DNA from: Bacteroidales bacterium
Lineage (GTDB): Bacteria > Bacteroidota > Bacteroidia > Bacteroidales > GCA-2711565
Reading direction: 5' to 3'
Assembly (NCBI GenBank): GCA_028280405.1
Contig: JANQLW010000016.1
Coordinates: 11,119-75,118 of the forward strand
Length of the DNA stretch: 64,000 nt
In this document: in pieces, positions 1 through 64,000 of the stretch
Layout of the letters: every line of letters begins with the position of its first letter
Position numbering within the stretch: position 1 is the stretch's first letter
Position numbers and translations under genes: made by a program
The notes under the pieces: model-generated
What the model was told of the DNA's origin: nothing
Databases searched by the model: none
The model's input: the letters and a program-made list of their open reading frames with translations, nothing else

Positions 1-464
1 TCTGACAGATTAGAAGAAAAGAGCAAAGTGCCATGATGAAGGACTCTGTTTTTATGAACATGTTCAGCATTACCTGAAATTTTTAAGCCATTAATGCGTA
101 AATCGTTTTTCCCTTCAAACTTTGCATGAACTCCAAGTTCTTTTAATACAAGTATAATGGGTGTCGTAAAATTTTCAAAATTTACGAGCTTACCCTGACT
201 CCCATTTTTAATAAAAGTGAAATTCAGATTTCCTAGATCATGGAAAACAGTACCACCACCCGATATCCTTCTAATAACCGGAATATTGTTTTTTTTGACA
301 AAATCAAGATTGATTTCCTTTAATGCGTTTTGATGTTTACCTAGAATAATAGACGGTTGGTTTTGCCATAACATAAAAATATCTTCCTGAAAATTTTTTA
401 GAAAATACTCTTCTGCGGCGATATTATAATAAGGGTCGGTATGAGGTCTTTCTATAAAAAGCAT
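1..464 (-). CDS. lplA: Lipoate-protein ligase A, N-terminal part (gene runs off the left edge of the window)
   Basis: Absent from the ORF track because no stop lies in the window. My translation of the minus strand from the ATG at 464 reads MLFIERPHTDPYYNIAAEEYFLKNFQEDIFMLWQNQPSIILGKHQN...VIRRISGGGTVFHDLGNLNFTFI. This matches the LplA catalytic core (RRxSGGGAVFHDxGN). Confidence 0.75.
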   Translation of the reverse strand, partial: MLFIERPHTDPYYNIAAEEYFLKNFQEDIFMLWQNQPSIILGKHQNALKEINLDFVKKNNIPVIRRISGGGTVFHDLGNLNFTFIKNGSQGKLVNFENFTTPIILVLKELGVHAKFEGKNDLRINGLKISGNAEHVHKNRVLHHGTLLFSSNLS

Positions 465-552
465 AATCAAGTCTCTTAAAAACAAATTTAAGGATTTGCT
501 TTTATAAATCTATGCTTATTTAGAAAAAATCTTGATAAGAGAGGGTAAATTC

Positions 553-1005
553 TTAGCCCTCTAATTTTTGAACAAGTTCATTTCTTCTGTCAAGTAAGCG
601 GTCAACTTCAGATGATTTTATATCTCCTCTTTTGAGCATATCATCGATTTGCTGAATTTCTTCTTCTGCATTATCAGATTCAGGAATGATCAGTATCTTA
701 GGAGATTCACTGTTTTCAATTTCAAATTCATCGTCTAGCTCTCCTGATTCCCTTAGTTCTTCTTTTAATTGTTTAACAGTATCAGCTATCATTTTGTGAA
801 TAGGCTCTCCAAACTGGTTAAGTAATTCATCCGATAAATCGTGTTTGATCATATCGTAATTATTAACCAATAATTCAAAATTTTTGAAAAACGACTTGTC
901 AACTCCAGGCATATTCTCAAATATAGATTTGTCTTTTACTTTTTTAAACAATCGAATTAATTCATCTAAATTTTGACGTAATGAGTTATTATCTTGATTT
1001 TCCAT
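553..1005 (-). CDS. Hypothetical acidic protein (150 aa)
   Basis: Complete ORF that is strongly D/E-rich with no motif I recognise. It sits co-directionally between lplA and the thiolase operon. Confidence 0.5.
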   Translation of the reverse strand: MENQDNNSLRQNLDELIRLFKKVKDKSIFENMPGVDKSFFKNFELLVNNYDMIKHDLSDELLNQFGEPIHKMIADTVKQLKEELRESGELDDEFEIENSESPKILIIPESDNAEEEIQQIDDMLKRGDIKSSEVDRLLDRRNELVQKLEG

Positions 1006-1075
1006 TTCTTGCTAAATATTCTCTTTTACTATATACAAAGCTAATAACAATATTTGTTCCAAGCCAGTATTCATG

Positions 1076-1102
1076 AAAAAAGCTGCCATTGAGACAGCTT
1101 TT
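1076..1102 (-). terminator. Rho-independent terminator after the thiolase operon
   Basis: The minus strand reads AAGCTG-TCTCAATGG-CAGCTT followed by a T-run, about 60 nt past the thiolase stop. An A-run on the other side makes it potentially bidirectional. Confidence 0.6.
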
Positions 1103-1159
1103 AAAATAAACGAATGATAATAGAGCTAAAGCTCTAAACTAAAAATGTATAGTTGATAG

Positions 1160-2362
1160 TTATATTTTTTCTAATGCGATGGCAATGCCTTGTCCAACAC
1201 CGATACACATAGTGCATAATGCTTTTTTAGCATCTGAATTTTGCAACTGATATATAGCTGAAGTAATGATTCTTGCTCCACTCATTCCAAGAGGATGTCC
1301 CAAAGCTATTGCTCCACCAAGTTTATTAATTCTTGGGTCAAAATCCTCAAGACCTAAAGCACGTGTGCAACCTAATGATTGTGCTGCAAAGGCTTCATTA
1401 AGTTCAATGATGTCAAAATCATTGAGCGATAATTCTAAATGTTCTAGTAGTTTTTTAGTTGCAGGTACCGGGCCCATTCCCATTGTTCTTGGTTCAACTC
1501 CAGCTGATTTCATACCTAAAATTTTAACCAATGGTTTTAAATTATGAACTTTTACTGCTTTTTCAGAAGCAATAATTAAGGCTGCGGCACCATCATTAAT
1601 CCCGGATGCATTTCCCGCAGTTACAAAACAATCAGGTCCTAATACAGGTTTTAAAGTTGACAGTTTTTCCAAACCGGATAAGCGAGGATGTTCATCTTTA
1701 TTTATTACTATAGGATCTCCTTTTCTTTGAGGAATAGTAACCGGTATTATTTCTCTGGCAAGAGCCCCATTTTGTTGAGCTTCGGCAGCTTTTTCCTGGC
1801 TCCATTGAGCAAACTTATCCTGGTCTTCACGACTGATGCTATGATCATTAGCGATGTTTTCTGCCGTTTTAATCATAGATTCAGTACCATATTTTTTATC
1901 CAGAGCTTTATTAATAAAGCGCCAGCCCATCGTGGTATCTTCCAGTATCTGGTTTCTTCCATAGGCAGCATTGGCTTTTCCCATTACAAATGGTGCTCTG
2001 GACATACTTTCAACTCCACCGGCAATCATTAAATCGGCTTCTCCGGCTTTTATTGCTCTTGCTGCAGTACCAATAGCATCCATGCCTGAACCACAAAGCC
2101 TGTTCACAGTTACACCAGGAACAGAAAAGGGAAGATCTGCTAAGAGCAATGACATTCTTGCAACATTTCTGTTATCTTCTCCGGCCTGGTTTGCACAGCC
2201 AAGAATCACATCATCCACTTTTGTCCAGTCAAGGTCGGGATTTCTAGCCATTAAAGCCTTTAATGGTATGGCTGCTAGATCATCAGTTCTTATGCTTGAT
2301 AATCCTCCACCATATTTTCCAACGGGAGTGCGTATAGCATCGCAAATAAATACTTCTTTCAT
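1160..2362 (-). CDS. Acetyl-CoA acetyltransferase (thiolase II)
   Basis: 400 aa. It has the thiolase active-site Cys region VNRLCGSGMDAI and the C-terminal CIGVGQGIAIALE region, and full-length family resemblance. Confidence 0.95.
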   Translation of the reverse strand: MKEVFICDAIRTPVGKYGGGLSSIRTDDLAAIPLKALMARNPDLDWTKVDDVILGCANQAGEDNRNVARMSLLLADLPFSVPGVTVNRLCGSGMDAIGTAARAIKAGEADLMIAGGVESMSRAPFVMGKANAAYGRNQILEDTTMGWRFINKALDKKYGTESMIKTAENIANDHSISREDQDKFAQWSQEKAAEAQQNGALAREIIPVTIPQRKGDPIVINKDEHPRLSGLEKLSTLKPVLGPDCFVTAGNASGINDGAAALIIASEKAVKVHNLKPLVKILGMKSAGVEPRTMGMGPVPATKKLLEHLELSLNDFDIIELNEAFAAQSLGCTRALGLEDFDPRINKLGGAIALGHPLGMSGARIITSAIYQLQNSDAKKALCTMCIGVGQGIAIALEKI

Positions 2363-2395
2363 ATTGTTATTCTTTATTTAACAAAGATATTTTTA

Positions 2396-2423
2396 CCGTC
2401 ATGCTGAAACAAGTTCAGCATGA
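2396..2423. repeat. REP-like hairpin element (CCGTCATGCTGAA-ACAAG-TTCAGCATGA), same family as 36304-36375
   Basis: A 9-bp perfect stem (CATGCTGAA/TTCAGCATG) with a 5-nt loop lies in the 76-nt spacer between the aminotransferase stop and the thiolase start. Two further copies are at 36304-36330 and 36349-36375. The track ORF 2401..2592 (MLKQVQHD...) is just its translation. Confidence 0.7.
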
Positions 2424-2438
2424 TAGACTATTTATCTT

Positions 2439-3794
2439 TCATGGATTTAATTTATCAATTTTTAGCTTTACTAACCTAAATACATTTAAGAATGCAGCAC
2501 TTAACCGATCTACCTCTTTTTGTGTAATAGCTGTCGAAAACATACAGGCACAAGTATTGATCATCATGATGTTTTCTTTAAAGAATAAGTAATCCAATAT
2601 CTCGTTAATTAGTTGCTTTGTGCCTTTGTTTTGATAAGCCTCACGGTAAGTTGTTGGAGGTGTTTCTCTGAAATGTATTCTGAACATTGAACCCGCTCCT
2701 GTAATAGAAACAGGGACATCAGCCAGTTTTATGGATTCTTCAATCTGAGAAATTGCATTTAGAGTCATAGCATTTATCTTTAATACTGCAATTTCATCAA
2801 AGTATTCCATTGCAACTTTTCCGGCAGTCATAGTTATAGGATTCGCTGAAAATGTTCCTGAATGAGGGAAAAGTAATGGAAATGTTGTAGGATCCAATAC
2901 TTTCATAACATCAGCTCTTCCCCCAAAAGCTCCTACCGGAAATCCTCCGCCAATAATTTTACCTAAAGCTGTCAAATCCGGTTTTACTTTAAAATCTGCC
3001 TGGGTTCCTCCAAAATTTGTTCTGAAAGTCACCACTTCATCGAATACTAATAAAGCTCGATTTTTTCTGGTCCATTTATAAAGGGCTTCAATAAATTCTG
3101 AAGTACCTCTTAATAAGCCCACCCGATGAGGAATCGGATCAATCAGAACGCAGGCGATCTGGTCTTTTTGTTCATCCAGAATTGCTAATGTTCTTTCTAT
3201 ATCATTATACGGGAAAATGATTACATCATTTAGAACTCCCTGAGGAGTTCCTTTTGCTAATGGAACACTATTAGGTTTATTAATGTCTCCCCAATCTTCA
3301 GGTTCAGCAAACTGACTGACTTCCGCAAAATCATAAGTGCCATGATAAGCTCCTTCTGCTTTAGCAATTTTCGAACGACCTGTAAAAGCTCTTGAAGCTT
3401 TGATCATAGCCATTACCGCTTCGGTGCCTGAATTTGTAAAACGAATTTTCTCAAAACTTTCAATTCTATCGCATAACAATTGGGCATATTCAACTTCAAT
3501 CTCCGTAGCTAAAGTATAAGCTGTGCCTTTTTGTAATTGTTTTGTAACAGCATCCACAATTGGCGGATAAGCATGCCCGTGAATTAAGGCTGCCATATTG
3601 TTTGCAAAATCAATTCGTTCAATACCATCTATGTCTTTTACATAACATCCCGAGGCACTGGCAACATAATTAGGGTTTGGCTTACGGTAAACCGTATTTC
3701 GACTAACCCCGCCAGGCAGTATATTTACGGCCTGTTTATAGATTTCTTCATTAGTTCTTTTTTGAACCATTGAATCGGATTCTTTTATTAACAT
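2439..3794 (-). CDS. Class-III PLP aminotransferase (glutamate-1-semialdehyde aminomutase-like; candidate beta-transaminase)
   Basis: 451 aa. Motifs include LVFDEVVTFR and DLTALGKIIGGGFPVGAFGGR (Schiff-base Lys context), typical of class-III/GSA-AM-like enzymes. The operon context is KamA-like, CoA-transferase and thiolase genes. Confidence 0.9.
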   Translation of the reverse strand: MLIKESDSMVQKRTNEEIYKQAVNILPGGVSRNTVYRKPNPNYVASASGCYVKDIDGIERIDFANNMAALIHGHAYPPIVDAVTKQLQKGTAYTLATEIEVEYAQLLCDRIESFEKIRFTNSGTEAVMAMIKASRAFTGRSKIAKAEGAYHGTYDFAEVSQFAEPEDWGDINKPNSVPLAKGTPQGVLNDVIIFPYNDIERTLAILDEQKDQIACVLIDPIPHRVGLLRGTSEFIEALYKWTRKNRALLVFDEVVTFRTNFGGTQADFKVKPDLTALGKIIGGGFPVGAFGGRADVMKVLDPTTFPLLFPHSGTFSANPITMTAGKVAMEYFDEIAVLKINAMTLNAISQIEESIKLADVPVSITGAGSMFRIHFRETPPTTYREAYQNKGTKQLINEILDYLFFKENIMMINTCACMFSTAITQKEVDRLSAAFLNVFRLVKLKIDKLNP

Positions 3795-3840
3795 TTCTTA
3801 TTTCCGTTTTCCGGAATTTAAATTTCAATTAAAAATAAGC

Positions 3841-4491
3841 TTATTGATGAAGTTCTGCTTCTGTAACACTTTGAAGATACTCAAAGTTAACTCCCGGGGC
3901 CATTTCTTTTACATAAAGGCCGTCTTCTTTAACATCAAGGATTGCAAGATTAGTATAGATACGATCTACAACTTGTTTCCCTGTTAAAGGATATGTACAT
4001 TCTTTTACAATTTTAGCATCTCCATGTTTGGTTACATGCTGAGTAATCACATAAATCGTTTTTACTCCTGCAACTAAGTCCATAGCACCTCCAACAGCAG
4101 GAATGGCATTTTTAGCTCCGGTCGACCAGTTTGCTAAACTTCCATTTTCAGCAACCTGCATTGCACCTAACACACAAACATCAATATGCTTGCCACGAAT
4201 CATTGTAAAACTATCTGCATGATGAAAAAAACATGCACCCGGAATGGCTGTAACATATTTTTTACCGGCGTTGATTAATTCAGGATCTTCTTTTCCTTCA
4301 GCAGGATTAGGCCCCATGCCCAATAATCCGTTTTCCGTATGATAAATAACTTCCCGGCCTTCAGGAACATGTCCTGCAACCATTTCAGGTATTCCGATCC
4401 CCAGATTTACATAGGAACCATCCGGGATGTCCATCGCAACTTTTTGAGCCATTTCATTTCTGTCCCATCCTTTTATATTTTGATCTACCAA
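3841..4491 (-). CDS. 3-oxoacid CoA-transferase, subunit B
   Basis: 216 aa. The HTENGLLGMGP motif corresponds to the catalytic-Glu (S)ENG motif. It overlaps the subunit A gene by 7 nt. Confidence 0.9.
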   Translation of the reverse strand: MVDQNIKGWDRNEMAQKVAMDIPDGSYVNLGIGIPEMVAGHVPEGREVIYHTENGLLGMGPNPAEGKEDPELINAGKKYVTAIPGACFFHHADSFTMIRGKHIDVCVLGAMQVAENGSLANWSTGAKNAIPAVGGAMDLVAGVKTIYVITQHVTKHGDAKIVKECTYPLTGKQVVDRIYTNLAILDVKEDGLYVKEMAPGVNFEYLQSVTEAELHQ

Positions 4492-5198
4492 GGATACCTC
4501 CTTTCTTCACGTACGAGTTTAGATTCTTCTTGTGGATCTGTAACTTCTACTACTTTGTTTACAAATATTCCAGGTGTTACTACATGCTCCGGATTAATCT
4601 CTCCCAGTTCTACTAATTTTTTTGCCTGGACAATAGTTGTTTCTGCTGCAGTACACATAATAGGTCCAAAATTTCTGGCAGTTTTATTGTAAACTAAATT
4701 ACCATAGCGATCGGCATGTAAACACTTTACCAGGGAAAAATCAGCCCGAATGCCATATTCCATTACATAAGTTTCACCATTAAATTCACGTATTTCTTTC
4801 CCTTCTGCCAATGGTGTATGTACTGAAGATGGGGTGTAGAATGCCGGGATCCCGGCTCCACCTGCCCTGATGCGTTCTGCTAAAGTACCTTGTGGTACCA
4901 GTTCCAATTCTATTTCGCCTGCATTATAAAGTTCAGGGAAAACAGTTGAATTTGCAGTTCGTGGAAATGAACAGATCATTTTTTTTACTTGCCTGTTCTC
5001 AATAAGAGCTGCCAGACCAACATGTCCACTGCCGGTATTATTACTGACAACCGTTAGGTCTTTAGCTCCATGATCTATGAGTGCGTGAATCAGCTCAATC
5101 GGGCTACCCGCTTCGCCAAACCCACCAATCATGACGGTTGCTCCATCGAATATGCCAGCAACTGCCCGATCTGTAGAGTTGATAATTTTATTTATCAT
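4485..5198 (-). CDS. 3-oxoacid CoA-transferase, subunit A
   Basis: 237 aa with the N-terminal motif MIGGFGEAGSPIELI typical of family-I CoA-transferase A subunits. Confidence 0.9.
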   Translation of the reverse strand: MINKIINSTDRAVAGIFDGATVMIGGFGEAGSPIELIHALIDHGAKDLTVVSNNTGSGHVGLAALIENRQVKKMICSFPRTANSTVFPELYNAGEIELELVPQGTLAERIRAGGAGIPAFYTPSSVHTPLAEGKEIREFNGETYVMEYGIRADFSLVKCLHADRYGNLVYNKTARNFGPIMCTAAETTIVQAKKLVELGEINPEHVVTPGIFVNKVVEVTDPQEESKLVREERRYPW

Positions 5199-5218
5199 AG
5201 GTATAATATTAGGCTAAT

Positions 5219-6814
5219 CTATTTTTTTAATCTGGCTGCTAAAGCATCTTCCAGATCTTTTTCAATCTGAATTAATTCATCTTCAAAGAAATATTTGTCA
5301 GAATCGAATGGCTTTAAGCTAGCGATGGTATTTTCTTCTTCATCGTATTTAGCTAAAAATACTCTATCCATCCATTCCATGTTCCTACTTTCATTGAATT
5401 TAAGCACAAATGCTTTTTCTCCATTTACGGTAGTTTCTCCTAAAATAGAAGTTTTTCCTGCCGAGGAGGTCATGGTAATATACCTTGAAGGACGGCTGAT
5501 TGACGGAAGCGTTCTGTAAACTTTGCTAAAAACTTTGTTTAATGCCACTAATGGTACGGTGAAGTAGTGATGTTCCCCGGTTGGACGGGCACAATACATA
5601 GAATGAAACTGAACAGCCAACATAGAAAGGATATTTCCTAAATCAATCCAGTTTTGGGCTGAACGATCAATATCCACTTCTCCGTTTTCATCCGTAAATA
5701 AACTGATATGGTTCATAACAGGACTTTGACTTCTGATTACAATTCCTTTGGAACGTAAGCGACGGATAGCAGCAATCGTGCTTGGATTCATTAATTCTCT
5801 CGGTGTTGAAAAATGAGCCATGATCACAACCTGAACTCCATTGTCAATTAAATACTTGAAGAATTCAAGATATTTCTCATAATCTTCAGTTAAGAATAAT
5901 TCAGGATGGAATGTTAAAGCCCTGGTACCAATTCTTAATGATTTAATATGTAATAATTCAGGGTCATCTACAATAGGCTTTACATATTGTTCCAGTCTTT
6001 CGTAGGGCATATATCCGCCATCACCACCAGTGATTAATAAATCGGTAACCTCTTTATGTTGTTTCATATAATCGATTACCGGCTTGATTTCCTTTTGTAT
6101 GAACATATCTTCATCACCACGTACCTGAGCATGGCGGAAACAATAGCTACAGAAAGCAAAACAACTTTGAGTTGATTTATCGAATAATAACTGACACTGT
6201 GGGTATTTATGCTGGCTTCCTTCCAGGAATTCAATTTCTCCTTCATCATTTTCAAACCAGGGTTTATTCAGTTTTTGTTTTCCATCATGAGGATTGGTGC
6301 TTTGAATATAATCTTCAATAAGCTTTTCTTTTTCCTCCTCTGATGTTGCTGCCTGATAATTCTTTAATAATTCAGGACTGATCATTCCCGGTTGTGGAAA
6401 TACCAATTGAAATACCGAATCCTTTGCAAAGTTTTTCCAGTTGATCGTATTTAATACGTGTTTAGTTGCTAAGAAACGATATACCTTGATGAAGAGTTCT
6501 CTCTCTTCAATATGGCCAATATCAATTCCATTTTCCAATAAGATCTGGTTAATTTCCCTAAATCCTTTTAAACCGGCATAATGAGCTTTTCCTGAAAAGT
6601 GGAATTCTTCATCTTCCATAATCCCAGAATATTCGGGATATACCGAATGTAATCTGGATAATAAACCTGCAGGTAATAAATTTTCCGACTCAATGATTGC
6701 TCTGGTTTCATCAGTATAATGATAACGATCCATCATTTTTTCTATATCAACGTTTTGGATATTAACTCTTTTTGATCCTTTTATCATTGTACCGCTTGTA
6801 CTTGTTGTTGTCAT
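5219..6814 (-). CDS. KamA-family radical-SAM 2,3-aminomutase-like protein (long form, 531 aa)
   Basis: The CxxxCxxC radical-SAM motif C218-FAF-C222-SY-C225 is preceded by HKYPQCQLLF, resembling the HRYPDRVLL...CxxYCRxC region of lysine 2,3-aminomutase. The motif lies roughly 90-100 residues further from the N-terminus than I recall for clostridial KamA. Confidence 0.85.
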   Translation of the reverse strand: MTTTSTSGTMIKGSKRVNIQNVDIEKMMDRYHYTDETRAIIESENLLPAGLLSRLHSVYPEYSGIMEDEEFHFSGKAHYAGLKGFREINQILLENGIDIGHIEERELFIKVYRFLATKHVLNTINWKNFAKDSVFQLVFPQPGMISPELLKNYQAATSEEEKEKLIEDYIQSTNPHDGKQKLNKPWFENDEGEIEFLEGSQHKYPQCQLLFDKSTQSCFAFCSYCFRHAQVRGDEDMFIQKEIKPVIDYMKQHKEVTDLLITGGDGGYMPYERLEQYVKPIVDDPELLHIKSLRIGTRALTFHPELFLTEDYEKYLEFFKYLIDNGVQVVIMAHFSTPRELMNPSTIAAIRRLRSKGIVIRSQSPVMNHISLFTDENGEVDIDRSAQNWIDLGNILSMLAVQFHSMYCARPTGEHHYFTVPLVALNKVFSKVYRTLPSISRPSRYITMTSSAGKTSILGETTVNGEKAFVLKFNESRNMEWMDRVFLAKYDEEENTIASLKPFDSDKYFFEDELIQIEKDLEDALAARLKK

Positions 6815-7338
6815 TTTTTATGTTGTTTTTTAATTGTTTTAATGAAATTATAGAACTGACCGAATCAAATGATTGACTCATAAATTGAATTGCATCTGTA
6901 AAGTTACTAATGAATGTTTCCTGATTCAAAAGAATTATATAGGTTTTATCGTGATTTCTTATAGGAAAATAGAATAGAAATCTTCTGTTAAGAAAAGAAA
7001 ACGAATAAAAATTCTTTATGGATGCAAAGAGAGAAATCGGATGGCCTAGGAAGAAGACCAGTTTTTTCTTCTGAACTTTACTTTTTGGTTACCATCGAAC
7101 ACATTGACTACAATACTGCGGAGAGTTTCGAATATAACCCCTCCGTCGTTCCTGGCTGAAAGAGCAATATTTTTTTTGTTAGTCATAATTGATTTAAATT
7201 AAAGTGTTTATTTGATCCATGTATATGCATTTCAAAGATATAAAACTAAAAATAGCAAACAACAACTTATCTTAATTTTTACTCATTCTAAAAATCATTT
7301 TTTTAATAGCTTTGTACAAGCAATAAAAACAACATCTT

Positions 7339-8751
7339 TTGTACAGCAAATATCTAAGATATAAAGCCTTTAAAACTATTTCCGATGTCGTGACAGAAAA
7401 CAATGTTCAGGCATGGGTGGTCGGCGGCTTTGTACGTGATATATTTTTAAAACGTGAATCGAAGGATATTGATGTGGTTGTTTTAGGAAGTGGGATCGAA
7501 ATTGCTGAGAAGATAGCAAAGCAGATCGGAAAAAAAGGTGAGGCCAAGTATTTTAAAAACTTTGGGACTGCTATGCTTCGAATGCGGGAATTTGAGGTTG
7601 AGTTTGTGGGTGCACGTAAAGAATCTTACCGCAAAGATTCCAGAAAACCAATTGTTGAAGATGGTACATTGGAGGATGATCAAAACAGAAGAGATTTTAC
7701 GATCAATGCTTTGGCCCTAAGCTTGAATAAAGATAATTTTGGTGAGTTAATTGATCCTTTTAATGGAATGGAGGATTTGAAAGCTCAAATTATTCGAACT
7801 CCTTTGGATCCGGATATTACCTTTTCGGACGATCCTTTGAGAATGATGCGTGGTATTCGGTTTGCCAGTCAGTTGAATTTTAATATTCATAAGGAAACCT
7901 TTAAAGCGATTCAAAGAAATGCCAAACGCATCAAAATTGTTTCTAAGGAGAGGATCAATGATGAATTGCATAAAATTGTGTTATCGGCTAAACCATCTGT
8001 TGGTTTTAAATTGCTTGAAGAGAGTGGTTTGTTAAAATTGATCTTTCCTCAGCTTCTTGAATTAAAAGGAACTGAGAAAAGAGAAGGAAAAGGACATAAA
8101 GATAATTTTTATCATACTCTGCAGGTGTTGGACAATATTGCCAAAACAACAGACAATCTTTGGCTTAGATGGGCGGCAATATTGCATGACATTGCAAAAC
8201 CGGCTACCAAAAAATTTGATTCGGTTAACGGATGGACTTTTCATGGGCATGAATTTAAAGGGGCAAAAATGGTTCCGGCTATTTTCAAAAAAATGAAACT
8301 TCCTTTAAATGATAAGATGGAATATGTCAGAAAAATGGTGCTATTACATCTTCGTCCTATCGTTTTGGCAGAAGATATAGTGACCGATTCGGCTATCAGA
8401 AGGCTATTGTTTGAAGCAGGGGATGATATAGATGATTTAATGACACTATGTGAAGCAGATATCACTTCAAAGAATAAGGATAAAGTAAAACGATATCTGA
8501 AAAATTTTGAAGTTGTTCGTCGGAAACTGGTTGAAATTGAAGAAAAAGATCGTTTAAGAAACTGGCAACCTCCAATATCCGGTGAAATTATTATGGAAGC
8601 GTTTGGGATCAAACCCTGTAAGGATGTAGGTATTATAAAAACAGCAATAAGAGAGGCCATACTTGACGGTATAATAGGTAATAATTACGAAGAAGCTTAT
8701 CAGCTAATGCTTCAAGAAGGTAAAAAGCTTGGGTATACTGCCGTAAATTAA
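7339..8751 (+). CDS. tRNA nucleotidyltransferase / poly(A) polymerase family protein with HD domain (CCA-adding enzyme-like)
   Basis: 470 aa. It has the nucleotidyltransferase head GGFVRDIFL...DIDVVV, the RRDFTINAL motif and the HD domain ILHDIAKP. The track start is TTG, so the true start is uncertain. Confidence 0.8.
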
Positions 8752-8754
8752 TCT

Positions 8755-9657
8755 GTGAATACAAATAAGAAACATAAGCTCATTATTATTTCAGGGCCAA
8801 CGGCTGTCGGGAAAACCCGTTTTGCTATAGATCTGGCCAAAGCATTGCATACGGAAATTATATCTGCTGATTCCCGTCAGTTTTATAAGGAAATGTCTAT
8901 AGGCACAGCTAAACCAAATAAAGAGGAACTGGCTGAAGTAAAACATCATTTGATAGGGAATCTTTCAATTCATGATTATTATAATGTTTCAATGTATGAA
9001 AGTGATGTACTTCAAATTTTGAACGATTTATTTAAAATACATGCATCAGTTATAATGACCGGAGGTAGTGGATTGTATATAGATGCTGTATGTAATGGTA
9101 TTGATGATTATCCTGGTGCTGATGAAGCGCTTCGAAATGATTTAAACAGATTATGGAAAGAAAGAGGCCTTAGGTTCTTATTAAGTGAACTTCAGGAAAA
9201 AGATCCTGAATTTTATCATCAAGTCGACAAAGCAAATCCAAAGCGGGTAATCAGGGCTTTGGAAATTATTCGTGCGACCGGTAAAAAATATTCTGAACAA
9301 AGAAAAAATCCAAGAAAAGAAAGGCCATTTGAAATTTATAAATATTGTTTGAATAGGGATAGAAACGAGTTATTTGAGCGTATATCCCTGAGAGTTGATC
9401 AAATGCTTGAAGATGGACTGCTTAAAGAAGTAAAATCTCTATTGCCGTATCGAAACTTAAATGCATTAAATACTGTTGGCTATAAAGAATATTTTAAATA
9501 TTTAGATGGAGAAATCAGTTTAGAGCAAGCAACCGCTGATCTGAAAACCAATACCCGCAGGTATGCTAAAAGACAGCTTACCTGGATTAAACGTGATGAC
9601 TCTTATGAATGGATTGAATATAATGATTTGGAGAACCTAATTCAACGGTTTTCATAG
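8755..9657 (+). CDS. miaA: tRNA dimethylallyltransferase
   Basis: 300 aa with P-loop IIISGPTAVGKT and DSRQFYKEMSIGTAKP. GTG start 3 nt after the preceding stop. Confidence 0.95.
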   Translation: MNTNKKHKLIIISGPTAVGKTRFAIDLAKALHTEIISADSRQFYKEMSIGTAKPNKEELAEVKHHLIGNLSIHDYYNVSMYESDVLQILNDLFKIHASVIMTGGSGLYIDAVCNGIDDYPGADEALRNDLNRLWKERGLRFLLSELQEKDPEFYHQVDKANPKRVIRALEIIRATGKKYSEQRKNPRKERPFEIYKYCLNRDRNELFERISLRVDQMLEDGLLKEVKSLLPYRNLNALNTVGYKEYFKYLDGEISLEQATADLKTNTRRYAKRQLTWIKRDDSYEWIEYNDLENLIQRFS

Positions 9658-10494
9658 TGCATGATACTTTATTAAACCTGCCATAGGGTCTTTCTGAATC
9701 TCTATGATTTTTAAATTATAGCTGAGTGCAACTTCCCTGAGAATTTTCTGAAATTCAAATGCAATACTCCCAATGAAGGCCAGGTTGTAATTTGTAAAAT
9801 CAGGATATTGAGTGATATAGGTTTCAAAAAAATCGATGAAAGATTTTTTGACAATGTGTCTCATAAATTCATGTTCAATATGACTTGAAACATAAGGAGA
9901 AAAAGAAGCTAAAAACTGATTAGGCTTTTCTTTATTGTATATATGATCAAGTATTTCTTCATTCGTCAATCCAAAATCATTTACAAAAAGTTTTATTAAA
10001 TCTCTGGGTAGCTGGTTTTTCAAATAAGATTCAATAAATAATTTCCCGATGTGAGTACCACTGCCCTCATCTGCAAAAAAATAACCTAAGGAAGGAATAT
10101 TATGAACGATTTGTTTTCCATTGTAAATACAGGAATTTGAACCGGTTCCCAATATACAACATATACCTTCCTGATCTTGTAACAAACTTCTGGCTGCTGC
10201 TAATAAATCATGTTCAACTTCGATCAAGGCATTTGTAAAGTGATTGTCCAGAATTTTCCGAACCTTGGTAATTTTATTCACAGTAGAAATTCCCGCTCCA
10301 TAGAAGTGAATCTGTTGTATTGAATGCGGATCTACCCGGGGGAAGATCTTATTTGTAATCTCATCGTGCAATATTTTTGGACTATAGTAATACGGATTGA
10401 ATCCAATCGTTTCAATGAATACTTGCTTCGTATTATTTTCGTGAATTAACCATTTAGCTTTTGATGCTCCGCTGTCTACAATAATATGGCCCAT
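9652..10494 (-). CDS. BadF/BadG/BcrA/BcrD-type ATPase (N-acetylglucosamine kinase-like)
   Basis: 280 aa with ASKHA-fold motifs: N-terminal IIVDSGASKAKW and ILGTGSNS. Confidence 0.75.
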   Translation of the reverse strand: MGHIIVDSGASKAKWLIHENNTKQVFIETIGFNPYYYSPKILHDEITNKIFPRVDPHSIQQIHFYGAGISTVNKITKVRKILDNHFTNALIEVEHDLLAAARSLLQDQEGICCILGTGSNSCIYNGKQIVHNIPSLGYFFADEGSGTHIGKLFIESYLKNQLPRDLIKLFVNDFGLTNEEILDHIYNKEKPNQFLASFSPYVSSHIEHEFMRHIVKKSFIDFFETYITQYPDFTNYNLAFIGSIAFEFQKILREVALSYNLKIIEIQKDPMAGLIKYHAL

Positions 10495-10728
10495 TAAAAA
10501 TTAGTATTGTGATTAGTTGATGATTAAAAGTAGTTTTTTATTTTTTAGTAAGATAGAAAAAAGTCTTAATTTTGTTGAAAATTAGTACGGCTAATTGTAC
10601 TTTTTTAACTCCCCACATAATCATCATTGAATGATAGAGATGTGCTATATGCTTTATTTAGATTATTAAATTAAAATAGTTGAATAAGTCAGATAGACTT
10701 TTTCGATTTATGGTATAATATATAAAGA

Positions 10729-11307
10729 GTGAGGAATTATTCTAATACAGAAATAATAAACGGATTTAAAGGAAATGATACGGAATTTCTTGAAGAACTT
10801 TACCGTACGTATTACCCTTCTATTCTAAAATTTGTTAAGAATAACAATGGAAAAGATGAAGATGCCCGGGATGTTTTTCAGGAGGCCCTTTTAATTATTT
10901 ATCAAAAAGTTAGAAAGAATTCATTTACTCTTGACACTACGTTCTTGACTTATATATATGCGATAAGCAAGAATCTCTGGATGAAAGAACTTCGCAAAAA
11001 GAAACTAAGCAATTCGGTAATTAAAGAATTGGATGAGGTGGAAGATATCGATTATTACATTAGCTTTGAAAACGAATATAAACTTAATGTAGAATACTTT
11101 ATTTTTCGTTCACATTTTAACAAGCTGAGTAAAAACTGTAAAGAAATATTGAGAATGTTTCTTAGCAAAGTTTCTTATGAAAAGATTGCATGTATTTTAA
11201 ACTATAAGAATGAAATTGTAGTTCGAAAAAGAAAGTACAGATGCAAAAATATATTAGTTGAAAGAATTAAAAATGATGTCAGGTATAAAGAAATCAAGAA
11301 GCAATGA
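10729..11307 (+). CDS. ECF-type sigma-70 family RNA polymerase sigma factor
   Basis: 192 aa. Region 2-like DARDVFQEALLIIYQK...YIYAISKNLWMKELRK and a region 4 HTH around SYEKIACILNY. GTG start. Confidence 0.8.
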   Translation: MRNYSNTEIINGFKGNDTEFLEELYRTYYPSILKFVKNNNGKDEDARDVFQEALLIIYQKVRKNSFTLDTTFLTYIYAISKNLWMKELRKKKLSNSVIKELDEVEDIDYYISFENEYKLNVEYFIFRSHFNKLSKNCKEILRMFLSKVSYEKIACILNYKNEIVVRKRKYRCKNILVERIKNDVRYKEIKKQ

Positions 11308-12047
11308 TGAAAAAAGAGGAAAATGAAAAACTCATGCAAAGGTATCTTGAAGGGAAGTTGAACCTGGCAGAGGAAAAGGGTTTTGAAAATAAACTTATTG
11401 ATGATTTTAATATTGAAGATGAAGAATTATTATATCTAAAGTATCAAAAATTTATGTCAGATACTGAACTGGAAAAATTTAAAGAGAAATTAAGCCAGAT
11501 TCATAACAAGCATTATGGCTCACCTTCTAACATATTGAAAGATAGAAGAACGATTTATGGTGTAGCTGCTGCTATTCTTATTTTGTTTTCATTAAGTATT
11601 TATGTACTACTTCCTAAAAAAAATAATTCCTTCAATGCTTTTGATGAGTTTTACCAGCCTCTGAAAGATCCCGGTGTACTAAGGAATATTAATACAGATT
11701 GTGTCCTTCTGGGAAAAGGGATTCATTTTTATAATAAGGATGCTTATCAGGAAGCGGAAGAATCTTTTAAACGATTTCTCGAAGATAAAAATAAAGATTG
11801 TTTCATTGCTAATCTTTATCTGGCCTTATGTAAAATCGAGTTAAATCAATTAAAAAGCGCAAAATCCATTTTAAATAAGATACTTGAAGATGAAAGTATC
11901 TTCTTTAAAGAAAAAGCCCGCTGGTATTTAGCTTTAATATATTTGAAAGATCGTGAAATAGAAAAAGCAAAAAGAATTTTGAAAACAATTCGTTCCAATA
12001 AAGGAGAATATGCCAGAAAGGCAAATCTTATTCTAAGTAAGATCTAG
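11304..12047 (+). CDS. Putative anti-sigma factor / membrane TPR-like protein
   Basis: Translationally coupled to the sigma gene (ATGA overlap). It has one TM helix (IYGVAAAILILFSLSIYVLL) and TPR-like repeats at the C-terminus. Confidence 0.55.
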   Translation: MMKKEENEKLMQRYLEGKLNLAEEKGFENKLIDDFNIEDEELLYLKYQKFMSDTELEKFKEKLSQIHNKHYGSPSNILKDRRTIYGVAAAILILFSLSIYVLLPKKNNSFNAFDEFYQPLKDPGVLRNINTDCVLLGKGIHFYNKDAYQEAEESFKRFLEDKNKDCFIANLYLALCKIELNQLKSAKSILNKILEDESIFFKEKARWYLALIYLKDREIEKAKRILKTIRSNKGEYARKANLILSKI

Positions 12048-12106
12048 TGCTTTATTTCAAGCCGGTATTTTATTTCTTACCTTTATAAAGTTCAAGAATC
12101 AAATTC

Positions 12107-13033
12107 ATGCGCAAAATATTTGCATTTGGAGAATCTTTGATAGATATTATCAGGAAAAATGATCTGGTGATAGCCAGAAAATCCGGAGGAGCCATGTTAA
12201 ATTCTCTTGTGAGCTTGGGAAGGCTAAATCTGGACCCCTATTTGATTTCTGAGTTTGGCAATGATGAATATGGAGACGAAATCGCTGAGTTTTTGAAAGT
12301 AAATGGAGTGGATATAAGATATGTCTATCGTTTTACAAATGGAAATACTGCCGTTGCCAATGCTGAACTTGATCTACTAAACAATGCAAACTATTCATTT
12401 AAAAAAAGATATCCGTCGCAAAGGTTTAGAATTAAGCTTCCTGATTTTAGGGAAAGGGATTTCTTGTTGTTCGGTTCTTTTTATTCTTTGGAAAATGAAG
12501 TTCGGCCTTACTTAAACAAATTGATGGAGAGTGCTGCTAAGCAAAATGCATTGCTTTTTTATGATCCGAATATCAGATCAAACAAGAAAGTTGATCATGC
12601 CCAGATATTAGACTTCATCAATGCCAATTTTGAAGTTACTGATATAATCAGAGCTTCAAATGAAGATTGTTATAATATTTTTAAAGCAGCATGTTTTAAT
12701 GAAGCATGTAAAAGTATAAGCGGACTTGATTCAAAAGTGTTTATTTATACTGCAGCTTCTAAGGGGATCTATTTAAAAACTCCTCAATTTATTGAATTTT
12801 ATGAAATTCCGGATTTAGATGTTATTTCATCAATAGGAGCAGGAGATAGCTTTAATGCCGGCATTATTTATGGGCTTATTCAGAAAGGAGTTACTAAAAA
12901 TAATTTTTTAAGCCTTGAAAAGCAGATTTGGGATCAGATCATTCGGATGGCTATCAGTTTTGCCTCTGATGTTTGTCAAAGCCTGGATAATTATATCAGT
13001 ATCGATTTTGCGAAAAAACTACTTGCTAAATAG
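12107..13033 (+). CDS. PfkB-family carbohydrate kinase (fructokinase-like)
   Basis: 308 aa with the C-terminal PfkB signature [13 protein letters not shown]. Confidence 0.85.
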
Positions 13034-13528
13034 TGATTTATAGATATTATAATTTTCTTCATCAAAACAAACAAAATATACTTTTTCAATCGTCTTGTTT
13101 TTGGAAAGAAATTCTGTAACCGTTTTGATGGCAATCTGAGCCGCTTTTTCTTTTGGAAATCTATAAACGCCTGTACTTATGTTGGGAAAAGCAATTGTTT
13201 GAATTTCATGGCTAATTACTAATTCCAGACTTTTTTGATAACAGGATTTCAATAATTTTTCTTCATTATTTATACCTCCGTGCCAAACTGGTCCGACCGT
13301 ATGAATAATATACCTGGTAGGAAGTTTATATCCTTTGGTTATTTTTGCATCTCCGGTACTGCATCCGTTCAAAGTTTTACATTCATCTAAAAGTTCAGGT
13401 CCGGCTGCACTGTGAATTGCCCCATCCACTCCACCGCCTCCTAACAGGGAAGTATTAGCTGCATTCACAATAGCATCTACATGCAGCAGGCAAATATTCC
13501 CTTTTATCAGTTCGATACGTTCATTCAT
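13019..13528 (-). CDS. Macro-domain protein (O-acetyl-ADP-ribose deacetylase, YmdB-like)
   Basis: 169 aa with the motif [26 protein letters not shown] typical of macro domains. Confidence 0.9.
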
Positions 13529-14886
13529 TCTTCTTCTTTTATTACGAATAATTGTGTTGTTTCATATTTTACAACTTTTATTTTATTGCCTTTCTCAATA
13601 TAACCTGTAAGGGCACTGGCATCATAAATTTCATCGCCAATTTTAATTTTTCCAACAGGTCTTAAATCTGTATAAGCTTCACCTATACTTTCCTCTAAGC
13701 CCATGTATCTTTGATCTGAAGAGGTATATCCTTTCGATGCTTCCTGCGTGCTGGCTAATGCTAAATGCCCAAAGGATTTACTTGTAAGTATGTTATGGCT
13801 TAACTTTATGGATGAAACCAAAGCAATGAATATGGATATGATTACGATAAACAGTGCTTTTATCAATTGATCCATATTATTATATTGACCTTCAAATTGT
13901 AATGTATCGACCATGCTTAAGGTTAAACCGGTTACAACTAAAATAATCCCTAAAATTCCGGCAACACCAAATCCCGGTATGGCAAATACCTCAACAGCTA
14001 TCAGGGCTAATCCTAATATGAAAAGTAAGATTTCCCAATTGGCAGCCAGCCCTTCCAGGTAAAGAGGTGCAAAATAAAGCAAAGCTGCAATAATAGAAGC
14101 GGCAGATGGAAAACCTAATCCGGGTGATTGTAATTCAAAATAAATGCCTCCAATAATTATCATAATTAATACACCTGATATTACGGGGTTTATTAAAAAT
14201 CCAATTACGTGATCTATGGGTTTCAATGTTTGTTCTACAATCTTATACTCTTTAATTCCTGCCAGTTTTAAAACTTCTTTAATATTTTCTGCTTTCCCTT
14301 CACAGAAATCATGTTTTATTGCTTCATTAACGGTAAAGGTTAAAACGCTTCCCGAATCGATTACATTTTTAATTTCAATCCTGGGGTCTACCATTGCCTG
14401 AGCAATTTCAGGATCTCTACCTTTTGCTTCAGCAGTTGATCTCATTAAAGAACGCATATAGGATTGGTATTTATCGGCAACTTCTTCTCCTGTTTGATTT
14501 ACAACAGTAGCGGCTCCGATACTTCCGCCAGGGCGCATATAAATACTATCGCATGCAATAGCTATTAAAGCTCCGGCAGAAGCTGCATTGTTATCAATGA
14601 ATACGAAGGTAGGTATAGGGAATTGCATGAGCACGGTTCTAATAGAATCCGCAGCATCCATTCTGCCTCCATAAGTATTCATATGAATCAAAATGTAATC
14701 AGCATTCAGGCTTTTTGCTTCTTCTAAGGCTTTTTTTGTTGTTCTCCACACAGGAGGTCCAATTTCTTCTTTAATATCAAATTTGTAAACTGTTTTAGCC
14801 TTTTCTGCTTGAGCAGAAAGCTGAGATGATAATAAAACCATTGAGAACAATAAAAAGAGTCCCCTTATATTGATATAAATTTTCAT
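13525..14886 (-). CDS. NfeD-family membrane-bound ClpP-class serine protease
   Basis: The track ORF extends to 15039, but the Met at 14886 ([25 protein letters not shown]) gives a signal peptide and avoids overlap with the upstream gene. The protein has a ClpP-like domain, several TM helices and a C-terminal NfeD beta-barrel. Confidence 0.85.
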
Positions 14887-14923
14887 TATGAGAAGATTTT
14901 TTAATAAAAATAAAAAAAACGCC

Positions 14924-15268
14924 TTAATGAGAGGCGTTTTCCTGATGCATTTTATTATATAATTTTTTCCATGCTCTTCTTCGCCAATAAGTTCTACGCC
15001 AATATTTGCCCCATCGAATATTAGTCCAAAACCTTTCATGTAGATAATACATGATTAATTTAGCTACCATTTCGATGGAAGTAACAAAAGTGGCAGTCTC
15101 TAACACTTCGCTCATTGATTTGTCAGAATATCTGCGGAATATTACAAATGTGATCAGAAAAGTTGTTCCTGAAGCAAGAAGCCGCCAGCTGATGGCTTTC
15201 ATAATACTTCTTATCGGACTGTCTTTTTCCGTTCCAGGCTTTACTTTGACCTTGTTTTTTTTAGGCAT
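14924..15268 (-). CDS. Small membrane protein (DUF2061-like)
   Basis: 114 aa with two predicted TM helices (ISWRLLASGTTFLITFVIF, ATFVTSIEMVAKLIMYYL) and a basic C-terminus. Confidence 0.6.
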   Translation of the reverse strand: MPKKNKVKVKPGTEKDSPIRSIMKAISWRLLASGTTFLITFVIFRRYSDKSMSEVLETATFVTSIEMVAKLIMYYLHERFWTNIRWGKYWRRTYWRRRAWKKLYNKMHQENASH

Positions 15269-15318
15269 TAATTGTTCTAGTTAAAAAGTAAGACAAGTAT
15301 AGGAATTTTTTTGCATTA

Positions 15319-16110
15319 TTATACAAAATATTTTTTTACACAATTAAGTAATTCCTCATGTATATGAGAGTTTGAAGCAATGAGTTGTTTCCCAAATAAA
15401 TGATTATCCCCACCTTCAAAATCACAGCACATTCCACCGGCTTCACTGATAATAATTAATCCTGCAGCTACATCCCATGGGTTTAGACCGTATTCATAAA
15501 AACCATCAAATCTGCCGCAGGCAAGATATGCCAAATCCACAGCAGCGGATCCCATACGCCTGACTCCTCTCGTATTTTTCATGAAATATTTAAACAATTG
15601 AAGGTATTGGTCCAGATATTTGTAGTCATAATAAGGGAATCCGGTTCCTAATAATGAATCGTCAATCTTCCGGGTATTGCTAACAGTAACTTTTTTCCCG
15701 TTCAGAAAGCTTCCTCCTCCTTTCCAGGCATAAAAACATTCATCACGGTTTGGTTCATATATGACACCTGATATAATTTCTTCTTTATATTTTAAGGCAA
15801 TGCTTATAGAATAAACAGGAATGCTATGAATAAAATTTGTAGTTCCGTCTAAAGGATCAATAATCCAGGTAAAATCCTTTCCGGCATTTAACTCAGGGCT
15901 TTCTTCTGCAATAAATCCTGCTTCCGGAAGAATTTTTTCCAGTTCACTAATGATACGTTGTTCTGCTTCTTTATCCACATAGGTTACGAAATTGTGGCTG
16001 CCTTTCACTTCGATCTGACCACTAATGATTTTTTTTGCTTCAGATTGAATAAACATACCAACAGCCTTGCTTAAATTGCAAACCTGATGTGTGATAATAT
16101 TAAGGTTCAT
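15319..16110 (-). CDS. Inositol monophosphatase family protein
   Basis: 263 aa with the IMPase motifs WIIDPLDGTTNF and the WDVAAG region. Confidence 0.9.
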   Translation of the reverse strand: MNLNIITHQVCNLSKAVGMFIQSEAKKIISGQIEVKGSHNFVTYVDKEAEQRIISELEKILPEAGFIAEESPELNAGKDFTWIIDPLDGTTNFIHSIPVYSISIALKYKEEIISGVIYEPNRDECFYAWKGGGSFLNGKKVTVSNTRKIDDSLLGTGFPYYDYKYLDQYLQLFKYFMKNTRGVRRMGSAAVDLAYLACGRFDGFYEYGLNPWDVAAGLIIISEAGGMCCDFEGGDNHLFGKQLIASNSHIHEELLNCVKKYFV

Positions 16111-16165
16111 AATGTTATTTTACGAAACGAAATTAAGGAATTATTTATATTTAAAACGCACTTAT

Positions 16166-17467
16166 TTATTCTTTTATTATCTCTCCCACAAAAACTCCGT
16201 CAGTATCAATATTTAATAATTTTATTTTGATGATTTGGTTTATATAGTTTTTGTTGAATGGAATTTTAACCCTGATATAGTTTTCAGAAAACCCATACAT
16301 ATAACCATTGTCATTTTCGCTTTCAAAAAGAACTTTTTGTTCTTTCCCTTTTTGATCGAGATAGAATTTCATTTTTTTCCTTTCAGAGAGTTCATGAAGT
16401 TTTCGGCTTCTATCCCTGATCGTAGTTATAGGTACTTTTTCTTTTATTTTGGAGGCTATTGTTCCAGGTCGGTCAGAATAAGAGAAAACATGGATATAGC
16501 TTATATCCGTTTCTTTAATGAATTCCATAGCATCCTGAAAATGTTCTTCTGTTTCACCAGGCAATCCTACGATAACATCAGCTGCTATCATACAATCAGG
16601 AATCAGGGATTTAATTTTATATACTCTGTGAGCAAATAACTCCCGATCGTACTTGCGCTTCATTTGTTTTAGTATTTCATTTGAACCGGATTGTAAAGGG
16701 ATATGGAAATGTGGAAGAAATTTATCGGAAGCTGCAACCAGTTCTATTATCTCATAAGTTAATAAGTCAGGTTCTATGGATGAAACCCTGATTCTATGAA
16801 TTCCATCAACTTGATCCAGTTTCTTTAGAAGCTCAATAAGTTTCTCTCCGGTTTGTCTTCCAAAATCACCCACATTAACGCCGGTTAAAATAACTTCTTT
16901 TATATCTGTTTTTCCTATTTCTTCAGCTATTTTTATTGTATCGGCAACATTTCCTGACCTGCTTCTGCCTCTGGCATGTGGAATTGTACAAAATGTACAA
17001 TAATAATCACATCCATCCTGAACTTTCAAGAATGACCTGGTGCGATCTCCGGAAGAATAAGAAGGATGAAACTCAAAATCTTTATTAAGTTTTGATGTCT
17101 CAATAATAGTATGTGCAGTACCTGTACTTTCCAGTTTTTTATAATGTTCCAGTAAATTGAACTTTTCTTTTGTCCCCAATACTAAGTCTACACCATCAAA
17201 TATAGCTAACTCTTCCGGCCTGAGTTGAGAAAAGCAGCCTATAACAGCTATTCGGGCATTTGGATTCCTTTTGTGGACCTGCTTAATGGCTGTTTTGCAT
17301 TTCTTTTCGGCATTACCGGTTACCGTGCATGAATTGATTACATATAGATCTGCTTTCTCTTTGAAATCAACATTTGAAAATCCATCGTTTAGAAAAGTTT
17401 TTGCTATGCTTGAAGTTTCAGAGAAATTTAATTTACAACCTAATGTCAGAAATGCGACCCTTTTCAT
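16166..17467 (-). CDS. mtaB: tRNA (t6A37) methylthiotransferase
   Basis: 433 aa. It has the MiaB-like N-terminal domain (FLTLGCKLNFSE), radical-SAM CDYYCTFC and a C-terminal TRAM-like region. Confidence 0.9.
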   Translation of the reverse strand: MKRVAFLTLGCKLNFSETSSIAKTFLNDGFSNVDFKEKADLYVINSCTVTGNAEKKCKTAIKQVHKRNPNARIAVIGCFSQLRPEELAIFDGVDLVLGTKEKFNLLEHYKKLESTGTAHTIIETSKLNKDFEFHPSYSSGDRTRSFLKVQDGCDYYCTFCTIPHARGRSRSGNVADTIKIAEEIGKTDIKEVILTGVNVGDFGRQTGEKLIELLKKLDQVDGIHRIRVSSIEPDLLTYEIIELVAASDKFLPHFHIPLQSGSNEILKQMKRKYDRELFAHRVYKIKSLIPDCMIAADVIVGLPGETEEHFQDAMEFIKETDISYIHVFSYSDRPGTIASKIKEKVPITTIRDRSRKLHELSERKKMKFYLDQKGKEQKVLFESENDNGYMYGFSENYIRVKIPFNKNYINQIIKIKLLNIDTDGVFVGEIIKE

Positions 17468-17510
17468 ATATAATCAACAGCCTAATTGCTCCAAAGATAA
17501 ATGATTCAGT

Positions 17511-18404
17511 TCAATTGGCAGGTTCCGATGCCTTGATATATTTTTGGATTATAATGCCACTCACTATAAATAATAGTCCGATAAAAGTGGAAGGCAGTAT
17601 CTTTTCTCCTAAGCTTAGGTAAATAATTAAAAGAGCAATAAAAGGCGAAAGAAAAACCAGATTACTGACTTTTGCAGTATTAACAGAAAGCTTTAATGCT
17701 TTAAGCCATAACAGAAATGCCAGGCCCATCTCAAATATACCGATGTATACGGAGCCAATAATTCCTTTTGTTTTAGGAATAGAAAAATCACCGGTAATCA
17801 AAACTATTATGAGTACATAGATAAAACCAAAACAGAAATTTGTAAATAATTTTAGGATGTCATCTCTTTTATCTTTTACATTAAAAATCCAGTATAGGGC
17901 CCAGAAAAAAGCACTGATCAAAGCCAGGCTGATCCCAAAAATATCTGAGGTTTCAATTGATATTAGTTTCCCATTGGTAGAGATAACTATAATTCCCAAA
18001 AAGCTTATAAGGAGGGCAATAATACTCTTATAACTAATTTTTTGCTTAAGTAGTGGTATGGATAATAACACTAATACAACAGGCCAGAAATAGTTTAAAC
18101 TTCCCGTAATCTGAGCGGGAAGCAGATCATATGATTTAAATAGAATTAAATAGTAAGCAAAGGGATTTAATAAGCCCAGTAATGCAGAATTCAATACATC
18201 TTTTCGCTTACTCCTTAAGAGTGCCCTGAATTTTCTTTGAAAAATGATGGAGATAAACAGAAATATTACGGAACAAAAACTGGCATAGAGCAACATATTT
18301 TTAAACTCGATGTATTTCAGAGTGATCTTAAATGCAGAACTCATCGTAGACCAAAATAATATGGTTATCAATGCTAAAACATATGCCAGGTTTTGATTCT
18401 TCAT
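17511..18404 (-). CDS. EamA/DMT-family transporter
   Basis: 297 aa with about 10 TM helices and the duplicated EamA architecture. Confidence 0.85.
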   Translation of the reverse strand: MKNQNLAYVLALITILFWSTMSSAFKITLKYIEFKNMLLYASFCSVIFLFISIIFQRKFRALLRSKRKDVLNSALLGLLNPFAYYLILFKSYDLLPAQITGSLNYFWPVVLVLLSIPLLKQKISYKSIIALLISFLGIIVISTNGKLISIETSDIFGISLALISAFFWALYWIFNVKDKRDDILKLFTNFCFGFIYVLIIVLITGDFSIPKTKGIIGSVYIGIFEMGLAFLLWLKALKLSVNTAKVSNLVFLSPFIALLIIYLSLGEKILPSTFIGLLFIVSGIIIQKYIKASEPAN

Positions 18405-18406
18405 GC

Positions 18407-19939
18407 TTAATGCAATTTAGCCCAGTCAGGAAATGTTCCTAAATCTATCCCTAATAAATAACTTCCAAAATAATAGGTGATGATAGTGATAATAAGGGCA
18501 CCAAAAATATTGATGATAAATCCGGTTCTTGCCATTGTAATCATATTGATACGATTAGTTCCAAAGACAATAGCATTTGGAGGGGTAGCTACTGGGAGCA
18601 TAAAAGCCATGGAACCTGATAGTGTAGCAGGAATCATAAATAATAGTGGATTTATTTCAGTACTGATAGATAATCCTGCTAAAACGGGAAGCAGCATTTC
18701 TGTTGTGGCTGTATTTGACGTAAGTTCCGTCAAAAATGTCATGAGTATACAAATACTAAAAATCAGGATGAGAGGATGTACATCTGCAACCCATCTCAGT
18801 TGTTCTCCGAACCATAGTGAAAGTCCGGATTCTTTAAATCCACTTGCAAGGGCAAATCCTCCTCCAAAAAGCAATACTATATGCCAGGGTATTTCAGAGG
18901 TCGCTTTCCAGTTCATGATCTTTTCTCCGGTATTTTTTCGTGAAGGGATCATGAAAAGTATGATCGCTATCATGATCGCAACCGTACCATCATTTATATA
19001 TGTTGGTACTTTGAATATTTCAGACCAACCGGGAATAGTTATATTCCCAATATTTATACTGGATCTTGTTAACCATAAAAAAGCCAAAGCCATAAAATTG
19101 ATTAAGATTGCCTTTTCTTCAAAGCTGGTTTTCCCTAATTGCTGATATTGATTTTTAAATTCGCTTTTGCTGATCCCTTGCCATTTATTTTTACTGGGTT
19201 TGAATATAAAATAGAGATAAGCCCAAACAAATAAGAAAGTAATAACGGATATCGGAATTGCAAATGAAAACCATGTTGCAAAAGAAATTTCGGGGGCTTC
19301 CGGAAACATAATTTGAAAAATTCTGGCAAAAGAAAGGTTTGGCGGAGTGCCCACTAAAGTTGCGATACCTCCGATAGAAGCACTATAGGCCACTCCCAAT
19401 AATAAGCCTGTTCCATACTTGCCAATCGCTTTTTCACCTATACTTTCTTCCAGCTTTTGTATAATGGATATTAATATCGGAACCATCATCATCGTTGTAG
19501 CAGTATTGGATATCCACATTGATAAAAAAGCTGTGGCAAACATAAATCCCAGTAATATTCGGGCAGGGCTTACTCCGGTATACATTAATATTTTTAATGC
19601 AATTCTTTTATGCAGGTTCCATTTTTGCATAGCAATGGCTACGATAAAACCTCCTATAAATAAAAAAATCACATGATTGAAATAGGTTGATGATACCGCT
19701 TTCCCATTCATTACTCCCAATAATGGGAATAGGACAATTGGCAATAAGGATGTAATTGCAAGTGGGATTGCTTCGGTTACCCACCATATGGCCATTAAAA
19801 TTGCAATTGCAAAAGTGTAACTGACACTTGGATTTTTGGGATCCAGATCAATGAATAAAATTACAATTAGGAAACTTAAAATTCCACTAAACAGACCAAT
19901 TTGTTGCCTGGATTTGAATAGTTGAAAAAAGATTTGCAT
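18407..19939 (-). CDS. DASS/SLC13-family anion:sodium symporter
   Basis: 510 aa polytopic protein with the SNTATT motif present twice (WISNTATTMMMVP, ELTSNTATTEMLLP), typical of DASS transporters. Confidence 0.85.
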   Translation of the reverse strand: MQIFFQLFKSRQQIGLFSGILSFLIVILFIDLDPKNPSVSYTFAIAILMAIWWVTEAIPLAITSLLPIVLFPLLGVMNGKAVSSTYFNHVIFLFIGGFIVAIAMQKWNLHKRIALKILMYTGVSPARILLGFMFATAFLSMWISNTATTMMMVPILISIIQKLEESIGEKAIGKYGTGLLLGVAYSASIGGIATLVGTPPNLSFARIFQIMFPEAPEISFATWFSFAIPISVITFLFVWAYLYFIFKPSKNKWQGISKSEFKNQYQQLGKTSFEEKAILINFMALAFLWLTRSSINIGNITIPGWSEIFKVPTYINDGTVAIMIAIILFMIPSRKNTGEKIMNWKATSEIPWHIVLLFGGGFALASGFKESGLSLWFGEQLRWVADVHPLILIFSICILMTFLTELTSNTATTEMLLPVLAGLSISTEINPLLFMIPATLSGSMAFMLPVATPPNAIVFGTNRINMITMARTGFIINIFGALIITIITYYFGSYLLGIDLGTFPDWAKLH

Positions 19940-20163
19940 TTATATGTGTGTTGCGTGCATAAATATAAGAAAACTAGGCAAATGGCAATAAAAATATTTT
20001 TACTAATTTAACAAAAAACGTGATTTTATTTCATTTAAATTTATAGTTTTGCATCCCTTGAAAATTATATTTCTGGTATTGTTAGAAAACATAATGATCA
20101 TTTTAGGAAGGGATTAGATTATTGTGTAATCGCAATCTGATTATTTATTTAAAATTAGAAAAG

Positions 20164-21108
20164 ATGAAAAAATTAGCTGTAGTTGCCTTTGGTGGTAATG
20201 CCTTATTGCAGGCCGGACAAAAAGGAACAATTGACGAACAAGAAGAAAACGCTTATAAAACGAGTGAAACTCTAATAAAACTAATGAAACGTGATTATAA
20301 TCTCGTTTTAACTCATGGTAATGGACCTCAGGTTGGAAATATTCTTTTGGCAAATCAAGGTGGTAATCAAATTCATGGTATTCCTGAGATGCCATTGGAT
20401 ATTTGTGTAGCTTATTCTCAGGGATTTATCGGATATGTGATTGAGCAACAATTGAGGAATGTATTGTTGAAAAATGATATGGATCGTGATATTCTTACTA
20501 TAGTTACACAAGTATTGGTAAATAAAGATGATGAAGCTTTTAATAATCCTACAAAGCCTATAGGACCTTACTATAGTAAAGAAGCTGCTGAAAAAATTAT
20601 AGCTGAAACGGGAGCTAAATTTGCTGAAGATAAAGCAAGGGGTGGTTGGAGAAAACTAGTTGCTTCTCCAAAACCGCTTGTTATTTCCAATAAGAAATCT
20701 ATTGAAAGAATTGCCCGTGAAGGACATATCGTAATTGCTGTAGGTGGAGGAGGAATTCCTGCCTTTTATGTAGAACCAAACAAATTGCAAGGTATAGATG
20801 CAGTCATTGATAAAGATTTGGCATCGGCTTTATTAGCTGCTCAAATTAATGCAGATAAATTATTTATTCTTACTGATGTACCTAAAGTATGTATTAATTT
20901 TAATACTCCTCAGGAAAAAGCAATTGATCGTATGACAATCTCTCAGGCTAAAAAATATTTAGCAGAAGGCCAATTTGCTGAAGGAAGTATGGCTCCAAAA
21001 ATCCGTGCGGCAATTAACTTTGTTGAAATGAGCGCTAAGGATACTATTATTACTAAGAGTACTTTGCTAGGAGTTGATGATGGCGGAACAAGAATTACAA
21101 TGGTATAA
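20164..21108 (+). CDS. arcC: Carbamate kinase
   Basis: I prefer the Met at 20164 (MKKLAVVAFGGNALL) over the track start at 20122. The amino-acid kinase fold is supported by HGNGPQVG and the VGGGGIP motif. Confidence 0.9.
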   Translation: MKKLAVVAFGGNALLQAGQKGTIDEQEENAYKTSETLIKLMKRDYNLVLTHGNGPQVGNILLANQGGNQIHGIPEMPLDICVAYSQGFIGYVIEQQLRNVLLKNDMDRDILTIVTQVLVNKDDEAFNNPTKPIGPYYSKEAAEKIIAETGAKFAEDKARGGWRKLVASPKPLVISNKKSIERIAREGHIVIAVGGGGIPAFYVEPNKLQGIDAVIDKDLASALLAAQINADKLFILTDVPKVCINFNTPQEKAIDRMTISQAKKYLAEGQFAEGSMAPKIRAAINFVEMSAKDTIITKSTLLGVDDGGTRITMV

Positions 21109-21115
21109 AAATAGA

Positions 21116-21745
21116 TTATTCCGTACCATGTGTTTTTACGAAGAATGCAACTTTTTCTAATGAAGTGATCATATCGTATTCTTCTAAATATACATGCTCA
21201 GGAACATTTACAGGCTTAGGGGTGTAATTTAATATACCCTTAATGCCTGACTCAACAAGTTTTCCTGAAATTTCCGGTGCAGAACCTGCAGGAACTGTAA
21301 TAATACCTATAGAAATTTCTTCCCTTTTTATGATATTTGCCAGTTCGTCGGTATGATAGCATTTTACTCCGGAAAATACACGGCCTACTTTATCAGGGTT
21401 GTTATCAAAAGCGGCAACTATAGATAACTTAGTTCTCTTGCCGTTAAAATAGTTAATCATCGCATGCCCCAGGTTCCCAATTCCGACAACAGCTACATTT
21501 AAACCATCCTTTGTATCAATAATATCACCTATAAGGTCTATTAATTCCTGAACATTATAGCCTTTTCTTAATGTGCCGGTATATCCGATCAACATAATAT
21601 CTCGTCGAACCTGTACCGGAGTAATATGCTGAATCTTTGCAATTTCATGAGAAAAAATATGGGTTTTCCCTTTTGCTGCACAAATTAGTAATGCTCTTCG
21701 GTACTGACTTAGTCTTTCAATCGTTTTGTGTGGTAGATGTTTCAT
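21116..21745 (-). CDS. rex: Redox-sensing transcriptional repressor Rex (paralog 1)
   Basis: 209 aa. N-terminal winged helix (RLSQYRR...VQVRRD) and Rossmann fold VAVVGIGNLGHA. Confidence 0.9.
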   Translation of the reverse strand: MKHLPHKTIERLSQYRRALLICAAKGKTHIFSHEIAKIQHITPVQVRRDIMLIGYTGTLRKGYNVQELIDLIGDIIDTKDGLNVAVVGIGNLGHAMINYFNGKRTKLSIVAAFDNNPDKVGRVFSGVKCYHTDELANIIKREEISIGIITVPAGSAPEISGKLVESGIKGILNYTPKPVNVPEHVYLEEYDMITSLEKVAFFVKTHGTE

Positions 21746-21820
21746 GCTGTCAAAATTAAGCTACGAACACTTTTGTCCGGCAAGCAAATTTAATTTTTGG
21801 ATACTTAAAATGCAAGAAAT

Positions 21821-21838
21821 TTGTTAATTATTTAACAT
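21821..21838. promoter_or_regulatory. Rex operator upstream of rex paralog 1
   Basis: TTGTTAATTATTTAACAT matches 17 of 18 positions of the TTGTTAA-N4-TTAACAA form of the Rex box. On the minus strand it lies 5 nt downstream of a TATTTTTG (TAnnTTTG) -7 box at 21844-21851 and about 76 nt upstream of the rex ATG. Confidence 0.6.
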
Positions 21839-21905
21839 GTGTTCAAAAATAACAATGAAATTGCTATTTCTAGAATATTGATTTTGTGAGTCTTGAGAAT
21901 AGGGA

Positions 21906-21923
21906 GGGGGTGAAAATACCCCC
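21906..21923 (-). terminator. GC-rich hairpin immediately after the hypB stop
   Basis: GGGGGT-GAAAAT-ACCCCC begins 3 nt after the hypB stop codon. It separates hypB from the rex promoter. Confidence 0.55.
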
Positions 21924-21926
21924 TTG

Positions 21927-22769
21927 TTATTTAAGTTGAGTTTTTAACCAGGTATACCATTTATCCATCCCTTCACCGGTTTTGACTGAAAGTTCAAAGA
22001 AGGTTAAATGATGATTTACTTTAAGTGCATATTCTTTTACCTTTTCAATATCAAAGTCAAGATGAGGTAAAAGGTCTGTTTTATTAATAACACAAATATC
22101 CGAAGTAGAAAACATATTTGGATACTTGATCGGTTTATCTTCGCCTTCTGTTGTGCTAATGACGACCACCCGTTTGGATTCTCCTAAATCAAACATTGAA
22201 GGACAAACCAAATTCCCTACATTTTCAATCATCAATGCTGCATAATCCTTTACTTCTAATTTTTTAACAGCTTTATTAATCATGTCAGCATCCAAATGGC
22301 ATCCATTCCCGGTATTTACCTGGACTACCGGCGCACCTGCCGATTCTATACGTTCAGCATCATTCATGGTTTGCTGATCTCCTTCAATCACATAAAAAGG
22401 AACTTCAGAACCAATTTCTTTTATTGTTCTTTCCAATAATGAAGTCTTACCCGAACCCGGTGAACTTACAAGATTTAATGCCAGGATATTTTTTGCTTCA
22501 AAATAACCTCTGTTTCTTTCAGCAAGAAGATTATTTTTATTTAAAACATTAATTTCAAGTTCAACCTCATGTGAATGATGATGATGGTGATGTGGATGGT
22601 CATGATCGTGAGTGTGATCATGTGGATGATCATGAGAATGACTGTGTCCATGATCGTGTGAGTGTTCATGGTCACCATGTGAGTGATCATGATTATGATG
22701 ATGTTCGTGTTGTTCTCCAGGTTTACTTATACGAACCTGATCGTCGCCGCAACCGCAAGTTCCGCACAT
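21927..22769 (-). CDS. hypB: Hydrogenase nickel-incorporation GTPase HypB (His-rich N-terminus)
   Basis: 280 aa. N-terminal MCGTCGCG followed by a long H/D-rich tract (HEHHHNHDHSHGDHEHSHDHGH...HHHHHHSH), then the G3E GTPase P-loop SSPGSGKTS. Confidence 0.95.
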   Translation of the reverse strand: MCGTCGCGDDQVRISKPGEQHEHHHNHDHSHGDHEHSHDHGHSHSHDHPHDHTHDHDHPHHHHHHSHEVELEINVLNKNNLLAERNRGYFEAKNILALNLVSSPGSGKTSLLERTIKEIGSEVPFYVIEGDQQTMNDAERIESAGAPVVQVNTGNGCHLDADMINKAVKKLEVKDYAALMIENVGNLVCPSMFDLGESKRVVVISTTEGEDKPIKYPNMFSTSDICVINKTDLLPHLDFDIEKVKEYALKVNHHLTFFELSVKTGEGMDKWYTWLKTQLK

Positions 22770-22784
22770 AATATTTCCTTTCTT

Positions 22785-23126
22785 TTAATCAAATTTAATT
22801 TTTCTGATTTTTAAATCTTTTCCGCTAATAATATTTGTTTCAAAGCTAGCACATTTCGGACAAACTGCAAAGAAATCATCTACTTCAAATTGATGAAAGC
22901 ATTTTTCGCAATTTGCTCTTGCCATAAGTTCTTTGAAATTTATCTTAGCATTTTGTGCAACGCCTTTTTTTACAGCTTCTTCCATTGCAAATTCCAAAGC
23001 TTCAATGATTACTCCTGACATAGATCCGATCTCAATATCAATTTCACTGATCGTTGATTTGTTGGCCTTTATTGCTTCTTCTTCTACAATCTCAACAATG
23101 TTTGTAGCTATAGATAATTCATGCAT
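22785..23126 (-). CDS. hypA: Hydrogenase nickel-insertion protein HypA
   Basis: 113 aa. N-terminal MHE nickel site and a zinc ribbon CEKC...CPKC. Confidence 0.95.
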   Translation of the reverse strand: MHELSIATNIVEIVEEEAIKANKSTISEIDIEIGSMSGVIIEALEFAMEEAVKKGVAQNAKINFKELMARANCEKCFHQFEVDDFFAVCPKCASFETNIISGKDLKIRKIKFD

Positions 23127-23333
23127 ATAAAACAGTACTGTTTGTCGTGAACAACAAAGGTAGTTAATCTTTAAACAATGCTAAAAAATTAACAGTAGTT
23201 TATTGAGTGAAAAACTGTTATTAATCATTATAATCGCTTTGTTTTCGGACTTTTATTTTGTATATTGGCTTATATGCAAATGATTTTGTGAGTCTGAGAT
23301 TTACTAACCCATAAAATATAAAAGGAGGCTTCA

Positions 23334-23738
23334 ATGATCAATAGAGTGTCATTAATGGTTAAGTGTACTCATTGCAACGAAAGTTTAATGGACTACAAAA
23401 AACCTTTAAACGAAAAACCCAGTGTCAAAGTAAATGTAATTAACGAAGATGGTGATCAGGGCAAATTATGGCTTTGTTCAACCTACGGATGTTATGACAA
23501 AATTTGTGATGTTCCTTTAAGAACCGGATCAAAAGTAAAAGTATTTTGCCCATCATGTAATCAAACCCTGAATACAGATGTCCCTTGTAAAATCTGCGAT
23601 GGAGAAATGATTAAGTTTAATATTGAGATCGGCGGTGTTGTTAGTATTTGTAATACGGTAGGATGTGAAAGTCATTATGTGATGTTTGAAGAATTAACTG
23701 ATACGCTCAGAAAGTTTCATAGAGAATACGGTATATAG
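23334..23738 (+). CDS. Cys-rich tandem zinc-ribbon protein of unknown function (134 aa)
   Basis: Fourteen Cys, mostly in CxxC/Cx4C pairs (CTHC, CSTYGC..C, CPSC, CKIC, CNTVGC). It is divergent from hypA-hypB, and a -7-like motif lies about 40 nt upstream. Confidence 0.6.
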   Translation: MINRVSLMVKCTHCNESLMDYKKPLNEKPSVKVNVINEDGDQGKLWLCSTYGCYDKICDVPLRTGSKVKVFCPSCNQTLNTDVPCKICDGEMIKFNIEIGGVVSICNTVGCESHYVMFEELTDTLRKFHREYGI

Positions 23739-23743
23739 AATAA

Positions 23744-23777
23744 ATAGGTATTGGCAAAATAAACTGCTAATACCTAT
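23744..23777. terminator. Bidirectional hairpin between convergent genes
   Basis: ATAGGTATT ... AATACCTAT forms a 9-bp stem with a 16-nt loop. It lies between the Cys-rich ORF stop (23738) and the phytase stop (23781). Confidence 0.5.
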
Positions 23778-23780
23778 ATA

Positions 23781-24935
23781 CTATTTCATTAAGAAACTTT
23801 CAATTTTTTCCCAGGATACAAATTTAAAATTCTGACTTTTGGCTATTCCCTGGTCCGTATTGAATCCATCCTGAACAACAAGCATACCTTTTGGGTATGT
23901 ATTATTTAATCTTGAACTGGTAATCTCTATTCCATCGGTTTCTTCCACTCCATCGACAATTCCGTTTCCAATTATAAAACTTGTAATGTAACTGATCCGG
24001 CTTTTATTAGTTATATCAAAGATTGCATATGAAAAGCTTCCCTGAATAGATGCTACCAGAAGTGAGGACGAGTCGCTTTTGTATAGAGCCAAACCCTCAA
24101 TATCATAGCTTATTTTGTCGTTATATTTTTTTGAGCTCTCCTTTATGATTTTCAAGTCAGAAGGTTGATCAGGATCTGCTTGAGCAAGAAAGATCCCTTC
24201 TTCTTCAACACCAATATACAGGTCTCCGGTATTATCATCTGCAACCATACCTTCGGGTTGACTATTAACCTGTAATTTTCTGCATAATTTTGAAGATAGT
24301 TTATCTTCTTTATAAATGATTTGATGTTGTTCGATTATGCCACTCTTACCATTTACGAAGATAAAGAAATCATTGTCTCTATTTTTATACATACAGAGCC
24401 CATATACTTCTGCCAGTTCTGTTTTAATATCATAAATAGGGCTAAGCTTCAAAGAATCTTTGTCCAGTAAAAAAACAGATATAGAATTCTTGGTTCGATT
24501 GCTGGCACATATAATTGTACTTGGTTTATGTTTAAATGGAAACCCATCTCTTAAATCTACATTATTTAGCTTTCCGGCTTTAATGAATTGAATAGTTCTT
24601 CCATTCAGATTATAAACATATAAGCCCGCTTTTTTATCGGTTCCTATAACTAAACTGTTCTGTGGGTTATTCGGATTAACCCAAATTGCAGGGTCATCAG
24701 CTGCATCTTCAGTCAAATCAGTTTTTACTGCATCTGTTTCTGCATCTGCAAAAACGACATTGCTAAATAGAGACTGTAATCGTAAAGCCGATGCCATTTT
24801 TATAGAATCTTCCCGTGCTTCTGTGTTCCTTTTACGTTGTTCTTTCTTTTCTTCTATACTAATCTGGCATGAAATAATAACTAATAAAGATATAAGTACA
24901 AAAAATATTTTTTCACTTTTATTTAATCTGGTCAT
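23781..24935 (-). CDS. Beta-propeller phytase (3-phytase), lipoprotein
   Basis: DDPAIWVNPNNPQNSLVIGTDKKAGLYVYNLNGR closely resembles the Bacillus BPP phytase N-terminal blade. I prefer the Met at 24935 (MTRLNKSEKIFFVLISLLVIISC, a lipobox-like signal) over the track start at 24992. Confidence 0.85.
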   Translation of the reverse strand: MTRLNKSEKIFFVLISLLVIISCQISIEEKKEQRKRNTEAREDSIKMASALRLQSLFSNVVFADAETDAVKTDLTEDAADDPAIWVNPNNPQNSLVIGTDKKAGLYVYNLNGRTIQFIKAGKLNNVDLRDGFPFKHKPSTIICASNRTKNSISVFLLDKDSLKLSPIYDIKTELAEVYGLCMYKNRDNDFFIFVNGKSGIIEQHQIIYKEDKLSSKLCRKLQVNSQPEGMVADDNTGDLYIGVEEEGIFLAQADPDQPSDLKIIKESSKKYNDKISYDIEGLALYKSDSSSLLVASIQGSFSYAIFDITNKSRISYITSFIIGNGIVDGVEETDGIEITSSRLNNTYPKGMLVVQDGFNTDQGIAKSQNFKFVSWEKIESFLMK

Positions 24936-25006
24936 GTTCTTTATTTTCTGAAAAAGCCAGAATATAAGATTATATCCTGGCTGAATAAACAATACAAATT
25001 TATGAA

Positions 25007-27757
25007 TTAAAACCTGAACTTAAGTCCGGCGTTTAGTTTTATACCATAGTATTCTGCTTGATAAGTGTTTGCTTTCATTCCCTGATAAGTCCTTAAAGGA
25101 GTGTTTAGTAAATTAGTTGCATTAGCATAGATGGTTAAATGCTTGGTAATTTTGTAATCTGCATTAATATCCAAATAATTTACGGCATCATAATAAATAT
25201 CTTCGAATGCTTCTTCCCCAAAACCTCCATCATCATTTACATTCAGAAATGCATCAGCATGATTGAAGCTAATTCTAATATCCAGCTTTTTAGTATCATA
25301 GGCTAAGCTAATATTATATGAATTCTTGGGAGAGCCTGATAAAGGTAAATCTTCGCCTTGCCTTCCTTCAAAAATGATATTTTTAATTTTGGATTTTACA
25401 TAAGTGTAGTTAGCATACAAACTTAAATTACTCAAGAATGATGGAAGAAAATCAAGTCTTCTGCTAAATGCAAGTTCTAAACCGTATAGTTCTCCATCTC
25501 CAATGTTCATAGGTTTTCTGTATTCATCGTACAATACACTTTGATAGGTATAATCCGATTTTTTTTCATAAGCTACAATATCCTTCAGGCTTTTGTAAAA
25601 TACTCCGGCTGAAGCTAAACCAATATTACTAAAGAAGTATTCATACATCAGATCAAAATTCATGGATTTGGTTGGATTTAGATTTGGATTCCCAAACAGG
25701 ATTTCTTCATTGTCTTCTTTGATTTCAATATAAGGTACAAGGTCAAAATAATTCGGACGTGCTAATGAATTGGTCCAGCCAAAACGAACATTTGAATTCG
25801 CATTAGGTGTAAGCTTGAATAATAAAGATGGTAGAAAGTTATTGTAATCATCTTTTATTATTTCTGTTTTTGTCAATGTATTATCATCTTCATGAAATCT
25901 ATACCCCTGGTATTCAAGTTTTGTATTTTCCATTCTTAAACCTGCGATAAGGGTAAGTTTATCTCCCAGATTTTGGGTCAACATGATATATCCTGCGAAA
26001 ATATCTTCTTTAGCATTAAAATCTCCTGCCTCTTCGCTAAGGTTAAGTTCTGATGAGAATATGGATGTATTGGTAAGATCTATAACATCACTTATTTCCC
26101 GTTTGATAAAATTACTTAATTGGTAATCACCTGCCATAAATCCATCTTTTGAAGCATTATGAAGGTTGCTAAACATCAAGGCGTCAAATGCATCTTCATC
26201 AAGCGGTTCAAATTCTCTTAAGAAATTATCTCTCATTTTTTCTTTTCCCCTATAACTTGTACCTAGTTGGGCAATGCTTTTGTTTTTCCCCTGAGTAATT
26301 GGAATTTCAAGATTTAGTCTGAAGTTTTTATCTTCTTCTTCAGTAAATTGATGTTCTTCGGTTAATTCTTTTAAACCATAGTTTGTAATATCATTATCAG
26401 CATTATTGCTGTAAAGTATTTGTGGTCTCTCAGGCTCATTCATATTGATGTCAAAGGATACATCTTTGTTTCTGTATGAAACATATCTTTCATTTGGTCT
26501 TTCTTCATTTGCTTTAGAGTAAGATCCTGTCCAGTCTAATTTGAATTTAGGGAAAATATGCTCACCACCTATTGAATAACTCATCATTTGCTGATCTTCT
26601 AAACGGGAGTATTTATTGTTTTTGACGCCAAACTTTGTTTCTCTTCTTATTTCTGCGATATATTTGTCTCCATCCGGCTCAATGTCTTTATATTGAAGTT
26701 TATAACGATTTTCCCAGTCTTTTCTTCTATTATAAATACCTTTTGCAACAATGGTGTGGTTTTGATTGATTTTATAGTCTATTGAAGCTGAGTAACTTTG
26801 ACGGAAGCGTTCAAGATAATATTGACGATTTTGAAATTCTGAAGGATAAACTTTACTTCCTTCTTTTTTCCATTCGGCTTCAATATTGTCAGAGCCTAAG
26901 TGGTTGTCATATGCAGAGACACTAAGAACAACACCTAATTTATTATTGAAAAACCTATCGCTGAATGTAAGGTTTCCTTTGAAAGAAACTTTTTCTGATA
27001 CATAATTGTAGCTACTCCCAATTTTACCATAGATTTCCTGATTTGCAGGAGCATGCTTGGTGATAAGGTTGATGGACCCTCCAATGGCATCAGCATCCAT
27101 ATAAGGAAGAATTACTTTATTATACTCAACAGATTGTATCATATCGGCAGGAACAAGATCAAGCTGAATAGAACGAATTTCTGCTTCAGCCGAAGGAATT
27201 CTTTCTCCATTAATAGTAATTGAGTTTAATTCCGGAGCTAAGCCTCTGATATTCCCAAATCTGGCTTCTCCCTGATCATATTGTACATTGATCCCGGGAA
27301 TTCGTTTAAGTGCATCACCAATATTTGCATCGGGAAACCTACTTAATTCTTCTTCCGAAACGATGCTGGTAATATTTAAAGCATTTTTTTGAGTATTTAT
27401 AGATTTTGACTGCCCAACCAAACGACTATTAATTACAACTTCGTTTAATTGAAGACCGGCTTTTAACTTTATGTTTAATTCTGTAGTTTCTCCTGCTTTA
27501 ACACTAAGTTTGGTTTCTTGTGTTTCAAATCCAATAAAACTGGCTTTTAAGGTATAATTTCCTTCTTTAATATTGATTAAAACAAACTGACCATTTACAT
27601 TGGTGGCTGTACCAGTGTTTAATTCCTTTATAACTACGTTTACTCCGGGTAAACTTTGGCCTTCTGAATCCGAAACGACCCCTTTGATAATTCCTTTTTG
27701 AGCCAATGCTCCAAAAGAAAACATAAGTGCAAAAATGATAAGTGTGATTTTTTTCAT
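25007..27757 (-). CDS. TonB-dependent receptor with CarboxypepD_reg-like N-terminal domain
   Basis: About 916 aa from the Met at 27757 (MKKITLIIFALMFSFGALA); the track start is 27781. It has a plug domain and a C-terminal beta-barrel ending in ...GLKFRF. It lies 14 nt upstream of the phytase gene. Confidence 0.9.
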   Translation of the reverse strand: MKKITLIIFALMFSFGALAQKGIIKGVVSDSEGQSLPGVNVVIKELNTGTATNVNGQFVLINIKEGNYTLKASFIGFETQETKLSVKAGETTELNIKLKAGLQLNEVVINSRLVGQSKSINTQKNALNITSIVSEEELSRFPDANIGDALKRIPGINVQYDQGEARFGNIRGLAPELNSITINGERIPSAEAEIRSIQLDLVPADMIQSVEYNKVILPYMDADAIGGSINLITKHAPANQEIYGKIGSSYNYVSEKVSFKGNLTFSDRFFNNKLGVVLSVSAYDNHLGSDNIEAEWKKEGSKVYPSEFQNRQYYLERFRQSYSASIDYKINQNHTIVAKGIYNRRKDWENRYKLQYKDIEPDGDKYIAEIRRETKFGVKNNKYSRLEDQQMMSYSIGGEHIFPKFKLDWTGSYSKANEERPNERYVSYRNKDVSFDINMNEPERPQILYSNNADNDITNYGLKELTEEHQFTEEEDKNFRLNLEIPITQGKNKSIAQLGTSYRGKEKMRDNFLREFEPLDEDAFDALMFSNLHNASKDGFMAGDYQLSNFIKREISDVIDLTNTSIFSSELNLSEEAGDFNAKEDIFAGYIMLTQNLGDKLTLIAGLRMENTKLEYQGYRFHEDDNTLTKTEIIKDDYNNFLPSLLFKLTPNANSNVRFGWTNSLARPNYFDLVPYIEIKEDNEEILFGNPNLNPTKSMNFDLMYEYFFSNIGLASAGVFYKSLKDIVAYEKKSDYTYQSVLYDEYRKPMNIGDGELYGLELAFSRRLDFLPSFLSNLSLYANYTYVKSKIKNIIFEGRQGEDLPLSGSPKNSYNISLAYDTKKLDIRISFNHADAFLNVNDDGGFGEEAFEDIYYDAVNYLDINADYKITKHLTIYANATNLLNTPLRTYQGMKANTYQAEYYGIKLNAGLKFRF

Positions 27758-27943
27758 GATTTGTTGAATTGATTTTTGCAATGTTAGGAAGGAATCATTA
27801 CAGTCATGTTAACTCAGAATTACATCATGTTAAATAAAATATCAGGATGTTTTACTAAGATGAAAATAATAATAAGGAATGCAACCAATTATTAATTGTT
27901 TGTTAATTCCGTTAAGGCTGCTTTGGTATGAAATGTGGTATTG

Positions 27944-29263
27944 CTATATACTTAGCTTAACAGTTGTTCCTTTGCTAATTTTTGAATTTACATCTATGGT
28001 AATACTATGATAATCACATATTTTTTTTACTATAGCCAATCCTAATCCGAAGGAGTTACGATTTTTCTGGAATTTCTTATGACGGTCAAAAATGTAGGGG
28101 AGGTCTTCTTCTGAGATCCCAATTCCCGTATCCGTAATTTCAATGACTGTTTTTCCTTCAGATAAATAAGAATTTATGCTTATACAACCTTCCCTGGTAT
28201 ATTTGATTGCATTATTTAATAAGTTAAAGAAAAGCAAGTGAATCAATTCTTCATTCCCTTTTATGATTTTAGATTTATGTGCCAGGTCTGATTTTATCGA
28301 CAATCCTTTGATTTCTGCTTTGTCAATAATTTCTTTATACACTTTGGTAATGGATTTATATAAATCGACATTATCCTGAATCAGGTATTCTTTATTTTCT
28401 ATACGTGACATTAAAAGGAGACTCCTAACCATTTTAGTTAGCCTTAATAAACTGGATCTTGATTCGTAGATTCGTTTGATATCTTCGTCATTTAATTCAG
28501 TATTACTAATGAAATTGTCCAGTTTGCTGCGAATGATACTAATAGGAGTCAGTAGCTCATGAGAAATATTTCCTATAAACTCACGCTCATTGTTAAAAGC
28601 GTCTTCAATTTTTCTCATTAAGTCATGAATAGATTCTTCCAGATAGATAAAATCAGAAGTTGAGCTTGACGTTTTTTTGTATTCAAAGGATGTAGGATGT
28701 TTTGTACTTTTTAATTTTTGAATGATTTGTCCGAATGGACGAAGAAGTATCTGAGTCAATCCAAGATCCAGAAGTATACTTAAACTCAATAAGATTAAAA
28801 GAAAGTATGTGGCAAAGGATTTAAGTTTGTTTTCAAAATTTAATATGATTGAAATACTTTTCCCGATTTCCACGAGATAAAATTCTTCTCCATATTGCAG
28901 ACTGGCACTTACCACCCTGTAGTCATATTCAACGTCTTCAATAATTCTGATAACATTATTGATGGTCTCAAATAAGATCGTATCCGTTGACGATTCTATA
29001 GAAATGAATTCTTCCTTTAAAATATTATAACTTCCATACTCCTGGGCATCTTCTTCTGTACCGACGAATTGTTCAATACCTTCGTCTTCTATAATACTAT
29101 ATAATTGATCCAGTTTGTTGTAGAGCTGTTTATCTGTTTCCCTGATAGAAATGTTTTTAACTAAACCCGGAATGACAAAAATGGCCAAAATGATGATTAA
29201 AACCTTTGAAAAGGCATTGATAATGGTTAATTGTGTTTTTAATTTAAGTTTGGGTAAACGCAT
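27944..29263 (-). CDS. Sensor histidine kinase (two TM, HisKA + HATPase_c)
   Basis: 439 aa with H-box ISHELLTPISIIRS, N-box LLNNAIKY and G-boxes DTGIGI and GLGLAIV. Confidence 0.9.
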   Translation of the reverse strand: MRLPKLKLKTQLTIINAFSKVLIIILAIFVIPGLVKNISIRETDKQLYNKLDQLYSIIEDEGIEQFVGTEEDAQEYGSYNILKEEFISIESSTDTILFETINNVIRIIEDVEYDYRVVSASLQYGEEFYLVEIGKSISIILNFENKLKSFATYFLLILLSLSILLDLGLTQILLRPFGQIIQKLKSTKHPTSFEYKKTSSSTSDFIYLEESIHDLMRKIEDAFNNEREFIGNISHELLTPISIIRSKLDNFISNTELNDEDIKRIYESRSSLLRLTKMVRSLLLMSRIENKEYLIQDNVDLYKSITKVYKEIIDKAEIKGLSIKSDLAHKSKIIKGNEELIHLLFFNLLNNAIKYTREGCISINSYLSEGKTVIEITDTGIGISEEDLPYIFDRHKKFQKNRNSFGLGLAIVKKICDYHSITIDVNSKISKGTTVKLSI

Positions 29264-29508
29264 TATAGTTCAAATTTGTATCCAATACCCCTCACGGTTT
29301 TAATCCATTTTTTATCTTCAAATTTTCCTAATTTTTTCCGGATGTTTTTAATGTGAACATCTATATAATTTGAATCGAAGTCATCTTCAAAAAACTCACC
29401 CCAAATATGCTCTGTTAGTTGTAAACGGTCCAACACTTTATTCTTATTAAGAATGAGATAACTTAGTAGATCGTATTCTTTTTTGGTCAGTTCAATTGAT
29501 TGGTCCAT
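29263..29508 (-). CDS. OmpR-type winged-helix DNA-binding domain only (receiver domain missing; probable response-regulator remnant)
   Basis: 81 aa. ELTKKEYDLLSYLILNKNKVLDRLQL...VHIKNIRKKL...IKTVRGIGYKF is a Trans_reg_C domain. It is coupled to the kinase gene by a 1-nt TAATG overlap. An in-frame stop lies 10 codons upstream of its Met, and no REC domain is present. Confidence 0.7.
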   Translation of the reverse strand: MDQSIELTKKEYDLLSYLILNKNKVLDRLQLTEHIWGEFFEDDFDSNYIDVHIKNIRKKLGKFEDKKWIKTVRGIGYKFEL

Positions 29509-30305
29509 GAAAACTCTTTTAACTGCTTTGAGGGAATATTATACATCCATGCAGCCATTAAAGAAAGGTTATTTATGGTATAAATAATGGGAATGTAAAA
29601 ACTCAAATTTTGGTAAATAAACCTGGTTTCGCTGCTTAATACTCTCCGGTTTCTTGTTACTACCCTGTTTCCTCTCCTTATTTGCCGGGGAATGATATCC
29701 AAAATTATAAAATCATTGGTTCCAAAACTTGTCATGATAGTAGGTGAAAACAATAAATTATCAGTTTTCGAAAAGATGGGTTCAATATTAAGGTTGAGGC
29801 TTGCATTAAAATCTAAAAAATAATTATTACTTTCTCCGAATAAAACTGCATGGTCAATATAAAATGAAGCAGGGCCAATATCAACACCTGTCGATAAATC
29901 TATTTTATGCTGATAATCGATGCCGGCATACAGGGTATCTCCCTTAAATTGGTGCCAGCTATAAGATAAATCTATGTCAAGCTTCTCATTAAAAATATAT
30001 TTTTGAAATCCCAAACTTAACTCTGTTTCATAGGTATGATAATCAGCATCAATATAATTGGTATAAGCAAAAGAAGACCAAATTCCGGATTTACTGTAGA
30101 AATATAGATCTCCTATAACAGAAGGCATTTTTATATCCAGTAAATTTTTATTATCTGTATTATTGGATGTATAACTGACACCTACCATTAGCAGATGAGT
30201 TTCTTCATCATTACTTGTTGAATCTGTAGTATATATAACATTATTTCCAGCAGAGTAAGCCAAGATACTCGTGAAAACAAAAATAAATAAAATCAGTTTT
30301 TTCAC
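29487..30305 (-). CDS. Putative outer-membrane beta-barrel protein (272 aa)
   Basis: It has a signal peptide (MKKLILFIFVFTSILAYSA) and an alternating aromatic/polar strand-like pattern. The last ~16 residues overlap the winged-helix ORF and may be read-through. Confidence 0.55.
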   Translation of the reverse strand: MKKLILFIFVFTSILAYSAGNNVIYTTDSTSNDEETHLLMVGVSYTSNNTDNKNLLDIKMPSVIGDLYFYSKSGIWSSFAYTNYIDADYHTYETELSLGFQKYIFNEKLDIDLSYSWHQFKGDTLYAGIDYQHKIDLSTGVDIGPASFYIDHAVLFGESNNYFLDFNASLNLNIEPIFSKTDNLLFSPTIMTSFGTNDFIILDIIPRQIRRGNRVVTRNRRVLSSETRFIYQNLSFYIPIIYTINNLSLMAAWMYNIPSKQLKEFSWTNQLN

Positions 30306-30317
30306 TATAATATATGT

Positions 30318-30557
30318 CTATCTCTTTCCTTTGTTTCTTAAATTTTTTGCCCGGCGTACTGCTGTTTTCAACTTTTTCTTTTGAGCATTACTTTTTCTTT
30401 TTAATACCTTTTTCTTGGCATTAGGAACCCGCTTGATTTTTTTCTGTTCAGTCCTAGCTTTGGTTTTCTTTTTATCCTGTTGTGGTTCTTCCTGTGCCCA
30501 GACAATATTTCCAAAAAGAAAAAGGATTAAGAAACCGATGATTTGTTTTAATTTCAT
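30318..30557 (-). CDS. Small secreted polycationic protein (79 aa)
   Basis: A signal peptide (MKLKQIIGFLILFLFGNIVWA) is followed by a 58-aa mature part in which I count 26 Lys/Arg. Confidence 0.5.
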   Translation of the reverse strand: MKLKQIIGFLILFLFGNIVWAQEEPQQDKKKTKARTEQKKIKRVPNAKKKVLKRKSNAQKKKLKTAVRRAKNLRNKGKR

Positions 30558-30606
30558 TTTGTTTTATAATGTCATAAATATACTAATTTCTCTGTTTAAT
30601 GTAAAA

Positions 30607-30631
30607 TTCATCCCGATGTCATCGGGATGAA
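30607..30631 (-). terminator. Perfect 11-bp hairpin terminator
   Basis: TTCATCCCGAT-GTC-ATCGGGATGAA lies downstream of the 30704..31696 gene. On the minus strand it is followed by a T-rich stretch. Confidence 0.6.
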
Positions 30632-30703
30632 TTGGGGTTAATTTTTTGTAATAAACTAAGATAAACCAAACCTATAAAAAAATTAACCTGTATATTGAAG
30701 GCG

Positions 30704-31696
30704 CTAATCCGTTTTTTTCTCTCTCTTTTTCTTTCCAAGTTCTATAGTTGTGGTTTCTCCATCTTTAGTTACTTCAGCTAAATTATCACAAGTTCCATCT
30801 CCATAATCAATGGTAGTGGTTTCTCCATTTTTAACCATTTCTACTACACCACTTACTGGGAATCGTGCGCATCCTCTTTCTATAATTCTTAATAAAGGTG
30901 TGATAATTTCACTAGAGTATGTATTCCCATCTGCATCGCTTCCTGAAGAGCTTCCTGTAATTTCAATTTTGTCATCATGTTTTTTTCTGGTATCAGATCC
31001 TTCAATGACAACTCTTGTTCTTGTGGCTTCCCATGTAACAGTTCCTGCATCTTCAGCAAGTGTAATTGTTCCGTCATCATTCATTTCATGAACTCTTTGC
31101 TCCTCTTCATTCATATAGGTTCTTACTGTTTTTGTCCCTTCTACTTTATGGTCATTTACATAGTAATCTTCAAAAGTATAAGTTATATTGGATTCTCCAT
31201 CCCAGTAAAAATTTCCTATACGGGTCATTTTAAATTTTCCACGACGGTATACACCATCTTCACCTAAACAATTTTCTTCACCCCAGTCTATAATCATAAT
31301 CATTGTGTCCCGGGTTTCATTAATTTCTCTTGTAATAGTGGCACAGTCAGAAAGCTTGGCCATGTTTCTTCCTACGAGATTGATAGTATCATAATACCAT
31401 CCTTTCCAGTGCCTGTGTCCTTTTCTCCATTTATTACCGGGAGCATTTTCTGCATCTCCTTCATTAGCATCTGCAGATTTAAAGTTGCCAAGGATATCAT
31501 CTGCATGTTCAATAGCTTCATCACCAATTTCACTGATCTCATCAAAAATATCAGCGGCAAGTGTTTGATCGATTACTGTATTTAAATCTAATTCCTCTTC
31601 TACAAGGGTATTGTCAGATTTGCTACAAGCTGTAATTGTAAAAATTGCAATAAGCATTACAAATAGAGCATTTTTTGTTTTCATAATTGACTTCAT
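30704..31696 (-). CDS. Hypothetical lipoprotein (330 aa)
   Basis: Signal peptide with lipobox-like FTITAC. The mature part is acidic and I recognise no family. Confidence 0.6.
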   Translation of the reverse strand: MKSIMKTKNALFVMLIAIFTITACSKSDNTLVEEELDLNTVIDQTLAADIFDEISEIGDEAIEHADDILGNFKSADANEGDAENAPGNKWRKGHRHWKGWYYDTINLVGRNMAKLSDCATITREINETRDTMIMIIDWGEENCLGEDGVYRRGKFKMTRIGNFYWDGESNITYTFEDYYVNDHKVEGTKTVRTYMNEEEQRVHEMNDDGTITLAEDAGTVTWEATRTRVVIEGSDTRKKHDDKIEITGSSSGSDADGNTYSSEIITPLLRIIERGCARFPVSGVVEMVKNGETTTIDYGDGTCDNLAEVTKDGETTTIELGKKKREKKTD

Positions 31697-31773
31697 GATA
31701 TTGAGTTTATGTTTGTAAAAAGTTTAATTACGATAGCAAACATAAAAGGGAAAAATGAAGCGAAAATGAAGAA

Positions 31774-31809
31774 TAAAAAAATCCCAATCTATTTAGATCG
31801 GGATTTTTT
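31774..31809. terminator. Bidirectional rho-independent terminator
   Basis: An A-run, then AATCCCAATCT-ATTT-AGATCGGGATT, then a T-run: an 11-bp stem with 1 mismatch, located after the 31828..32319 gene. Confidence 0.6.
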
Positions 31810-31827
31810 ATTTCAGAAAGTTTTATA

Positions 31828-32319
31828 TTATTTAAGGTAGATTCCAACTGTTGCAATAACATTTTTAAATTTGGTCTCATATTTTATCTCGCCAAATAAT
31901 GGCCCCAGCTTTGCTCCGGCACCAAATTCAAAACCTGTTCCTGATAAATTATGATCGACATCATTTATCTTTTTGTATCTTTTAGTATGGGCAATACCTG
32001 CTAATCCATAAATTTTTGCTTTTGGAAGGCTAATGAATTTATAGATGAGATCTGCATTTAAAACTAAATGTGAATTTTTTTCTTTAGTAGTAGTACCAAA
32101 GGTGTGAGGAAGATAATAAGAAACTCCACCTAATACACCAAATTTGTGAGCAAAATTCAATACTCCTCTAACATTTGCACCAAAAGCAGCACTTGTTCCG
32201 GTTTCAGTAATTTTCATTTTTGTCCCTGTAGTTAAACCAAAACCGAAGTCAAAATTCTGAGAAAATGCAGTCGTAGTTAAAAAAGCCAAAAGGCAAACTA
32301 AAAAAATGTTCTTTTTCAT
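31828..32319 (-). CDS. Small outer-membrane beta-barrel protein (OmpA-like/porin family 8-strand type)
   Basis: 163 aa with a signal peptide, Gly/aromatic alternating strands and a C-terminal ...VGIYLK. Confidence 0.7.
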   Translation of the reverse strand: MKKNIFLVCLLAFLTTTAFSQNFDFGFGLTTGTKMKITETGTSAAFGANVRGVLNFAHKFGVLGGVSYYLPHTFGTTTKEKNSHLVLNADLIYKFISLPKAKIYGLAGIAHTKRYKKINDVDHNLSGTGFEFGAGAKLGPLFGEIKYETKFKNVIATVGIYLK

Positions 32320-32392
32320 GATGATTCGTTTTATTGATATTGTGTTAGATTAAATTTTATTATGCTTTTATGCTAATATACCTAAATTTATT

Positions 32393-33751
32393 TTAATAGC
32401 TGGGAAGCTCTATCCCGTTTATATTCTTATAAAGATTAATAGCATATTTATCGGTCATGCCGGCAATAAACATCGTAATGTTTAATATGTTTATATAGTC
32501 AGACTGTTTTTTAGTAATATCCAGATCGGTATATTGTTCAGGAAGAATTTTTTTGATCCCTCTGTATTTAGGATGTGTCGGGTTTTTGTATGCTTTAATG
32601 AATAAGTCAAGTAATTCAGGTAAAACCCTGAAGCCTGCAGCCTCAATTTTTAAAACGGATTTGTATTGATAAATTTCTTCTATACTGATTTTTTCAATTT
32701 TTCTGAGTGTTTCCTCTTCCTGTATATGGTCGATGAGGCTATCATGAAATTCACCATTGAAAATTTGCGTTTCATTATTAATGAATATTTGAGATACTTT
32801 GAAAATTAAATGATTAATTACTTTAGCTCTCAAGTAGGCAATTTTGCTTTTCTGATCAAAAATTTTAGCATATTTTTTTTCATTTATTTTCCATACCTCT
32901 TTCAGAATTTCGAGAAACAGACCTTCAATTGTTTCAAATGGTATGATCCCCAGATTGAAGCCATCTTCAAAATCTACAATCCGGTAACAAATATCATCTG
33001 CAGCTTCAACTAAATATGCAAACGGATGACGGTGCCAGACATTTTTACAATCTCTGAATTTTTTCAGGTTCAAAGAATTAGCTATTCGTTCAAATAAATC
33101 CAATTCAGACTGAAATATTCCATATTTTTTCAAAAAGGAAATTCCTGTTTTTTTCAGGTCAGGCAATGAGGGTTTAGGGTATTTAGTGAAAGTAGCATAA
33201 GTAAGATAAGTTAATCCTAGACCTCCTTCAAGCGAGGTTTGTTTAGGTAAACTTTGTGCAAGTAGTCTGAATCCTGCAGCATTCCCTTCAAAATTTTTTA
33301 AATCCTCTAATTGTTCATTGGACAGATCTTTTAGAATAGAATGGCTTTCATTCTCTATAAAAAAACTGGAAATTGCATCTTCTCCTGCATGGCCAAAAGG
33401 CGGGTTTCCAATATCGTGTGCTATACAAGCAGCTCCAACTACAGCTCCGAAATCATGTGGACTGATTTGGAGATGCCTTAATAGATCATGCTTTTTGTAC
33501 ATTTCATTTCCTACGATTGTTCCAAGAGACCTTCCTACTGAACCTGCCTCTAAACTATGTGTCAAGCGGTTTCTTACATAATCCGATTCAGGGAAGGGTA
33601 AAACCTGTGTTTTGTTTTGTAATCTCCTAAATGGTGAGGAAAAAATGATACGATCAAAATCTCTTTGATAGTCGTTTCTTGCAATTCCTGTATTCGATGC
33701 TTTATGTTCTTCTCCTAATCTGGTATTATTGAAAATTTGTTCCCAATTCAT
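32393..33751 (-). CDS. dgt: dGTP triphosphohydrolase-like HD-domain protein
   Basis: 452 aa. FRRLQNKTQV, the RLTHSLE...HDIGNPPFGH HD motif and a family-typical N-terminus. Confidence 0.9.
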   Translation of the reverse strand: MNWEQIFNNTRLGEEHKASNTGIARNDYQRDFDRIIFSSPFRRLQNKTQVLPFPESDYVRNRLTHSLEAGSVGRSLGTIVGNEMYKKHDLLRHLQISPHDFGAVVGAACIAHDIGNPPFGHAGEDAISSFFIENESHSILKDLSNEQLEDLKNFEGNAAGFRLLAQSLPKQTSLEGGLGLTYLTYATFTKYPKPSLPDLKKTGISFLKKYGIFQSELDLFERIANSLNLKKFRDCKNVWHRHPFAYLVEAADDICYRIVDFEDGFNLGIIPFETIEGLFLEILKEVWKINEKKYAKIFDQKSKIAYLRAKVINHLIFKVSQIFINNETQIFNGEFHDSLIDHIQEEETLRKIEKISIEEIYQYKSVLKIEAAGFRVLPELLDLFIKAYKNPTHPKYRGIKKILPEQYTDLDITKKQSDYINILNITMFIAGMTDKYAINLYKNINGIELPSY

Positions 33752-33888
33752 GAATTATTGTTTGCTAAAATAAAGGGTAAACTTACTAAATCATGAGGTA
33801 AAATACTAGCTGTTTATTATCAAGTTAAAAACTCTGCAATTTTGTTTCAGTTACTTTGGTTTCTATAAATCTTTTTGAATAATGAACA

Positions 33889-33907
33889 CCTGCCTGCGGC
33901 AGGCAGG
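33889..33907. repeat. GC-rich palindrome CCTGCCTGC-G-GCAGGCAGG
   Basis: 9-nt arms in an otherwise AT-rich spacer between hypE and dgt. Confidence 0.6.
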
Positions 33908-33938
33908 CCGATTAACGAATTTTGAATAACGACAGCTC

Positions 33939-33985
33939 TAGGGAAGCAATCCTTTCTTCATAGAAATAATAGGATTGCTTCCCTA
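33939..33985 (-). terminator. Strong hairpin downstream of hypE (15-bp perfect stem)
   Basis: TAGGGAAGCAATCCT-(17 nt)-AGGATTGCTTCCCTA lies about 60 nt after the hypE stop. The flanking AGCTC/GAGCT could extend the stem. Confidence 0.55.
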
Positions 33986-34042
33986 ATTCATACATATTAG
34001 AGCTTATTTAGATTGAGTCTGGAGGAGATGTCATCCCTGTTT

Positions 34043-35059
34043 TTAACAAATTCGGGGTAGTTGTTCCCCTGCAAGCATATCAATAATTCGTTTGCCACCA
34101 ATTCCGGTTTCTATCCAGCCTTTCCCATGGTGCTCATCAACTATTTCTCCAATAATAGCAGCCTCTTTCCCTAATTCATTTGAATACATGATGTCAAGTA
34201 CTTTTTGGGCATCTTTTTCAGCAACAACCATCAATACCTTTCCTTCATTCGCAACATAAAGCGGATCGAAGCCCAGTAGTTCACACATACCTCTTACACT
34301 TTCCTTAACCACTAGATTTTCTTCTTTTATTTCCAGTCCGTAGTTTCTTTTATCTACTAATTCTGTTAATACTGTAGCTACACCACCTCTGGTAGCATCT
34401 CTCATGAATTTTACATTAGCACCACTATCAATTATATCTTTAATTAAATGATTTAAACAGGCACAATCAGATTGGATATTGGCTTGAATGTTTAAATCGT
34501 TTCGGGCACTCATAATGGTCATGCCATGATCGCCTATACTTCCGTTTATGATAATCTTGTCTCCAATATTTACTTTTTTTCCGGTACTAATGTGTAAGTT
34601 TTCAGCATCTAAAATTCCAATTCCGGATGTATTTATAAATACCTTATCAGCTTTTCCTTTATCTACGACTTTAGTATCTCCTGTAACAATTAATACATTT
34701 GCTTTTTTAGCTTCTTCTGCCATGGTTTTTACAATTTCTTCAAGGCGCTCCAGTGAGAACCCTTCTTCAATAATAAAACCTACAGAAATATATAAAGGCT
34801 TTGCACCACTTACAGCTAAATCATTTACTGTTCCGGCAATGGCTATTTTACCAATATTTCCTCCGGGGAAAAATATAGGGTCGACTACATAGGAATCGGT
34901 TGTATAAGAAATGTTTGTTGCATTTATTTCCAATAAAGCTGAATCCGTTTGTTTTCTTAAAATAGGATTGTCAAAATGTTTGACGAATATTTTACTAATT
35001 AAATCATGTGATAATTGTCCGCCGGACCCGTGGCCGAGAAGTACTTGTTTTTGTTTCAT
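34043..35059 (-). CDS. hypE: Hydrogenase maturation protein HypE
   Basis: 338 aa with the PurM-like fold and the diagnostic C-terminal ...PRIC. Confidence 0.95.
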   Translation of the reverse strand: MKQKQVLLGHGSGGQLSHDLISKIFVKHFDNPILRKQTDSALLEINATNISYTTDSYVVDPIFFPGGNIGKIAIAGTVNDLAVSGAKPLYISVGFIIEEGFSLERLEEIVKTMAEEAKKANVLIVTGDTKVVDKGKADKVFINTSGIGILDAENLHISTGKKVNIGDKIIINGSIGDHGMTIMSARNDLNIQANIQSDCACLNHLIKDIIDSGANVKFMRDATRGGVATVLTELVDKRNYGLEIKEENLVVKESVRGMCELLGFDPLYVANEGKVLMVVAEKDAQKVLDIMYSNELGKEAAIIGEIVDEHHGKGWIETGIGGKRIIDMLAGEQLPRIC

Positions 35060-35065
35060 TTTTTT

Positions 35066-35156
35066 GTTGCTGGTTACTGGTTACTGGTTGCTGGTTACTG
35101 GTTACTGGTTGCTGGTTGCTAGTTGGAATTAACCAGCAACCAGTAACTAGTAACTG
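35066..35156. repeat. Heptamer tandem array (GTTRCTG x8) followed by 3 inverted heptamers; forms a 24-bp hairpin
   Basis: gttgctg gttactg gttactg gttgctg gttactg gttactg gttgctg gttgcta ... cagcaac cagtaac tagtaac. Positions 35094-35117 pair with 35131-35154 (1 mismatch, 13-nt loop). The array fills the hypD-hypE spacer. Confidence 0.85.
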
Positions 35157-35207
35157 TATTTAATTATGTATTAATTATCTATTATTAGTTGAGGTATCAA
35201 AAATTTA

Positions 35208-36287
35208 CTATCGATTAAATCTGTAATAGGCATTACATGCTCCTTCATGAGAAACCATACATGCACCTACAGGATCATTCGGATTACAGGCTTTTCCAAA
35301 TAGTTTACAATCTTTAGGGTTTTTTAATCCTTTTAATATTTCTCCACAAATACAGCCTTTTTCCTCTTTTGTTTTTTCTACTTCAACAGGAATCATTATC
35401 TCGGCATCGTATGCTTTATATTTATCACGAATCTTCATTCCACTGGCGGGCAATACTCCTAAACCTCTCCACCAGTCGTCACGTAGTTCAAAAACTTCAT
35501 CCAGCATCTTCTGTGCTTTTTTATTCCCTTCAGCTCTAACCACTCTGCTGTATTCAATTTCTACATTATGATCTTCCGACTCTATTTGTTTTACCAACAT
35601 GAATATAGAACGAAGTAAATCGACAGGCTCAAATCCCGAAATAACAACTCCTAAATTATATTTTTCTGGTATATCCTTATATATCCCGGAACCTGTAATG
35701 GTACTAACATGACCAGGAGCAATGTAACCGTCTATTTTTACGCCTTCATCAATAAGTGCCCCCATAGCAGGTGGCATAATTTTATGAGAACTGAATAAGA
35801 AGAAGTTCTTAATTCCTTGGGCATGTGCATTAATTATTCCGACAGCACTGCTTGGTGCTGTTGTTTCAAACCCAATACCAAGGAATATAATTTTCTTATC
35901 AGAATTTTCTTTTGCAATTTTTAATGCATCCAATACGGAATATACAATTCTTACATCGGCCCCATTAGCTTTTTCCACATCTAATGAAGATGTTGACCCT
36001 GGTACTCTGATCAAATCTCCATAGGTTGTGATAATAACATCTGAAAGCCGGCTATAGGCTATTGCCTGATCTATGTATTTTCTGTCAGATACACAAACCG
36101 GACAACCTGGCCCTGAAACTAATTTTATATTATTCGGTAATAAACTTGGAATTCCAAATTTTTGGATAGACATAGTGTGCCCACCACAAACTTCCATCAA
36201 TCGGATTTCTTTTTTTGATATTTTTTTGATTTGTCTGGCTAATTCAAGAACTAACTCTTTGCTTCGGAATTCATCAATATATTTCAT
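35208..36287 (-). CDS. hypD: Hydrogenase maturation protein HypD
   Basis: 359 aa with the motifs MEVCGGHT, GPGCPVCV and the C-terminal Cys cluster. Confidence 0.95.
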   Translation of the reverse strand: MKYIDEFRSKELVLELARQIKKISKKEIRLMEVCGGHTMSIQKFGIPSLLPNNIKLVSGPGCPVCVSDRKYIDQAIAYSRLSDVIITTYGDLIRVPGSTSSLDVEKANGADVRIVYSVLDALKIAKENSDKKIIFLGIGFETTAPSSAVGIINAHAQGIKNFFLFSSHKIMPPAMGALIDEGVKIDGYIAPGHVSTITGSGIYKDIPEKYNLGVVISGFEPVDLLRSIFMLVKQIESEDHNVEIEYSRVVRAEGNKKAQKMLDEVFELRDDWWRGLGVLPASGMKIRDKYKAYDAEIMIPVEVEKTKEEKGCICGEILKGLKNPKDCKLFGKACNPNDPVGACMVSHEGACNAYYRFNR

Positions 36288-36303
36288 AGTTCGATTTTAG
36301 ATT

Positions 36304-36375
36304 CCGTCATGCTGAACTTGTTTCAGCATCTTATTAGTTAGCTACTTAGATGCCGAAACAAGTTCAGCATGACGG
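36304..36375. repeat. Two inverted copies of the REP-like element (27-nt arms, 1 mismatch)
   Basis: CCGTCATGCTGAACTTGTTTCAGCATC-(18 nt)-GATGCCGAAACAAGTTCAGCATGACGG lies in the hypC-hypD spacer. Each arm is itself a hairpin and matches the copy at 2396-2423. Confidence 0.85.
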
Positions 36376-36414
36376 GCTAGCTATTATTTAACGGACTAGT
36401 TAATATTATAAAGT

Positions 36415-36678
36415 TTATACTAATCTTTCTCCACTCTCTTTTTCCTCTTCATCCATTTGTTTATTGAGGCCTTCAAATTCCTCAAATACTTTTAAGGTTT
36501 CCAAAGCCTCTTCTTCACTGATTTTTTGGATAGCAAAGCCTGTATGCAATAGTATATAGTCACCGATGTTCACATCTTCGACCATTTGGAGGCTGGCATT
36601 GTATTGTGTTCCACCTACTGAAACCATTGCCATATCTCCTTCTATCTTTTCTACTTTAGCAGGAATACTTAAACACAT
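36415..36678 (-). CDS. hypC: Hydrogenase assembly chaperone HypC
   Basis: 87 aa with the diagnostic N-terminal MCLSIPAKV. Confidence 0.95.
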   Translation of the reverse strand: MCLSIPAKVEKIEGDMAMVSVGGTQYNASLQMVEDVNIGDYILLHTGFAIQKISEEEALETLKVFEEFEGLNKQMDEEEKESGERLV

Positions 36679-36734
36679 AACTCTATTTTTTATTGATTAT
36701 TTATTATTGAATATTAATAATCGATAATCATTTA

Positions 36735-39017
36735 TCAATAATCAATATCATTTTGTTCTCTTAATTTTGCTGCAATCGCTAATTGTCCAAGGGCCAGACT
36801 ACCATCATTGGATGGTGTATTCAGGTGTGAATAAACCTTAAAGCCTTTTCTAGACAAGAGATTTTCTGTTTTTTCCAATAGATATCGGTTTTGAAAACTT
36901 CCCCCTGATAAAACAACTTTATTGATTCCTCTCTCAGATTTTAGTTTGTCAGCGACTGCAAAAATAATATTAATAATAGTATTGTGGAATTTTGTACTGA
37001 TAAATCCCTGGCTTATCCCCTTATTTAGATCAGTTAGTATTTCATCAAAACATAATTTTAGGCCTATACTATCATTCATGGTGAATTTATAATGATCGTC
37101 GGTTTCTAAATTAATAGCTGCTTCCAGCCTCATTGGGGCTTCTGCATGAAAGCTTGCTTTAGTACAAAGATTAACCAAAGCAGAAACAGCATCAAAGAGT
37201 CTTCCACAACTTGAAGTTTCAGGGCAATTTAAGTTTTTGTCGAGCATATCCAGAATGAGATTTAATTCGAATTCCGGGATATTTTTTAAAAACTCCATAT
37301 TATTCCAATCGAACTTTCTTCCATAAAATTTGTGAAGATAACTAACTGCCATTCGCCATGGATTTTTAGTGGCTTGATCTCCGCCCGGCATTTTTACATA
37401 ATCAAAATATGTGATTCGTTCATATTTGGCTAAGTCGCAGATAAAAAATTCTCCGCCCCATATTTTATGATCATTCCCCAGTCCAACTCCATCAAAAGCA
37501 ACCCCAATAACCGCTTCATCTAATTTATGCTCAGCCATACATGATGCGATATGAGCATGGTGATGTTGTATAGCTATTTTAGGAATAATGTTCTGTTCCA
37601 ATGCATATTTAGTTGATAGATAGTCTGGGTGTAGGTCATGTGCTATTAAAGTGGGTTTTAATCTAAATAGTTTTTTAAATCTTTCTATAGACTCAGAATA
37701 GAACTCAAGTGTTTCCAGATTTTTTAAATCCCCAATATGTTGACTTAAAATTGCCTGCTTGCCTTTTCCAAGTGCAAAACAATTTACCAATTCAGCTCCT
37801 GTTGCAAAGATCCCTTCTGTATTTAAGTTGAGATGTACCGGGTTTGGAACATAACCTCTGGATCTTCTTATAAGCCTGTGTTTTTTATTAGTCACAAAAG
37901 CAACAGAGTCATCTGTCCTGTTGTGGATATCTCTATTATAGGTTAAAATGGCATCTGTTATTTCTGAGAATTGCTTAATTGCTTCTTCATTGTTGATTAT
38001 AATAGGTTCGTCTGAAATGTTGCCACTTGTTAAAACGATTGTATTTAGTGTTAAGTTTTCAAATAATTGAAAATGAAATGGCATATAAGGTAACATTACT
38101 CCTACCGAATCGAAGCCCATGGATACGCCTGGTGCAAGCTTTCTGCTGTTCTTTAATAATACAATGGGTTTTCTCCAGGATGTAAGTAGATCAATCTCTT
38201 CAGAAGTGGGAGAGGAGATCTCTTTTAGTGCCTTTATGTTTCTGCACATTACGGCAAAGGGTTTTCCATCCCTGTTCTTGAGGTTTCTTAAACGCTCAAC
38301 CGCATGCTGATTAGTTGCGTCACATGCTAAGTGAAAGCCTCCCATGCCTTTTATTGCAAGGATTTTACCTTCCTTTAAATATTGAGCTGTTAGATTCAAT
38401 ATAAGATTAAAATCTTCAATAATTTCGTTATTAATAATTAGGCTGTATTGTGGCCCGCAAGTGTTGCAGGCAACAGGTTGTGCATGAAACCTTCTATCTA
38501 ATATATCTGTATATTCCCCATTACAAATATTGCACATTTTAAATGGGGCCATACTCGTCATTTCTCTGTCGTAAGGCAAATCTTTGATAATCGTAAATCG
38601 TGGGCCACAGTTGGTACAATTGATAAATGGATATTCAATTCTGTGCGGCTGAGTTTTTAAATCTTCGATACACTCTTTACAGACCGAAATATCCGGACTG
38701 ACCTCAGTGATGTCATCCGATTTGTTTTCGCTCTTTATAATTGAGAATTCTGAAAACTTTTCCAAAGGAATATCATCAGTTTGAATAGAAGTAATATTAG
38801 ATGCTTGTGGAGCTTCAAGTTGAATAGCACTGATGAACTTTTCTATGACTTTCGTTTTTCCTTCTGCTTTTATGAATACTCCATCATTACTGTTCTCCAC
38901 CCAGCCATTTAAATTGTATCTGCAAGCCAAGCGATAGATGTAAGGCCTGAAACCAACACCCTGAACCAATCCCTGGATATGTATGTATTTATTTGTGATT
39001 TTATCCTTCTTACTCAT
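36735..39017 (-). CDS. hypF: Carbamoyltransferase HypF
   Basis: 760 aa. It has the acylphosphatase-like N-terminus (IQGLVQGVGFRP), two zinc-finger CxxC pairs, and YrdC-like and Kae1-like domains. Confidence 0.95.
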   Translation of the reverse strand: MSKKDKITNKYIHIQGLVQGVGFRPYIYRLACRYNLNGWVENSNDGVFIKAEGKTKVIEKFISAIQLEAPQASNITSIQTDDIPLEKFSEFSIIKSENKSDDITEVSPDISVCKECIEDLKTQPHRIEYPFINCTNCGPRFTIIKDLPYDREMTSMAPFKMCNICNGEYTDILDRRFHAQPVACNTCGPQYSLIINNEIIEDFNLILNLTAQYLKEGKILAIKGMGGFHLACDATNQHAVERLRNLKNRDGKPFAVMCRNIKALKEISSPTSEEIDLLTSWRKPIVLLKNSRKLAPGVSMGFDSVGVMLPYMPFHFQLFENLTLNTIVLTSGNISDEPIIINNEEAIKQFSEITDAILTYNRDIHNRTDDSVAFVTNKKHRLIRRSRGYVPNPVHLNLNTEGIFATGAELVNCFALGKGKQAILSQHIGDLKNLETLEFYSESIERFKKLFRLKPTLIAHDLHPDYLSTKYALEQNIIPKIAIQHHHAHIASCMAEHKLDEAVIGVAFDGVGLGNDHKIWGGEFFICDLAKYERITYFDYVKMPGGDQATKNPWRMAVSYLHKFYGRKFDWNNMEFLKNIPEFELNLILDMLDKNLNCPETSSCGRLFDAVSALVNLCTKASFHAEAPMRLEAAINLETDDHYKFTMNDSIGLKLCFDEILTDLNKGISQGFISTKFHNTIINIIFAVADKLKSERGINKVVLSGGSFQNRYLLEKTENLLSRKGFKVYSHLNTPSNDGSLALGQLAIAAKLREQNDIDY

Positions 39018-39086
39018 TTACTCTTAATTATTTGGAGTAATACCGAGGCAAAAATAATTTTTTTATTTAATATCTTTTGCTTTGAT

Positions 39087-39108
39087 AAATTAAACTTAAG
39101 TTTAATTT
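39087..39108. promoter_or_regulatory. 22-bp perfect palindrome in the hypF / rex2 divergent promoter region
   Basis: AAATTAAACTT|AAGTTTAATTT overlaps or abuts a TAATTTTG -7 box (39103-39110) for rex2. It is AT-rich, so chance occurrence cannot be excluded. Confidence 0.35.
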
Positions 39109-39169
39109 TGTTAAACTATTTTGTGCTAAATAAATTTAGTAGTTAGCCTGATTACAATTATTTTTTTCT

Positions 39170-39787
39170 ATGAAATTACCAAAGAGAACTGTTCAGCGAT
39201 TAAGCCGTTATCGTAGGTTGCTATTTAAATACCGATATTTATCAGAGCCTTATATTTACTCTCATGATTTGGCAAGGTTGCTAAATCTTAACCCTGTTCA
39301 GGTGAGACGCGATTTAATGCTGATTGGAAGTTCAGGTAATCACCGAAAGGGGTATAATGTAAACGAACTGAATGATCTAATCGCTAATACTATAGATAGT
39401 TCTGAAGTTCAAAATGTAGGTATTGTTGGAATAGGTCGGCTAGGCCAGGCCATTTTGAATTATGTTTCTGATCAGGAAATGAATTTAAAAGTTGCCGCAG
39501 TTTTTGATATTGATAATAAAAAGGTAGGCAAAGAGTATGGAGATATTATGTGTTATGATATAAGCCGTATGTCGGAAATCGTGTTAGAAAAGAATATCTC
39601 TATTGGCATTATTGCCATACCTTCCGAATTTGCTACTTCAATAGCTGATATCCTTTTAAGATCCGGAATGGAAGGTATTCTTAATTTTACTAATGTGCAC
39701 CTGGATTTACCTAAGCATATTTACCTGAAAGAATTTGATATTATTACTACCCTCGAGGAAATGGCATATTTTGTGAAAAATAAGTAG
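39170..39787 (+). CDS. rex: Redox-sensing transcriptional repressor Rex (paralog 2)
   Basis: 205 aa. RLSRYRR...VQVRRD winged helix and Rossmann fold VGIVGIGRLGQA. It lies directly upstream of hoxF. Confidence 0.9.
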   Translation: MKLPKRTVQRLSRYRRLLFKYRYLSEPYIYSHDLARLLNLNPVQVRRDLMLIGSSGNHRKGYNVNELNDLIANTIDSSEVQNVGIVGIGRLGQAILNYVSDQEMNLKVAAVFDIDNKKVGKEYGDIMCYDISRMSEIVLEKNISIGIIAIPSEFATSIADILLRSGMEGILNFTNVHLDLPKHIYLKEFDIITTLEEMAYFVKNK

Positions 39788-40015
39788 AAATACCTGTAGC
39801 AAGTAATTTTACCTTATTTAGAAAATAGGTATGATAATTATCATTTAAGAGAAAAAATATGTGTGTTCTTATTCTGTTATTTATTCCCAAAGTGCTGTGA
39901 TGTATAGTGTCATATACTTTCTAATAATATCATGCTTCTTTTTATTTATTTAAACCTTTTCTAAATATCGACCTTTCTTTTATATATTAGGTAAAAACAC
40001 TTAATTTTGTGTCGT

Positions 40016-40033
40016 TTGTTAATTAATTAACAA
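40016..40033. promoter_or_regulatory. Perfect Rex operator at the hoxF promoter
   Basis: TTGTTAATTAATTAACAA is a perfect 18-bp palindrome identical to the TTGTTAA-N4-TTAACAA Rex consensus. It lies 6 nt downstream of a TAATTTTG -7 box (40002-40009) and 50 nt upstream of the hoxF ATG. Confidence 0.7.
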
Positions 40034-40083
40034 ATTAGATTGCTAACAATTCAATTAAGGTATATTAAAAACAAAATTAATTT

Positions 40084-41877
40084 ATGAGAACTACTGTAAA
40101 AAGCATTATTGAGAAATACAATAATGATAAAACCAGATTAATGGACATTTTAATTGATGTTCAGAAGGAATTCGGTTTTATACCTGATGAAGCTGTTGAG
40201 GTTATTGCTGAAGGTTGTGGTTTATCAAAAGTGGATGTTAATCAGACACTTTCGTTTTACCACTTCTTTACAAAGAAACCTGTAGGCGAATATGCCGTTT
40301 ATCTTAACAACAGCGCAGTAGCTGAAATGAAAGGCTTTGCAAGTGTTGCCAAAGCATTCGAAGAAGAAGCCGGATGCGCATTTGGTGAAGTTACCGAAGA
40401 CGGTAAAATTGGATTACACGAAACCGCTTGTATCGGTATGAGTGACCAGGAGCCAGCAGCTATTATTAACAATGTTGTATTTACCAATCTTACTCCCGCC
40501 AAAGTTAAAGAGATTGTTGGCCAGATGAAAGCTGGTAAAGATGTTAAAGAAATGATCTCTGCAAAAGGAGATGGAAAAAATGCGAATGAATTAATCAATG
40601 CTGAGGTATTTAACAATATTCGTAAAAAAGGTGAAGTTATTTTCTCAGATTACGAAATTGGTACTGCTTTGAAAAAGCTTGGTACCATGAATCCTGAAGA
40701 AGTAATTGATGAGGTAAAAGCTTCTTATGTGCGTGGTAGAGGTGGAGCTGGTTTCCCTACAGGCTTAAAATGGGAATTCTGCCGTAAATCGGAAGGTACA
40801 CGTTATGTGCTTTGTAATGCTGATGAAGGTGAACCAGGTACTTTTAAAGAAAGAGTAATCTTAACAGAGGTTCCTAAATTATTATTTGAAGGTATGGCTG
40901 TTTGTGGCTATGCGATCGGTTCTAAAGTAGGGATTCTTTATTTAAGATATGAATATAAATATTTGGAAGCTTATCTTGAAAATGTGCTTGCAGAAATGAG
41001 AGCTTCTAATTTATTAGGAAAAAATATTCAGGGAATTGAAGGATTTGATTTTGATGTCAGAATTCAATTTGGAGGTGGAGCTTATGTTTGTGGTGAAGAA
41101 TCTGCATTGATAGAATCTGCGGAAGGTAAACGCGGTGAACCACGTAACCGTCCTCCATTCCCGGTACAAAAAGGATATATGGATTCTCCAACTGTTGTAA
41201 ATAATGTGGAAACTCTTTGTTCAATTGTTAAAATTATGAATAAAGGTTCTGAATGGTTTACGATGATGGGTTCACGTGAAAGTGCAGGTACTAAATTATT
41301 AAGTATTTCCGGAGATTGTAAATATCCAGGTGTATATGAAATTGAATGGGGCTTGAGAGTAAGAGATATGCTTGAAATGGTTGGTGCCGAAGATGTCCAA
41401 GCTGTACAAGTTGGCGGACCTTCAGGCGTAATGATTGGCCCTAAAGATTTTAAACGTACTATTTGTTTTGAAGATCTTCCAACAGGTGGTTCGATCATGA
41501 TTTTCAATAACGAACGTAAACTGATAGAAGATGTTGTTACTAATTTCACTGATTTCTTCATTGAAGAGTCCTGTGGATCTTGTGTTCCTTGTCGTGCAAT
41601 CACCGTTTTATTACGTCAAAGACTTCAAAAAATTATTGATGGTAATGGTGTAATGAGTGATATTGATGAGTTAAAAGACTGGGCTGAAAAACTGAAAGTT
41701 GCCAATCGTTGTGGATTAGGCCAAACTGCAGGTGCTCCGGTATTAACCACTATCGAGAATTTCCGCGATAAATATGAAGCACTTGTGCAAAAAGATATTG
41801 ACTTTGATTCAGGATTTGATTTGGAAGCTTCAGTTCAGGCTTCTTGTGCATTCGTTGACAGAACTCCAAATTTATAA
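40084..41877 (+). CDS. hoxF: NAD(P)-reducing hydrogenase diaphorase subunit HoxF (NuoE-like + NuoF-like fusion)
   Basis: 597 aa with NADH/FMN site GRGGAGFPTGLKWEF and 4Fe-4S ESCGSCVPCR. The N-terminal NuoE-like part has lost most 2Fe-2S Cys ligands (VYLNNSAVAEMKG..ETACIGMSDQEPA). Confidence 0.9.
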   Translation: MRTTVKSIIEKYNNDKTRLMDILIDVQKEFGFIPDEAVEVIAEGCGLSKVDVNQTLSFYHFFTKKPVGEYAVYLNNSAVAEMKGFASVAKAFEEEAGCAFGEVTEDGKIGLHETACIGMSDQEPAAIINNVVFTNLTPAKVKEIVGQMKAGKDVKEMISAKGDGKNANELINAEVFNNIRKKGEVIFSDYEIGTALKKLGTMNPEEVIDEVKASYVRGRGGAGFPTGLKWEFCRKSEGTRYVLCNADEGEPGTFKERVILTEVPKLLFEGMAVCGYAIGSKVGILYLRYEYKYLEAYLENVLAEMRASNLLGKNIQGIEGFDFDVRIQFGGGAYVCGEESALIESAEGKRGEPRNRPPFPVQKGYMDSPTVVNNVETLCSIVKIMNKGSEWFTMMGSRESAGTKLLSISGDCKYPGVYEIEWGLRVRDMLEMVGAEDVQAVQVGGPSGVMIGPKDFKRTICFEDLPTGGSIMIFNNERKLIEDVVTNFTDFFIEESCGSCVPCRAITVLLRQRLQKIIDGNGVMSDIDELKDWAEKLKVANRCGLGQTAGAPVLTTIENFRDKYEALVQKDIDFDSGFDLEASVQASCAFVDRTPNL

Positions 41878-41897
41878 TCTATTAAAGAAAACAGATC

Positions 41898-42728
41898 ATG
41901 AGTATCTTCAAAAAAATATTCGGTAGAAAATCTTCAAAACCAAAAGTTGTGGAGATTGAAAAAGAAGAAGTTACTGTGGAAGACAAAAAAATAATAGTAG
42001 AAGAAAAAGAAATAAAAAATAAAACAATGAGCGAAAAAATAAAATTTACAATAGACGGCAAAGAATGTCTTGCGGAAAGAGGACAGAATGTTCTTGACGC
42101 TGCTTTGGACAATGGGATTTATATCCCATATCTATGTCATGTCAGAGGTGTAAAACAAGCTGGTTCATGTCGTGTTTGTAATGTAAAAGTTGCCGGCCGT
42201 ACCATGACCGCCTGTACTACTCCGGTAGCTCCCGGAATGGAAGTTGAAAACAACACTGCTGAATTACGTGAACTTCGTTTAACCATTATCGAAGCCCTAT
42301 TCGTAGAAGGAAATCACTTCTGTCCTTCATGTGAAAAAAGTGGTAATTGCGAATTACAGGCGTTAGCCTATCATTATCAAATGATGGTGCCACGTTTCCC
42401 TTATGCATTCCCACAGAAAAAAGTTGAAGCTGATAATTCAAAAATATTAATTGACCGTAATCGTTGTGTATTATGTAAACGTTGTATCCGTTCATTTAAA
42501 GATGAAAACGGAAAGAGTTACTTTGCATTTACGAAAAGGGGCCATAAACTTGAAATCAGTATGGATAAAGAAATAGCTGCAAACCTTACTGATGAAAAAG
42601 CTCAGGAAATTATGGATACTTGTCCTGTAGGTGCCCTTATCAAGAAAGAAAAAGGATTTGACGAGCCAATTGGAAGTCGTAAATTTGACAAACAGGCAAT
42701 TGGTAGTGATATTAAAAGCGTTGTTTAA
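41898..42728 (+). CDS. hoxU: Hydrogenase diaphorase Fe-S subunit HoxU (NuoG N-terminal-like)
   Basis: Fe-S cluster motifs CHVRGVKQAGSCRVCNV, HFCPSCEKSGNCELQ, CVLCKRCIR and CPVGAL. The first 43 residues are a K/E-rich extension, and an alternative start at 42027 (MSEKIKFTIDGKE) would give a canonical length. Confidence 0.85.
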   Translation: MSIFKKIFGRKSSKPKVVEIEKEEVTVEDKKIIVEEKEIKNKTMSEKIKFTIDGKECLAERGQNVLDAALDNGIYIPYLCHVRGVKQAGSCRVCNVKVAGRTMTACTTPVAPGMEVENNTAELRELRLTIIEALFVEGNHFCPSCEKSGNCELQALAYHYQMMVPRFPYAFPQKKVEADNSKILIDRNRCVLCKRCIRSFKDENGKSYFAFTKRGHKLEISMDKEIAANLTDEKAQEIMDTCPVGALIKKEKGFDEPIGSRKFDKQAIGSDIKSVV

Positions 42729-42752
42729 TTAAATTAATGGAGGTAACAAATA

Positions 42753-43301
42753 ATGAGTAAAGCAATAGTTGCAACAACATCATTAGCAGGCTGCTTCGGA
42801 TGCCATATGTCACTACTTGACATCGACGAAAGAATTCTTAAACTTATCGAATTGGTTGAGTTTAATAAATCTCCGATTGACGATATCAAAACTTTCACAA
42901 AACAATGTGATGTAGGTTTGATCGAAGGCGGTTGCTGTAATAGTGAAAATGTTCACGTATTAAAAGAATTTAGAAAAAACTGTAAAATATTAATCTCTGT
43001 AGGAGAATGTGCAATCATGGGTGGTCTTCCGGCTATGCGTAATAATATTCCTGTTGAAGAATGTATTCAGGAAGCATATCTTGACGGGCCTACTGTTGGA
43101 AACAACACTGATAAAATTCTTCCGAATGATGATGAACTTCCAATGATTCTTGATAAAGTTTATCCTTGTCATGAAATCGTGAAGATTGATTATCATCTTC
43201 CAGGTTGTCCTCCACGTGCGGACTTATTATGGGAGGCTTTAGTTGCGCTTCTTACTGGAAATGAATTGAAATTACCTTACGAAGTTGTTAAATTTGATTA
43301 A
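42753..43301 (+). CDS. hoxY: [NiFe]-hydrogenase small subunit HoxY (group 3 type)
   Basis: 182 aa with proximal-cluster motifs LAGCFGCHMSLLD, GECAIMGG and LPGCPP. Confidence 0.9.
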   Translation: MSKAIVATTSLAGCFGCHMSLLDIDERILKLIELVEFNKSPIDDIKTFTKQCDVGLIEGGCCNSENVHVLKEFRKNCKILISVGECAIMGGLPAMRNNIPVEECIQEAYLDGPTVGNNTDKILPNDDELPMILDKVYPCHEIVKIDYHLPGCPPRADLLWEALVALLTGNELKLPYEVVKFD

Positions 43302-43313
43302 AAAGAAAAGAAA

Positions 43314-44765
43314 ATGGCAAAAAAGATAACTATAGAACCTGTAACCAGAGTAGAAGGCCACGGTAAAGTGACCATTCACTTGGATGATAACGGACAAGTT
43401 ACACAGAGTCGTTTACATATTGTTGAGTTTAGAGGATTTGAACGCTTTGTACAAGGTCGCCCTTACTGGGAAGCTCCGGTATTAGTTCAACGTCTTTGTG
43501 GTATTTGCCCGGTATCTCACCATCTTGCTGCTGCGAAAGCATTAGATGTTATCGTTGGAGCTGGTACCGGTGAAGGATTAACTCCTACTGGAGAGAAAAT
43601 GCGTCGTTTGATGCATTACGGACAAATGTTCCAATCGCATGCACTTCACTTTTTCCACTTAGTATCTCCGGATTTACTATTTGGAATTGATGCAGATCCT
43701 GCAATCAGAAATGTAATTGGCGTTGCCCAAAAGTTCCCGGATCTTGCAGTTCAAGGTGTGATGATGCGTAAATACGGACAGGAAATTATTAAAGCTACCG
43801 CAGGTAAGAAAATCCACGGTACCGGTGCAATTCCTGGTGGTATCAACAAACACTTAACTGAAGAAGAAAAACAAAGCTTCTTAAACGGGCCAGATCCAAT
43901 GAACATCGATAAGATGATTGAATGGTCGCATGCCGCACTTGAATTATTCAAAGGCTATCATAAAGAAAATGCAGGATTGATTGATTCATTCGCAGCATTT
44001 GATTCTAGTCACTTATCATTAGTTCGTAAAGATGGTGCATTAGACCTTTATCATGGTGTTCTTAGAGCAGTAGACAAAGATGGTAACAAAATTCTTCATG
44101 ATGTAGATTATCAGGATTATCTGAAATATATTGGCGAAGAAGTACGTGACTGGTCATATATGAAATTCCCTTACTTATTAGAGTATGGTAAAGAAAACGG
44201 TTGGTATAGAGTAGGTCCTTTAGCTCGTTTAAATACTTGTGACTTTATTCCAACTCCATTAGCTCAAAAAGAGTTTGAAATTTATAAAGCTTACACAAAC
44301 GGTAAGCCAAATAATATGTCAATGCATATGCACTGGGCTCGCTTGATCGAGATTTTACACTCAGCTGAGATGATGAAAGAATTATTGAATGATCCTGACT
44401 TACTCAAAGGTGACCTTGTTACTAAAGGTGAAAAACAAAGCGAAGGTGTTGGTTTAATTGAAGCTCCTCGTGGAACTTTATTCCACCACTATGAAGTAAA
44501 CAAAGATGATCAGATTACGATGGCTAACTTAATTGTGTCTACTACCAATAACAATGAACCAATGAACTTAGCTGTTCGCAAAGTAGCTGAAGATCAAATG
44601 ACCGGACAAGCGGAAATTACCGAAGGTATGATGAATGCATGTGAAGTTGCTATCCGTGCTTATGACCCATGCCTAAGTTGTGCGACTCACGCATTAGGTA
44701 AAATGCCTCTTGAAATGTCCCTTTATGACGCTAAAGGAAACTTAGTTGATAAGAAAAGATCATAA
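43314..44765 (+). CDS. hoxH: [NiFe]-hydrogenase large subunit HoxH
   Basis: 483 aa. The N-terminal RLCGICPVSH and C-terminal DPCLSCATH motifs are the Ni-Fe ligands. They are followed by a 24-aa tail, which is the protease-cleaved extension. Confidence 0.95.
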   Translation: MAKKITIEPVTRVEGHGKVTIHLDDNGQVTQSRLHIVEFRGFERFVQGRPYWEAPVLVQRLCGICPVSHHLAAAKALDVIVGAGTGEGLTPTGEKMRRLMHYGQMFQSHALHFFHLVSPDLLFGIDADPAIRNVIGVAQKFPDLAVQGVMMRKYGQEIIKATAGKKIHGTGAIPGGINKHLTEEEKQSFLNGPDPMNIDKMIEWSHAALELFKGYHKENAGLIDSFAAFDSSHLSLVRKDGALDLYHGVLRAVDKDGNKILHDVDYQDYLKYIGEEVRDWSYMKFPYLLEYGKENGWYRVGPLARLNTCDFIPTPLAQKEFEIYKAYTNGKPNNMSMHMHWARLIEILHSAEMMKELLNDPDLLKGDLVTKGEKQSEGVGLIEAPRGTLFHHYEVNKDDQITMANLIVSTTNNNEPMNLAVRKVAEDQMTGQAEITEGMMNACEVAIRAYDPCLSCATHALGKMPLEMSLYDAKGNLVDKKRS

Positions 44766-44793
44766 ATTGATTAACCTCAATTAGATTGTACAA

Positions 44794-44842
44794 ACAGGTT
44801 GCAAATGATAGGATAATTCCTGAAATTGCAGCCTGTTTTTTT
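44794..44842 (+). terminator. Rho-independent terminator after hoxH
   Basis: ACAGGTTGCAA-(21 nt)-TTGCAGCCTGT forms an 11 bp stem including one G-U pair, followed by TTTTTTT. It starts 29 nt after the hoxH stop. Confidence 0.65.
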
Positions 44843-44928
44843 AGTTTGAAGCATAGGGCTTGCAGCCTGTAGCTTTATTTAATTTAGAATTATTATAAAT
44901 AAACTAATTATTTTATTAAATTTGATAT

Positions 44929-45417
44929 ATGAAAATATTACTATACGGATATGGTAATCCCGGTAGACAAGATGATGGTTTAGGAAATGTTTTTATTGAC
45001 AGAATTGAAGAATGGATCAAAAAACAAGGAATTGAAGGGATTGAATTAGATAGTAATTACCAACTAAATATAGAAGATGCAGAAGCGATATCCGGTAAGG
45101 ATCTTGCAATTTTTATTGATGCATCGGTAGAGGATATTGAAGACTATTGTATCTCGAAGGTGACCGAATCTTCGGAAATTACATATACAACTCATGCAGC
45201 TTCTCCCGGCTATATCGTGGATTTGTGTAAACAAATTTATGGAAAAGCTCCGGTAACCTATTTAGTACATATTAAAGGAGTTGAATGGGCTTTTAAAGAA
45301 GGGCTTACTGAAAAAGCAGTCTCTCATTTGGAAATGGCTTTGGAGGCAATTAAGCCGTTTTTATTAAACCCACAACCTTTAATAGACGGAACTGCAGAAT
45401 ATAAAACCTGTAATTAA
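44929..45417 (+). CDS. hoxW: Hydrogenase maturation endopeptidase (HoxW/HycI family)
   Basis: 162 aa with the N-terminal motif LLYGYGNPGRQDDGLG typical of the family. Confidence 0.85.
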   Translation: MKILLYGYGNPGRQDDGLGNVFIDRIEEWIKKQGIEGIELDSNYQLNIEDAEAISGKDLAIFIDASVEDIEDYCISKVTESSEITYTTHAASPGYIVDLCKQIYGKAPVTYLVHIKGVEWAFKEGLTEKAVSHLEMALEAIKPFLLNPQPLIDGTAEYKTCN

Positions 45418-45548
45418 TCTATTGAATAGATTATAATACTGATTATGATTAAATCTATTTTGTAGATTAAAGTTAATTAAATTGATAGAAGATTGTTTTT
45501 TGAGGTTTAAAGTCTTTTATCAAATGTCTAACATCTTAATTTTATACT

Positions 45549-46523
45549 ATGGATTTATCTGTTAATTATATGGGGATTGCCCTGAAAAATCCAATTTTGG
45601 TTGGTAGTTCTAAACTGACTGCTTCCTTTGAAAGCATCAAAAAATGCATCGAACATGGTGCAGGTGCCATTGTCCTGAAATCAATTTTTGAAGAGCAATT
45701 ACTTACAAATGTAGATAAGTTGCTGGAACAGGATGATAAGTATGTATATTATCCCCAGGCAATCGATTATATTAATACTTATGCAAAATACCAGGGTGTT
45801 AAAGAATATATAGATCTTATTAAAAAAGTAAGGTCTTATTCTGATGTTCCCTTAATAGCAAGTATAAATTGTGTGAGTGCTGATGAATGGCCTTCGTTTT
45901 CCAGACAGTTCGAACAAGCTGGTGTTAATGGTATTGAATTAAATATTGCCATTTCCCCTTTTGATACAGAATATGATAGTGCTCAGATTGAGCAAATTTA
46001 TGTAGACATTGTTAGGGAAGTGAAAAAACATACTTCTGTTCCGGTAGCCGTAAAAATCGGTAATTACTTTACGAATGTCGGCCATATTACAAAAAGGTTG
46101 GTAGAGGCAGGAGCTGATGCGTTGGTTTTATTTAATCGTTTTTACAGACCGGATATTAATATTGACCGGGCAGAGATTATTAATGATAATTTTCTAAGCG
46201 GCCCTCAGGAAATTTCTCAATCATTAAGATGGGTCGCTTTATTGTCTAATAAACTGAATTGCAGTATAGCAGCCAGTACCGGAATACATGATTACGTTGG
46301 AGTCGTTAAGCAAATCATGGCTGGTGCAGATACTGTTCAATTGTGCTCTGCTTTGTATAATAAAGGAACCGGTTATATGGACACCTTACTGTTGGATTTG
46401 AAAAAATGGATGCATAAGAACAACTATAAATCTATAGATGATTTTAAGTCTAAGGTGTCTGCCAATGATGAATATTCCGAAGCTTTTAAAAGAATTCAAT
46501 ATATGAAGCGTAGCATTGAGTAG
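45549..46523 (+). CDS. Dihydroorotate dehydrogenase-like FMN TIM-barrel protein
   Basis: 324 aa. N-terminal MGIALKNPILVGSS and the fold pattern resemble class-1 DHOD/PreA. The region equivalent to the catalytic LNxSCPN reads ELNIAISPF, so it is non-canonical. Confidence 0.8.
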   Translation: MDLSVNYMGIALKNPILVGSSKLTASFESIKKCIEHGAGAIVLKSIFEEQLLTNVDKLLEQDDKYVYYPQAIDYINTYAKYQGVKEYIDLIKKVRSYSDVPLIASINCVSADEWPSFSRQFEQAGVNGIELNIAISPFDTEYDSAQIEQIYVDIVREVKKHTSVPVAVKIGNYFTNVGHITKRLVEAGADALVLFNRFYRPDINIDRAEIINDNFLSGPQEISQSLRWVALLSNKLNCSIAASTGIHDYVGVVKQIMAGADTVQLCSALYNKGTGYMDTLLLDLKKWMHKNNYKSIDDFKSKVSANDEYSEAFKRIQYMKRSIE

Positions 46524-46692
46524 AAATAGATCTTATAAAAACCGGATAATGTTAAATAAGGGTTAATTCTTGCCAAAAAGTTTTAGCCCTTTTCTATTTT
46601 TAGATTCAGGAATGATTTTTGTATTTATTTTGTTGACGCAGAGTAAATTTGTGAGTAATTTTATATCAGGCTATTAATTAAAATCAAGGAAA

Positions 46693-47100
46693 ATGAAAAA
46701 GTATTTGATGGTTATCGGAATAATTGCTTTATTAGGAGCATGCGTTTCTACTAAAGATATGGTTAAACATGATCAGTCTGCTGAAACAAAAGATAGTACA
46801 AAATATGAACTTGTAACTTTTGACTTTGGCTTTGATTCTTGGTTTGCAATGTATGAGCATAATGGAGATGTTAAAAGCCTAGATTATTATAAAAGCTGGA
46901 ATAGTCGCTATGTTACTGAATGGAACCACAGAGCTACCTCTTATTATACTAGCCGTTTTTTTAATTCTACTCTAAATTTTGATCCTTATGATATTGAGGA
47001 TTTGAAAACACAAAGAAAATTGTTTTATTATTTTCAATATGTGGAGAATAAATTGAGAATTCCTATTATTCAAGGGGGCGGACCAAGATTGTTTTATTAA
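46693..47100 (+). CDS. Hypothetical lipoprotein (135 aa)
   Basis: Signal peptide plus lipobox (LLGAC). No recognisable catalytic motif. Confidence 0.55.
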   Translation: MKKYLMVIGIIALLGACVSTKDMVKHDQSAETKDSTKYELVTFDFGFDSWFAMYEHNGDVKSLDYYKSWNSRYVTEWNHRATSYYTSRFFNSTLNFDPYDIEDLKTQRKLFYYFQYVENKLRIPIIQGGGPRLFY

Positions 47101-47147
47101 AATAAAAAGCCGGATGTTAAATCCGGTCTTTTTATCTTTTACATTAT

Positions 47148-47672
47148 TTATTCCTTATTTAAGGTGATCATTATAATAAGGTCACATTTTTCATCAGTAT
47201 ATTTCTTAATTTCTTCTTTATTCCAGATTCTGTTGATTGATTTTATTCGTGCAGTATCAATTGCTTTTAACTCTTTTTGAGTCACTTTTTTCCCATCAAC
47301 AAATATAAATACTGTTTTAGGCTTTTTCTTAGCTTCATTATAAGCTTTATGGGTAACTATTTTAATCGTTCCACCCTGTGCTTGTTTTCCATATGTTTGT
47401 ATGGCTTCTACAAAATCCATTACCCTGATTTCCCTGATATCTTCTTTAGAAATTTGCAATGGGGTTTCCTTTAATTCAATATTGGACCGGTATAAATTCC
47501 CATCCAGAATAATTAGTGGGTTATATGTATTAATCTCAGCATTATCATTCAGTTCCCGAATATAATTTACCAGAAAATGTTTGTCTTCACCTTTATTTAA
47601 AAGATGGTATCGCTGTGTTGTACAGGAAGAAAAAATAAAAACTACCAAAGCTAAACGAATTAAATACTTCAT
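47148..47672 (-). CDS. Hypothetical lipoprotein (174 aa)
   Basis: Signal peptide plus lipobox (IFSSC). It lies downstream of the TonB-dependent receptor after a 221-nt gap. Confidence 0.5.
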   Translation of the reverse strand: MKYLIRLALVVFIFSSCTTQRYHLLNKGEDKHFLVNYIRELNDNAEINTYNPLIILDGNLYRSNIELKETPLQISKEDIREIRVMDFVEAIQTYGKQAQGGTIKIVTHKAYNEAKKKPKTVFIFVDGKKVTQKELKAIDTARIKSINRIWNKEEIKKYTDEKCDLIIMITLNKE

Positions 47673-47893
47673 GTTATTCTTGTTTATTTAAACATAAAAC
47701 AGACTATAGCTCTAAAGCAATGTAATGCATGTATAAGTAATAAAAAGATTAATAAATTGATTGTCCAATCGCCCTAGTGCCTTCTGCATGAAATGCAAAT
47801 ACGTTACTAAGTTAATACATTTTAAATAAAATGTTTATTATTTAGAATACATTTTTATATTTATATTTGTATATGTGTTGAATATTTTGAATA

Positions 47894-50119
47894 TTAAAAT
47901 TTGAAAGATACTTTAGCTCTTAGTGAAAAAGGAATGCCAGGAATGAAATGAATTTCTTCAACAGGAATTGTTTCATTCATTAGTTTGCTTTCTGTAGCAA
48001 ATTGAGTTTCATTCCATTCTGTATCGAATAGATTCTCAACCATAATTTCAAAAGTCCAATGTTTATAACTATAGCTTAAATTGAAATCTGTGATGAAATA
48101 ACCTTTGGCAATGATGCTGTTGTTTTCATTTGCCGGGCGATCACTAATATATCTATATTTTATACTTCCGGCAAAACCTGAGTTGTGTTTAAAGTTTAAT
48201 CCTCCTGCAGAAGTAAATTCAGGGGCTAAAGGTATAAAGTCTTCCCCCTTTTTTTCTTCAATGGATCTGGCGTAAGCATAATTGATATCAAAATTAAAAT
48301 ATAACCAGTCGAGTATCTGATAGTTGAGCCCCATATCCAGCCCATACCTTTTTGTTTTACCACTTGGCTCTACAATGCCTTCATCACCTACATATACAAA
48401 TTCCTGTTGTAAATATAAATACCATAAAGAAGTGTTCAGTAAGAGTTTTGGATACGGCTTCCAAATAAATCCTATATCGGCACCATAGGCTGCAGGAATC
48501 GCATTTTTTACCTTATTGCTAAGCAGAAGCCTGCTATCGTTGGAGTGAAATCCTTTACCTGTTTTCAGAAAAACCTGGAAATTATTGCTTGCGCTATACA
48601 CAATGTTAAATTTAGGGCTTATAGCAGTTTCTTTTTTTACTTGTGATAAATACTCAGAAGAAAGCTGATCATAATAATCAAAAATAAAATGATCTAATCT
48701 TACGGATGGATTTAAAAGCCATTTTCCACATTTGATACTACTACTAAAATATGAATAGATATTGGTTTCATTAATGTTTCCAAATTGAATTGGGTTTAAA
48801 ACTTTTTTCCGATTTAAAGTATGAGATAATTCTACATCATTTATAATATCATATCTGAACCCTAATCCTGCCTGATTTGTTATTTCTGTCTTGCCAATTT
48901 TACTGATGCTTTTTAATTCGTTGTTCAGCCCAATGATGTGTCTATCTTCTTTTTGTTTTATTTGATCTCCATATACCGGATCGTTTAAATAAAAAGTAAA
49001 ATTGGAATATAGTTCAAAATCATATTTTGAGTAAAAAGCATTTGTCTTTAAATAAAGATCTTGGCTGATAGGCTTAAAATAATTAAAGGCAATATTTGTT
49101 CTGGATGTATTTCCTCCTTCGGTATCGTCAACTGCTCCAAAGCGTCCTATTACTCCTGAATCTACTAATCTTTGAGGAATTTGCCCTGAAGCATCCCATT
49201 TACTTTTTAAATATGAAGCCTGAAAAGATAACTTTGAATGATCTTTAAACCAGAAACTATATTTACTCATTAAGTTAACCCGGTTCAGGTTTTGAGGAGA
49301 GTCAAAAGGGCCGTCAGTTAGTAATAGTTCTGATGCAAGATAGGCCGAATTCCGTTTGTTGTTCTCCAGTAAATTAAGTAATACAGTTGTTCTGATTGTA
49401 TTAAATGAACCTAATTCCATTCCGAGTATATTGTATTCAATTCTGTCTTTAGTCTGGAAATCGACATAACCTGCAGTAGTAAAATTCCCTTTGCTTCCAT
49501 AATAGGGGCCTTTCCCGAAGTCTATATTTTTTATCGTCTCCGGAATTACAAAATGCAAATCGGCATAGCCTTGTCCGTGAGCATGGGAAACCATATTTAC
49601 AGGCATACCATCTACTGTAATATTAATATCTGTACCATGATCCAGGTCAAAGCCCCTTAAAAATAACTGTTCAGCTTTGCCGCCTCCGGCATGTTGGCCA
49701 ATTATTAGTCCCGGGACAATTCTTAATATTTCCTGAGAAGAATTTACCGGATTGGTTTGTAATTCAATTTGAGTGATGATATTCAATGTGTTTAAATGGT
49801 TTGAAATTGTGATTTCAGATAAATTGAGAGGTTCTTCTTCCAATATAATTTCTAATGTATTCTTTAAATGCTCTTCTTTTATAAGGATGAGTTTTTCTTT
49901 ATACTGAAGATGACTTATCTTAATGGTGTCCCCAATACCCACATCACTCATGTTGAAATACCCATTACTGTTAGAATGAGTATGAGATGCTCTGTTGATG
50001 TTAAGGATGTAAGCGTCCTCTATTTTAAGATTTTTTTTGTTGGAAATGTAACCTTCTATATGATATGCATATCCCAATACCGAAGGCAATAGCATTGCTA
50101 TTACAATAAATTTTTTCAT
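47894..50119 (-). CDS. TonB-dependent receptor (last gene of the NikR-headed cluster)
   Basis: 741 aa with a signal peptide, a CarboxypepD_reg-like N-terminus, a plug and a barrel ending in ...KVSFKF. Confidence 0.9.
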   Translation of the reverse strand: MKKFIVIAMLLPSVLGYAYHIEGYISNKKNLKIEDAYILNINRASHTHSNSNGYFNMSDVGIGDTIKISHLQYKEKLILIKEEHLKNTLEIILEEEPLNLSEITISNHLNTLNIITQIELQTNPVNSSQEILRIVPGLIIGQHAGGGKAEQLFLRGFDLDHGTDINITVDGMPVNMVSHAHGQGYADLHFVIPETIKNIDFGKGPYYGSKGNFTTAGYVDFQTKDRIEYNILGMELGSFNTIRTTVLLNLLENNKRNSAYLASELLLTDGPFDSPQNLNRVNLMSKYSFWFKDHSKLSFQASYLKSKWDASGQIPQRLVDSGVIGRFGAVDDTEGGNTSRTNIAFNYFKPISQDLYLKTNAFYSKYDFELYSNFTFYLNDPVYGDQIKQKEDRHIIGLNNELKSISKIGKTEITNQAGLGFRYDIINDVELSHTLNRKKVLNPIQFGNINETNIYSYFSSSIKCGKWLLNPSVRLDHFIFDYYDQLSSEYLSQVKKETAISPKFNIVYSASNNFQVFLKTGKGFHSNDSRLLLSNKVKNAIPAAYGADIGFIWKPYPKLLLNTSLWYLYLQQEFVYVGDEGIVEPSGKTKRYGLDMGLNYQILDWLYFNFDINYAYARSIEEKKGEDFIPLAPEFTSAGGLNFKHNSGFAGSIKYRYISDRPANENNSIIAKGYFITDFNLSYSYKHWTFEIMVENLFDTEWNETQFATESKLMNETIPVEEIHFIPGIPFSLRAKVSFKF

Positions 50120-50151
50120 TGTTTTAAATTATTTTTATAAAGATTGGTATT

Positions 50152-50174
50152 AACTGATTACTTTCTAATCAGTT
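50152..50174 (-). other. Intercistronic hairpin between the His-rich permease and the TonB receptor
   Basis: AACTGATTA-CTTTC-TAATCAGTT is a perfect 9-bp stem. It could be an attenuator or a processing or stability element. Confidence 0.4.
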
Positions 50175-50190
50175 GTTATTAGTGATAATT

Positions 50191-50889
50191 CTATAATCCT
50201 AAAAATACAATTGCCATTCCACTCATAAATATAGTTCCACCGGCAATTGCATGCGTATATTTTTCAAGCTTTCCAAAAGGAAGCAAATGAATACCAAAGG
50301 ATGCAAGCAATACTATAGTTAGCATTGTTGCTATTGTGATAATGGCAAATACGGAAGTTACAGCTACCATACCCCAGATGCTTAATTCAGCTGCCGGATA
50401 CATTAAGATTGGAATTAAAGGCTCGCATGGCCCCAATACAAATATTGTAAATAGGATCCAGGGGGTAAGGTTTGGTTTATGTGTATGATCATGTTCATCC
50501 CTATGGGTGTGTTCATGAACATGGATACTTCCATCTGCATGCATATGCCGGTGTTTATGTGGCTTATTCTTTATGGCTCTGTAAATTCCCCATACCATAT
50601 ATATAAACCCAAATATGATAAATGACCATGCTGCTAGGTCACCCCGGGTCCCTTCAAAAATTTTAAGCTTGTTGACACCTATCCCAAATGCCACGCCAAT
50701 GACCCCTAAAATAATTGAGCTGCCAACATGGCCCACTCCACAGGCAATGGTAAGCCATATTGTTTTCCACATTGACCATTTTCTGGCTTTTGACATCACG
50801 ATGAATGGCAAATAATGATCCGGGCCAAATAGGGTATGGGTAAATGCAATGATTGCTGCTGTACCCATTAAAACTGTTATTCCTTCCAC
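50191..50889 (-). CDS. His-rich-loop membrane protein, putative Ni/Co permease (UreH/NiCoT-like)
   Basis: 232 aa with about 6 TM helices. HTLFGPDH in TM1 resembles the NiCoT/UreH H-x(4-5)-DH signature. The central loop reads HKHRHMHADGSIHVHEHTHRDEHDHTH. Confidence 0.7.
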   Translation of the reverse strand: MEGITVLMGTAAIIAFTHTLFGPDHYLPFIVMSKARKWSMWKTIWLTIACGVGHVGSSIILGVIGVAFGIGVNKLKIFEGTRGDLAAWSFIIFGFIYMVWGIYRAIKNKPHKHRHMHADGSIHVHEHTHRDEHDHTHKPNLTPWILFTIFVLGPCEPLIPILMYPAAELSIWGMVAVTSVFAIITIATMLTIVLLASFGIHLLPFGKLEKYTHAIAGGTIFMSGMAIVFLGL

Positions 50890-50894
50890 GATTA

Positions 50895-51989
50895 TTAGTT
50901 TTTAGTTATTAGTTGATGAATTCCATCCCCATCCAATTGATTATATTTTTTGCCACTGCAAGAAAAGCATGTGCTATCTGTTATGCGGGTCGACATTGTG
51001 CCTTCTCCACATGATTTGCAAACAATACTTTCATGTGATGGAGCATAACCGGGTATTTCTACATCAATTTCTTCTATCTTAAAAAGTTTATCAAAATCTA
51101 ATGCCAAGGTTGCAAAAGCCCTGATTTTTCCGCTCTCCTTGAATTTGATAATTTCTTCTTTTGAATGATCTTGTTCTTTTACTACTTTCTGAAAACTTTC
51201 ACTGAATGCAGGATGAGCAGAACGCATAAATTTTTTTGCATCTGCTCTTGTCGAAATACGGATTCCATTTCCATCCCTACGAGTCAATGTAAAAGCTGTT
51301 TTGCCAATGTCTCTGAAAATAAGTGCGTTATTTCCAAAGGTGCACCCGGTAATAAATTGGATACCATCACTGAAACAATTATTGGTTTCCGTAATTGCTA
51401 AAAGATCTTCCAATCCATCACTATTATCCCGGATAATTTTCATTGCTTTTACAGCAGCCATTACACCCAGTGTAATTCCCGGACAATAATGGCCATGAAT
51501 GGAAGCTGCTTTTATTAATAATGTTTCCAGATCATCTCTAAGTATATCATTGATGATCTCTCTTCTCGGGTTATTTTTTAGTTCTTCTAAACGAATATGA
51601 TCCAGCTTGTTTTCAACCATTGAAAAATCAACAGGCTTAATATCCAGAACAGGAGTATTATTTAAAGCATCCAAACCAATTACTGTTAATATATTCCCTT
51701 TTACCTCAAGTAATTTCACAGTTGTAATACCAATTGAACTGGGACGATCAGGTTTTCTGGTTGAAAATACACCTTTATAGTTTCCTCTAAGGGTTGTAGC
51801 TTTTAATTCATAAGAATCAGATTGATTGAATTCAAATACAATATCAATAAATTCGTATTCTTCTATACGATACAAGCCTTCTAGAAATTCATCTTTTATG
51901 ATAATCTGACTTTTATGTTTTTTTATCTCAAAAGGATTTTTCTCTGAGTCAAAATTATTTTTAACGGTTCCTATTTCTGTAATTCTCAT
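50895..51989 (-). CDS. Fusion protein: TsaA/YaeB (TrmO-like) N-terminal domain + FmdE-like domain + C-terminal zinc ribbon
   Basis: 364 aa. The N-terminal part, ...VFSTRKPDRPSSIGITTVKLLEVKGNILTVIGLDALNNTPVLDIKP, is the TsaA fold signature. The central IHGHYCPGITLGV is the FmdE signature. The C-terminus carries CKSCGEG...CFSCSGK. Confidence 0.75.
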   Translation of the reverse strand: MRITEIGTVKNNFDSEKNPFEIKKHKSQIIIKDEFLEGLYRIEEYEFIDIVFEFNQSDSYELKATTLRGNYKGVFSTRKPDRPSSIGITTVKLLEVKGNILTVIGLDALNNTPVLDIKPVDFSMVENKLDHIRLEELKNNPRREIINDILRDDLETLLIKAASIHGHYCPGITLGVMAAVKAMKIIRDNSDGLEDLLAITETNNCFSDGIQFITGCTFGNNALIFRDIGKTAFTLTRRDGNGIRISTRADAKKFMRSAHPAFSESFQKVVKEQDHSKEEIIKFKESGKIRAFATLALDFDKLFKIEEIDVEIPGYAPSHESIVCKSCGEGTMSTRITDSTCFSCSGKKYNQLDGDGIHQLITKN

Positions 51990-51990
51990 C

Positions 51991-52752
51991 TTAGTTTGTT
52001 TTGGGTATTATAAAATGATCTCCATTATTATGTATGACATTTACTTTCACGTCGTAAAGGTTTTCAATCGTATGATTTGAAATAATTTCTTTCCCTCCGC
52101 AGGCGAATAATTCTCCTGATTTTAGTAATATGAAATGGTCGCTGAATTGTAAAGCCAGGTTTAAATCATGTATCGCTACTATAACTGTGATCCCTTGTGA
52201 GGATAAGTCTTTTAGAAGCTTCAGAACTTCAAGTTGATGCTTGAGGTCAAGGTTGGCTGTAGGTTCGTCAAGTAATAAAATCTCAGGTTGTTGAGCCAGG
52301 GCCCTGGCAATAAAAACTCGTTGTCGTTGTCCACCACTTAGTTTATTTATACTCTTCTGAGATATGCCCTCCAAATCAAGTTTTTCAAGGGTAGCAGCAG
52401 TAATCTTCAGGTCATCGTTTTTGGGAGACCATTGTATATGTGGCTTTCTTCCCAGTAAGACCGTGTCAAAAACGGAAGCTGGAAAAGTCCCTCCTTCGCT
52501 TTGCGGAACATAAGCGATCTTTTTTGCCAGTTCATTTGCTTTGAATTTGGATATCTCAACAGCATCAATAAGTATCCTGCCTTTTTGAACTTTTAAAATA
52601 CGGTCAATACATTTGAGCAGTGTGCTCTTTCCAGAACCGTTGGGACCAACAATACTTATCAGTTTCCCTTTTTCAAACTGGTGTGAGATATTTTTCAACA
52701 CTAAATTCCCATTATACCCAAAATCCAGGTTTTGCAGCTCTATTTTAACCAT
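51991..52752 (-). CDS. ABC transporter ATP-binding protein (FecE/FepC/BtuD class)
   Basis: 253 aa with Walker A GPNGSGKST, signature LSGGQRQR and Walker B ILLLDEP. Confidence 0.95.
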   Translation of the reverse strand: MVKIELQNLDFGYNGNLVLKNISHQFEKGKLISIVGPNGSGKSTLLKCIDRILKVQKGRILIDAVEISKFKANELAKKIAYVPQSEGGTFPASVFDTVLLGRKPHIQWSPKNDDLKITAATLEKLDLEGISQKSINKLSGGQRQRVFIARALAQQPEILLLDEPTANLDLKHQLEVLKLLKDLSSQGITVIVAIHDLNLALQFSDHFILLKSGELFACGGKEIISNHTIENLYDVKVNVIHNNGDHFIIPKTN

Positions 52753-53813
52753 AGGTTCTTCCCCCTTCCTTTGATTAATAATATGATGAATATGGGTGCC
52801 CCGATAAATGAGGTTAAAATACCAACAGGTAATACCATTGGTGCGATGATACTCCTGGCAATTAAGTCGGAACTTAGCAAAAATACTCCACCAAATAATG
52901 CTGTTGCAGGGATTAAAAATCGTTCGTCGCTTCCAATCATTCTTCTGACTAAATGTGGAACAACCAGGCCTACGAAAGCAATAATGCCAAAAAAAGATAC
53001 GGCAACGGCAGTTGTCAATGATGCTATTAGCATGACCCTGATCCTGGTTTTTTCAACGTTTACCCCCAAACTATTCGCTGTTTCATCTCCGGTATTTAAA
53101 GATTGAATATTCCATCGATTCCAGATGAAATAAAGTAGAGCAGGAATTATAATTGCAAGCAGAATATAAAATTCATTCCAGGAAGCTCTCCCCAGGTCTC
53201 CGAAAGTCCAGAAGACAATAGATGCAAGCTGGACATCTTCGGCAAAAAATTCAAGTGCCGTTGTGCCGGCTATAAATAGTGAACCCATGATAATTCCTGT
53301 AAGTATCATCGTCTCTGGTGAAGCATCTTTAAACCTGGCCATAAAAAGAATCACAAAAGTGCTGGCCAGGCTCCAGAAAAAAGCAGAAATGGTTATTAGG
53401 TATGGATTATCAATTAAAACAGCATCGAATACACTGCTTTGCGTTGAACCTGCCCCTAATACAATAACCGCAAAAGCTGCTCCAAATGCAGATGCATTTG
53501 AAATTCCCAACGTAAAAGGAGACCCTAAAGGGTTTCTTAATATACTTTGCATAACAGCTCCCGATACACTTAAAGCCATTCCGGCTAAAACGGCTGATAA
53601 AACTCTCGGTAAACGGATATTTAAAACAATCTGTCTTTTGCTGGATTCCGAACCAGAAAAAATACTATTAAAAATATCGGTAAAACTAATTTGGGAAGAA
53701 CCAAAAGTAATTCCCAGCGTTATCAGTAGTAGAAGCATAATCAAACTCCCAATCACAAAAGCCCGTTTTCGGGTAGTAATTTTTTTATATTCTTTGATTA
53801 CACTTTTATTCAT
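52740..53813 (-). CDS. FecCD-family ABC permease
   Basis: 357 aa with about 9-10 TM helices and the FecCD pattern (GSPFTLG.., ..GIIAFVGLVVPHLVR..). Confidence 0.9.
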   Translation of the reverse strand: MNKSVIKEYKKITTRKRAFVIGSLIMLLLLITLGITFGSSQISFTDIFNSIFSGSESSKRQIVLNIRLPRVLSAVLAGMALSVSGAVMQSILRNPLGSPFTLGISNASAFGAAFAVIVLGAGSTQSSVFDAVLIDNPYLITISAFFWSLASTFVILFMARFKDASPETMILTGIIMGSLFIAGTTALEFFAEDVQLASIVFWTFGDLGRASWNEFYILLAIIIPALLYFIWNRWNIQSLNTGDETANSLGVNVEKTRIRVMLIASLTTAVAVSFFGIIAFVGLVVPHLVRRMIGSDERFLIPATALFGGVFLLSSDLIARSIIAPMVLPVGILTSFIGAPIFIILLIKGRGKNLWLK

Positions 53814-54933
53814 AATTTAATTTTCCATAGCCCATTCCATACAAATTCACCATCTCATCATAAATAGCCTTGTTCAAAAATTGTTGATAAACCTGATTTG
53901 CTGTTTCCTTTATATTAAAATCCGGGAATTGTTCAGGCTTGAGAATGCTGGCGATATAATATGTATTGATTAAAATATGTTCATAATTAATCGTGTTCCA
54001 AATATGTGGTAAGAGCGTATAAACCTCTCCTTTTTTTATAGCCGGAATAAGTTTACCAAAAGTCGAATTTTTATCCAGGTCTTTCTTTGATAGCTTATAT
54101 CCGGAAATATCGATAAAAATTTTATCTGGGTTCCACTTAATAATTTCTTCTTTGTCAATAAGAACTGTTGTAAGTTTTGAAAAACCGGACTTGGAGTTTT
54201 GGATGAGTTCTTCTGCAGGATTGATACAATTTGTATACCTGAAAGGAGCATATTTAGGTTCGGTTGAATTTATCCCATGTGCCCCTCTATATGCAATACC
54301 TCCTATATAAACCCTTTCTTTATTGAATGATTGGCTGCATTTCAATTTGATCTCTTCCAGATTTGTCTCCATAAATGTTATCAGGCTATCGGCTCGTTTT
54401 TCCTTATTGATCAACTTTCCTAGTAGTTTAAGAGATGCATAGAATTCTTTTTTATGATCGTTAAAGTCTCCGTAGTTGAGACAAACTACCGGAATTCCTG
54501 TCTTCTTTTGCAACTCATCTGCTTCTGAACTTGAGAAATATGTGCAAAAAATAATATCCGGTTGAAGGGCTGTGATTAACTCTGGATCAGCACTATTGCC
54601 GGAACCGATCAGAGGCAATTTTCTTAATTCCGGGTAAGCATATAAATAAGGTACACTTCTTCTTCTTTCATTTGCTTCAATACCAATGACTTTTTGAGTG
54701 GCATTCAGATAACATATCATTCGCAAAGCTCCGGATCGATGGGCAATAATTTTATTGATCTGTTTTGGAATATGAACCAGTCTTCCGTTCATGTCCTTTA
54801 TTTCAACCATTTCGGCTCTGGTTTTGTTTTGCTTTGTTTGAGTACAAGAAGGAAAAATAATTAGGAAAATAATACCCCCCAAACTTATACTTGCCCAAAA
54901 TGGTGTTAATATTTTTATAAAGGTGTTACTCAC
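53806..54933 (-). CDS. Periplasmic substrate-binding protein (FepB/BtuF/CeuE class) of the ABC importer
   Basis: 375 aa with an N-terminal anchor plus Cys (IIFPSC). Its gene overlaps the permease gene by 8 nt. Class assignment rests on operon position and general resemblance. Confidence 0.75.
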   Translation of the reverse strand: MSNTFIKILTPFWASISLGGIIFLIIFPSCTQTKQNKTRAEMVEIKDMNGRLVHIPKQINKIIAHRSGALRMICYLNATQKVIGIEANERRRSVPYLYAYPELRKLPLIGSGNSADPELITALQPDIIFCTYFSSSEADELQKKTGIPVVCLNYGDFNDHKKEFYASLKLLGKLINKEKRADSLITFMETNLEEIKLKCSQSFNKERVYIGGIAYRGAHGINSTEPKYAPFRYTNCINPAEELIQNSKSGFSKLTTVLIDKEEIIKWNPDKIFIDISGYKLSKKDLDKNSTFGKLIPAIKKGEVYTLLPHIWNTINYEHILINTYYIASILKPEQFPDFNIKETANQVYQQFLNKAIYDEMVNLYGMGYGKLNYE

Positions 54934-54946
54934 TGTGTAAAAATTT

Positions 54947-55348
54947 TTATTTAGCAGTACTCATAACCAATTGTCCGTGTTTAATCCCTTTTATAGCAAT
55001 CAATTTGTTTGATAATTCAATAAGTTCACTTGCCTTTCCTTTTACTGCAATTGTTTCCAGACAGTTATCGTGGTTTAAATGTACATGCTGCACGGATAAA
55101 ATTAAATGATGATAATCATGCTGTAATTCAGTAGAGCGTGTTTGTAATCCACGTTTATGATGGTCATAAACTAAAACAATTGCTCCTGCAACTTCCTCAT
55201 TTCCTTCCCATTCATCTTCAACCAGATTCTTTTTTATAAGATACCTGATGGCTTGTGAACGGTTTGGAAAATTTTGAGTTTCCACTAACTTGTCCAGATT
55301 CTTAAGCAAATCTTCTTCTAAAGAAACTCCAAATCTTTTTACTTGCAT
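54947..55348 (-). CDS. nikR: Nickel-responsive regulator NikR
   Basis: 133 aa. It has a ribbon-helix-helix N-terminus ([17 protein letters not shown]...[10 protein letters not shown]) and C-terminal Ni ligands (YDHHKR...QHDYHH...[11 protein letters not shown]) collinear with E. coli NikR. Confidence 0.9.
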
Positions 55349-55351
55349 CTC

Positions 55352-55378
55352 GTGTTACGTTTATGGGATTGGTGACAC
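55352..55378. promoter_or_regulatory. Candidate NikR operator GTGTTAC-N13-GTGACAC
   Basis: An inverted repeat (one mismatch from perfect) starts 4 nt upstream of the nikR ATG. It has the same half-site and spacing as the GTGTTAC-N13/14-GTAACAC NikR signal that I recall from comparative genomics of non-enterobacterial NikR regulons. Confidence 0.55.
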
Positions 55379-55532
55379 AAATGTAAATATAATTTTTATA
55401 GAGATAACAATTAGATTTGATTCTTTTGGTATTTATTTTTGATATAAATAAGAGTGGGGTGACACCCATTGGGGCGTCGCCCTGAAGGGCATCACCCCTA
55501 TATTCTTTTTTCTTAAATTTGTCAAAAAAACT

Positions 55533-56309
55533 TTGAATCATAGATACTTCATACATCTGGCATACAACGGGACTGATTTTCATGGTTGGCAAGTTCAGGA
55601 TAATGCACCAACTATTCAGGAAACTGTTAATAAAGCATTATCTACTTTATTAGGTAAAGGAATTAATGTAATTGGATGTGGCAGAACAGATACTGGTGTT
55701 CATGCTTCTGATTTTTATGCTCATTTTGATTGGAATTATAAGTTTTCTGAAAAGAAACTAAATGATTTGGTATTTAAACTCAACAGGTTCTTGCCTAATG
55801 CGATTTTAATTTTTGATATAAAAGAAGTAAAACCTGAAGTTAACTCAAGATTCGATGCTGTATCCAGAACTTACAAATATTATGTAAACAGAAGGAAAGA
55901 TCCTTTTAATGAAGATCTCTCTTTCTATATTTATGGAGAACTTAATGTAGAAAAAATGAATTTGGCTGCTCAGAAAATGATGCAATTCACTGATTTCACT
56001 TCTTTCTCAAAATTACATACACAAACCAAAACCAATCATTGTAAAATTACCTATGCAAAATGGGAAGAAAAAGAACATCAACTCATCTTCACCATTACTG
56101 CTGACCGTTTTTTAAGAAATATGGTCAGAGCAATTGTTGGAACTTTACTGGATGTTGGTAAAGGAAAACTTTCTATAGAGGATTTTATTCAAATTATTGA
56201 AAATAAGAATCGTTGTGATGCCGGATATTCAGTGCCCGGTAAGGCATTGTTTCTTCATAAAGTTAATTACCCGGAAGATATTTGGAATATAGATAAGGTG
56301 ACACCTTAA
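55533..56309 (+). CDS. truA: tRNA pseudouridine(38-40) synthase
   Basis: 258 aa with RYFIHLAYNGTDFHGWQVQ and the catalytic GCGRTDTGVHA motif. TTG start in the track. Confidence 0.9.
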   Translation: MNHRYFIHLAYNGTDFHGWQVQDNAPTIQETVNKALSTLLGKGINVIGCGRTDTGVHASDFYAHFDWNYKFSEKKLNDLVFKLNRFLPNAILIFDIKEVKPEVNSRFDAVSRTYKYYVNRRKDPFNEDLSFYIYGELNVEKMNLAAQKMMQFTDFTSFSKLHTQTKTNHCKITYAKWEEKEHQLIFTITADRFLRNMVRAIVGTLLDVGKGKLSIEDFIQIIENKNRCDAGYSVPGKALFLHKVNYPEDIWNIDKVTP

Positions 56310-56326
56310 GGTGTCACCTTATCTAT
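56289..56326. terminator. 38-bp perfect palindrome spanning the convergent truA and transketolase stop codons
   Basis: ATAGATAAGGTGACACCTT|AAGGTGTCACCTTATCTAT. As RNA this gives a 17-bp stem with a UUAA loop on either strand. Both genes read ATA GAT AAG GTG ACA CCT TAA through their own arm. Confidence 0.6.
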
Positions 56327-57268
56327 GTAAAATTTTACAATAGCTTCTGTAAAGACTTCGGCTTTCAATCCATATTTTAACATCAATTCTTCAGGTTCTC
56401 CCGATTCCCCAAAACAATTATTTATGCCTATCATTTTAACAGGGCAGGGGGCATGTTGAGAAACTATTTCTGCTACAGCACTGCCAAAACCACCATGAGT
56501 TTGATGTTCTTCCAAAGTAACAATTTTCCCGGTTTCTTTAGCTGCTTTAATAATTGCATCTTTATCAATAGGTTTAATAGTATGAATATTTAATACTCTG
56601 GCATTAATTCCTTTTTGTTTTAGCATATTTGCAGACTGTATAGCTTCCCAAACCATATGGCCGGTAGCAGCTAAAGTTAAATCATTCCCTTCAATTAAAG
56701 TTTGAGCTTTTCCGGGAGTAAAATTAAATTCATCAGGAATAAAATCAGGAACCGGTGCTCTTCCAAATCTTAAGTATACGGGACTATTTAGTTTTTCAAC
56801 AGCTGCTATTAATGCTTGTTCTGTTTGAGTTGCATCACATGGCGACAATACCGTCATATTGGGTAATGAACGCATAATGGCCAGGTCCTCTAATGCCTGA
56901 TGAGTCGCTCCATCAGGGCCAACAGAAATGCCTGCATGGGCTCCTCCAATAATGGCATGTACATTATTATAGCATAATGAGATCCTGATTTGATCGGTTG
57001 TCCTTAGTGCTGCAAAAACACCATAAGTGCTGAATACCGGTATCTTCCCACTTAGTCCCAATCCGGCTGCTACTCCTATACAATTTTGTTCGGCAATTCC
57101 TAATGATAAAAATCGGCTAGGAAATTTATCTGCAAAATAATTTATACCTACAGAGGCAGTAATATCCGCTCCTAAAGCTATGATTTGATCATTACTTGTT
57201 CCGGCTTTAAGTAATCCTTTACCAAAACCTTCCTTGGTTGCTATATTGCCTCTATTGATATATTTCAT
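56306..57268 (-). CDS. Transketolase, C-terminal (pyrimidine-binding) subunit
   Basis: 320 aa with the split-transketolase architecture and 1-nt coupling to the N-terminal subunit gene. Confidence 0.95.
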   Translation of the reverse strand: MKYINRGNIATKEGFGKGLLKAGTSNDQIIALGADITASVGINYFADKFPSRFLSLGIAEQNCIGVAAGLGLSGKIPVFSTYGVFAALRTTDQIRISLCYNNVHAIIGGAHAGISVGPDGATHQALEDLAIMRSLPNMTVLSPCDATQTEQALIAAVEKLNSPVYLRFGRAPVPDFIPDEFNFTPGKAQTLIEGNDLTLAATGHMVWEAIQSANMLKQKGINARVLNIHTIKPIDKDAIIKAAKETGKIVTLEEHQTHGGFGSAVAEIVSQHAPCPVKMIGINNCFGESGEPEELMLKYGLKAEVFTEAIVKFYIDKVTP

Positions 57269-58095
57269 TATTCAAGTTCTTTAAGAAAGGTTTCTAATTC
57301 TTCTTTGGAAGGAGCTTTACCATGCCATTGATAATTGTTCTCAATACTTTTAATCCCTTTTCCCATTAGTGTATGTGCAATAACCAAGCTTGGAAAGTTT
57401 TCTGATTGCTTAGCTTTTTCTATTGTAGAAATAAATTCTTCTATATTGTTGCCATCACATTCTAATACAGCCCATCCAAAAGATGTCCACTTATCCTGAA
57501 GTGGTTCCAGTTTCATTACATCTTCAGTTTTTCCATCAATTTGAAGGTAGTTTCTGTCAATGATAGTAATAAGATTATTTAGTTTATAATGAGATGCGCT
57601 CATGGCCGCTTCCCAAATACTTCCCTCCTGAAGTTCTCCGTCTCCGCAAATACAAAAAGTATAACGATTTTTTTTATCCAGCTTATCAGCCAGAGCCATA
57701 CCAACAGCAACAGATAATCCCTGGCCCAGAGAACCTGCCGATAATTCCAGTCCCGGCAATCCATGATCTCTACCCGGATGGCCTTGTAGCCTGCTGCCCA
57801 GTTTTCGTAAAGTCATTAATTCACTTACAGGAAAATATCCGGCCTCTGCTAAAGTAGCATATAATACAGGTGCTACATGCCCTATGGATAAAATTAAACG
57901 ATCCCGTTCATTCCAATCAGGTTTTTCAGGATCATGATTAAGAATGTTAAAATATAATGCTGTAAATACATCTGTCAGACCCAGTGAACCACCACTATGT
58001 CCTGATCCGGCTTCTGACAAACTTTTTAAAATGTTTTTTCGAATAGAATTTGCAATGCTTTCTAATTCACCTACTGAATTGATTTTCTGATGCAT
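57268..58095 (-). CDS. Transketolase, N-terminal (TPP-binding) subunit
   Basis: 275 aa with the motifs SGHSGGSLG and the TPP-binding GDGELQEGSIWEA. Confidence 0.95.
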   Translation of the reverse strand: MHQKINSVGELESIANSIRKNILKSLSEAGSGHSGGSLGLTDVFTALYFNILNHDPEKPDWNERDRLILSIGHVAPVLYATLAEAGYFPVSELMTLRKLGSRLQGHPGRDHGLPGLELSAGSLGQGLSVAVGMALADKLDKKNRYTFCICGDGELQEGSIWEAAMSASHYKLNNLITIIDRNYLQIDGKTEDVMKLEPLQDKWTSFGWAVLECDGNNIEEFISTIEKAKQSENFPSLVIAHTLMGKGIKSIENNYQWHGKAPSKEELETFLKELE

Positions 58096-58105
58096 AAATC
58101 AATTG

Positions 58106-58618
58106 TTAAAATAAAGATGCAATATAATTATAGGATTCTTTTATAAAATAAAAGGCTGCAATAAATGAATATACCAGTTTCATCATGGTACCGGCAAGAA
58201 ATCCAACAAATGATCCGAATGCAGCACGCGTTGCCTCTCTGGAATCTTTTCCACTCATTGATTCTCCAATATATGCTCCAATAAATGGCCCTAATAGAAT
58301 ACTTACAATCCCAAAGGGGCCAAGGGGCAAGAAAAACATTCCAATAATGAGTCCGATGGTGCTGCCCCACACGCCTTTTTTCGTTCCTCCGAATTTTTTA
58401 GTTCCCCATATAGGGACAATATAATCCAATACGGTGACACCTGCAGCAATAAGTCCCATGATAACCATAAATTCTTCATTGAATGGAGTATCTTCAGTAA
58501 GCTGCATGACCAATAATGCTGCAAAGCTTACAATGGGCCCCGGAATGCCAGGAACAATAGCTCCTATAATTCCAATGAGAACCAAAACCAAACCGAGTAA
58601 AATCCAAAATATATCCAT
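58106..58618 (-). CDS. DUF456-family membrane protein
   Basis: 170 aa with 4 TM helices and N-terminal LIGIIGAIVPGIPGP, typical of DUF456. Confidence 0.7.
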   Translation of the reverse strand: MDIFWILLGLVLVLIGIIGAIVPGIPGPIVSFAALLVMQLTEDTPFNEEFMVIMGLIAAGVTVLDYIVPIWGTKKFGGTKKGVWGSTIGLIIGMFFLPLGPFGIVSILLGPFIGAYIGESMSGKDSREATRAAFGSFVGFLAGTMMKLVYSFIAAFYFIKESYNYIASLF

Positions 58619-58713
58619 AGTTAATTATTTAAAGGATAAAAATAGTTATTTAAAAAGAAATCCTGATAGCTTATCATTTAGTTTTCGGTGAATAAAGAAA
58701 TTTAAGGGGTGAA

Positions 58714-59124
58714 TTATTTTATATAAAATTTATTTTCTAAAAAACATTTAATCCCTGTTTCGCTTGCGTCGAAATGAGGTTGGGGTAAATTGTTAGGATC
58801 TTCCCAACTCCAGCCTTCACATTTTTCAGGTTCGCAAAGCTCAGGTTCTCCTTTAAACACTTCACAATAGAGTATTACAGATACATAATGAATATTTTCC
58901 AGCTCAAAAGTTCTCAAATTATTTGTAATCGATATCACCTTTGGATTTGAAATTCTTATTCTGGTTTCTTCATAAATTTCCCGAATAGCTGCATCTTCAA
59001 ATGATTCTCCTTCCTCTAAATGCCCTCCGGGAATTGAATAATAAGGCGCATGTGAATTTTTCCGCTTTCCAATTAATACTTTTCCGTTTCTAAATAATAT
59101 AACTCCAATTCCAACTTTAACCAT
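58714..59124 (-). CDS. NUDIX hydrolase
   Basis: 136 aa with Nudix box GGHLEEGESFEDAAIREIYEETRI. Confidence 0.85.
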   Translation of the reverse strand: MVKVGIGVILFRNGKVLIGKRKNSHAPYYSIPGGHLEEGESFEDAAIREIYEETRIRISNPKVISITNNLRTFELENIHYVSVILYCEVFKGEPELCEPEKCEGWSWEDPNNLPQPHFDASETGIKCFLENKFYIK

Positions 59125-59145
59125 ATACCCAGAATGACAAGTCTA

Positions 59146-59883
59146 TTAAACAATTTTTTTTATTATTTTATTAATAATTTCTGTAGCTTTTCCCTGCAAA
59201 AAGATATCTGTTATACTGTGTGTAAATTTTGAAGTCTCCGGATTAATTTCAATAATTGTAGCTCCCGAATCTTTAGCTAATAAAGGTAATTGGCAGGCAG
59301 GCATTACTTCACCTGTAGTTCCTATGACGATCATTGCTTCAGAATTTTTAGCTGCATTGATCGATTTTTGATATGCAAGAGGAGGAATGCCTTCTCCAAA
59401 GAAAATAAAATCTGGTTTTAACAGACTTTTACATTTAGGACAAAGCACAGGCATTCGACTCATATCAATATGCTCAGCTTTATCTTTAAATGAACAGGAA
59501 GTACAAACCAGCATATTTGAATTGCCATGAAATTCATGTACTATGCTACTTCCTCCTTCCTGATGTAAGTTGTCAATATTTTGGGTGATTACTTCTTTTA
59601 ATAAACCTTTTTTTTCTAAAATACCTAAACCAATATGAGCATCATTTGCCTTTGCTTTTCCAAAGAAATCATAGAAAATTTCTTTTACAACAGTCCAGGA
59701 TTCCTTAGGAGATGAATAAAAATAATTCAGGTCTAAAACTTGTGGGTCATATTTACTCCACAGGCCTGTTTCTCCTCTAAAAGGAGGAATCCCACTTTCA
59801 ACAGAAATACCTGCCCCGGTAAATGCCGTAGTGTATTTAGATTTTTTAATGACTTTTACAGCCGAGTCTATGAGTGTGTCCAT
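59146..59883 (-). CDS. cobB: NAD-dependent protein deacylase (Sir2/CobB family)
   Basis: I prefer the Met at 59883 (MDTLIDSAVKV...) over the track start at 59952. Motifs: GAGISVESGIPPFRG, QNIDNLH, Zn ribbon CTSC...CPKC, and GTTGEV. Confidence 0.85.
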   Translation of the reverse strand: MDTLIDSAVKVIKKSKYTTAFTGAGISVESGIPPFRGETGLWSKYDPQVLDLNYFYSSPKESWTVVKEIFYDFFGKAKANDAHIGLGILEKKGLLKEVITQNIDNLHQEGGSSIVHEFHGNSNMLVCTSCSFKDKAEHIDMSRMPVLCPKCKSLLKPDFIFFGEGIPPLAYQKSINAAKNSEAMIVIGTTGEVMPACQLPLLAKDSGATIIEINPETSKFTHSITDIFLQGKATEIINKIIKKIV

Positions 59884-59939
59884 ATCATCAGGTTTGGTAG
59901 ACGAATAAAGATAGTAAAAGTTTAGTTTTAAAAATGAGG

Positions 59940-60764
59940 TTATACAGTCCACTTTTTAAAACGATCGGAAATAAAATCAATGATGGCATCATTTTCAATT
60001 TTCCCATTTCCAGTAATACTCACGCCCGGTTTAAATTCCATGTGTATAACCTTTTTTCGGTTTAACGGCCCAAGGTCTTTTATAAACCTGCTGTTCCCCC
60101 AAAAATCTGTTTTTATAGCAATGGGTACAATTTTTACCCCTGCTTTTTTTGCAAGTTTTACACCTAATGAATTGAATTCGGAAGGATTTAATACAGTTTT
60201 ACGTGTACTTTGCGGGAAAATAATGATAGATCGTCCGCTCTTTAAAATTTCTTTTCCTTCAAGTAAAACCTTCATTAGGTCTTCCCTCGAATTTTCTCTG
60301 CTCACAACGATTGGCTCTCTGGATCTCATAATTGGCCCGAAAAAGGGATAATTGATCAGGCTTTCTTTGACAACAAAAGTAACATCCATTTTCGGGGCAA
60401 TGATGCCGGGGAAAATCATAGTCTCCAATGCACTCATATGGTTACTTATAAAAACGTAAGGACCTCCCTTAGGATCAATATTGTCCAAGCCTTCTAAATG
60501 GAACTTCCCTCCACAATTTTCAATAATGTCAAATATTTCATGTGATGATTCATACCAGGCTTTGGTATCATAGGTACCATTTAAGGCTTTCTTTCTACTT
60601 CTTAAAACAACACCGAAGTACTTATATAAAAAGTACAAACGGCTATTGAATAAAAGTTTATCAAACAAGGCTCTTTTATGAGAAGGGGATGTATAATAAT
60701 TACTGTTTGTAATGAATGCTCTTTCCAATGTTTCAGATTTTTTACAAAAATATAAAAAAAGCAT
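59940..60764 (-). CDS. Lysophospholipid (1-acyl-sn-glycerol-3-phosphate) acyltransferase family protein
   Basis: 274 aa with an acyltransferase HX4D/E-type motif (SNHMSALE) and the IFPQSTR block. Confidence 0.8.
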   Translation of the reverse strand: MLFLYFCKKSETLERAFITNSNYYTSPSHKRALFDKLLFNSRLYFLYKYFGVVLRSRKKALNGTYDTKAWYESSHEIFDIIENCGGKFHLEGLDNIDPKGGPYVFISNHMSALETMIFPGIIAPKMDVTFVVKESLINYPFFGPIMRSREPIVVSRENSREDLMKVLLEGKEILKSGRSIIIFPQSTRKTVLNPSEFNSLGVKLAKKAGVKIVPIAIKTDFWGNSRFIKDLGPLNRKKVIHMEFKPGVSITGNGKIENDAIIDFISDRFKKWTV

Positions 60765-60997
60765 CTGGCGTATTTCGGATACCTTGAATCTTTTTAGATA
60801 TAAAAACCAGATATATTAAAATTATGTATTTGTTAAGATTTGGATGGGTATGACCGTATATATATGTTTGAAGTTAATAATATTCATGTACGGGCAAACT
60901 ATCCCAAACCCTGAGATTGAAAAGAAAATATATAATGAAGATGTATTCATTACTAATAAATTATATTTTTGCAGTTAAGGATAATTAAAAATTCGAA

Positions 60998-61831
60998 ATG
61001 ATGAAAAGGAAAAGCACTTTGATTGTTGTTTTGACATTGCTTATTAGCAGTTTTACTTTTGCTAAAAACCCGGTTATTAATTGTTTTTACCAGAAGGAAA
61101 AATTTGTGATAGATGGTAAGTCTGATGATTGGGGAAATATGGCTATTTATGATAAAGGAACTGCTGTCGTTACAAATATGTCGAATGATGAAGAATATCT
61201 TTATATAAAAATCAGAATTGGAAGTTCAGGGCCTATTCAACGAATATTTATGGGAGGTATGACTCTTTGGTTTGATCCGAAGGGAAAAAAGAAATGTGTG
61301 AAAGGGTTAGCTTTTCCATTAAAGGAAGATTTTGAGACTTTTATTACAGCTCAAAAGCAACTGAAAAAAAATAATACAAATAGGGAAAGAGCTCAAAAGC
61401 TTATGAATAAAAGGCTGGATGTATTTAACCAGAAGTATAAAGCCGGATTGGGTTCTATGAGTATGATTGATGAAAAAAGAGAATCTTATCATTTCGAAGC
61501 CAGCAATTTAAATAAAACGGGGTTGAGTGCAATACTTTATCTCAAGTCTTATGATTTATTATTTTATGAAGCCAGAATTCCCTTGAACCTGATTTTTGAA
61601 GACAAACAGAAATTTTTAAGTGGGAAAAAAGCTTTTAGTTACGGATTTGAATTTGGAGGTTTTGAAATTGAAGAAATGCGGGAAGAAGCAAGAAAGATGT
61701 CAAATCAGATGACTTCATCTGCATATGGGAACAGATCAAGGCAAAGAATGCAGTCACATATGCTTGATTCATATGGGATCATTCATTCCCTTAAAGTATG
61801 GTATAAAAAAGTTTATTTAGCGGTTCAATAA
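60998..61831 (+). CDS. Hypothetical secreted protein (277 aa)
   Basis: Signal peptide (KSTLIVVLTLLISSFTFA). I recognise no family. Confidence 0.5.
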   Translation: MMKRKSTLIVVLTLLISSFTFAKNPVINCFYQKEKFVIDGKSDDWGNMAIYDKGTAVVTNMSNDEEYLYIKIRIGSSGPIQRIFMGGMTLWFDPKGKKKCVKGLAFPLKEDFETFITAQKQLKKNNTNRERAQKLMNKRLDVFNQKYKAGLGSMSMIDEKRESYHFEASNLNKTGLSAILYLKSYDLLFYEARIPLNLIFEDKQKFLSGKKAFSYGFEFGGFEIEEMREEARKMSNQMTSSAYGNRSRQRMQSHMLDSYGIIHSLKVWYKKVYLAVQ

Positions 61832-62044
61832 CACTGATCCTTTAGAACGCTGGTTTATAAAGCAAAATATAACTAAAGCCCTTCAGAAATCTTTTTCTTA
61901 TTCTGACCTACATGGCAATTCTCTGATGACCGGGACGCTTTCCCAATGTAAGCAAAAGGAACGACTGAGGCGACGAAACCTCAGCCGAACAAGGGTCGCT
62001 CAAGGGAGCCGCGTGCATTGTTTTGGGAATATATCTATCATTTA

Positions 62045-63322
62045 TTATTCTTTTGTATTTTTTTCATATAAAATCAGCATGTCTATTTCCCGTTCGGTAT
62101 CCACTACTTTAAATCCAAGTTTTTCGAGCTCTACATAGAAACTATTACGATCTTCCGGATAGGCTGCTATTTCAATATCATATTTTCCTGTTAAGCCGGT
62201 TTCATCGAGAACCGGTATCCGGGCAATAAAAGATTCCAGATAATTAGCTAATTGAGAAACAGCTACATTAGAATACTTTATTCCTGAGCCTCCCATGCCT
62301 CCGGTTGTTTTTGAATTGGGATCAGCTTCTTTCAAACCCAATGGCCTGTTATTTCTTTTCAAAATTTTCACAGCAACCTTTCGTTTCTCTATTCTGGATT
62401 TTAATTCAAAGTTTGCATGTAAATAATTTAACAAGAAATCCATAACTTTTTCCTTTGGATGATTCGGGGCGATGATCTCCAGACAATACGCATGCTCCTT
62501 CCAATCATCACCTATATACTTATCCTTATCGGCCTCCCATACAATTCTGAAGTAGTGATAATCGAATCCTCTGGCAGCTCTATAAAACGATACTAAAGAT
62601 GTATTACGAAGCGTCAACTTCCCATTATGAAAGATTGATCCCAAACCAGGCATTCCTTCCTGGTAAGGGGTAATCATGAATTTAAACAAAGCGTTTTCAT
62701 CCGATATTGGGGCATTGGGATCAAACTTCATCCTATCCCTTTTTTCTTTAATGTCCACTTGCTCTCCGGCCAATATTTTCCGGATCGTTTCAGTATTAAT
62801 TTCCTTAGGGGATGAAACAACTTTGATAATTCCCTCTCTATTAAGCAAAACGGTATGTGGTATGGTCCGGTGCGGAAATTGTTTTCCTATGATCCGGGAC
62901 GTATCAATCACTATGGGTAAAGACAATTCCGACTTTTTAAGAAAACGTTTGATCCGTTCTTCAGTTTCATATGTAATTGTCAGCACTTGGAGATCGTCTT
63001 TGAATTCTTCCTGTAGCTCTTCCAGGTGCGGAAAAGAAACAATACATGAACCGCACCAGGTAGCCCAGAATTCCAGGATGACAATTTTTCCTTTGAAATC
63101 TGAAAGCTTTGCACTTTCTTTTTCGTAATTCAGTATTTTTTCAAAAACCAATTCTTCCACTTTTTCTCCCAGTATGGATTTGGCTTGTTCCGATTGGGCA
63201 TAAAGCGGATTGTAACATATTATCATTATGATAATGCTTCCTAAAAAGATGGAGATCTTAGTATAAAACGGGGAAATAAAGTTTCCCTGCTTTCGTGGTA
63301 TTTTTATATTTATTTTTTTCAT
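62045..63322 (-). CDS. TlpA-like thioredoxin-fold protein fused to a TIGR03435-like C-terminal domain
   Basis: 425 aa with an N-terminal anchor and thioredoxin active site WATWCGSC. The C-terminal half contains ...DETGLTGKYDIEI...ELEKLGFKV, reminiscent of the TIGR03435 'soil-associated' family. Confidence 0.75.
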   Translation of the reverse strand: MKKINIKIPRKQGNFISPFYTKISIFLGSIIIMIICYNPLYAQSEQAKSILGEKVEELVFEKILNYEKESAKLSDFKGKIVILEFWATWCGSCIVSFPHLEELQEEFKDDLQVLTITYETEERIKRFLKKSELSLPIVIDTSRIIGKQFPHRTIPHTVLLNREGIIKVVSSPKEINTETIRKILAGEQVDIKEKRDRMKFDPNAPISDENALFKFMITPYQEGMPGLGSIFHNGKLTLRNTSLVSFYRAARGFDYHYFRIVWEADKDKYIGDDWKEHAYCLEIIAPNHPKEKVMDFLLNYLHANFELKSRIEKRKVAVKILKRNNRPLGLKEADPNSKTTGGMGGSGIKYSNVAVSQLANYLESFIARIPVLDETGLTGKYDIEIAAYPEDRNSFYVELEKLGFKVVDTEREIDMLILYEKNTKE

Positions 63323-63365
63323 GATATATTTTAATTAACAGATAAATGTGCTGAAAAGCAACTTT

Positions 63366-63502
63366 CCTGAGGCTATCCAAAAAGTCAGGGTGTGAATTTA
63401 CTTGCAAAGTTCTTCAAAACATAAAACACATGGATTTAATCAATTAACAATTCACGCCCTGACTAAAAATCAATTTTTCAAGATTTTTTAGACAGCCTCA
63501 GG
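63366..63502. repeat. Nested long-range inverted repeat between the SusD stop and the thioredoxin-gene start
   Basis: The outer arms CCTGAGGCT (63366-74) and AGCCTCAGG (63494-502) pair. The inner arms GTCAGGGTGTGAATT (63384-98) and AATTCACGCCCTGAC (63449-63) pair with one G-U-compatible mismatch. Confidence 0.5.
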
Positions 63503-63511
63503 GTTATAGGA

Positions 63512-64000
63512 TTAATACCCGGGGTTTTGGGTAAGGTTCGGGTTTTTATCGATCTCGCTTTGCGGGATAGGCAATAAAACATCGGTCGGATCCCAACCTA
63601 CAGGGTTAAAGGCACTCATAATGTCATTAGCCCTTCCGGTACGTACAATGTCTATCCAGCGATGTCCTTCAAAACAAAGCTCCACAAAACGTTCCTGCTC
63701 AATGGCCAGCAACATGGATGCTTTGTCTCCGGCTGTTGTGGTATTAGGCAGGCCTGCACGATTACGGATGATATTTAAATCTTCAGCAGCTCCCGGAATA
63801 TCTCCCTGCTGTGCCCTGGCCTCAGCCCGGATCAGATACATCTCTGCCAATCGCAGGATCTTTACTTCGTGGTTCGCCCCTGTATTCCGGTACTTTGAAA
63901 CATAAGGTAAGCCTTCGCCATCTACACTGATCGAATAGTCTTTACGTACATCCCCGTGTTCAAACGCATTGGCCATTTTATCGGTATAAACATTCGCATA
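63512..64000 (-). CDS. SusD/RagB-family outer-membrane lipoprotein, C-terminal part (gene runs off the right edge)
   Basis: The frame stays open to position 64000 upstream of the track Met. ...LRLAEMYLIRAEARAQQGD...IRNRAGLP...ERFVELCFEGHRWIDIVR... is the conserved SusD C-terminal region. Confidence 0.85.
   Translation of the reverse strand, partial: YANVYTDKMANAFEHGDVRKDYSISVDGEGLPYVSKYRNTGANHEVKILRLAEMYLIRAEARAQQGDIPGAAEDLNIIRNRAGLPNTTTAGDKASMLLAIEQERFVELCFEGHRWIDIVRTGRANDIMSAFNPVGWDPTDVLLPIPQSEIDKNPNLTQNPGY

Follow-up and report, generated by a model that had tools for sequence, protein, structure and literature searches.

The window, by which we mean the whole 64-kb stretch analysed, carries on its minus strand, between positions 1160 and 6814, five co-directional genes whose ORF coordinates were verified (Table 1). 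The intergenic gaps are 20, -7, 46 and 76 nt, the genes of the two CoA-transferase subunits overlapping by 7 nt, and the products match the Pfam families Radical_SAM/KamA-like, CoA_trans (twice), Aminotran_3, and Thiolase_N with Thiolase_C. An earlier note on this DNA had described closely spaced, co-directional genes of these families, and both the layout and the family assignments hold. The 524 bp that it placed upstream do separate the operon from a divergent CCA-adding enzyme gene. An Rfam search of this region (6815-7338) gave no family match; the small ORF that it holds, at 7046-7186, is 57% identical to its counterpart in the syntenic locus L073, and the counterpart is called as a gene both there and in L077. 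The terminator proposed as the other bound of the operon is weak: a consensus scan found only a 6-bp hairpin whose T-run is poor, and the region is not enriched in sites of this kind (5 found versus 5.1 expected from shuffled sequence).

Table 1. Features of the operon and its borders.
Feature	Positions	Strand	Size and remarks
AM531, divergent KamA-like radical-SAM/PLP enzyme	5219-6814	-	531 aa
3-oxoacid CoA-transferase subunit A (PcaI/ScoA family)	4485-5198	-	237 aa
3-oxoacid CoA-transferase subunit B (PcaJ/ScoB family)	3841-4491	-	216 aa, TTG start
AT451, class-III (GSA-aminomutase-like) aminotransferase	2439-3794	-	451 aa
Thiolase, PcaF-type (3-oxoadipyl-CoA thiolase)	1160-2362	-	400 aa
Upstream region, presumed promoter/regulatory	6815-7338	-	524 nt; holds 46-aa ORF
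Weak terminator-like hairpin	1121-1136	-	24 nt past thiolase stop codon

The cluster is widely conserved. Of the 60 related loci whose sequence runs far enough past the aminomutase gene to be informative, 53 contain the complete five-gene set, and in 52 its order and strand are also the same, so the arrangement is well beyond chance. It is spread over at least 10, about 11, bacterial phyla, and its carriers include obligate and facultative anaerobes. Culturable carriers are, for example, Draconibacterium orientale, Marinifilum, Shewanella atlantica and a Photobacterium species.

The thiolase scores above the NCBI curated cut-offs for 3-oxoadipyl-CoA thiolase, PcaF (664.1 bits versus 597 on the pcaF equivalog model TIGR02430, and 687.6 versus 605 on NF006551), which implies a dicarboxylyl-CoA substrate. 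Subunit A of the CoA-transferase, which also matches PF01144, reaches 352.5 bits on TIGR02429 (cut-off 128.5) and subunit B 305.3 bits on TIGR02428 (cut-off 243.55). These PcaI and PcaJ models are defined at the subfamily level and take in acetoacetate CoA-transferases as well; the pair is predicted to be a 3-oxoadipate:succinyl-CoA transferase.

The aminotransferase AT451 matches PF00202, falls under the HemL cut-offs (328 versus 527, and 331 versus 398) and groups with GSA-aminomutase-like enzymes that include free-acid beta-transaminases. Its closest PDB match (375 bits) is 6K8H, the omega-TA of Sphaerobacter thermophilus (StoTA), which acts on beta- and gamma-amino acids (PMC10589169), and the active-site residues R36, N70, K282 and T317 of StoTA have identical residues in the AT451 alignment (PMC10589169). 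Further PDB matches are the beta-Phe aminotransferase 4AO9 from Variovorax and the beta-transaminase 2YKU from Mesorhizobium. AT451 is like the beta-amino-acid transaminases and is predicted to act on 3-aminoadipate, whereas the substrates used to characterise 6K8H, 4AO9 and 2YKU were mono-carboxylic beta-amino acids, either aromatic or aliphatic. The literature searched holds no description of a 3-aminoadipate transaminase.

The length of AM531 and a CxxxCxxC motif at residues 218-225, both noted earlier, were confirmed. The protein reaches only 54-79 bits on KamA-family HMMs, for which the cut-offs are 199-650 (79 versus 199 on TIGR00238, the KamA family; 65 versus 525 on the lysine 2,3-aminomutase equivalog; 55 versus 650 on TIGR04368, glutamate 2,3-aminomutase), and no NCBIfam model names it. 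These scores rule out EpmB, KamA/AblA and the glutamate and arginine 2,3-aminomutases as its identity; the EpmB-type modifier, against which the earlier note had wanted it checked, is among them, with an HMM score well under the cut-off. The sole PDB sequence match is lysine 2,3-aminomutase 2A5H (LAM; KamA of Clostridium subterminale), and 2A5H is also the best Foldseek match (E 5e-13) of the AF2 model (pLDDT 79, pTM 0.82), in which AM531 has the LAM fold. In a profile-profile alignment (hhalign, 99% probability), the carboxylate arginine R134 of LAM pairs with R227, its PLP lysine K337 with K454, D293 with A409/R410, and D330 with T/S447 of the AM531 family; with MAFFT as second alignment, the register at D293 shifts by one residue. 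The cluster cysteines, the GGD motif, and the equivalents of R134 and K337 are invariant in the family. Both aspartates that hold the lysine epsilon-ammonium in LAM (D293 and D330) are replaced throughout it. Arg410, at or adjoining the residue aligned with D293, is frequent as well in uncharacterised KamA-like proteins that are more distantly related, and by itself is thus no sign of a dicarboxylate substrate. AM531 therefore shares with KamA the fold, the CxxxCxxC and GGD SAM motifs and the R134- and K337-equivalents, and can be expected to carry out the same kind of radical 1,2-amino shift. It differs in an identity of only 18-19%, ~100 additional N-terminal residues, the two replaced aspartates, scores under the family cut-offs, and wholly different genomic partners, without kamDE, kdd or kce.

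In several unrelated lineages the cluster adjoins genes for the formation or consumption of L-2-aminoadipate or of the corresponding oxo acid, the recurrent neighbours being those for L-lysine 6-transaminase (LAT), piperideine-6-carboxylate (P6C) dehydrogenase, saccharopine dehydrogenases and HglS; this linkage is seen in only about 20 of the ~80 loci examined. The order in Desulfobulbia (L051) is P6C dehydrogenase, LAT (674 bits versus an equivalog cut-off of 520) and AM531. In eight Draconibacterium loci the five genes come after a saccharopine dehydrogenase and before a P6C dehydrogenase (809 bits versus an equivalog cut-off of 730) and a second saccharopine dehydrogenase. In L026 and L060 (Desulfuromonadales), and in L079/L080, the five genes stand between LysR and P6C dehydrogenase on one side and, on the other, a saccharopine-dehydrogenase-family protein of 358-406 aa, for which the best PDB match, for L079, is the archaeal 3ABI. 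Saccharopine dehydrogenase also stands immediately past the thiolase gene in Desulfocapsa (L043), P6C dehydrogenase lies in the neighbourhood in Motiliproteus (L035) and HglS in that of L030; in Hyphomicrobiales (L061), P6C dehydrogenase adjoins AM531 and AT451 without the other three genes. Loci L073 and L077 have the gene order of the window in common; ~2 kb downstream, both encode HglS, of the 2-oxoadipate dioxygenase/decarboxylase family, together with an FAD/Fe-S oxidase. No lysine-to-2-aminoadipate gene lies within the 64-kb window. What is observed directly is the gene set, the family memberships, a conserved cluster and the genomic linkage of this cluster to genes that act in 2-aminoadipate metabolism. 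The view that the substrate is unreadable from sequence holds for a single sequence, but the comparative context points to L-2-aminoadipate, through the PcaF-equivalog thiolase, the flanking lysine-to-2-aminoadipate genes and the missing lysine-binding aspartates.

On these comparisons, the operon probably serves an oxygen-independent, redox-neutral breakdown of lysine-derived L-2-aminoadipate via 3-aminoadipate, a scheme in which substrates, reactions, flux direction and stereochemistry are all inferred. AM531, a predicted 2-aminoadipate 2,3-aminomutase of the radical-SAM/PLP type, would move the amino group to the beta position, giving 3-aminoadipate, as suggested by its LAM fold, its invariant catalytic residues and the replacement of both epsilon-ammonium aspartates. 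AT451 would then yield 3-oxoadipate, with a 2-oxo acid as acceptor of the amino group, a step supported by the kept active-site residues of its closest solved relative, a beta/gamma-amino-acid transaminase. The PcaIJ-type transferase would convert 3-oxoadipate and succinyl-CoA to 3-oxoadipyl-CoA and succinate, and the PcaF-type thiolase would cleave the former to acetyl-CoA and succinyl-CoA, regenerating the CoA donor; both steps are supported by scores above the PcaF equivalog and PcaI/PcaJ subfamily cut-offs. The net reaction would be 2-aminoadipate + 2-oxo acid + CoA to succinate + acetyl-CoA + amino acid. Alternatively, lysine itself might be the substrate of the mutase and have its distal end oxidised only later; 3-aminoadipate would still result. 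A closed route from alpha- to beta-amino acid, 3-oxo acid, 3-oxoacyl-CoA and thiolysis had already been proposed, and the families, the PcaF equivalog and the beta-transaminase kinship support it. If true, lysine-derived 2-aminoadipate would feed central metabolism without O2 through a beta-amino intermediate. We found no description of a 2-aminoadipate to 3-aminoadipate to 3-oxoadipate pathway, or of its enzyme, in the literature searched.

Lysine is the best-known substrate of the KamA family, homologs of AM531 are labelled 'L-lysine 2,3-aminomutase' in JGI and UniRef, and the neighbours of the cluster include lysine-catabolic genes. One could thus picture a shortened beta-lysine route, in which AM531 would be a lysine 2,3-aminomutase, AT451 would remove the C3 amino group of beta-lysine to leave 6-amino-3-oxohexanoate, and CoA activation and thiolysis would give acetyl-CoA and 4-aminobutyryl-CoA, or, in a variant, LAT/P6C-dehydrogenase-like enzymes would oxidise the distal amine of beta-lysine to give 3-aminoadipate. 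We consider this unlikely, given the aspartates missing throughout the family, the score on the lysine 2,3-aminomutase equivalog, a thiolase that implies a dicarboxylyl-CoA, and an adjoining LAT and P6C dehydrogenase whose scores exceed the equivalog cut-offs for canonical enzymes of alpha-aminoadipate metabolism. The four steps are each reversible in principle and the window lacks any gene making 2-aminoadipate, so the operon might also run from succinyl-CoA and acetyl-CoA through 3-oxoadipyl-CoA, 3-oxoadipate and 3-aminoadipate to 2-aminoadipate (as precursor of lysine, a compatible solute or a secondary metabolite), or act on another amino dicarboxylate. This seems quite unlikely, since the genes linked to the cluster serve catabolism (LAT, HglS, and P6C dehydrogenase, which is essentially irreversible), LysR-type regulators, typical of catabolic operons, adjoin the cluster, and no NRPS/PKS or LysW-type genes were seen among the related loci with annotated neighbours. 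In the KamA family, a glutamate 2,3-aminomutase was reportedly described by Ruzicka and Frey in 2007, with two lysine-binding aspartates replaced and an acidic side chain accepted. AM531 resembles this enzyme (Clostridioides difficile, TIGR04368) in the loss of both aspartates and in the proposed logic, but has Ala/Arg and Thr/Ser where the latter has Lys and Asn. That AM531 is itself such an enzyme, with beta-glutamate converted via 3-oxoglutarate and its CoA ester to malonyl-CoA and acetyl-CoA, would mean an acidic substrate, in keeping with the loss of the two aspartates, but is highly improbable in view of its TIGR04368 score, the match to 3-oxoadipyl-CoA thiolase, and the repeated LAT, P6C dehydrogenase, saccharopine dehydrogenase and HglS linkage, which favours a C6 over a C5 dicarboxylate.

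The proposed 2-aminoadipate route resembles the lower beta-ketoadipate pathway of aerobic aromatic degradation (PcaIJ, PcaF) in its thiolase and transferase, which pass the Pca cut-offs, and in a CoA cycle that would regenerate succinyl-CoA. Unlike in that pathway, where oxygenolytic ring cleavage supplies 3-oxoadipate, a mutase and a transaminase would here produce it from an amino acid, and the carriers include anaerobes. With clostridial and fusobacterial lysine fermentation (KamA, KamDE, Kdd, Kce, Kal, or the Kat variant) it shares a KamA-family mutase at the start and thiolase and CoA-transferase-type chemistry at the end. The earlier note had set the operon apart from that pathway for its lack of kamDE, kdd and kce, and rightly so: AM531 lies outside the KamA cut-offs, and neither these genes nor kal were found in the operon, among the Pfam-scanned ORFs of the window (those of the operon, those directly next to it and most of those with 250 aa or more) or among the related loci with annotated neighbours. 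Judged by its matches among PDB enzymes, AT451 resembles free-acid beta-transaminases.

Known catabolism of 2-aminoadipate proceeds by transamination to 2-oxoadipate, from which one branch uses 2-oxoadipate dehydrogenase and glutaryl-CoA dehydrogenase and the other HglS, which leads through D-2-hydroxyglutarate to 2-oxoglutarate (Pseudomonas putida; bioRxiv 10.1101/450254). The entry metabolite and the upstream enzymes (LAT, LysDH or the saccharopine pathway, then P6C dehydrogenase), seen adjoining the cluster, would be the same, whereas the proposed route would bypass 2-oxoadipate, end in succinate and acetyl-CoA and, unlike the HglS route, which requires O2, involve neither O2 nor a net redox step. 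Both options for 2-aminoadipate, the cluster and HglS, are present side by side in L073 and L077.

It seems rather probable to us that the first gene of the minus-strand operon at one end of the window encodes the first of a new substrate class of radical-SAM/PLP aminomutases, a 2-aminoadipate 2,3-aminomutase, and that together with a 3-aminoadipate transaminase it would join the lysine/2-aminoadipate pathway to the lower beta-ketoadipate pathway. The five co-directional genes reported in the earlier note are present at exactly the coordinates claimed, and Pfam and NCBIfam agree with the family given to each: a 531-aa KamA-like protein (AM531), two CoA-transferase subunits, whose genes are adjacent and overlapping, a class-III aminotransferase (AT451) and a thiolase. 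The successive intergenic gaps are 20, -7, 46 and 76 nt, and 524 nt separate the AM531 gene from the divergent gene for the CCA-adding enzyme. The terminator that had been placed after the operon amounts to a weak hairpin (1136-1121), a kind of site that shows no enrichment over shuffled sequence. The absence of kamDE, kdd and kce from the operon was borne out, and none of them was found among the Pfam-scanned ORFs of the window or in the annotated related loci. As kal is likewise missing from the scanned window ORFs and the lysine-binding aspartates discussed below are absent, canonical lysine fermentation is rejected; the more general reading, a short catabolic route for a beta-amino acid, is supported.

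Features of the window and of related loci (genome or metagenome loci carrying AM531 homologs)
Feature	Location	Strand	Length or remark
AM531 gene	window 5219-6814	-	531 aa
CoA-transferase subunit A	window 4485-5198	-	237 aa
CoA-transferase subunit B	window 3841-4491	-	216 aa
AT451 gene	window 2439-3794	-	451 aa
Thiolase gene	window 1160-2362	-	400 aa
Protein directly 3' of thiolase	window 553-1005	-	150 aa
LplA fragment	window 6-464	-	window edge falls inside the LplA gene
ORF MTNKKNIALSARNDGG... inside the 524-nt leader, 5' of the AM531 gene	window 7046-7186	-	46 aa
Beta-propeller phytase adjoining TonB-dependent receptor; inositol monophosphatase	window 15319-16110 and 23781-27781		monophosphatase about 8 kb off
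CobW/HypB-like GTPase	window 21927-22769		
HypE-like, HypD and HypF maturation genes	within window 34043-44765	-	hydrogenase block
NAD-linked bidirectional-type [NiFe] hydrogenase (NuoE/F-like, NuoG-like, large subunit)	within window 34043-44765	+	hydrogenase block
HglS-family gene and YdiJ-like FAD/Fe-S oxidase	L073 17791-20774; L077 17896-21605		follow LplA
B12-binding radical-SAM protein, directly 3' of thiolase	L079 13913-15268; L080 10909-12264		451 aa
BCCT-family transporter and 4HBT thioesterase, preceding the cluster	L025 7399-9526		Motiliproteus sp. MSK22-1
Class I/II aminotransferase, after the cluster	L025 15746-17143		Motiliproteus sp. MSK22-1

AM531 is a very divergent member of the KamA-like proteins. 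Six of the six KamA-type models of NCBIfam match it, each far under its cut-off: 79.2 bits against a cut-off of 199.2 for the family model TIGR00238, 65 against 525 for KamA/AblA (TIGR03820), 56 against 600 for arginine 2,3-aminomutase (TIGR04468), 55 against 650 for glutamate 2,3-aminomutase (TIGR04368) and 54 against 369 for EpmB (TIGR03821). The comparison with lysine, glutamate and arginine 2,3-aminomutases and EpmB that had been suggested earlier leaves the protein below every cut-off and, judged by its sequence, on a remote branch outside the curated KamA family boundary. The score and the operon context rule out an EpmB-type modifier of a translation factor. The sole PDB sequence match of AM531 is lysine 2,3-aminomutase (LAM, 2A5H), and its AlphaFold2 model (pLDDT 79, pTM 0.82) has a LAM-like fold, with 2A5H as the top Foldseek match (E 5e-13, target TM-score 0.61). 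The CxxxCxxC motif is indeed at residues 218-225; its cysteines C218, C222 and C225, which align with LAM C125, C129 and C132, occur in 66/66 family members, and the GGD SAM-binding motif (G263, G264, D265) is invariant. In LAM the alpha-carboxylate arginine is R134 and the PLP-binding lysine K337, roles that fit invariant columns of the LAM alignment at an offset of +93. The corresponding residues of AM531, R227 and K454 (hhalign, 99% probability; joint MAFFT alignment), are both family-invariant, giving it the PLP-lysine and carboxylate-arginine of the KamA-type aminomutases. The LAM sequences, gathered with a 158-aa piece of LAM as query, are mainly partial proteins, and those spanning the C-terminal active-site region sufficed for profile-profile alignment.

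Two aspartates of LAM, D293 and D330, reportedly hold the epsilon-ammonium of lysine, and in glutamate 2,3-aminomutase they are said to be replaced by Lys and Asn. Neither is retained in AM531: hhalign sets D293 opposite A409, MAFFT sets it opposite the invariant R410, and D330 falls on T/S447 of the family. R441, R444, H415 and H416 are invariant too. That both acidic residues are lost, and that an arginine stands in the first of these positions or beside it, speaks against lysine and in favour of a substrate with an anionic side chain. A specific role of Arg410 as the carboxylate binder is weakened by the fact that the same arginine is common in distant uncharacterised KamA-like relatives. 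These relatives (the P0124-P0270 set; 1580 representatives at E <= 1e-3, with 26-39% identity among near-full-length matches) appear to make up a large part of the aminomutase family that is as yet uncharacterised: every one checked falls under all NCBIfam KamA-type cut-offs, and many have Y-Y-M-F-x-x-R-D-T-G where LAM has Y-I-Y-Q-C-D-L-S.

The thiolase exceeds the cut-offs of both models for the 3-oxoadipyl-CoA thiolase PcaF (TIGR02430, 664.1 bits, cut-off 597; NF006551, 687.6, cut-off 605). Subunits A and B exceed those of TIGR02429 (PcaI/ScoA; 352.5 bits, cut-off 128.5) and TIGR02428 (PcaJ/ScoB; 305.3 bits, cut-off 243.55), which identify a two-subunit PcaIJ/ScoAB 3-oxoacid CoA-transferase and apply equally to 3-oxoadipate and acetoacetate specificity. 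A PcaF equivalog next to a PcaIJ-type transferase implies that the 3-oxo acid of the route would be 3-oxoadipate, and hence that the transaminase substrate would be 3-aminoadipate. AT451 belongs to the GSA-aminomutase-like subgroup of class III. Its identification as HemL, glutamate-1-semialdehyde 2,1-aminomutase, is rejected, with scores below both cut-offs (TIGR00713, 328 bits against 527; NF000818, 331 against 398) and a beta-transaminase as closest relative. Among solved proteins its best match is 6K8H (375 bits), ahead of ForI, structures of HemL, and two beta-transaminases, 4AO9 and 2YKU. The structure 6K8H is that of the omega-transaminase of Sphaerobacter thermophilus, which converts beta- and gamma-amino acids (PMC10589169). 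Its residues R36, N70, K282 and T317 are identical in the aligned AT451, which resembles the beta-amino-acid transaminases in its closest characterised relatives, its carboxylate arginine and its catalytic lysine. We predict that AT451 is a 3-aminoadipate transaminase.

Among the 1.84 billion representative proteins scanned, the AM531 family forms a tight clade, essentially one cluster at 50% identity, and its nearest outside relatives (<=39% identity) are themselves unclassified KamA-like proteins. Its members are named 'hypothetical protein' by NCBI and 'L-lysine 2,3-aminomutase' by JGI and UniRef. When each species was represented by one genome, 72 loci were found. They lie in Melioribacteraceae (at 91% identity, which makes this family the probable origin of the window), Bacteroidales, Marinilabiliales (Draconibacterium and Marinifilum), Balneolales and Saprospirales, and also in Shewanella, Photobacterium, Motiliproteus, Desulfuromonadales, Desulfobulbia, Acidobacteriota, Sumerlaeota, Planctomycetota, Gemmatimonadota, Actinomycetes and Ca. 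Edwardsbacteria. All five genes are found in 53 of the 60 loci with sufficient downstream sequence, in the same order and on the same strand in 52, and the locus proteins are 55-84% identical to those of the window. We regard the five-gene operon as genuine, mobile and under strong selection.

In carriers that are not related phylogenetically, genes flanking the cluster encode enzymes that make or use 2-aminoadipate or its oxo acid. In a Desulfobulbia locus (L051), a piperideine-6-carboxylate (P6C) dehydrogenase and an L-lysine 6-transaminase equivalog (675, cut-off 521) precede AM531. In eight Draconibacterium loci one saccharopine dehydrogenase lies 5' of the cluster, and its 3' side holds a P6C dehydrogenase equivalog (810, cut-off 730) and a second saccharopine dehydrogenase, which finds its best PDB matches in saccharopine reductase 1E5L and in human AASS; in Desulfocapsa (L043) the thiolase is immediately followed by a saccharopine dehydrogenase. 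Two Desulfuromonadales loci (L026, L060) and two metagenomic ones (L079, L080) show LysR and P6C dehydrogenase together with the five genes and with a saccharopine-dehydrogenase-family protein of 358-406 aa, that of L079 having its best PDB match in PH1688 (3ABI), which we take to be an archaeal L-lysine dehydrogenase. The Hyphomicrobiales locus L061, where P6C dehydrogenase adjoins AM531 and AT451 with no other operon genes, is what would be expected if the pair merely supplies 3-oxoadipate to a resident beta-ketoadipate pathway. Motiliproteus sp. OZ245995.1 has two complete clusters, L035 at 4.26 Mb and L067 at 1.61 Mb; LysR and P6C dehydrogenase accompany only the former. L030 carries HglS, of the 2-oxoadipate dioxygenase/decarboxylase family.

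The earlier note considered the substrate of the aminomutase unreadable from the sequence. Three independent lines, the downstream enzymes, the neighbourhoods and the active site, now allow us to propose L-2-aminoadipate with moderate confidence. A shortened route through beta-lysine is improbable, given the missing lysine-binding aspartates, the assignment of the thiolase to PcaF and the canonical character of the neighbouring L-lysine 6-transaminase and P6C dehydrogenase. A biosynthetic direction, or another dicarboxylate as substrate, appears still less probable beside the catabolic neighbours and LysR regulators, and a glutamate/beta-glutamate route, facing a gene context specific for C6 compounds, is the least credible.

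For the 2-aminoadipate route, what is shown is which genes the cluster contains, the families they belong to, how far the cluster is conserved and what it is linked to; each of the following reactions is inferred. AM531 would convert L-2-aminoadipate to 3-aminoadipate by a radical 1,2-amino shift on the PLP aldimine, and AT451 would convert this to 3-oxoadipate. The PcaIJ-type transferase would then form 3-oxoadipyl-CoA with succinyl-CoA as donor and release of succinate, and the PcaF-type thiolase would yield acetyl-CoA and succinyl-CoA. Such a route would need neither O2 nor B12 and would have no net redox step, properties that would suit carriers living as facultative or obligate anaerobes. 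To our knowledge, the known bacterial routes from 2-aminoadipate all pass through 2-oxoadipate. From there they proceed by oxidative decarboxylation and glutaryl-CoA dehydrogenase, or by the O2-dependent HglS route through D-2-hydroxyglutarate to 2-oxoglutarate; the classical anaerobic fermentation of lysine requires the B12-dependent KamDE. The predicted route, free of B12, O2 and a net redox step, would differ from these as a third solution.

Two related loci, L073 and L077, share the gene order of the window, with the CCA-adding enzyme and MiaA upstream and the 150-aa protein and LplA downstream, and in both LplA is followed, about 2 kb past the thiolase, by a gene of the HglS family (PF07063) and one for a YdiJ-like oxidase. 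HglS and its partner oxidase are absent from the window itself; as the window ends within LplA, they would by synteny sit just left of its position 1. One might speculate that, where HglS is near the cluster, its route and the predicted one are oxic and anoxic alternatives for one carbon skeleton. Probed by tblastn for P6C dehydrogenase and for saccharopine dehydrogenases, the window gave no genes leading from lysine to 2-aminoadipate.

A full-text literature search, with subscription journals outside its scope, found no 2-aminoadipate aminomutase, no 3-aminoadipate as a microbial intermediate and no link between lysine catabolism and 3-oxoadipate; judged by titles and abstracts, none of the mentions of 3-aminoadipic acid or 3-aminoadipate concerns such a pathway. 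NCBIfam (June 2026) has no model naming AM531 or AT451. Every enzyme family involved is known, and the novelty would lie in the predicted substrate specificity and pathway architecture. The case is purely computational, and the proposed route is widespread and coherent. If it is correct, facultative and obligate anaerobes in >10 phyla would have an oxygen-free, redox-neutral means of converting lysine carbon to succinate and acetyl-CoA, 3-aminoadipate would take its place as a central intermediate not recognised before, and the presence of pcaIJF-like genes in anaerobes without an aromatic ring-cleavage pathway would be explained. The aminomutase family, small but of mechanistic importance, would also gain a further substrate specificity, alongside a natural 3-aminoadipate transaminase, and both enzymes would be of interest in biocatalysis for beta-amino acids and adipate-type chemicals. 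The right assignment would mend the annotation of many genomes and metagenomes, where the protein is now hypothetical or, wrongly, a lysine aminomutase, and the metabolic models as well. Culturable carriers (Shewanella, Photobacterium, Draconibacterium, Marinifilum) make the hypothesis directly testable.

Several smaller features accompany the operon. A search of the 524-nt leader against Rfam in E-value mode gave no meaningful match to a riboswitch, for lysine or otherwise. The 46-aa leader ORF has no Pfam match; it is 57% identical to its counterpart in the syntenic L073, a gene of 46-47 aa is called there in L073 and L077, and it is not conserved among distant operon carriers. The 150-aa protein, which matches nothing in Pfam or NCBIfam, has a 69% identical counterpart at the same position in L073 and, in L077, a 153-aa ORF there without Pfam match; it is missing in distant carriers. 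The two loci with the B12-binding radical-SAM protein also hold the lysine-dehydrogenase-like gene, P6C dehydrogenase and LysR, and the transporter, thioesterase and aminotransferase around the cluster of L025 are possible uptake and accessory functions. Elsewhere in the window, the hydrogenase block fits an anaerobic or facultative lifestyle, and the phytase, TonB-dependent receptor and inositol monophosphatase may constitute a module for the use of phytate.

Follow-up and report, generated by a model that had tools for sequence, protein, structure and literature searches.

Organization of the hox gene cluster

The window analyzed here, a 64-kb stretch of DNA (64,000 nucleotides) from a Bacteroidales bacterium, contains the genes hoxFUYH of a Hox-type [NiFe] hydrogenase, which are followed by a hairpin and a protease-like gene:

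40084..41877, + strand, hoxF, 597 aa, fusion of a NuoE-like 2Fe-2S part and a NuoF-like FMN/NADH-binding diaphorase (PF01257, PF01512 and PF10589)
41898..42728, + strand, hoxU, NuoG-like Fe-S subunit (HoxU model NF005745 below cut-off)
42753..43301, + strand, hoxY, [NiFe] hydrogenase small subunit (PF01058)
43314..44765, + strand, hoxH, [NiFe] hydrogenase large subunit with a C-terminal extension
44792..44842, + strand, probable intrinsic terminator, a hairpin with a U-run directly after hoxH
44929..45417, + strand, hoxW-like maturation protease gene, 162 aa (TIGR00072, 45.4 bits, just under the cut-off of 47.45)

Homologues of HoxF are annotated as "[NiFe] hydrogenase diaphorase moiety large subunit", and a diaphorase module consisting of the HoxE-F fusion and HoxU is encoded beside the hydrogenase dimer, with HoxY. 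This agrees with the initial annotation, which had predicted an NAD-reducing hydrogenase downstream of the promoter; hoxF encodes the NuoE+NuoF-type diaphorase subunit of a Hox-type [NiFe] hydrogenase. The hoxU ORF codes for 276 aa when read from its first ATG and the protein has 233 aa in most orthologues; translation probably begins at the ATG at 42027 instead, which would give 233 aa. In HoxH, both Ni-Fe ligand (CxxC) motifs are present (RLCGICPVSH and DPCLSCATH), and its orthologues carry precomputed matches to PF27537 (HoxH). The best solved relative of HoxH is a soluble NAD-reducing hydrogenase (5XF9_D, E 1e-161), followed by the bifurcating NiFe-HydABCSL enzyme (7T2R). With a bifurcating enzyme in second place, the use of NAD(H) by the Hox enzyme, as opposed to NADP(H) or bifurcation, is a prediction.

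The hairpin after hoxH has a predicted stability of -23.5 kcal/mol (z -4.95), a value reached in none of 200 shuffles, and a similar hairpin sequence was found again in four of the related loci compared below (L081, L083, L084 and L086). It had been passed over by a simple terminator scan with a loop limit of 8 nt, its loop being longer than 8 nt. It is probable that this hairpin ends the hoxFUYH transcript and separates the protease-like gene from it. It was also noticed that a dihydroorotate-dehydrogenase-like gene (45549-46523; NF005741, 385 bits) is located after the hox cluster, and that such a gene also follows hox in L087 (from 9090) and L088 (from 9075), two relatives whose HoxF is about 70% identical.

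Promoter and candidate Rex operator upstream of hoxF

Two closely spaced elements were located between rex2 and hoxF:

40002..40009, + strand, -7 element TAATTTTG, match to the Bacteroidota primary-sigma motif TAnnTTTG
40016..40033, no strand assigned, predicted Rex operator, perfect 18-bp inverted repeat TTGTTAATTAATTAACAA

This arrangement, in which TAATTTTG is followed after 6 nt by a perfect 18-bp palindrome, had been described in the initial annotation and was confirmed, the 6-nt spacer being TGTCGT. The palindrome reaches 20 bp (40015-40034) when one further base on each side is included. The Rex box begins 229 nt after rex2, and the hoxF ATG at 40084 lies about 50-51 nt downstream of its end. 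As quoted from Ravcheev 2012 in PMC5367854, the clostridial-type Rex consensus is TTGTTAA-N4-TTAACAA. The general consensus is TTGTGAA-N4-TTCACAA. The operator is an exact match to the clostridial variant and deviates from the general consensus at two symmetric positions, so that the earlier statement that both half-sites are perfect holds against the former but not against the latter.

Since the window has a GC content of 34%, AT-rich palindromes are a concern; the statistics exclude a chance match. The degenerate Rex consensus TTGTKAANNNNTTMACAA has a single exact match in the 64-kb window, compared with a mean of 0.01 expected from 100 dinucleotide-preserving shuffles. With a position weight matrix trained solely on orthologous sites of other genomes (n = 15 sites), the hoxF box scored 26.3 bits. 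None of the 15 training sites scores as high, and the best score across 50 local shuffles of the window was 18.1 bits. Further candidates in the window, at 23160 and 23177 (upstream of hypA), 19996, 62416 and 761, scored 10-12 bits, as does noise in shuffled sequence, and were rejected; a full Rex box was likewise sought in the hypF-rex2 spacer, where only a half-site was found.

The primary sigma factor of Bacteroidota recognizes TAnnTTTG around position -7, a motif present before 81% of the primary start sites of B. thetaiotaomicron, whereas certain species have only a weak -33 motif or none, and it was not recovered in F. johnsoniae (PMC7366714). At hoxF, no -33 TTTG was found 19-21 nt upstream of the -7 box. 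A scan of the rex2-hoxF spacer for sigma-70 promoters, a type of scan that excludes Bacteroidota-type promoters, gave nothing above shuffle expectation. From the position of the -7 box, we infer that transcription starts a few nucleotides past it, on the left edge of the operator. In most orthologous loci the gap between TAnnTTTG and the Rex box downstream of it is 0-7 nt, so that the predicted operator would span the start site every time, and an operator over the start site would be in the classical position for steric repression. A scan of the rex2-hoxF spacer found no terminator, and hence transcripts running on from rex2 could circumvent such control or make it more complex.

A separate TAAATTTG box precedes the ATG of the hoxW-like gene by 5 nt, and both the gene and this box-to-ATG layout are kept in orthologues. 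It was noticed that, at the hoxW-like gene (44915-44931) and at rex1 (21745-21760, minus strand), TAnnTTTG precedes the ATG by only 3-5 nt, a distance suggesting that both give rise to leaderless or near-leaderless transcripts. The near-leaderless -7 layout before the 162-aa gene is kept in four relatives (L081, L083, L084 and L086).

Two Rex paralogues and the hyp genes

The window contains two rex genes, each accompanied by hydrogenase maturation genes:

39170..39787, + strand, rex2, 205 aa (PF06971 and PF02629), directly upstream of the operator
21116..21745, - strand, rex1, 209 aa (PF06971 and PF02629), downstream of hypA-hypB
34043..39017, - strand, hypF-hypC-hypD-hypE maturation genes, divergent from rex2
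21927..23126, - strand, hypA-hypB nickel-insertion genes, upstream of rex1
21821..21838, no strand assigned, another strong Rex box, TTGTTAATTATTTAACAT, with 1 mismatch, located 75 nt before the rex1 ATG

The initial annotation had counted on two Rex proteins, and both were found to be encoded full-length in the window, one of them directly upstream of the box. Rex1 and Rex2 are 45% identical and share the same domain layout, with a winged-helix DNA-binding domain at the N terminus and a Rossmann NAD(H)-binding domain at the C terminus. Both scored above the NCBIfam cut-offs with the models covered end to end, namely NF003995 (194 and 197 bits, cut-off 126), NF003996 (181 and 180 bits, cut-off 138) and NF003994 (155 and 172 bits, cut-off 130). 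Rex2 gave a full-length alignment to B. subtilis Rex (2VT2, E 2e-34), and against the solved Rex structures 2VT2, 3KEO and 1XCB it aligned end to end with E values from 2e-34 to 1e-23.

The recognition helix PVQVRRD is identical in Rex1 and Rex2, and the counterpart of its VRRD in the alignment is R50-R51 of S. agalactiae Rex, in which this Arg-Arg pair contacts the two guanines of the half-site (PMC8376106). The equivalent of the wing residue Arg62, which makes a minor-groove contact in S. agalactiae Rex, is displaced, an R-K pair being located two residues later. Both proteins have kept the GxGxxG motif (GIGRLG and GIGNLG), and in the NAD(H) pocket the Phe-Asp pair is invariant in the alignment. 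Because the contact residues of the recognition helices are identical, the sequence does not discriminate between Rex1 and Rex2 as the protein that would act at hoxF.

The box upstream of rex1 scored 19.5 bits, more than the maximum of 18.1 bits in 50 shuffles, and is the only other strong box in the window; it is a probable autoregulatory site as judged from its sequence and position. Thus rex1 has a strong Rex box of its own in the window, whereas rex2 does not. The box upstream of hypA is weak (10.2 bits) and at noise level. As a side observation, both rex genes of the window are physically tied to hydrogenase genes.

Conservation of the Rex box among hoxF loci

A HoxF profile scan with one genome per species yielded 80 loci, and exact-protein look-ups added 8 loci from closer relatives with 70-80% HoxF identity; since L081 and L082 have the same protein, these represent seven distinct relatives. 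In total, 88 hoxF loci from other genomes (773 kb), referred to by L numbers, were compared. The order rex-hoxFUYH and the protease-like gene are kept in all seven distinct closest relatives retrieved. A rex gene is located directly upstream of hoxF in L081-L088, L002 and L014, and it adjoins hoxF also in L036 and L037.

Exact consensus boxes occur 13 times in the 88 loci, 12 of them at most 200 nt upstream of hoxF and the thirteenth 18 nt upstream of a rex gene. The core TGTKA-N6-TMACA is present at 1.0 per kb upstream of hoxF versus 0.009 per kb elsewhere, an enrichment of about 100-fold. Boxes of at least 14 bits were found upstream of hoxF in 20 loci, all belonging to a Bacteroidota-type clade with a HoxF identity of about 57% or more, and in these approximately 20 other genomes the box lies at -41 to -128 relative to hoxF. 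In L087 and L088 a full Rex box is also present upstream of rex.

Comparison of orthologous hoxF upstream regions, which the initial annotation had put forward as a check, revealed that the pair of -7 box and Rex box is kept despite diverged flanks. In the alignment, the rex-hoxF spacer is diverged except for three islands, i.e., a TTCTAAAT element (see below), TAnnTTTG and the Rex box, and in the closest relatives the Rex box follows 2-6 nt after the -7 box. Within the box, the half-sites are invariant in this alignment and the central 4 nt vary (TTAA, AAGT, TAAA, AGAA, AGTT and AAAA); fixed half-sites around a free center are the signature of a site for a dimeric protein. Among the Bacteroidota sites, the left halves are a mixture of TTGTG and TTGTT, and the right halves are mostly TTAACAA. 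The nearest match among genome contigs (L001, 72% HoxF identity) has kept the -7 box together with a degenerate half-site only, and no Rex box was found in five further Bacteroidota hoxF loci (L004, L012, L015, L018 and L028). The link between Rex box and hoxF is therefore common but not universal.

Several variants of this layout were noticed. A weaker Rex-like box, TTGATAATTTATTCACAA (14-17 bits), is situated just past the rex2 stop codon in L083 (3712-3729), L086 (3714-3731) and L084 (about 3709); no box of this type is recognizable at the matching place in the window. In three loci, a divergent Rex-like gene (about 30% identity, helix SLVRKDF) is the first gene of the hox operon, right before hoxF:

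L007, 3342-3989, divergent rex-like gene
L008, 3347-3964, divergent rex-like gene
L011, 3334-3981, divergent rex-like gene

Just upstream of the start of the rex-like gene there is a variant box, ATGTTATAATCGTAACAT in L008 and TTGTTACGATTATAACAT in L011, in which the TGTTA-N6-TAACA core is unchanged and positions 7 and 12 are altered. The combination of a variant box with a divergent Rex-like protein may represent co-variation of protein and operator. In two loci from spirochaete MAGs (L036, -87; L037, -214), a divergently oriented rex lies beside hoxF, with weaker core boxes in the spacer, and a Goldbacteria locus (L026) has a core box at -31 relative to hoxF. Judging from these sequences, the link between Rex and Hox may reach beyond Bacteroidota.

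Another conserved element in the hoxF promoter

The remaining conserved island in the spacer upstream of hoxF is as follows:

39949..39966, + strand, conserved element TTTAAACCTTTTCTAAAT, consensus ATTTAWAA-N3-TTCTAAAT

In the window, 42-43 nt separate the first base of TTCTAAAT from that of the -7 box downstream. The element was found in 15 of the 20 hoxF promoters that bear a Rex box, its carriers being the window, L002, L006, L009, L010, L013, L014, L023, L081 and L083-L088. Measured from start to start, TTCTAAAT and the -7 box are 42-44 nt apart in 13 of these 15 promoters, with a distance of exactly 42 nt prevailing; unlike this fixed spacing, the gap between -7 box and Rex box floats from 0 to 7 nt. 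The version in L002 is a perfect 7-3-7 palindrome, TTTAGAATAATTCTAAA. We know of no motif that matches ATTTAWAA-N3-TTCTAAAT; by its sequence and spacing, it may be the site of a second regulator or an UP-like element, and it is the best candidate for something undescribed at the hoxF promoter. A second copy of TTCTAAAT, in the hoxH-hoxW gap (44882-44899), is not conserved in orthologues and was treated as a chance occurrence.

Proposed control of hoxFUYH and alternative explanations

Taken with the neighboring genes, the palindrome is most likely a functional Rex operator that would place hoxFUYH, encoding a soluble NAD-linked Hox-type [NiFe] hydrogenase, under NADH/NAD+ control. When the NADH/NAD+ ratio is low, a Rex dimer would bind TTGTTAA-N4-TTAACAA and hoxFUYH would be off; the acting Rex would most economically be the product of the adjacent rex2, possibly together with that of rex1. 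With the operator lying 6 nt past the -7 box, the bound Rex would cover the predicted start and block initiation by RNA polymerase carrying the primary sigma factor. Upon build-up of NADH, binding of NADH to the Rossmann domain would close the dimer, DNA would be released, and hoxFUYH would be transcribed up to the terminator after hoxH. The Hox enzyme, if it runs in this direction in vivo, would then re-oxidize NADH with evolution of H2 and exert negative feedback on the NADH/NAD+ ratio. As the metabolite sensed would be the enzyme's own substrate, the feedback loop would be direct.

A palindrome arising by chance has to be considered in a 34% GC genome, the region being very AT-rich and TTAATTAATTAA being of low complexity, but this explanation is effectively refuted by the shuffles (0.01 expected per window) and by the comparative data, in which some 20 other genomes have kept the position while differing in the central bases, and the core is enriched about 100-fold upstream of hoxF; its probability is negligible. 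A role as nucleic-acid structure, either a hairpin in the 5' leader RNA or a DNA cruciform, is very improbable. The perfect 20-nt palindrome can fold in principle and is paired in the centroid fold, but the leader fold of -6.4 kcal/mol (z -0.65) is no better than that of shuffled sequences and an Rfam search of the leader gave no match. Moreover, the two halves of orthologous sites often differ (TTGTGAA...TTAACAA in L002, L006, L019 and L009), an asymmetry that breaks a base pair while staying inside the degenerate Rex consensus and thus argues against a structural role.

If a protein is the ligand, it could be a dimeric regulator other than Rex, such as one of the Crp/Fnr family. Rex and classical CRP sites share the core TGTGA-N6-TCACA, so that TGTKA-N6-TMACA taken alone would suit a CRP-like site, and from the second conserved element upstream it is probable that the promoter is the target of one or more other factors. 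Against this, rex adjoins hoxF in every close relative examined as well as in L002, L014, L036 and L037, the bases specific to the Rex consensus (TT/AA at the outer ends, A/T at positions 7 and 12) are conserved, and equivalent boxes precede rex genes (rex1 of the window, L087 and L088), as autoregulation by Rex would give; we regard a Crp/Fnr-type regulator as quite unlikely. It is unlikely, too, that Rex binds but follows a non-classical logic, in which only one paralogue acts, different nucleotides are sensed, heterodimers are formed or Rex fine-tunes an operon driven by the upstream element. Such behavior would fit with paralogues that are only 45% identical and both linked to hydrogenase genes, with the presence of a box at rex1 and its absence at rex2 in the window, and with the phasing of the upstream element relative to the -7 box; however, the PVQVRRD helix and the motifs of the NAD(H) site are the same in both paralogues, and there is no sequence sign of a different ligand.

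Classical control by Rex might also be one part of a larger arrangement. We tentatively suggest, as a possibility with less in its favor than the Rex operator itself, that the hoxF promoter is a two-input switch within a Rex module dedicated to hydrogenase. Rex2 would then be the local paralogue that travels with hox and gates the start site, a second factor would bind the palindrome-like ATTTAWAA-N3-TTCTAAAT at the fixed distance of 42 nt from the -7 box, and Rex1 would control its own gene and belong with hypAB. The loci with a divergent Rex-like gene (L007, L008 and L011) and those from spirochaete MAGs show variants of such a layout. If this is true, Bacteroidota would have an architecture of their own for regulating H2 metabolism, in which a cis element and a partner not described so far take part.

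Relation to known Rex and hox systems

Rex (YdiH) and its operator ROP in Firmicutes and Actinobacteria (B. subtilis, S. aureus, S. coelicolor and S. agalactiae) resemble the system predicted here in that the protein has the same two domains, the operator is an 18-bp inverted repeat of 7-4-7 geometry located in the promoter, the target is an NADH-consuming enzyme, and rex1 of the window looks autoregulated. Unlike in those systems, 1) the promoter has the Bacteroidota TAnnTTTG -7 box instead of sigma-70 -10/-35 elements, 2) the half-site is TTGTTAA instead of TTGTGAA, and 3) two paralogues are present, both physically linked to hydrogenase genes. The window site is identical to the clostridial-type consensus TTGTTAANNNNTTAACAA (Ravcheev 2012, as quoted in PMC5367854), but the host belongs to Bacteroidota and not to Clostridia.

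Control of hydrogenases by Rex has been reported or predicted elsewhere: 1) in Caldicellulosiruptor bescii, Rex represses the genes of [FeFe] and membrane-bound [NiFe] hydrogenases, as validated by EMSA (PMC6391272), 2) in Caldithrix abyssi, a rex-hydrogenase cluster with a Rex box has been predicted (PMC5317091), and 3) in Parageobacillus, control of Ni-CODH/ECH by Rex has been predicted (PMC13077300). As in these cases, Rex would repress H2-evolving enzymes until NADH rises, which for hoxFUYH is proposed here from sequence, and as in Caldithrix, rex adjoins the hydrogenase genes. Those three systems involve bifurcating hydrogenases of the [FeFe] type or membrane-bound [NiFe] hydrogenases of group 4, whereas the enzyme of the window is predicted to be a soluble Hox-type (group 3d-like) [NiFe] hydrogenase with direct use of NAD(H).

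Bidirectional or NAD-reducing [NiFe] hydrogenases of this class also occur in Cupriavidus and cyanobacteria. The hox genes of Cupriavidus are regulated by HoxA/HoxJ/HoxBC. Those of cyanobacteria are controlled by LexA, CyAbrB1/2 and RpaA (PMC13421787). The enzyme class is thus shared, but these regulators are wholly different from Rex and none of them is known to sense NADH/NAD+ directly. The author of the initial annotation was not aware of NADH-responsive repression of an NAD-reducing hydrogenase having been demonstrated in Bacteroidota; likewise, the literature searched yielded no paper about what Rex does in Bacteroidota or about Rex together with a group-3d Hox enzyme, which is not proof of novelty.

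Rex control of hydrogenases is already established in Firmicutes, and the rex-hox case is a well-supported further example of a known redox switch that would not surprise a specialist. To our knowledge, Rex has been studied almost solely in Gram-positive bacteria, and the regulation of H2 metabolism in anaerobic Bacteroidota is essentially uncharted. The present locus offers a simple testable model, in which build-up of NADH would turn on an NADH-oxidizing, H2-evolving valve in fermentative Bacteroidales of sediments and digesters, and a predicted pair of NADH-responsive promoter and repressor ready for Bacteroidota genetics. It is useful for annotation and leaves the understanding of Rex or of Hox enzymes unchanged.

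It was also noticed that the representative of the 90%-identity cluster containing Rex1 (P0122/P0123) has been deposited as "Clostridia bacterium" on a 3.7-kb MAG contig. This label is probably due to mis-binning; taken together with the clostridial-type box, a Clostridia-labelled Rex1 representative makes a lateral origin of the rex genes possible.

Follow-up and report, generated by a model that had tools for sequence, protein, structure and literature searches.

By comparing a seven-gene, minus-strand locus of a Bacteroidales bacterium (positions 47894-55378 of the window, the 64-kb stretch of DNA that was analysed) with its relatives in other genomes, we found that it probably constitutes a high-affinity nickel acquisition operon that would be shut off by NikR when nickel is sufficient. 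All seven open reading frames were read from the sequence and identified by Pfam and NCBIfam models; in the direction of transcription they encode NikR, a substrate-binding lipoprotein, a FecCD-type permease, an ATPase, a fusion of TrmO_N and FmdE domains, a histidine-rich permease and a TonB-dependent receptor. An earlier interpretation made from the letters alone (the sequence-only reading) had given the same order, each identity of which is backed by the models, and its coordinates and spacings were right: nikR is followed after 13 nt by the binding-protein gene, then come overlaps of 8 and 13 nt and gaps of 1, 5 and 71 nt, with the genes from the binding protein to the histidine-rich permease overlapping or at most 5 nt apart. 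For comparison we used 80 related loci from the at least 408 species genomes found, and counted neighbouring genes in the 50 loci whose upstream flank measured 6.5 kb or more. Of these 50, 35 have nikR upstream in the same orientation and 15 have no nikR nearby; 41 contain ABC genes and 25 a receptor. The genes for NikR, an ABC importer of the FecCD class and the TrmO_N-FmdE fusion make up the conserved core, and the putative histidine-rich permease and TonB receptors are variable members of related loci. Comparative genomics strongly supports the sequence-only reading in its claim of NikR-controlled nickel acquisition, including the co-occurrence of the gene set with NikR boxes across genomes, with nikR and its operators kept across the family; it does not support the seven genes as a conserved unit, the window's receptor following the permease only in the window itself and in loci L081, L082 and L083.

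The regulator gene (nikR, 54947-55348, minus strand) encodes a predicted nickel-responsive ribbon-helix-helix repressor of 133 amino acids, which scores 161 bits against NCBIfam NF003381 (equivalog cut-off 105) and contains NikR_C (PF08753, 3e-31) and RHH_1 (PF01402, 2e-6) domains. The high-affinity nickel ligands of E. coli NikR are His76', His87, His89 and Cys95, and the window protein has the ligand pattern H77-x10-H88-x-H90-x5-C96, which all 38 related NikR proteins compared share. An inverted repeat had been proposed at the nikR start, and this predicted operator 1 (55352-55378), GTGTCAC-N13-GTAACAC, stops 3 nt short of the nikR ATG and is the sole exact occurrence of GTGTNAC-N12-15-GTNACAC in the 64 kb, where 0.01 would be expected. 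Both its sequence and its location are kept across relatives, 1-3 nt ahead of the nikR ATG. Its left half-site shares one base with a candidate Bacteroidota -7 promoter element (TAcaTTTG, 55378-55385, minus strand), the consensus for which comes from Bacteroides promoters, and of 39 related loci, most have the same fusion of TAnnTTTG with a half-site ahead of nikR. Operator 1 also fits the consensus described for delta-proteobacterial NikR, GTGTTAC-N13/14-GTAACAC, which includes variants with re-oriented half-sites (PMC545781).

Operator-like sites are concentrated near the clusters, with 63 in 290 kb of cluster regions versus 38 in the remaining 888 kb of the loci. Six loci without nikR (L049, L056, L061, L063, L077 and L079) have an operator upstream of their receptor gene, and no recognisable operator was found in nikR-less L046, L047, L067 and L071. 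Within the window, the only other site with at most two mismatches (three spacer lengths scanned) is a possible operator 2, GTAACAC-N13-TTAACAC (54903-54931), which overlaps the first codons of the binding-protein gene. Equivalents just past the nikR stop codon occur in L081, L003, L005, L011, L023, L029, L065, L066 and L072, although this second site is uncertain because conservation of the protein N-terminus may add to the match. Exact and mismatch scans of the 64 kb found no NikR site at the window's hox or hyp genes.

These hydrogenase genes, which the sequence-only reading had correctly placed beside the locus, comprise hypE, hypD, hypF, a gene for a Rex-like regulator, hoxF, hoxU, hoxY, hoxH and a maturation protease gene, ending at 45417. 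Fifteen of the 80 related loci have hox and/or hyp genes within 10 kb, and three of them (L068, L078 and L054) share the arrangement hypFCDE-hypA-hypB-nikR-[receptor-ABC]-fusion-[permease] and then, in convergent orientation, a hox operon.

The importer itself begins with a 375-amino-acid class III (Peripla_BP_2) substrate-binding lipoprotein (53806-54933, minus strand, GTG start; PF01497, 1.4e-21), whose lipobox, FPSC, contains a cysteine (Cys30) that is invariant in 17 homologues. Behind it lie genes for a FecCD/BtuC-type permease of 357 amino acids (52740-53813, minus strand; FecCD, PF01032, 2e-93) and an ABC ATPase of 253 amino acids (51991-52752, minus strand; ABC_tran, PF00005, 4.1e-34). 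With PF01497, PF01032 and PF00005 in adjoining, overlapping genes, the composition is that of NiuBDE, and the label 'Niu-type' given to the importer by the sequence-only reading holds at the superfamily level. It does not extend to NiuB orthology, which we rejected: the best solved relative of the binding protein is 2ETV, the uncharacterised Thermotoga TM0189 (1.9e-74, or 3.5e-116 with a profile), versus a partial match of the profile to H. pylori NiuB (4INO/4LS3) with an E-value of 4e-5 over positions 246-343. The predicted importer is an undescribed transporter lineage within an ordinary kind of nickel-import system.

Siderophores, heme and corrinoids, or oxyanions in the case of MolA, are the usual cargo of class III binding proteins that work with FecCD permeases. 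We therefore weighed whether the ABC importer and receptor carry such other cargo (ferric siderophore, heme, corrinoid/cobalt or molybdate/tungstate), with NikR only cross-regulating them. In keeping with this, the NCBIfam models closest to the permease and ATPase describe BtuC, FhuB, Fec and heme components, the binding-protein profile finds MolA (HI_1472, 5e-27) and siderophore binders among its relatives, and FmdE takes its name from the operons of Mo/W formylmethanofuran dehydrogenase (PMC2954224). However, all of these NCBIfam matches fall far under their equivalog cut-offs, both for the permease (BtuC, FhuB and FecC/D) and for the ATPase, whose nearest models are heme, Fec and corrinoid ATPases. 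The sequence-only reading had named a B12 riboswitch ahead of related loci among the signs that would speak against nickel, and none of its signs at the sequence level appeared; a search of the window and eight nikR-less relatives found no cobalamin riboswitch. Also against other cargo are the retention of nikR and its operators across the family, the repeated placement of the cluster between hypAB and hox, and the dedicated nickel-type permease encoded alongside, and we regard this explanation as very unlikely.

The most constant partner of nikR across the at least 408 species genomes is the fusion gene (50895-51989, minus strand), which starts 1 nt past the ATPase stop codon and sits tightly behind the ATPase gene or nikR in nearly all of the 80 loci. 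It encodes a predicted cytoplasmic protein of 364 amino acids with TrmO_N (3.6e-24) and FmdE (PF02663, 8.8e-32) domains and a Cys4 zinc ribbon, and is, by domain and gene-order comparison, a widespread two-domain protein almost always accompanying the importer. In an AlphaFold2 model (pLDDT 89, pTM 0.77), the two halves match AF0241 (2NV4; TM-score 0.83) and Ta1109 (2GVI), respectively. Invariant among 53 homologues are H165, H167, C169 and C205, with the spacing of His15, His17, Cys19 and Cys55 in 2GLZ, as well as C324, C327, C341 and C344, and R78, D107 and K118. The last three correspond to the AdoMet contacts Arg82, Asp111 and Lys122 of AF0241, and the position of the remaining contact, Gln22, is Glu or variable. 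The His2Cys2 site of the FmdE family held mixed Zn/Ni in the crystal of 2GLZ, and most FmdE genes adjoin metal transporters, with only a minority of members found in formylmethanofuran dehydrogenase operons (PMC2954224).

Databases name the fusion a tRNA m6t6A methyltransferase (TrmO; NCBI) or formylmethanofuran dehydrogenase subunit E (JGI). That it is plainly one of these, present in the operon by chance, would agree with the confirmed TrmO_N fold and the three invariant AdoMet contacts out of four, but we judge it most improbable. It scores 81.8 bits, under the TrmO equivalog (TIGR00104) cut-off of 93.25, and the PRQG loop that holds the fourth AdoMet contact is shortened and variable. Its C-terminal half is the FmdE domain and zinc ribbon, in place of the C-terminal DPRxxY domain that m6t6A formation requires in E. 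coli (PMC4132733). No fmd or fwd genes were found in the window or the 80 loci, and the tight placement behind the ATPase gene or nikR also speaks against a chance association.

The sequence-only reading had instead proposed that the system imports and processes a nickel chelate; on that view the fusion could be an enzyme that uses AdoMet to build or break down a nickelophore. The largely kept AdoMet-type pocket fits such a role, chelate uptake typically involves TonB receptors and a class III binding protein, and opine metallophore synthesis by CntL is known to consume AdoMet. Nonetheless, no exporter or further biosynthetic genes were found in any locus, and the closest relatives (L002-L008) are without any receptor. 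In L007, L064 and L068, for example, the fusion gene is accompanied by nikR and/or the secondary permease, with ABC and receptor genes absent; the arrangement nikR-fusion(-permease) without ABC genes accounts for 6 of the 50 well-flanked loci, as in L007, L025, L038, L068 and L072. This somewhat weakens the chelate-processing idea, which we consider quite unlikely, and therefore a general cytoplasmic nickel-handling role would fit the fusion better. More specifically, we tentatively suggest, with rather less than even confidence, that the fusion represents a new cytoplasmic nickel-trafficking family, which would bind nickel delivered by either importer in its His2Cys2 site, recognise or alter an amino-acid-like ligand of the metal in its AdoMet-type pocket, and be needed for [NiFe] hydrogenase when nickel is scarce. 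If true, this would hint at the job of the many unexplained archaeal TrmO/YaeB and FmdE paralogues that adjoin metal transporters.

The last two genes are less constant. The permease (50191-50889, minus strand), a six-TM-type protein with an N-terminal HTLFGPDH motif and a histidine-rich loop, HKHRHMHADGSIHVHEHTHRDEHDHTH, is proposed to be a secondary nickel importer. It matches Pfam DsbD_2 (PF13386, which we take to be a UreH-like transmembrane family) with 34.7 bits against a cut-off of 24.9 and no NCBIfam model; its relatives keep the GPDH motif and score 26.7-36 bits against DsbD_2, apart from one that went undetected. The permease gene directly follows the fusion gene in 22 of 66 loci. 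Source databases give its homologues conflicting names (TauE/SafE, NicO and RcnA exporter), exporter-type as often as nickel importer.

The TonB-dependent receptor (47894-50119, minus strand; 741 amino acids; Plug, 1.5e-13, and CarbopepD_reg_2) appears to be a lineage-specific addition. It has weak full-length matches to TIGR01783, and PF00593, the barrel model, is annotated in close homologues (P0123 and P0124, for example). Homologues with 61-64% identity occupy the same post-permease position in L081/L082 and L083, and the window's receptor is, by this comparison, common to only two or three close relatives. Most relatives have a different receptor, placed between the nikR and binding-protein genes, and receptors following nikR in other loci share only ~20% identity with that of the window. 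Its own family (59% identity) is widespread in Flavobacterium without a nickel context. The 71-nt spacer ahead of the receptor gene does contain the hairpin that the sequence-only reading had noticed (50152-50174, minus strand; A/U-rich, 9 pairs, -8.7 kcal/mol), but it is weak, with z = -2.4, 5 of 200 shuffles folding equally well and no U tract, and it is not kept as a hairpin in L081 or L083.

Could the functional unit be smaller than seven genes, with the permease an RcnA-like nickel/cobalt exporter and/or the receptor an independent gene? Exporter labels on the permease homologues, the histidine-rich loops that RcnA also has, the 71 nt and hairpin before the receptor, the absence of this receptor from most related loci and the non-nickel contexts of the receptor family all lean that way. 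On the other hand, an exporter repressed at high nickel alongside importers would be counter-productive, the permease gene lies 5 nt from the fusion gene, and the two are paired beside hox without ABC genes in L062, L064 and L080. For the receptor, the spacer has neither a TAnnTTTG element nor a U tract, and the gene keeps its position in three or four independent assemblies. We consider a smaller unit unlikely.

Taking the locus as a NikR-controlled nickel acquisition operon, we propose that nickel-loaded NikR would bind operator 1, which is fused to the -7 element and covers the ~20-nt nikR leader; NikR probably also binds the second site at the junction of the nikR and binding-protein genes, and the two sites together would block transcription of nikR and the genes behind it. 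When nickel is scarce, the receptor would move a nickel species over the outer membrane, and the lipoprotein would pass it to the FecCD-type permease and ATPase, with the histidine-rich permease providing a second, ABC-independent route for Ni(II) through the inner membrane. The invariant His2Cys2 site of the fusion may receive nickel as it enters, and the protein may buffer it or pass it on, ultimately to HypA/HypB and the neighbouring Hox [NiFe] hydrogenase, and its AdoMet-type pocket may hold an amino-acid-like ligand or AdoMet.

Parts of this predicted system have known counterparts. The FmdE half of the fusion shares with the structures 2GLZ, 2GVI and 3D00 an alpha+beta core, a His-His-Cys-Cys metal site and a C-terminal zinc ribbon; unlike other FmdE (PF02663) domains, it is joined to a TrmO-like barrel and is apparently under NikR. 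The TrmO half, which resembles archaeal TrmO paralogues, has the beta-barrel fold and the Arg/Asp/Lys AdoMet contacts of the class VIII AdoMet methyltransferases TrmO/YaeB (E. coli TrmO, AF0241), but differs in the lost Gln contact, the missing DPRxxY tRNA-binding domain and the score below the equivalog cut-off. Like the UreH-type and HupE/UreJ-type nickel permeases, the histidine-rich permease is a small multi-TM protein that is encoded next to nickel enzymes and has a histidine-rich loop and, at its N-terminus, an H-x5-DH-type motif, whereas it matches only the generic DsbD_2 Pfam model and its transport function is putative. The operator is of the type predicted for delta-proteobacterial NikR regulons (PMC545781), and a NikR-linked TonB receptor has been predicted in Caldithrix, a relative within the FCB group (PMC5317091). 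Those regulons (nikMNQO, nikKL and TonB receptors) rely on ECF-type Nik(MN)QO and have no TrmO_N-FmdE gene, in contrast to the FecCD-class ABC importer and fusion of the window. With Helicobacter NiuBDE (CeuE/FecDE) and FrpB4/FecA3, the window has in common NikR control, a TonB-dependent step, a class III binding protein, a FecCD permease and an ATPase. Unlike that system, its binding protein is related to NiuB only distantly (the partial 4e-5 match), its operator is of a different type from that of H. pylori, and its genes form one nikR-headed operon, in a different phylum, that adds the TrmO_N-FmdE fusion and the histidine-rich permease.

The sequence-only reading had placed a NikR-headed cluster of seven minus-strand genes here, and we found all seven open reading frames exactly where it put them, with every assignment confirmed by Pfam and NCBIfam. 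Following nikR (54947-55348; NF003381, 161 bits versus a cut-off of 105) are genes for a Peripla_BP_2 lipoprotein that serves as binding protein (53806-54933), a FecCD permease (52740-53813), an ABC ATPase (51991-52752), a TrmO_N-FmdE fusion protein (50895-51989), a His-rich permease of the DsbD_2 family (50191-50889) and a TonB-dependent receptor (47894-50119). The successive junctions are a gap of 13 nt, overlaps of 8 and 13 nt, gaps of 1 and 5 nt and, ahead of the receptor, a 71-nt spacer.

When scanning the 64 kb for GTGTNAC-N12-15-GTNACAC, we found a single exact match (0.01 expected), GTGTCAC-N13-GTAACAC at 55352-55378. Its right half-site stops 3 nt ahead of the nikR ATG, and its left half-site abuts TAcaTTTG (55378-55385), a match to TAnnTTTG, the consensus of the Bacteroidota -7 promoter element. 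This element was read by eye because sigma-70 promoter and terminator scans, which gave counts at chance level, are uninformative for Bacteroidota. The operator also fits the NikR consensus GTGTTAC-N13/14-GTAACAC, which derives from delta-proteobacteria (PMC545781). A search that tolerated at most two mismatches and covered three spacer lengths added one site in the window, GTAACAC-N13-TTAACAC at 54903-54931, in the junction between nikR and the binding-protein gene. We consider this a probable second operator, with the caveat that it covers codons at the start of the binding-protein gene, which encode a conserved N-terminus; similar sites follow the nikR stop codon in the related locus L081 and at least eight others. 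Across many loci the half-sites form a direct repeat of GTAACAC instead of an inverted repeat, the GTnAC core being palindromic. The divergent truA-nikR spacer also holds a perfect GC-rich hairpin (55456-55498; about -31 kcal/mol on either strand, z about -5) with U-rich tails on both sides, which occurs once in the window and is missing from the equivalent spacer in relatives. It resembles a bidirectional terminator or an insulator, and perhaps keeps transcription of the upstream transketolase genes from running on into nikR.

To place the cluster among its relatives, one genome per GTDB species was scanned with an alignment of the fusion, giving 408 loci that carry it, 80 of which were fetched. 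Nearly all belong to Bacteroidales, Marinilabiliales and other Bacteroidota, with a few from Balneolales and one from a Methanofastidiosum MAG. The carriers include two cultured strains, Natronoflexus pectinivorans DSM 24179 (L040) and Alkalitalea saponilacus DSM 24412 (L041). The recurring order is nikR, TonB receptor, binding protein, permease, ATPase, fusion and His-rich permease, the receptor and the His-rich permease being variable. Fifty loci offer 6.5 kb or more of upstream sequence: 35 of these have a same-strand nikR upstream, 41 carry ABC genes, 25 include a receptor, and six combine nikR and the fusion without ABC genes. Enough downstream sequence is available for 66 loci, and in 22 of these the His-rich permease gene comes immediately after the fusion. 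Operator-like sites with at most two mismatches number 63 in 290 kb of cluster regions versus 38 in 888 kb elsewhere, and most of 39 nikR upstream regions, aligned over 60 nt, have the layout of a TAnnTTTG-abutting half-site followed by GTAACAC and the ATG. Loci without nikR have sites before the receptor gene (for example, L049, L056, L061, L063, L077 and L079). The sequence-only reading had named B12 riboswitches before orthologous loci as an alternative; an Rfam scan of the window and eight nikR-less loci found no cobalamin riboswitch, its sole match being an unrelated TPP riboswitch in L047, and B12-riboswitch control was rejected for these sequences. In the archaeal locus (L075, 2762-15995, from the Methanofastidiosum MAG), a FecCD-class ABC system precedes the fusion, which is flanked by genes reading like CbiM/NikM, CbiQ and CbiO, an extra stand-alone TsaA-like gene and a second FecCD-class system, with no NikR-type site detected.

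The importer had been called Niu-type, which holds for its set of Peripla_BP_2, FecCD and ABC ATPase components but not for the binding protein as a NiuB orthologue. The nearest solved relative of the latter is Thermotoga TM0189 (2ETV; E = 1.9e-74, and 3.5e-116 with a profile), a structural-genomics entry without known ligand, followed by 4HN9, 9HRJ, the molybdate/tungstate binder HI_1472 and YiuA. Helicobacter pylori NiuB matches at only 4e-5 over a partial stretch, and we rejected orthology on this comparison. Literature searches on 2ETV/TM0189 and 9HRJ found nothing relevant, and the permease and ATPase fall below every NCBIfam equivalog cut-off. With a molybdate/tungstate binder among the relatives on one side and the recurrent nikR genes and operator-like sites on the other, we consider it unlikely that the importer carries other cargo and is merely cross-regulated by NikR. 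Since the binding protein is TM0189-like and only distantly NiuB-like, the nickel importer is predicted to be an independent recruitment of a FecCD-class system, not a Niu orthologue. The His-rich permease matches only the generic DsbD_2 model; its first helix contains a conserved HxLxGPDH motif, and one loop carries 13 histidines. Homologues of this permease are variously named TauE/SafE (sulfite exporter), NicO or RcnA exporter, and because these names conflict, the direction of transport was inferred from co-regulation only; on that basis a permease of the exporter type, as some of the names would have it, is unlikely.

The window receptor is about 20% identical to the receptors after nikR in other loci, as judged by BLASTP, which was used instead of phmmer after the latter gave no matches in the loci even at E = 10. 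Homologues at 61-64% identity keep the post-permease position in L081/L082 and L083; L081 carries both receptor types, the window only the downstream one and L002-L008 none. By this pattern of presence and absence, the window receptor is a lineage-specific add-on. Flavobacterium commonly has members of the family (59% identity); there they neighbour two DUF4331 genes and a TPR gene controlled by an ECF sigma factor, a context with no nickel link. In Flavobacterium sp. Sr18 (L084, 4314-9214), for instance, the receptor comes after the DUF4331 and TPR genes and beside an ECF sigma/anti-sigma pair; this set is apparently a widespread, uncharacterised uptake module. A receptor gene independent of the cluster, as the Flavobacterium context might suggest, is nevertheless unlikely in the window. 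The hairpin claimed for the 71-nt spacer was confirmed, although at -8.7 kcal/mol and z = -2.4 it is weak, and because the spacer has neither a U tract nor a -7 element, co-transcription of the receptor with the upstream genes is suggested. Beyond the receptor are genes for a 174-aa lipoprotein without Pfam match and a DUF6146 protein (47148-47672 and 46693-47100), both syntenic in L081, where the lipoprotein is 52% identical; these could represent a receptor-associated surface lipoprotein or unrelated neighbours.

The TrmO_N-FmdE architecture is common to more than 1,000 clusters at 90% identity. A confident AlphaFold2 model of the fusion (pLDDT 89, pTM 0.77) has halves that match AF0241 (2NV4, TM-score 0.83) and Ta1109 (2GVI, 0.70), and comparison of the model with solved structures found none spanning both; the protein has no signal peptide. 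In 53 homologues, H165, H167, C169 and C205 are invariant with the spacing of His15/His17/Cys19/Cys55 in 2GLZ, a site that held mixed Zn/Ni (PMC2954224), as are C324, C327, C341 and C344, which form a zinc ribbon. Also invariant are R78, D107 and K118, the equivalents of three of the four residues with which AF0241 contacts AdoMet, and these would suit either a true tRNA methyltransferase or an AdoMet-dependent nickelophore enzyme. A true tRNA methyltransferase is unlikely: the fourth contact, Gln22 in the PRQG loop of AF0241, is lost, the DPRxxY domain that E. coli TrmO needs (PMC4132733) is absent, and the score lies below the NCBIfam TrmO cut-off. For the same reasons, the conflicting public names of the fusion and its homologues, which include SAM-dependent methyltransferase, are doubtful in the case of TrmO and formylmethanofuran dehydrogenase subunit E, neither of which is likely to be the true function. 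A nickelophore enzyme is likewise unlikely, since no locus has an exporter or additional biosynthetic genes and the fusion is also found beside nikR and/or the secondary permease where ABC genes or a receptor are missing. Because the fusion is the gene most constantly linked to nikR, whether or not ABC genes are present, we favour a general role in cytoplasmic nickel handling over the processing of a chelated nickel species proposed from sequence alone. Replacement of HypA/HypB was rejected, as both genes are present (22788-23126 and 21939-22568). In the NikR-headed locus L052 (1593-12140), two TonB receptors flank a secreted 484-aa fusion of IU_nuc_hydro (a nucleoside-hydrolase domain) and FmdE, and the cytoplasmic fusion is followed by another secreted FmdE-like protein of 264 aa, so nickel loci seem to employ the FmdE domain in the periplasm too.

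As the sequence-only reading had noted, the hydrogenase gene group ends 2.5 kb from the cluster; it comprises hypE, hypD, hypF, a Rex-like gene, hoxF, hoxU, hoxY, hoxH and a hydrogenase protease gene, with hypA and hypB farther away. Fifteen of the 80 loci have Hox hydrogenase genes, hyp genes or both within 10 kb, and L068, L078 and L054 have the cluster sandwiched between hypFCDE-hypA-hypB on one side and a convergent hox operon on the other. Since the hox and hyp genes of the window showed no NikR site and a Rex-like redox regulator (Put_DNA-bind_N + CoA_binding, 39170-39787) is encoded directly upstream of hoxF, the hydrogenase appears to be under redox rather than nickel regulation.

Our best-supported model, which we hold to be quite probable, is one in which NikR would repress a nickel uptake cluster with an optional TonB-dependent step at the outer membrane, two routes across the inner membrane and a metal-binding accessory protein in the cytoplasm. 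In anaerobic communities, the activity of hydrogenase, urease and CO dehydrogenase is limited by the supply of nickel, and this locus type offers a testable answer on that supply for many sediment, bioreactor and soda-lake Bacteroidales with Hox hydrogenases. It further shows the database names TrmO, formylmethanofuran dehydrogenase subunit E and sulfite exporter to be misleading, and gives a concrete NikR-linked context to non-canonical members of FmdE and archaeal-type TrmO/YaeB that have been without function so far. We found no description of a nickel importer in Bacteroidota, or of this locus type, in the searchable literature, outside which lie most subscription journals and RegPrecise-type databases. 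Helicobacter likewise has NikR-controlled TonB-plus-ABC nickel uptake, and predictions of TonB receptors linked to NikR extend over several phyla, Caldithrix among them (PMC5317091). What is new here is the transporter lineage with its TM0189-like binding protein, the phylum, the single nikR-headed operon with an operator fused to the -7 box, and the conserved TrmO_N-FmdE partner.

Follow-up and report, generated by a model that had tools for sequence, protein, structure and literature searches.

The fusion gene described here, on the minus strand of a 64,000-nucleotide (64-kb) stretch of a Bacteroidales genome (the whole of it hereafter called the window), lies in an operon that also carries nikR and an ABC importer. 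As fusions of the same kind are found in predicted nickel-regulated uptake operons of many bacteria and archaea, the product is probably a nickel-handling factor and not a tRNA methyltransferase. From sequence and gene context, it may well be a cytoplasmic accessory of a NikR-repressed nickel acquisition system, with a chemistry that we infer. How Bacteroidota and many anaerobes take up nickel is mostly unexplored, and the hand-off of nickel from importer to enzyme maturation is poorly understood beyond a few model organisms. The fusion family is conserved across domains of life and links a presumably NikR-controlled Fec/Btu-type importer to genes for [NiFe] hydrogenase, CO dehydrogenase (CooT) and the nickel-pincer cofactor. 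It thereby provides a concrete hypothesis for two orphan families, FmdE (structures since 2006-2010) and the widespread short archaeal YaeB/TrmO paralogues. The family itself is already catalogued and is not rare.

Domain organization of the fusion protein

The original prediction called an ORF at positions 50895-51989 and read its product as a TrmO-like domain fused to an FmdE-like domain and a zinc ribbon. The ORF was confirmed, and the three-part fusion was recovered by Pfam, by an invariant CxxC...CxxC pattern and by fold matches of an AlphaFold model. The gene and its parts are as follows.

50895..51989, minus strand: fusion gene, 364 aa with an ATG start (TrmO_N barrel, helical linker, FmdE core and Cys4 zinc ribbon)
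51630..51989, minus strand: TrmO_N-like beta-barrel, aa 1-120 (alignment to AF0241, conservation, fold match to 2nv4)
51510..51629, minus strand: helical linker, aa 121-160, with an NPR motif (P141, R142); helices in the model
51060..51509, minus strand: FmdE core, aa 161-310, with the His2Cys2 site H165, H167, C169 and C205 and the D208/Q211 motif
50898..51059, minus strand: Cys4 zinc ribbon, aa 311-364 (C324, C327, C341, C344), from conservation and a match to the treble-clef finger of 2gvi

The domain borders, for which a Pfam scan had been proposed, were aa 21-119 for TrmO_N (PF01980; 85.6 bits, E 3.6e-24, cut-off 26.8) and aa 164-304 for FmdE (PF02663; 110.4 bits, profile positions 1-133 of 133). 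The AlphaFold model (pLDDT 84.9, pTM 0.74) matched SAM-bound AF0241 (2nv4) with a TM score of 0.80 normalised to the target, an rmsd of 2.3 A and 34% identity, and also matched the FmdE domain and zinc finger of TA1109 (2gvi); for the TrmO_N barrel, fold matches were obtained with 2nv4, 7btu, 3okx and 1xqb. Conservation was assessed in 34 diverse fusions sharing 36-58% identity. H165, H167, C169, C205, D208, Q211 and the Cys4 ribbon were invariant in this set, and R78, D107 and K118, which align with the SAM contacts Arg92, Asp125 and Lys136 of E. coli TrmO, were conserved in at least 90%. The C-terminal CxxC...CxxC (C324, C327, C341, C344) showed no variation across the family, and in many fusion homologues the ribbon matched zf-dskA_traR.

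The NPR motif of the linker (P141, R142) was likewise at least 90% conserved among diverse fusions. It was considered as a leftover of the DPRxxY motif of TrmO, but this was rejected because NPR stands at the N-terminus of the stand-alone FmdE proteins P0137, P0153 and P0157. By this comparison, the helical linker with NPR is assigned to the FmdE half.

Within the FmdE half, IHGHYC (H165, H167, C169) and C205-x2-D208-x2-Q211 fit the FmdE motifs (FHGHxC, distal Cys, Asp/Gln). The metal site corresponds to His15/His17/Cys19/Cys55 of 2GLZ, D208/Q211 correspond to Asp58/Gln61, and the Cys4 ribbon aligns with the finger of 2gvi. The FmdE name derives from formylmethanofuran dehydrogenase operons of methanogens; such operons are missing at the fusion locus, and no fmd or fwd genes were found in the window operon or in about 90 loci inspected. 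To our knowledge, the FmdE family is without a single member of established function. The solved FmdE/FwdE proteins TA1109 (2gvi), SYN_00638 (3d00) and Dhaf_2992 (2glz) match the fusion in sequence and fold but, unlike it, have no SAM barrel (PMC2954224). As in these proteins, the FmdE half of the fusion is probably dimeric. The His2Cys2 site of 2GLZ, tetrahedral in the crystal, bound zinc and nickel at a Zn:Ni ratio of 2.6:1, and as the nickel may derive from purification resin or crystallisation buffer, the FmdE site could be a zinc site (PMC2954224).

Operon structure and the NikR-type operator

The operon runs in the order nikR, substrate-binding protein (PBP), FecCD permease, ATPase, fusion, His-rich membrane protein and TonB-dependent receptor. 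Its genes and control elements, together with a neighbouring gene cluster, are listed below.

55378..55385, minus strand: candidate promoter element TACATTTG (TAnnTTTG); the operator begins on its final G
55352..55378, minus strand: NikR-type operator GTGTCAC-N13-GTAACAC, a palindrome ending 3 nt before the nikR ATG
54947..55348, minus strand: nikR, nickel-responsive repressor, first in the operon (RHH_1 and NikR_C, 107.9 bits in Pfam)
53806..54933, minus strand: class III substrate-binding protein (Peripla_BP_2), TM0189-like (Pfam 77.4 bits)
52740..53813, minus strand: FecCD-family ABC permease (Pfam FecCD, 313 bits)
51991..52752, minus strand: ABC ATPase (Pfam ABC_tran, 118.6 bits)
50191..50889, minus strand: His-rich-loop membrane protein (DsbD_2; Pfam 34.7 bits against a cut-off of 24.9)
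47894..50119, minus strand: TonB-dependent outer-membrane receptor (Plug and CarbopepD_reg_2), 71 nt downstream
40084..45417, plus strand: Hox-type [NiFe] hydrogenase (HoxF/U/Y/H-like) and maturation protease, from ORFs and the Pfam families of the L001 counterparts

The NikR product scored 161 bits against NF003381 in NCBIfam (cut-off 105). The best solved relative of the PBP was 2etv (TM0189) at 254 bits, every other match being at 60 bits or below, and the best NCBIfam matches of the ATPase were Fec/heme/corrinoid-type families, all under cut-off. As the ATPase gene occupies 51991..52752, a gap of 1 nt separates it from the fusion gene, just as originally described. The His-rich membrane protein, for which no solved relative was found, is a candidate UreH-like nickel permease, a role that we infer; at 25 of 80 loci its gene follows downstream of the fusion gene. 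No terminator was found between the TonB-dependent receptor (TBDT) gene and the rest of the operon, and in 32 other loci the TBDT gene lies between nikR and the PBP gene instead.

The Hox-type hydrogenase genes are neighbours of the fusion operon and stand outside it. Such genes were found near the fusion in 9-14 other loci, and the hydrogenase is likely a nickel client of the operon.

The operon had been described as NikR-controlled, and this is supported by a palindrome that is unique in the window (one match, 0.02 expected), stands beside the nikR ATG and keeps its position in related loci. The strict pattern GTGTNAC-N12-15-GTNACAC gave few sites in related loci; as direct reading of the upstream regions revealed more degenerate half-sites, the motif was relaxed. 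With the relaxed motif, 27 related loci gave a site 1-3 nt ahead of nikR, and 18 gave one immediately upstream of the TBDT gene. Of 41 regions upstream of nikR, 28 contained a box, its half-sites 13 or 14 nt apart, and in 24 of the 28 box-bearing loci TAnnTTTG ended on its first G. We take TACATTTG to be a candidate -7 promoter element of the Bacteroidota (TAnnTTTG), on the pattern of Bacteroides promoters, and the operator resembles the published NikR class GTGTTAC-N13/14-GTAACAC, from which NikR binding is presumed. A sigma-70 promoter scan, a model ill-suited to Bacteroidota, performed at chance level. Taken together, the arrangement supports an operator overlapping the nikR promoter, and the operon is predicted to be NikR-regulated.

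Distribution and gene context of fusion homologues

The fusion had originally been called unusual. That it is a genuine fusion stands, but its rarity was overstated, as more than 1000 homologues exist and the TrmO_N-FmdE architecture was already in Pfam by 2010 (PMC2954224); archaeal TrmO_N-FmdE fusions were noted in 2024. The taxonomic survey proposed with the prediction placed the fusion in Bacteroidota, Bacillota, Bipolaricaulota, haloarchaea and Asgard archaea.

Gene context was counted in the 57 Bacteroidota loci with enough upstream sequence to be informative. The PBP-FecCD-ATPase module lies directly upstream of the fusion in 45 of them. nikR is present in 37/57. Ten loci contain nickel genes without ABC genes, and a single one (L037) contains neither transporter nor nickel genes. 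The arrangement nikR-fusion, in some cases followed by the His-rich permease gene, occurs without an ABC importer or receptor in L008, L026, L031, L054, L066 and L070, and in L054 and L066 hypDEAB-nikR-fusion faces a Hox operon. The FmdE half alone was found between the His-rich membrane protein gene and HypF in L089.

Beyond the Bacteroidota set, the order PBP-FecCD-ATPase-fusion recurs in Acetohalobium, an Asgard archaeon and Halorhabdus. In Bipolaricaulota the fusion adjoins a [NiFe] hydrogenase. Elsewhere a larE-larB-larC-nikR-fusion arrangement was found, and one archaeon carries nikR, PBP-FecCD-ATPase-fusion and larCBE together. The fusion occupies the same place behind the ATPase gene, or a place beside other nickel genes, in distant bacteria and archaea.

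Fusions of TrmO_N and FmdE in reversed domain order exist as well. One of them lies in a nikR...FecCD-ATPase-CooT-fusion locus, and another locus with a reversed-order fusion showed no transporter and no nickel gene. In L100, FmdE and TrmO_N are encoded by an adjacent gene pair with an 8-nt overlap, which was accepted as a split pair. The reversed-order fusions and this pair indicate that the TrmO_N and FmdE halves belong together. L097 was not counted as a split pair; its ORFs overlap by 50 nt, and it may therefore be a frameshifted fusion.

Predicted role of the fusion protein

The preferred reading is that of a nickel-handling accessory. When nickel is scarce, NikR would leave the operator and the operon would be expressed. 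Nickel, probably chelated, would cross the outer membrane through the receptor and then reach the cytoplasm by way of either the ABC importer or the His-rich permease. There the fusion protein, expected to be dimeric as both parent families are, would load Ni(II) on its His2Cys2 site, which is exposed to solvent in the groove of FmdE, and the putative SAM-binding barrel would either gate the hand-off or release the metal by alkylating or binding an amino-acid-like carrier ligand. Nickel would then move onward to the maturation machineries HypA/HypB, CooT and LarC. The original prediction had favoured metal trafficking or chelate processing over tRNA modification, and the context in the 57 Bacteroidota loci, the recurrence in other phyla and the absence of TrmO features described below all point the same way. 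A simple chaperone role leaves the retention of the putative SAM-binding barrel unexplained.

Parts of this scheme have precedents. In Helicobacter pylori, too, a nickel ABC importer of the Fec/Ceu type, NiuBDE, is paired with TonB-dependent outer-membrane receptors that NikR represses (PMC5140060, PMC3856676). There the chaperone SlyD acts on NiuD, a case of a cytoplasmic metal-binding protein functionally coupled to an importer (PMC7840056). In contrast, the accessory proposed here has no kinship with SlyD and its gene is part of the operon, and the PBP is TM0189-like and distant from CeuE-type binders (about 26 bits). Depending on the lineage, hypA/B, CooT or larC genes lie beside the fusion. 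The FmdE half resembles HypA in pairing a metal site with a Cys4 zinc module, but HypA, CooT and LarC have no SAM-binding domain and no sequence or fold kinship with the fusion. A literature search for functional work that connects TrmO_N or FmdE fusions with nickel, or that deals with archaeal YaeB or the TM0189 ligand, returned nothing beyond the 2010 structure paper and the 2024 archaeal note; TrmO_N and FmdE were unmentioned in two papers on nickel limitation in methanogens.

A possible but unlikely alternative places catalysis at the core, with the fusion as a SAM-dependent enzyme that holds an imported nickel chelate in the groove of FmdE; its barrel would methylate or otherwise alkylate the chelate, abolish its affinity and so free the metal. 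R78, D107 and K118 are kept over wide divergence, the fusion gene directly follows that of the importer ATPase, and the TonB-dependent receptor and class III binding protein imply a chelated substrate. The groove of the FmdE dimer, about 20 A wide, fits a sizeable ligand, and an unidentified ligand is present in 2GVI (PMC2954224). An FmdE-nucleoside hydrolase fusion (L038) and an AF0241-type TrmO_N gene at the head of a TM0189-type importer operon (L105) also agree with an enzymatic role. Against it, the six loci without importer or receptor offer no obvious route for a chelate, no nickelophore is known from fusion-bearing organisms, and the position of Gln22, the SAM amino-group ligand, is not conserved in the fusions, with Asn88 replaced by Ser here. 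This alternative overlaps the preferred reading, and such an enzyme would correspond, for nickel, to the siderophore reductases and esterases that the last gene of a Fec-type operon often encodes. In a bolder version, which we consider doubtful, the fusion would be the first "nickelophore-release" enzyme, with a class VIII barrel, a SAM-dependent transferase, acting on a small-molecule nickel chelate in place of tRNA and the His2Cys2 site of the same polypeptide capturing the freed Ni(II). If true, this would reveal an unrecognised TM0189-type nickel-chelate ABC importer common to bacteria and archaea, and would be the first functional assignment for FmdE proteins as well as for the PRQ-less YaeB paralogues of archaeal type.

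It is improbable that the fusion is instead a nickel- or SAM-sensing regulator, whose metal-loaded form docks on the ATPase or permease and stops uptake, after the model of SlyD-NiuD in Helicobacter or of trans-inhibition domains, or whose zinc ribbon acts on nucleic acid. The position of the fusion beside the ATPase is constant among ABC-bearing loci, and the zinc finger of FmdE proteins has been proposed to serve in protein-protein interaction, regulation or metal sensing (PMC2954224). FmdE has other fusion partners in P0160, which carries a PadR-type DNA-binding domain, and in Methanosaeta, where the partner is a transcriptional regulator according to the 2024 archaeal note; that a Fec-type nickel importer can be controlled post-translationally has a precedent as well (PMC7840056). 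However, some loci combine the fusion with nikR and hyp or lar genes and encode no importer nearby, and NikR already regulates the system.

That the module handles another cargo (molybdate/tungstate, cobalt/corrinoid or iron), with the nickel link as an add-on specific to Bacteroidota, appears very unlikely. No nickel gene was visible at the Asgard and Halorhabdus fusion loci, though the ABC module is present, and CbiM/CbiQ systems near the fusion in Acetohalobium could carry cobalt; as several non-Bacteroidota loci combine an ABC module with no visible nickel gene, the substrate may vary by lineage. The similarity of the PBP to the molybdate/tungstate binder MolA (HI_1472), about 60 bits, is shared with siderophore binders and is no greater than that to other class III binders. 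NikR and its operator at the fusion operon, and hyp, CooT, larBCE and [NiFe] hydrogenase partners in several unrelated phyla including an archaeon, argue for nickel.

Least of all do we expect a genuine tRNA m6t6A37 methyltransferase (TrmO) in which FmdE and the ribbon replace the tRNA-binding C-domain and the operon position is incidental: the TrmO_N fold, residues aligned with three of the four SAM contacts and a zinc ribbon that could bind RNA would allow it, but the TrmO-specific features listed next are missing and the nickel and transporter context is pervasive across phyla. E. coli TrmO (YaeB/TsaA) is a class VIII beta-barrel tRNA m6t6A37 methyltransferase that contacts SAM through Gln25, Arg92, Asp125 and Lys136 and needs a C-terminal domain with DPRxxY for m6t6A formation (PMC4132733). 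The fusion shares with it the N-terminal beta-barrel (TrmO_N; 7btu fold match) and three residues at SAM-contact positions. It scored 81.8 bits against the curated TrmO equivalog TIGR00104 of NCBIfam, below the cut-off of 93.25. No TrmO_C domain was detected in the fusion protein by Pfam at E<=0.01, and DPRxxY is absent, the NPR of the FmdE half being the sole similar motif. Gln25 aligns with E21, a non-conserved position, and PFE stands where TrmO has PRQ, at a position that is variable among homologues. The barrel is, moreover, joined to FmdE and a zinc ribbon, and its gene lies in a nickel operon, not in a housekeeping context. No separate canonical trmO was found within the window.

The closest solved relative of the N-domain was AF0241, a short YaeB of Archaeoglobus fulgidus solved as a SAM complex (PDB 2nv4; 60.5 bits). 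Archaeal tRNA is not known to contain m6t6A (PMC4132733). AF0241, like the fusion barrel, has no tRNA-binding C-domain; it differs from the fusion in standing alone and in retaining PRQ and RPN. Many fusion homologues bear the names TrmO or TsaA in the NCBI and JGI databases, which would favour tRNA modification, but these names, and formylmethanofuran dehydrogenase subunit E, are probably wrong for the fusion family.

Stand-alone proteins also occur in the PRQ-less subfamily (DPxEMRK...S) of which the fusion barrel is a member. P0166 and P0169 were rejected as stand-alone TrmO_N proteins, because they are fusions cut short within the FmdE motif. At most of the 80 metagenome loci, stand-alone TrmO_N genes stood in unrelated contexts, indicating that the importer link is limited to the closest relatives.

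Domain composition and operon of the fusion

The gene encoding the fusion lies on the minus strand among the following features.

Features of the nickel operon and the nearby hydrogenase cluster
54947-55348, minus strand: nikR (NF003381, 161 bits versus a cut-off of 105)
53806-54933, minus strand: class III binding protein
52740-53813, minus strand: FecCD permease
51991-52752, minus strand: ABC ATPase
50895..51989, minus strand: fusion gene (364-aa ORF)
50191-50889, minus strand: DsbD_2-family membrane protein with a His-rich loop
47894-50119, minus strand: TonB-dependent receptor
40084-45417, plus strand: Hox-type [NiFe] hydrogenase cluster with maturation protease, just upstream of the nickel operon, a few kb off

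In Pfam, the fusion matched TrmO_N at residues 21-119 (85.6 bits) and the entire FmdE profile at residues 164-304 (110.4 bits), and its C-terminus carries two CxxC pairs. The AlphaFold model, generated with 50 homologues as input, was confident (pLDDT 84.9, pTM 0.74), and both halves matched solved folds: AF0241 with SAM (2nv4) for the N-terminal barrel (target-normalised TM 0.80, rmsd 2.3 Å), and TA1109 (2gvi), consisting of FmdE and a treble-clef zinc finger, for the C-terminal part. The original prediction of a TrmO-like, FmdE and zinc ribbon fusion was thus correct in every detail, as was the 1-nt gap to the ATPase gene, which ends at 51991.

The operon runs in the order nikR, binding protein, FecCD, ATPase, fusion, His-rich protein and receptor, and a scan of the window revealed no convincing terminator within this run. 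A bipartite sequence, GTGTCAC-N13-GTAACAC, is located at 55352-55378, 3 nt 5′ of the nikR ATG, and is the single match in 64 kb (0.02 expected). A relaxed form of the box occurred 59 times in 1.02 Mb of related loci, 27 times 1-3 nt ahead of nikR and 18 times just 5′ of the TonB-dependent receptor gene heading the transport genes. Among 41 nikR upstream regions, 28 contained the box (spacer 13 or 14 nt), and in 24 of these 28 the initial G of the box is also the final base of TAnnTTTG, the Bacteroides -7 promoter element. The box resembles the published NikR operator class GTGTTAC-N13/14-GTAACAC. This likeness and the promoter overlap suggest that NikR, the regulator originally predicted, would repress the operon by promoter occlusion.

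The bidirectional Hox cluster encodes HoxF-like (597 aa) and HoxU-like (276 aa) products, small (182 aa) and large (483 aa) subunits and the maturation protease (162 aa), and its pairing with the nickel operon was seen again in 9-14 related loci. Between this cluster and the receptor, 46693-47672 holds two small genes of unassigned function, one DUF6146 lipoprotein-like (135 aa, plus strand) and one lacking a family match (174 aa, minus strand), and a bidirectional terminator-like hairpin is located at 47109-47127.

Nickel genes and one importer type around the fusion

The gene context was surveyed in 80 genome loci, nearly all from Bacteroidota, where the prevailing order was nikR-(receptor)-binding protein-FecCD-ATPase-fusion-(His-rich membrane protein). 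Upstream sequence extended to 3.5 kb or more in 57 loci; of these, 45 had the full ABC set with the ATPase immediately 5′ of the fusion, 37 had nikR, 10 had nickel genes without ABC genes, and one had neither. Variants lacking the importer had nikR-fusion(-His-rich protein), and in two loci (L054 and L066) hypD-hypE-hypA-hypB-nikR-fusion faces the Hox operon. The set from binding protein to fusion was also found in Halorhabdus, an Asgard archaeon and Acetohalobium, flanked in the last by CbiM/CbiQ-type systems. In Bipolaricaulota, the fusion adjoins a [NiFe] hydrogenase and its HycI protease; one non-Bacteroidota locus reads larE-larB-larC-nikR-fusion, and an archaeal contig carries nikR, binding protein-FecCD-ATPase-fusion and larC-larB-larE. 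A fusion with reversed domain order follows nikR...FecCD-ATPase-CooT. These recurring contexts, spanning Bacteroidota, other bacterial phyla and archaea, tie the fusion to one importer type and, by way of several distinct nickel-dependent systems, to nickel; the fusion is conserved within gene clusters that are regulated by nickel and linked to nickel enzymes.

The importer is of the TM0189 type. The nearest solved relative of the window's binding protein is the uncharacterised Thermotoga TM0189 (2etv, 254 bits), versus at most 60 bits for other solved relatives, including MolA and siderophore binders. A literature search found no publication on the TM0189 ligand; this structural-genomics protein is annotated as 'putative iron(III)', which may need revisiting given the nickel context. 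Helicobacter NiuBDE is reported to be a Fec/Ceu-type importer able to carry nickel (PMC5140060, PMC7840056, PMC3856676), and the cytoplasmic chaperone SlyD reportedly acts on such an importer (PMC7840056). Proteins of the UreH type are recognised as candidate nickel permeases; for the His-rich membrane protein, the DsbD_2 match in Pfam is the sole established assignment.

The fusion had been thought unusual, but it is catalogued and common. A first protein search returned 1069 homologues, the best 120 of which all had both domains; a 50%-identity representative library gave 4467 matches at E ≤ 0.001, among them full-length fusions with identities as low as about 35%, and relatives were present in 494 species-level genomes. 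Outside Bacteroidota, the fusion occurs in Halanaerobiales, other Bacillota, Bipolaricaulota, haloarchaea and Asgard archaea. A 2010 paper on FmdE structures already lists the architecture (PMC2954224), and a 2024 paper noted it in some Methanosarcinales and Archaeoglobales. Names given to homologues in databases include TrmO, SAM-dependent methyltransferase and formylmethanofuran dehydrogenase subunit E; the TrmO and formylmethanofuran dehydrogenase names are likely misannotations, which, like the nickel association, are apparently unreported in the searchable literature. Full-length fusions in Bacteroidota-like operons on Clostridia, Spirochaetaceae and Methanofastidiosum MAG contigs (L022, L039 and L073) could reflect mis-binning or lateral transfer.

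Metal site, SAM pocket and possible function

In 34 fusions (36-58% identity), H165, H167, C169, C205, D208, Q211 and the Cys4 ribbon were invariant. The six residues correspond to His15, His17, Cys19, Cys55, Asp58 and Gln61 of 2GLZ, in which the metal site, open to solvent on the floor of a groove, was occupied by tetrahedrally coordinated Zn and Ni in a 2.6:1 ratio; FmdE structures are dimeric and show a depression some 20 Å across, with room for a sizeable ligand (PMC2954224). E. coli TrmO contacts SAM through Gln25, Arg92, Asp125 and Lys136 (Kimura et al., PMC4132733). R78, D107 and K118 of the fusion align with three of these four and are at least 90% conserved, so the fusion probably still binds SAM. 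The SAM pocket residues, the His2Cys2 site and the zinc ribbon are all under selection.

We infer that the fusion is a nickel accessory protein of unprecedented domain make-up, which would take up nickel in the cytoplasm and/or process the carrier ligand, and then supply the Hyp, CooT or LarC machineries. A purely catalytic enzyme modifying a nickelophore, with which the SAM pocket and the roomy depression would also be compatible, is unlikely. Regulation of the importer, next to whose ATPase gene the fusion so regularly lies, appears less probable still. The evidence gathered does not distinguish either of these two from the nickel-accepting role. Other cargo (molybdenum, tungsten, cobalt or iron), despite the CbiM/CbiQ neighbours in Acetohalobium, is very improbable in view of the membership tests and the breadth of the nickel context.

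Least probable of all is a true TrmO, which the same two lines of evidence disfavour. The PRQ of TrmO is PFE in the fusion, at a position not conserved among fusions, and the asparagine of RPN is serine. Pfam detected no TrmO_C domain, and TIGR00104 scored 81.8 bits, below its cut-off of 93.25. Among solved structures, the archaeal short form AF0241 matches best (60 bits), versus 35 bits for bacterial TrmO. The C-terminal DPRxxY motif is needed for m6t6A, archaeal homologues lack the DPRxxY domain, and no m6t6A has been detected in archaea (PMC4132733). An NPR motif in the linker was rejected as a TrmO-type motif, as the conserved NPR belongs to the FmdE half. By these sequence criteria the fusion is probably not a TrmO orthologue, and the predicted metal-trafficking or chelate-processing role, rather than tRNA modification, points the right way.

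Other arrangements of the two halves

Reversed-order proteins (FmdE-zinc ribbon-TrmO_N) form a separate family (P0132 and relatives; Aerophobetes, Spirochaetota), and in locus L100 the halves are neighbouring genes with an 8-nt overlap. A second candidate pair (L097) was not counted, as its 50-nt overlap may be a frameshift. Stand-alone FmdE with zinc ribbon also exists (P0137, 60% identity to the C-terminal half of the fusion), encoded between the genes for the His-rich membrane protein and HypF, and the peculiarities of the fusion barrel recur in stand-alone short TrmO_N proteins. Judged from these arrangements, the two halves belong together.

Further variants were observed. The reversed-order fusion of L087 is separated from the ABC ATPase gene by genes for the CooT nickel chaperone and a 68-aa DUF8180 protein (6640-7049), in a cluster that also holds transposase and integrase fragments and a TatD gene. 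L052 carries a tandem duplicate of the fusion (about 8000-10300), L092 a second stand-alone TrmO_N (7133-7693) followed by a second Fec-type importer, and L097 a TrmO_N that bears a CxxC...CxxC zinc ribbon of its own at the N-terminus (10300-10815), the latter two near the fusion. In L105 (5857-9314), an AF0241-type TrmO_N retaining PFQG lies 5 nt upstream of a binding protein-FecCD-ATPase set whose binding protein matches the window's at 257 bits; even canonical-looking short YaeB proteins thus associate with the TM0189-type importer family. P0160, a 425-aa protein that came up among the representatives searched, joins a PadR-type winged-helix DNA-binding domain to an FmdE close to that of the fusion, hinting that some FmdE domains may be sensory modules of transcription factors. 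In L038, a nikR...His-rich protein...Hox locus, the gene directly 3′ of the fusion (4472-5965, plus strand) encodes a 497-aa protein that joins an inosine-uridine nucleoside hydrolase domain to an FmdE domain in which HGHLG replaces HGHxC, so that FmdE has a further partner of the nucleoside-binding kind.
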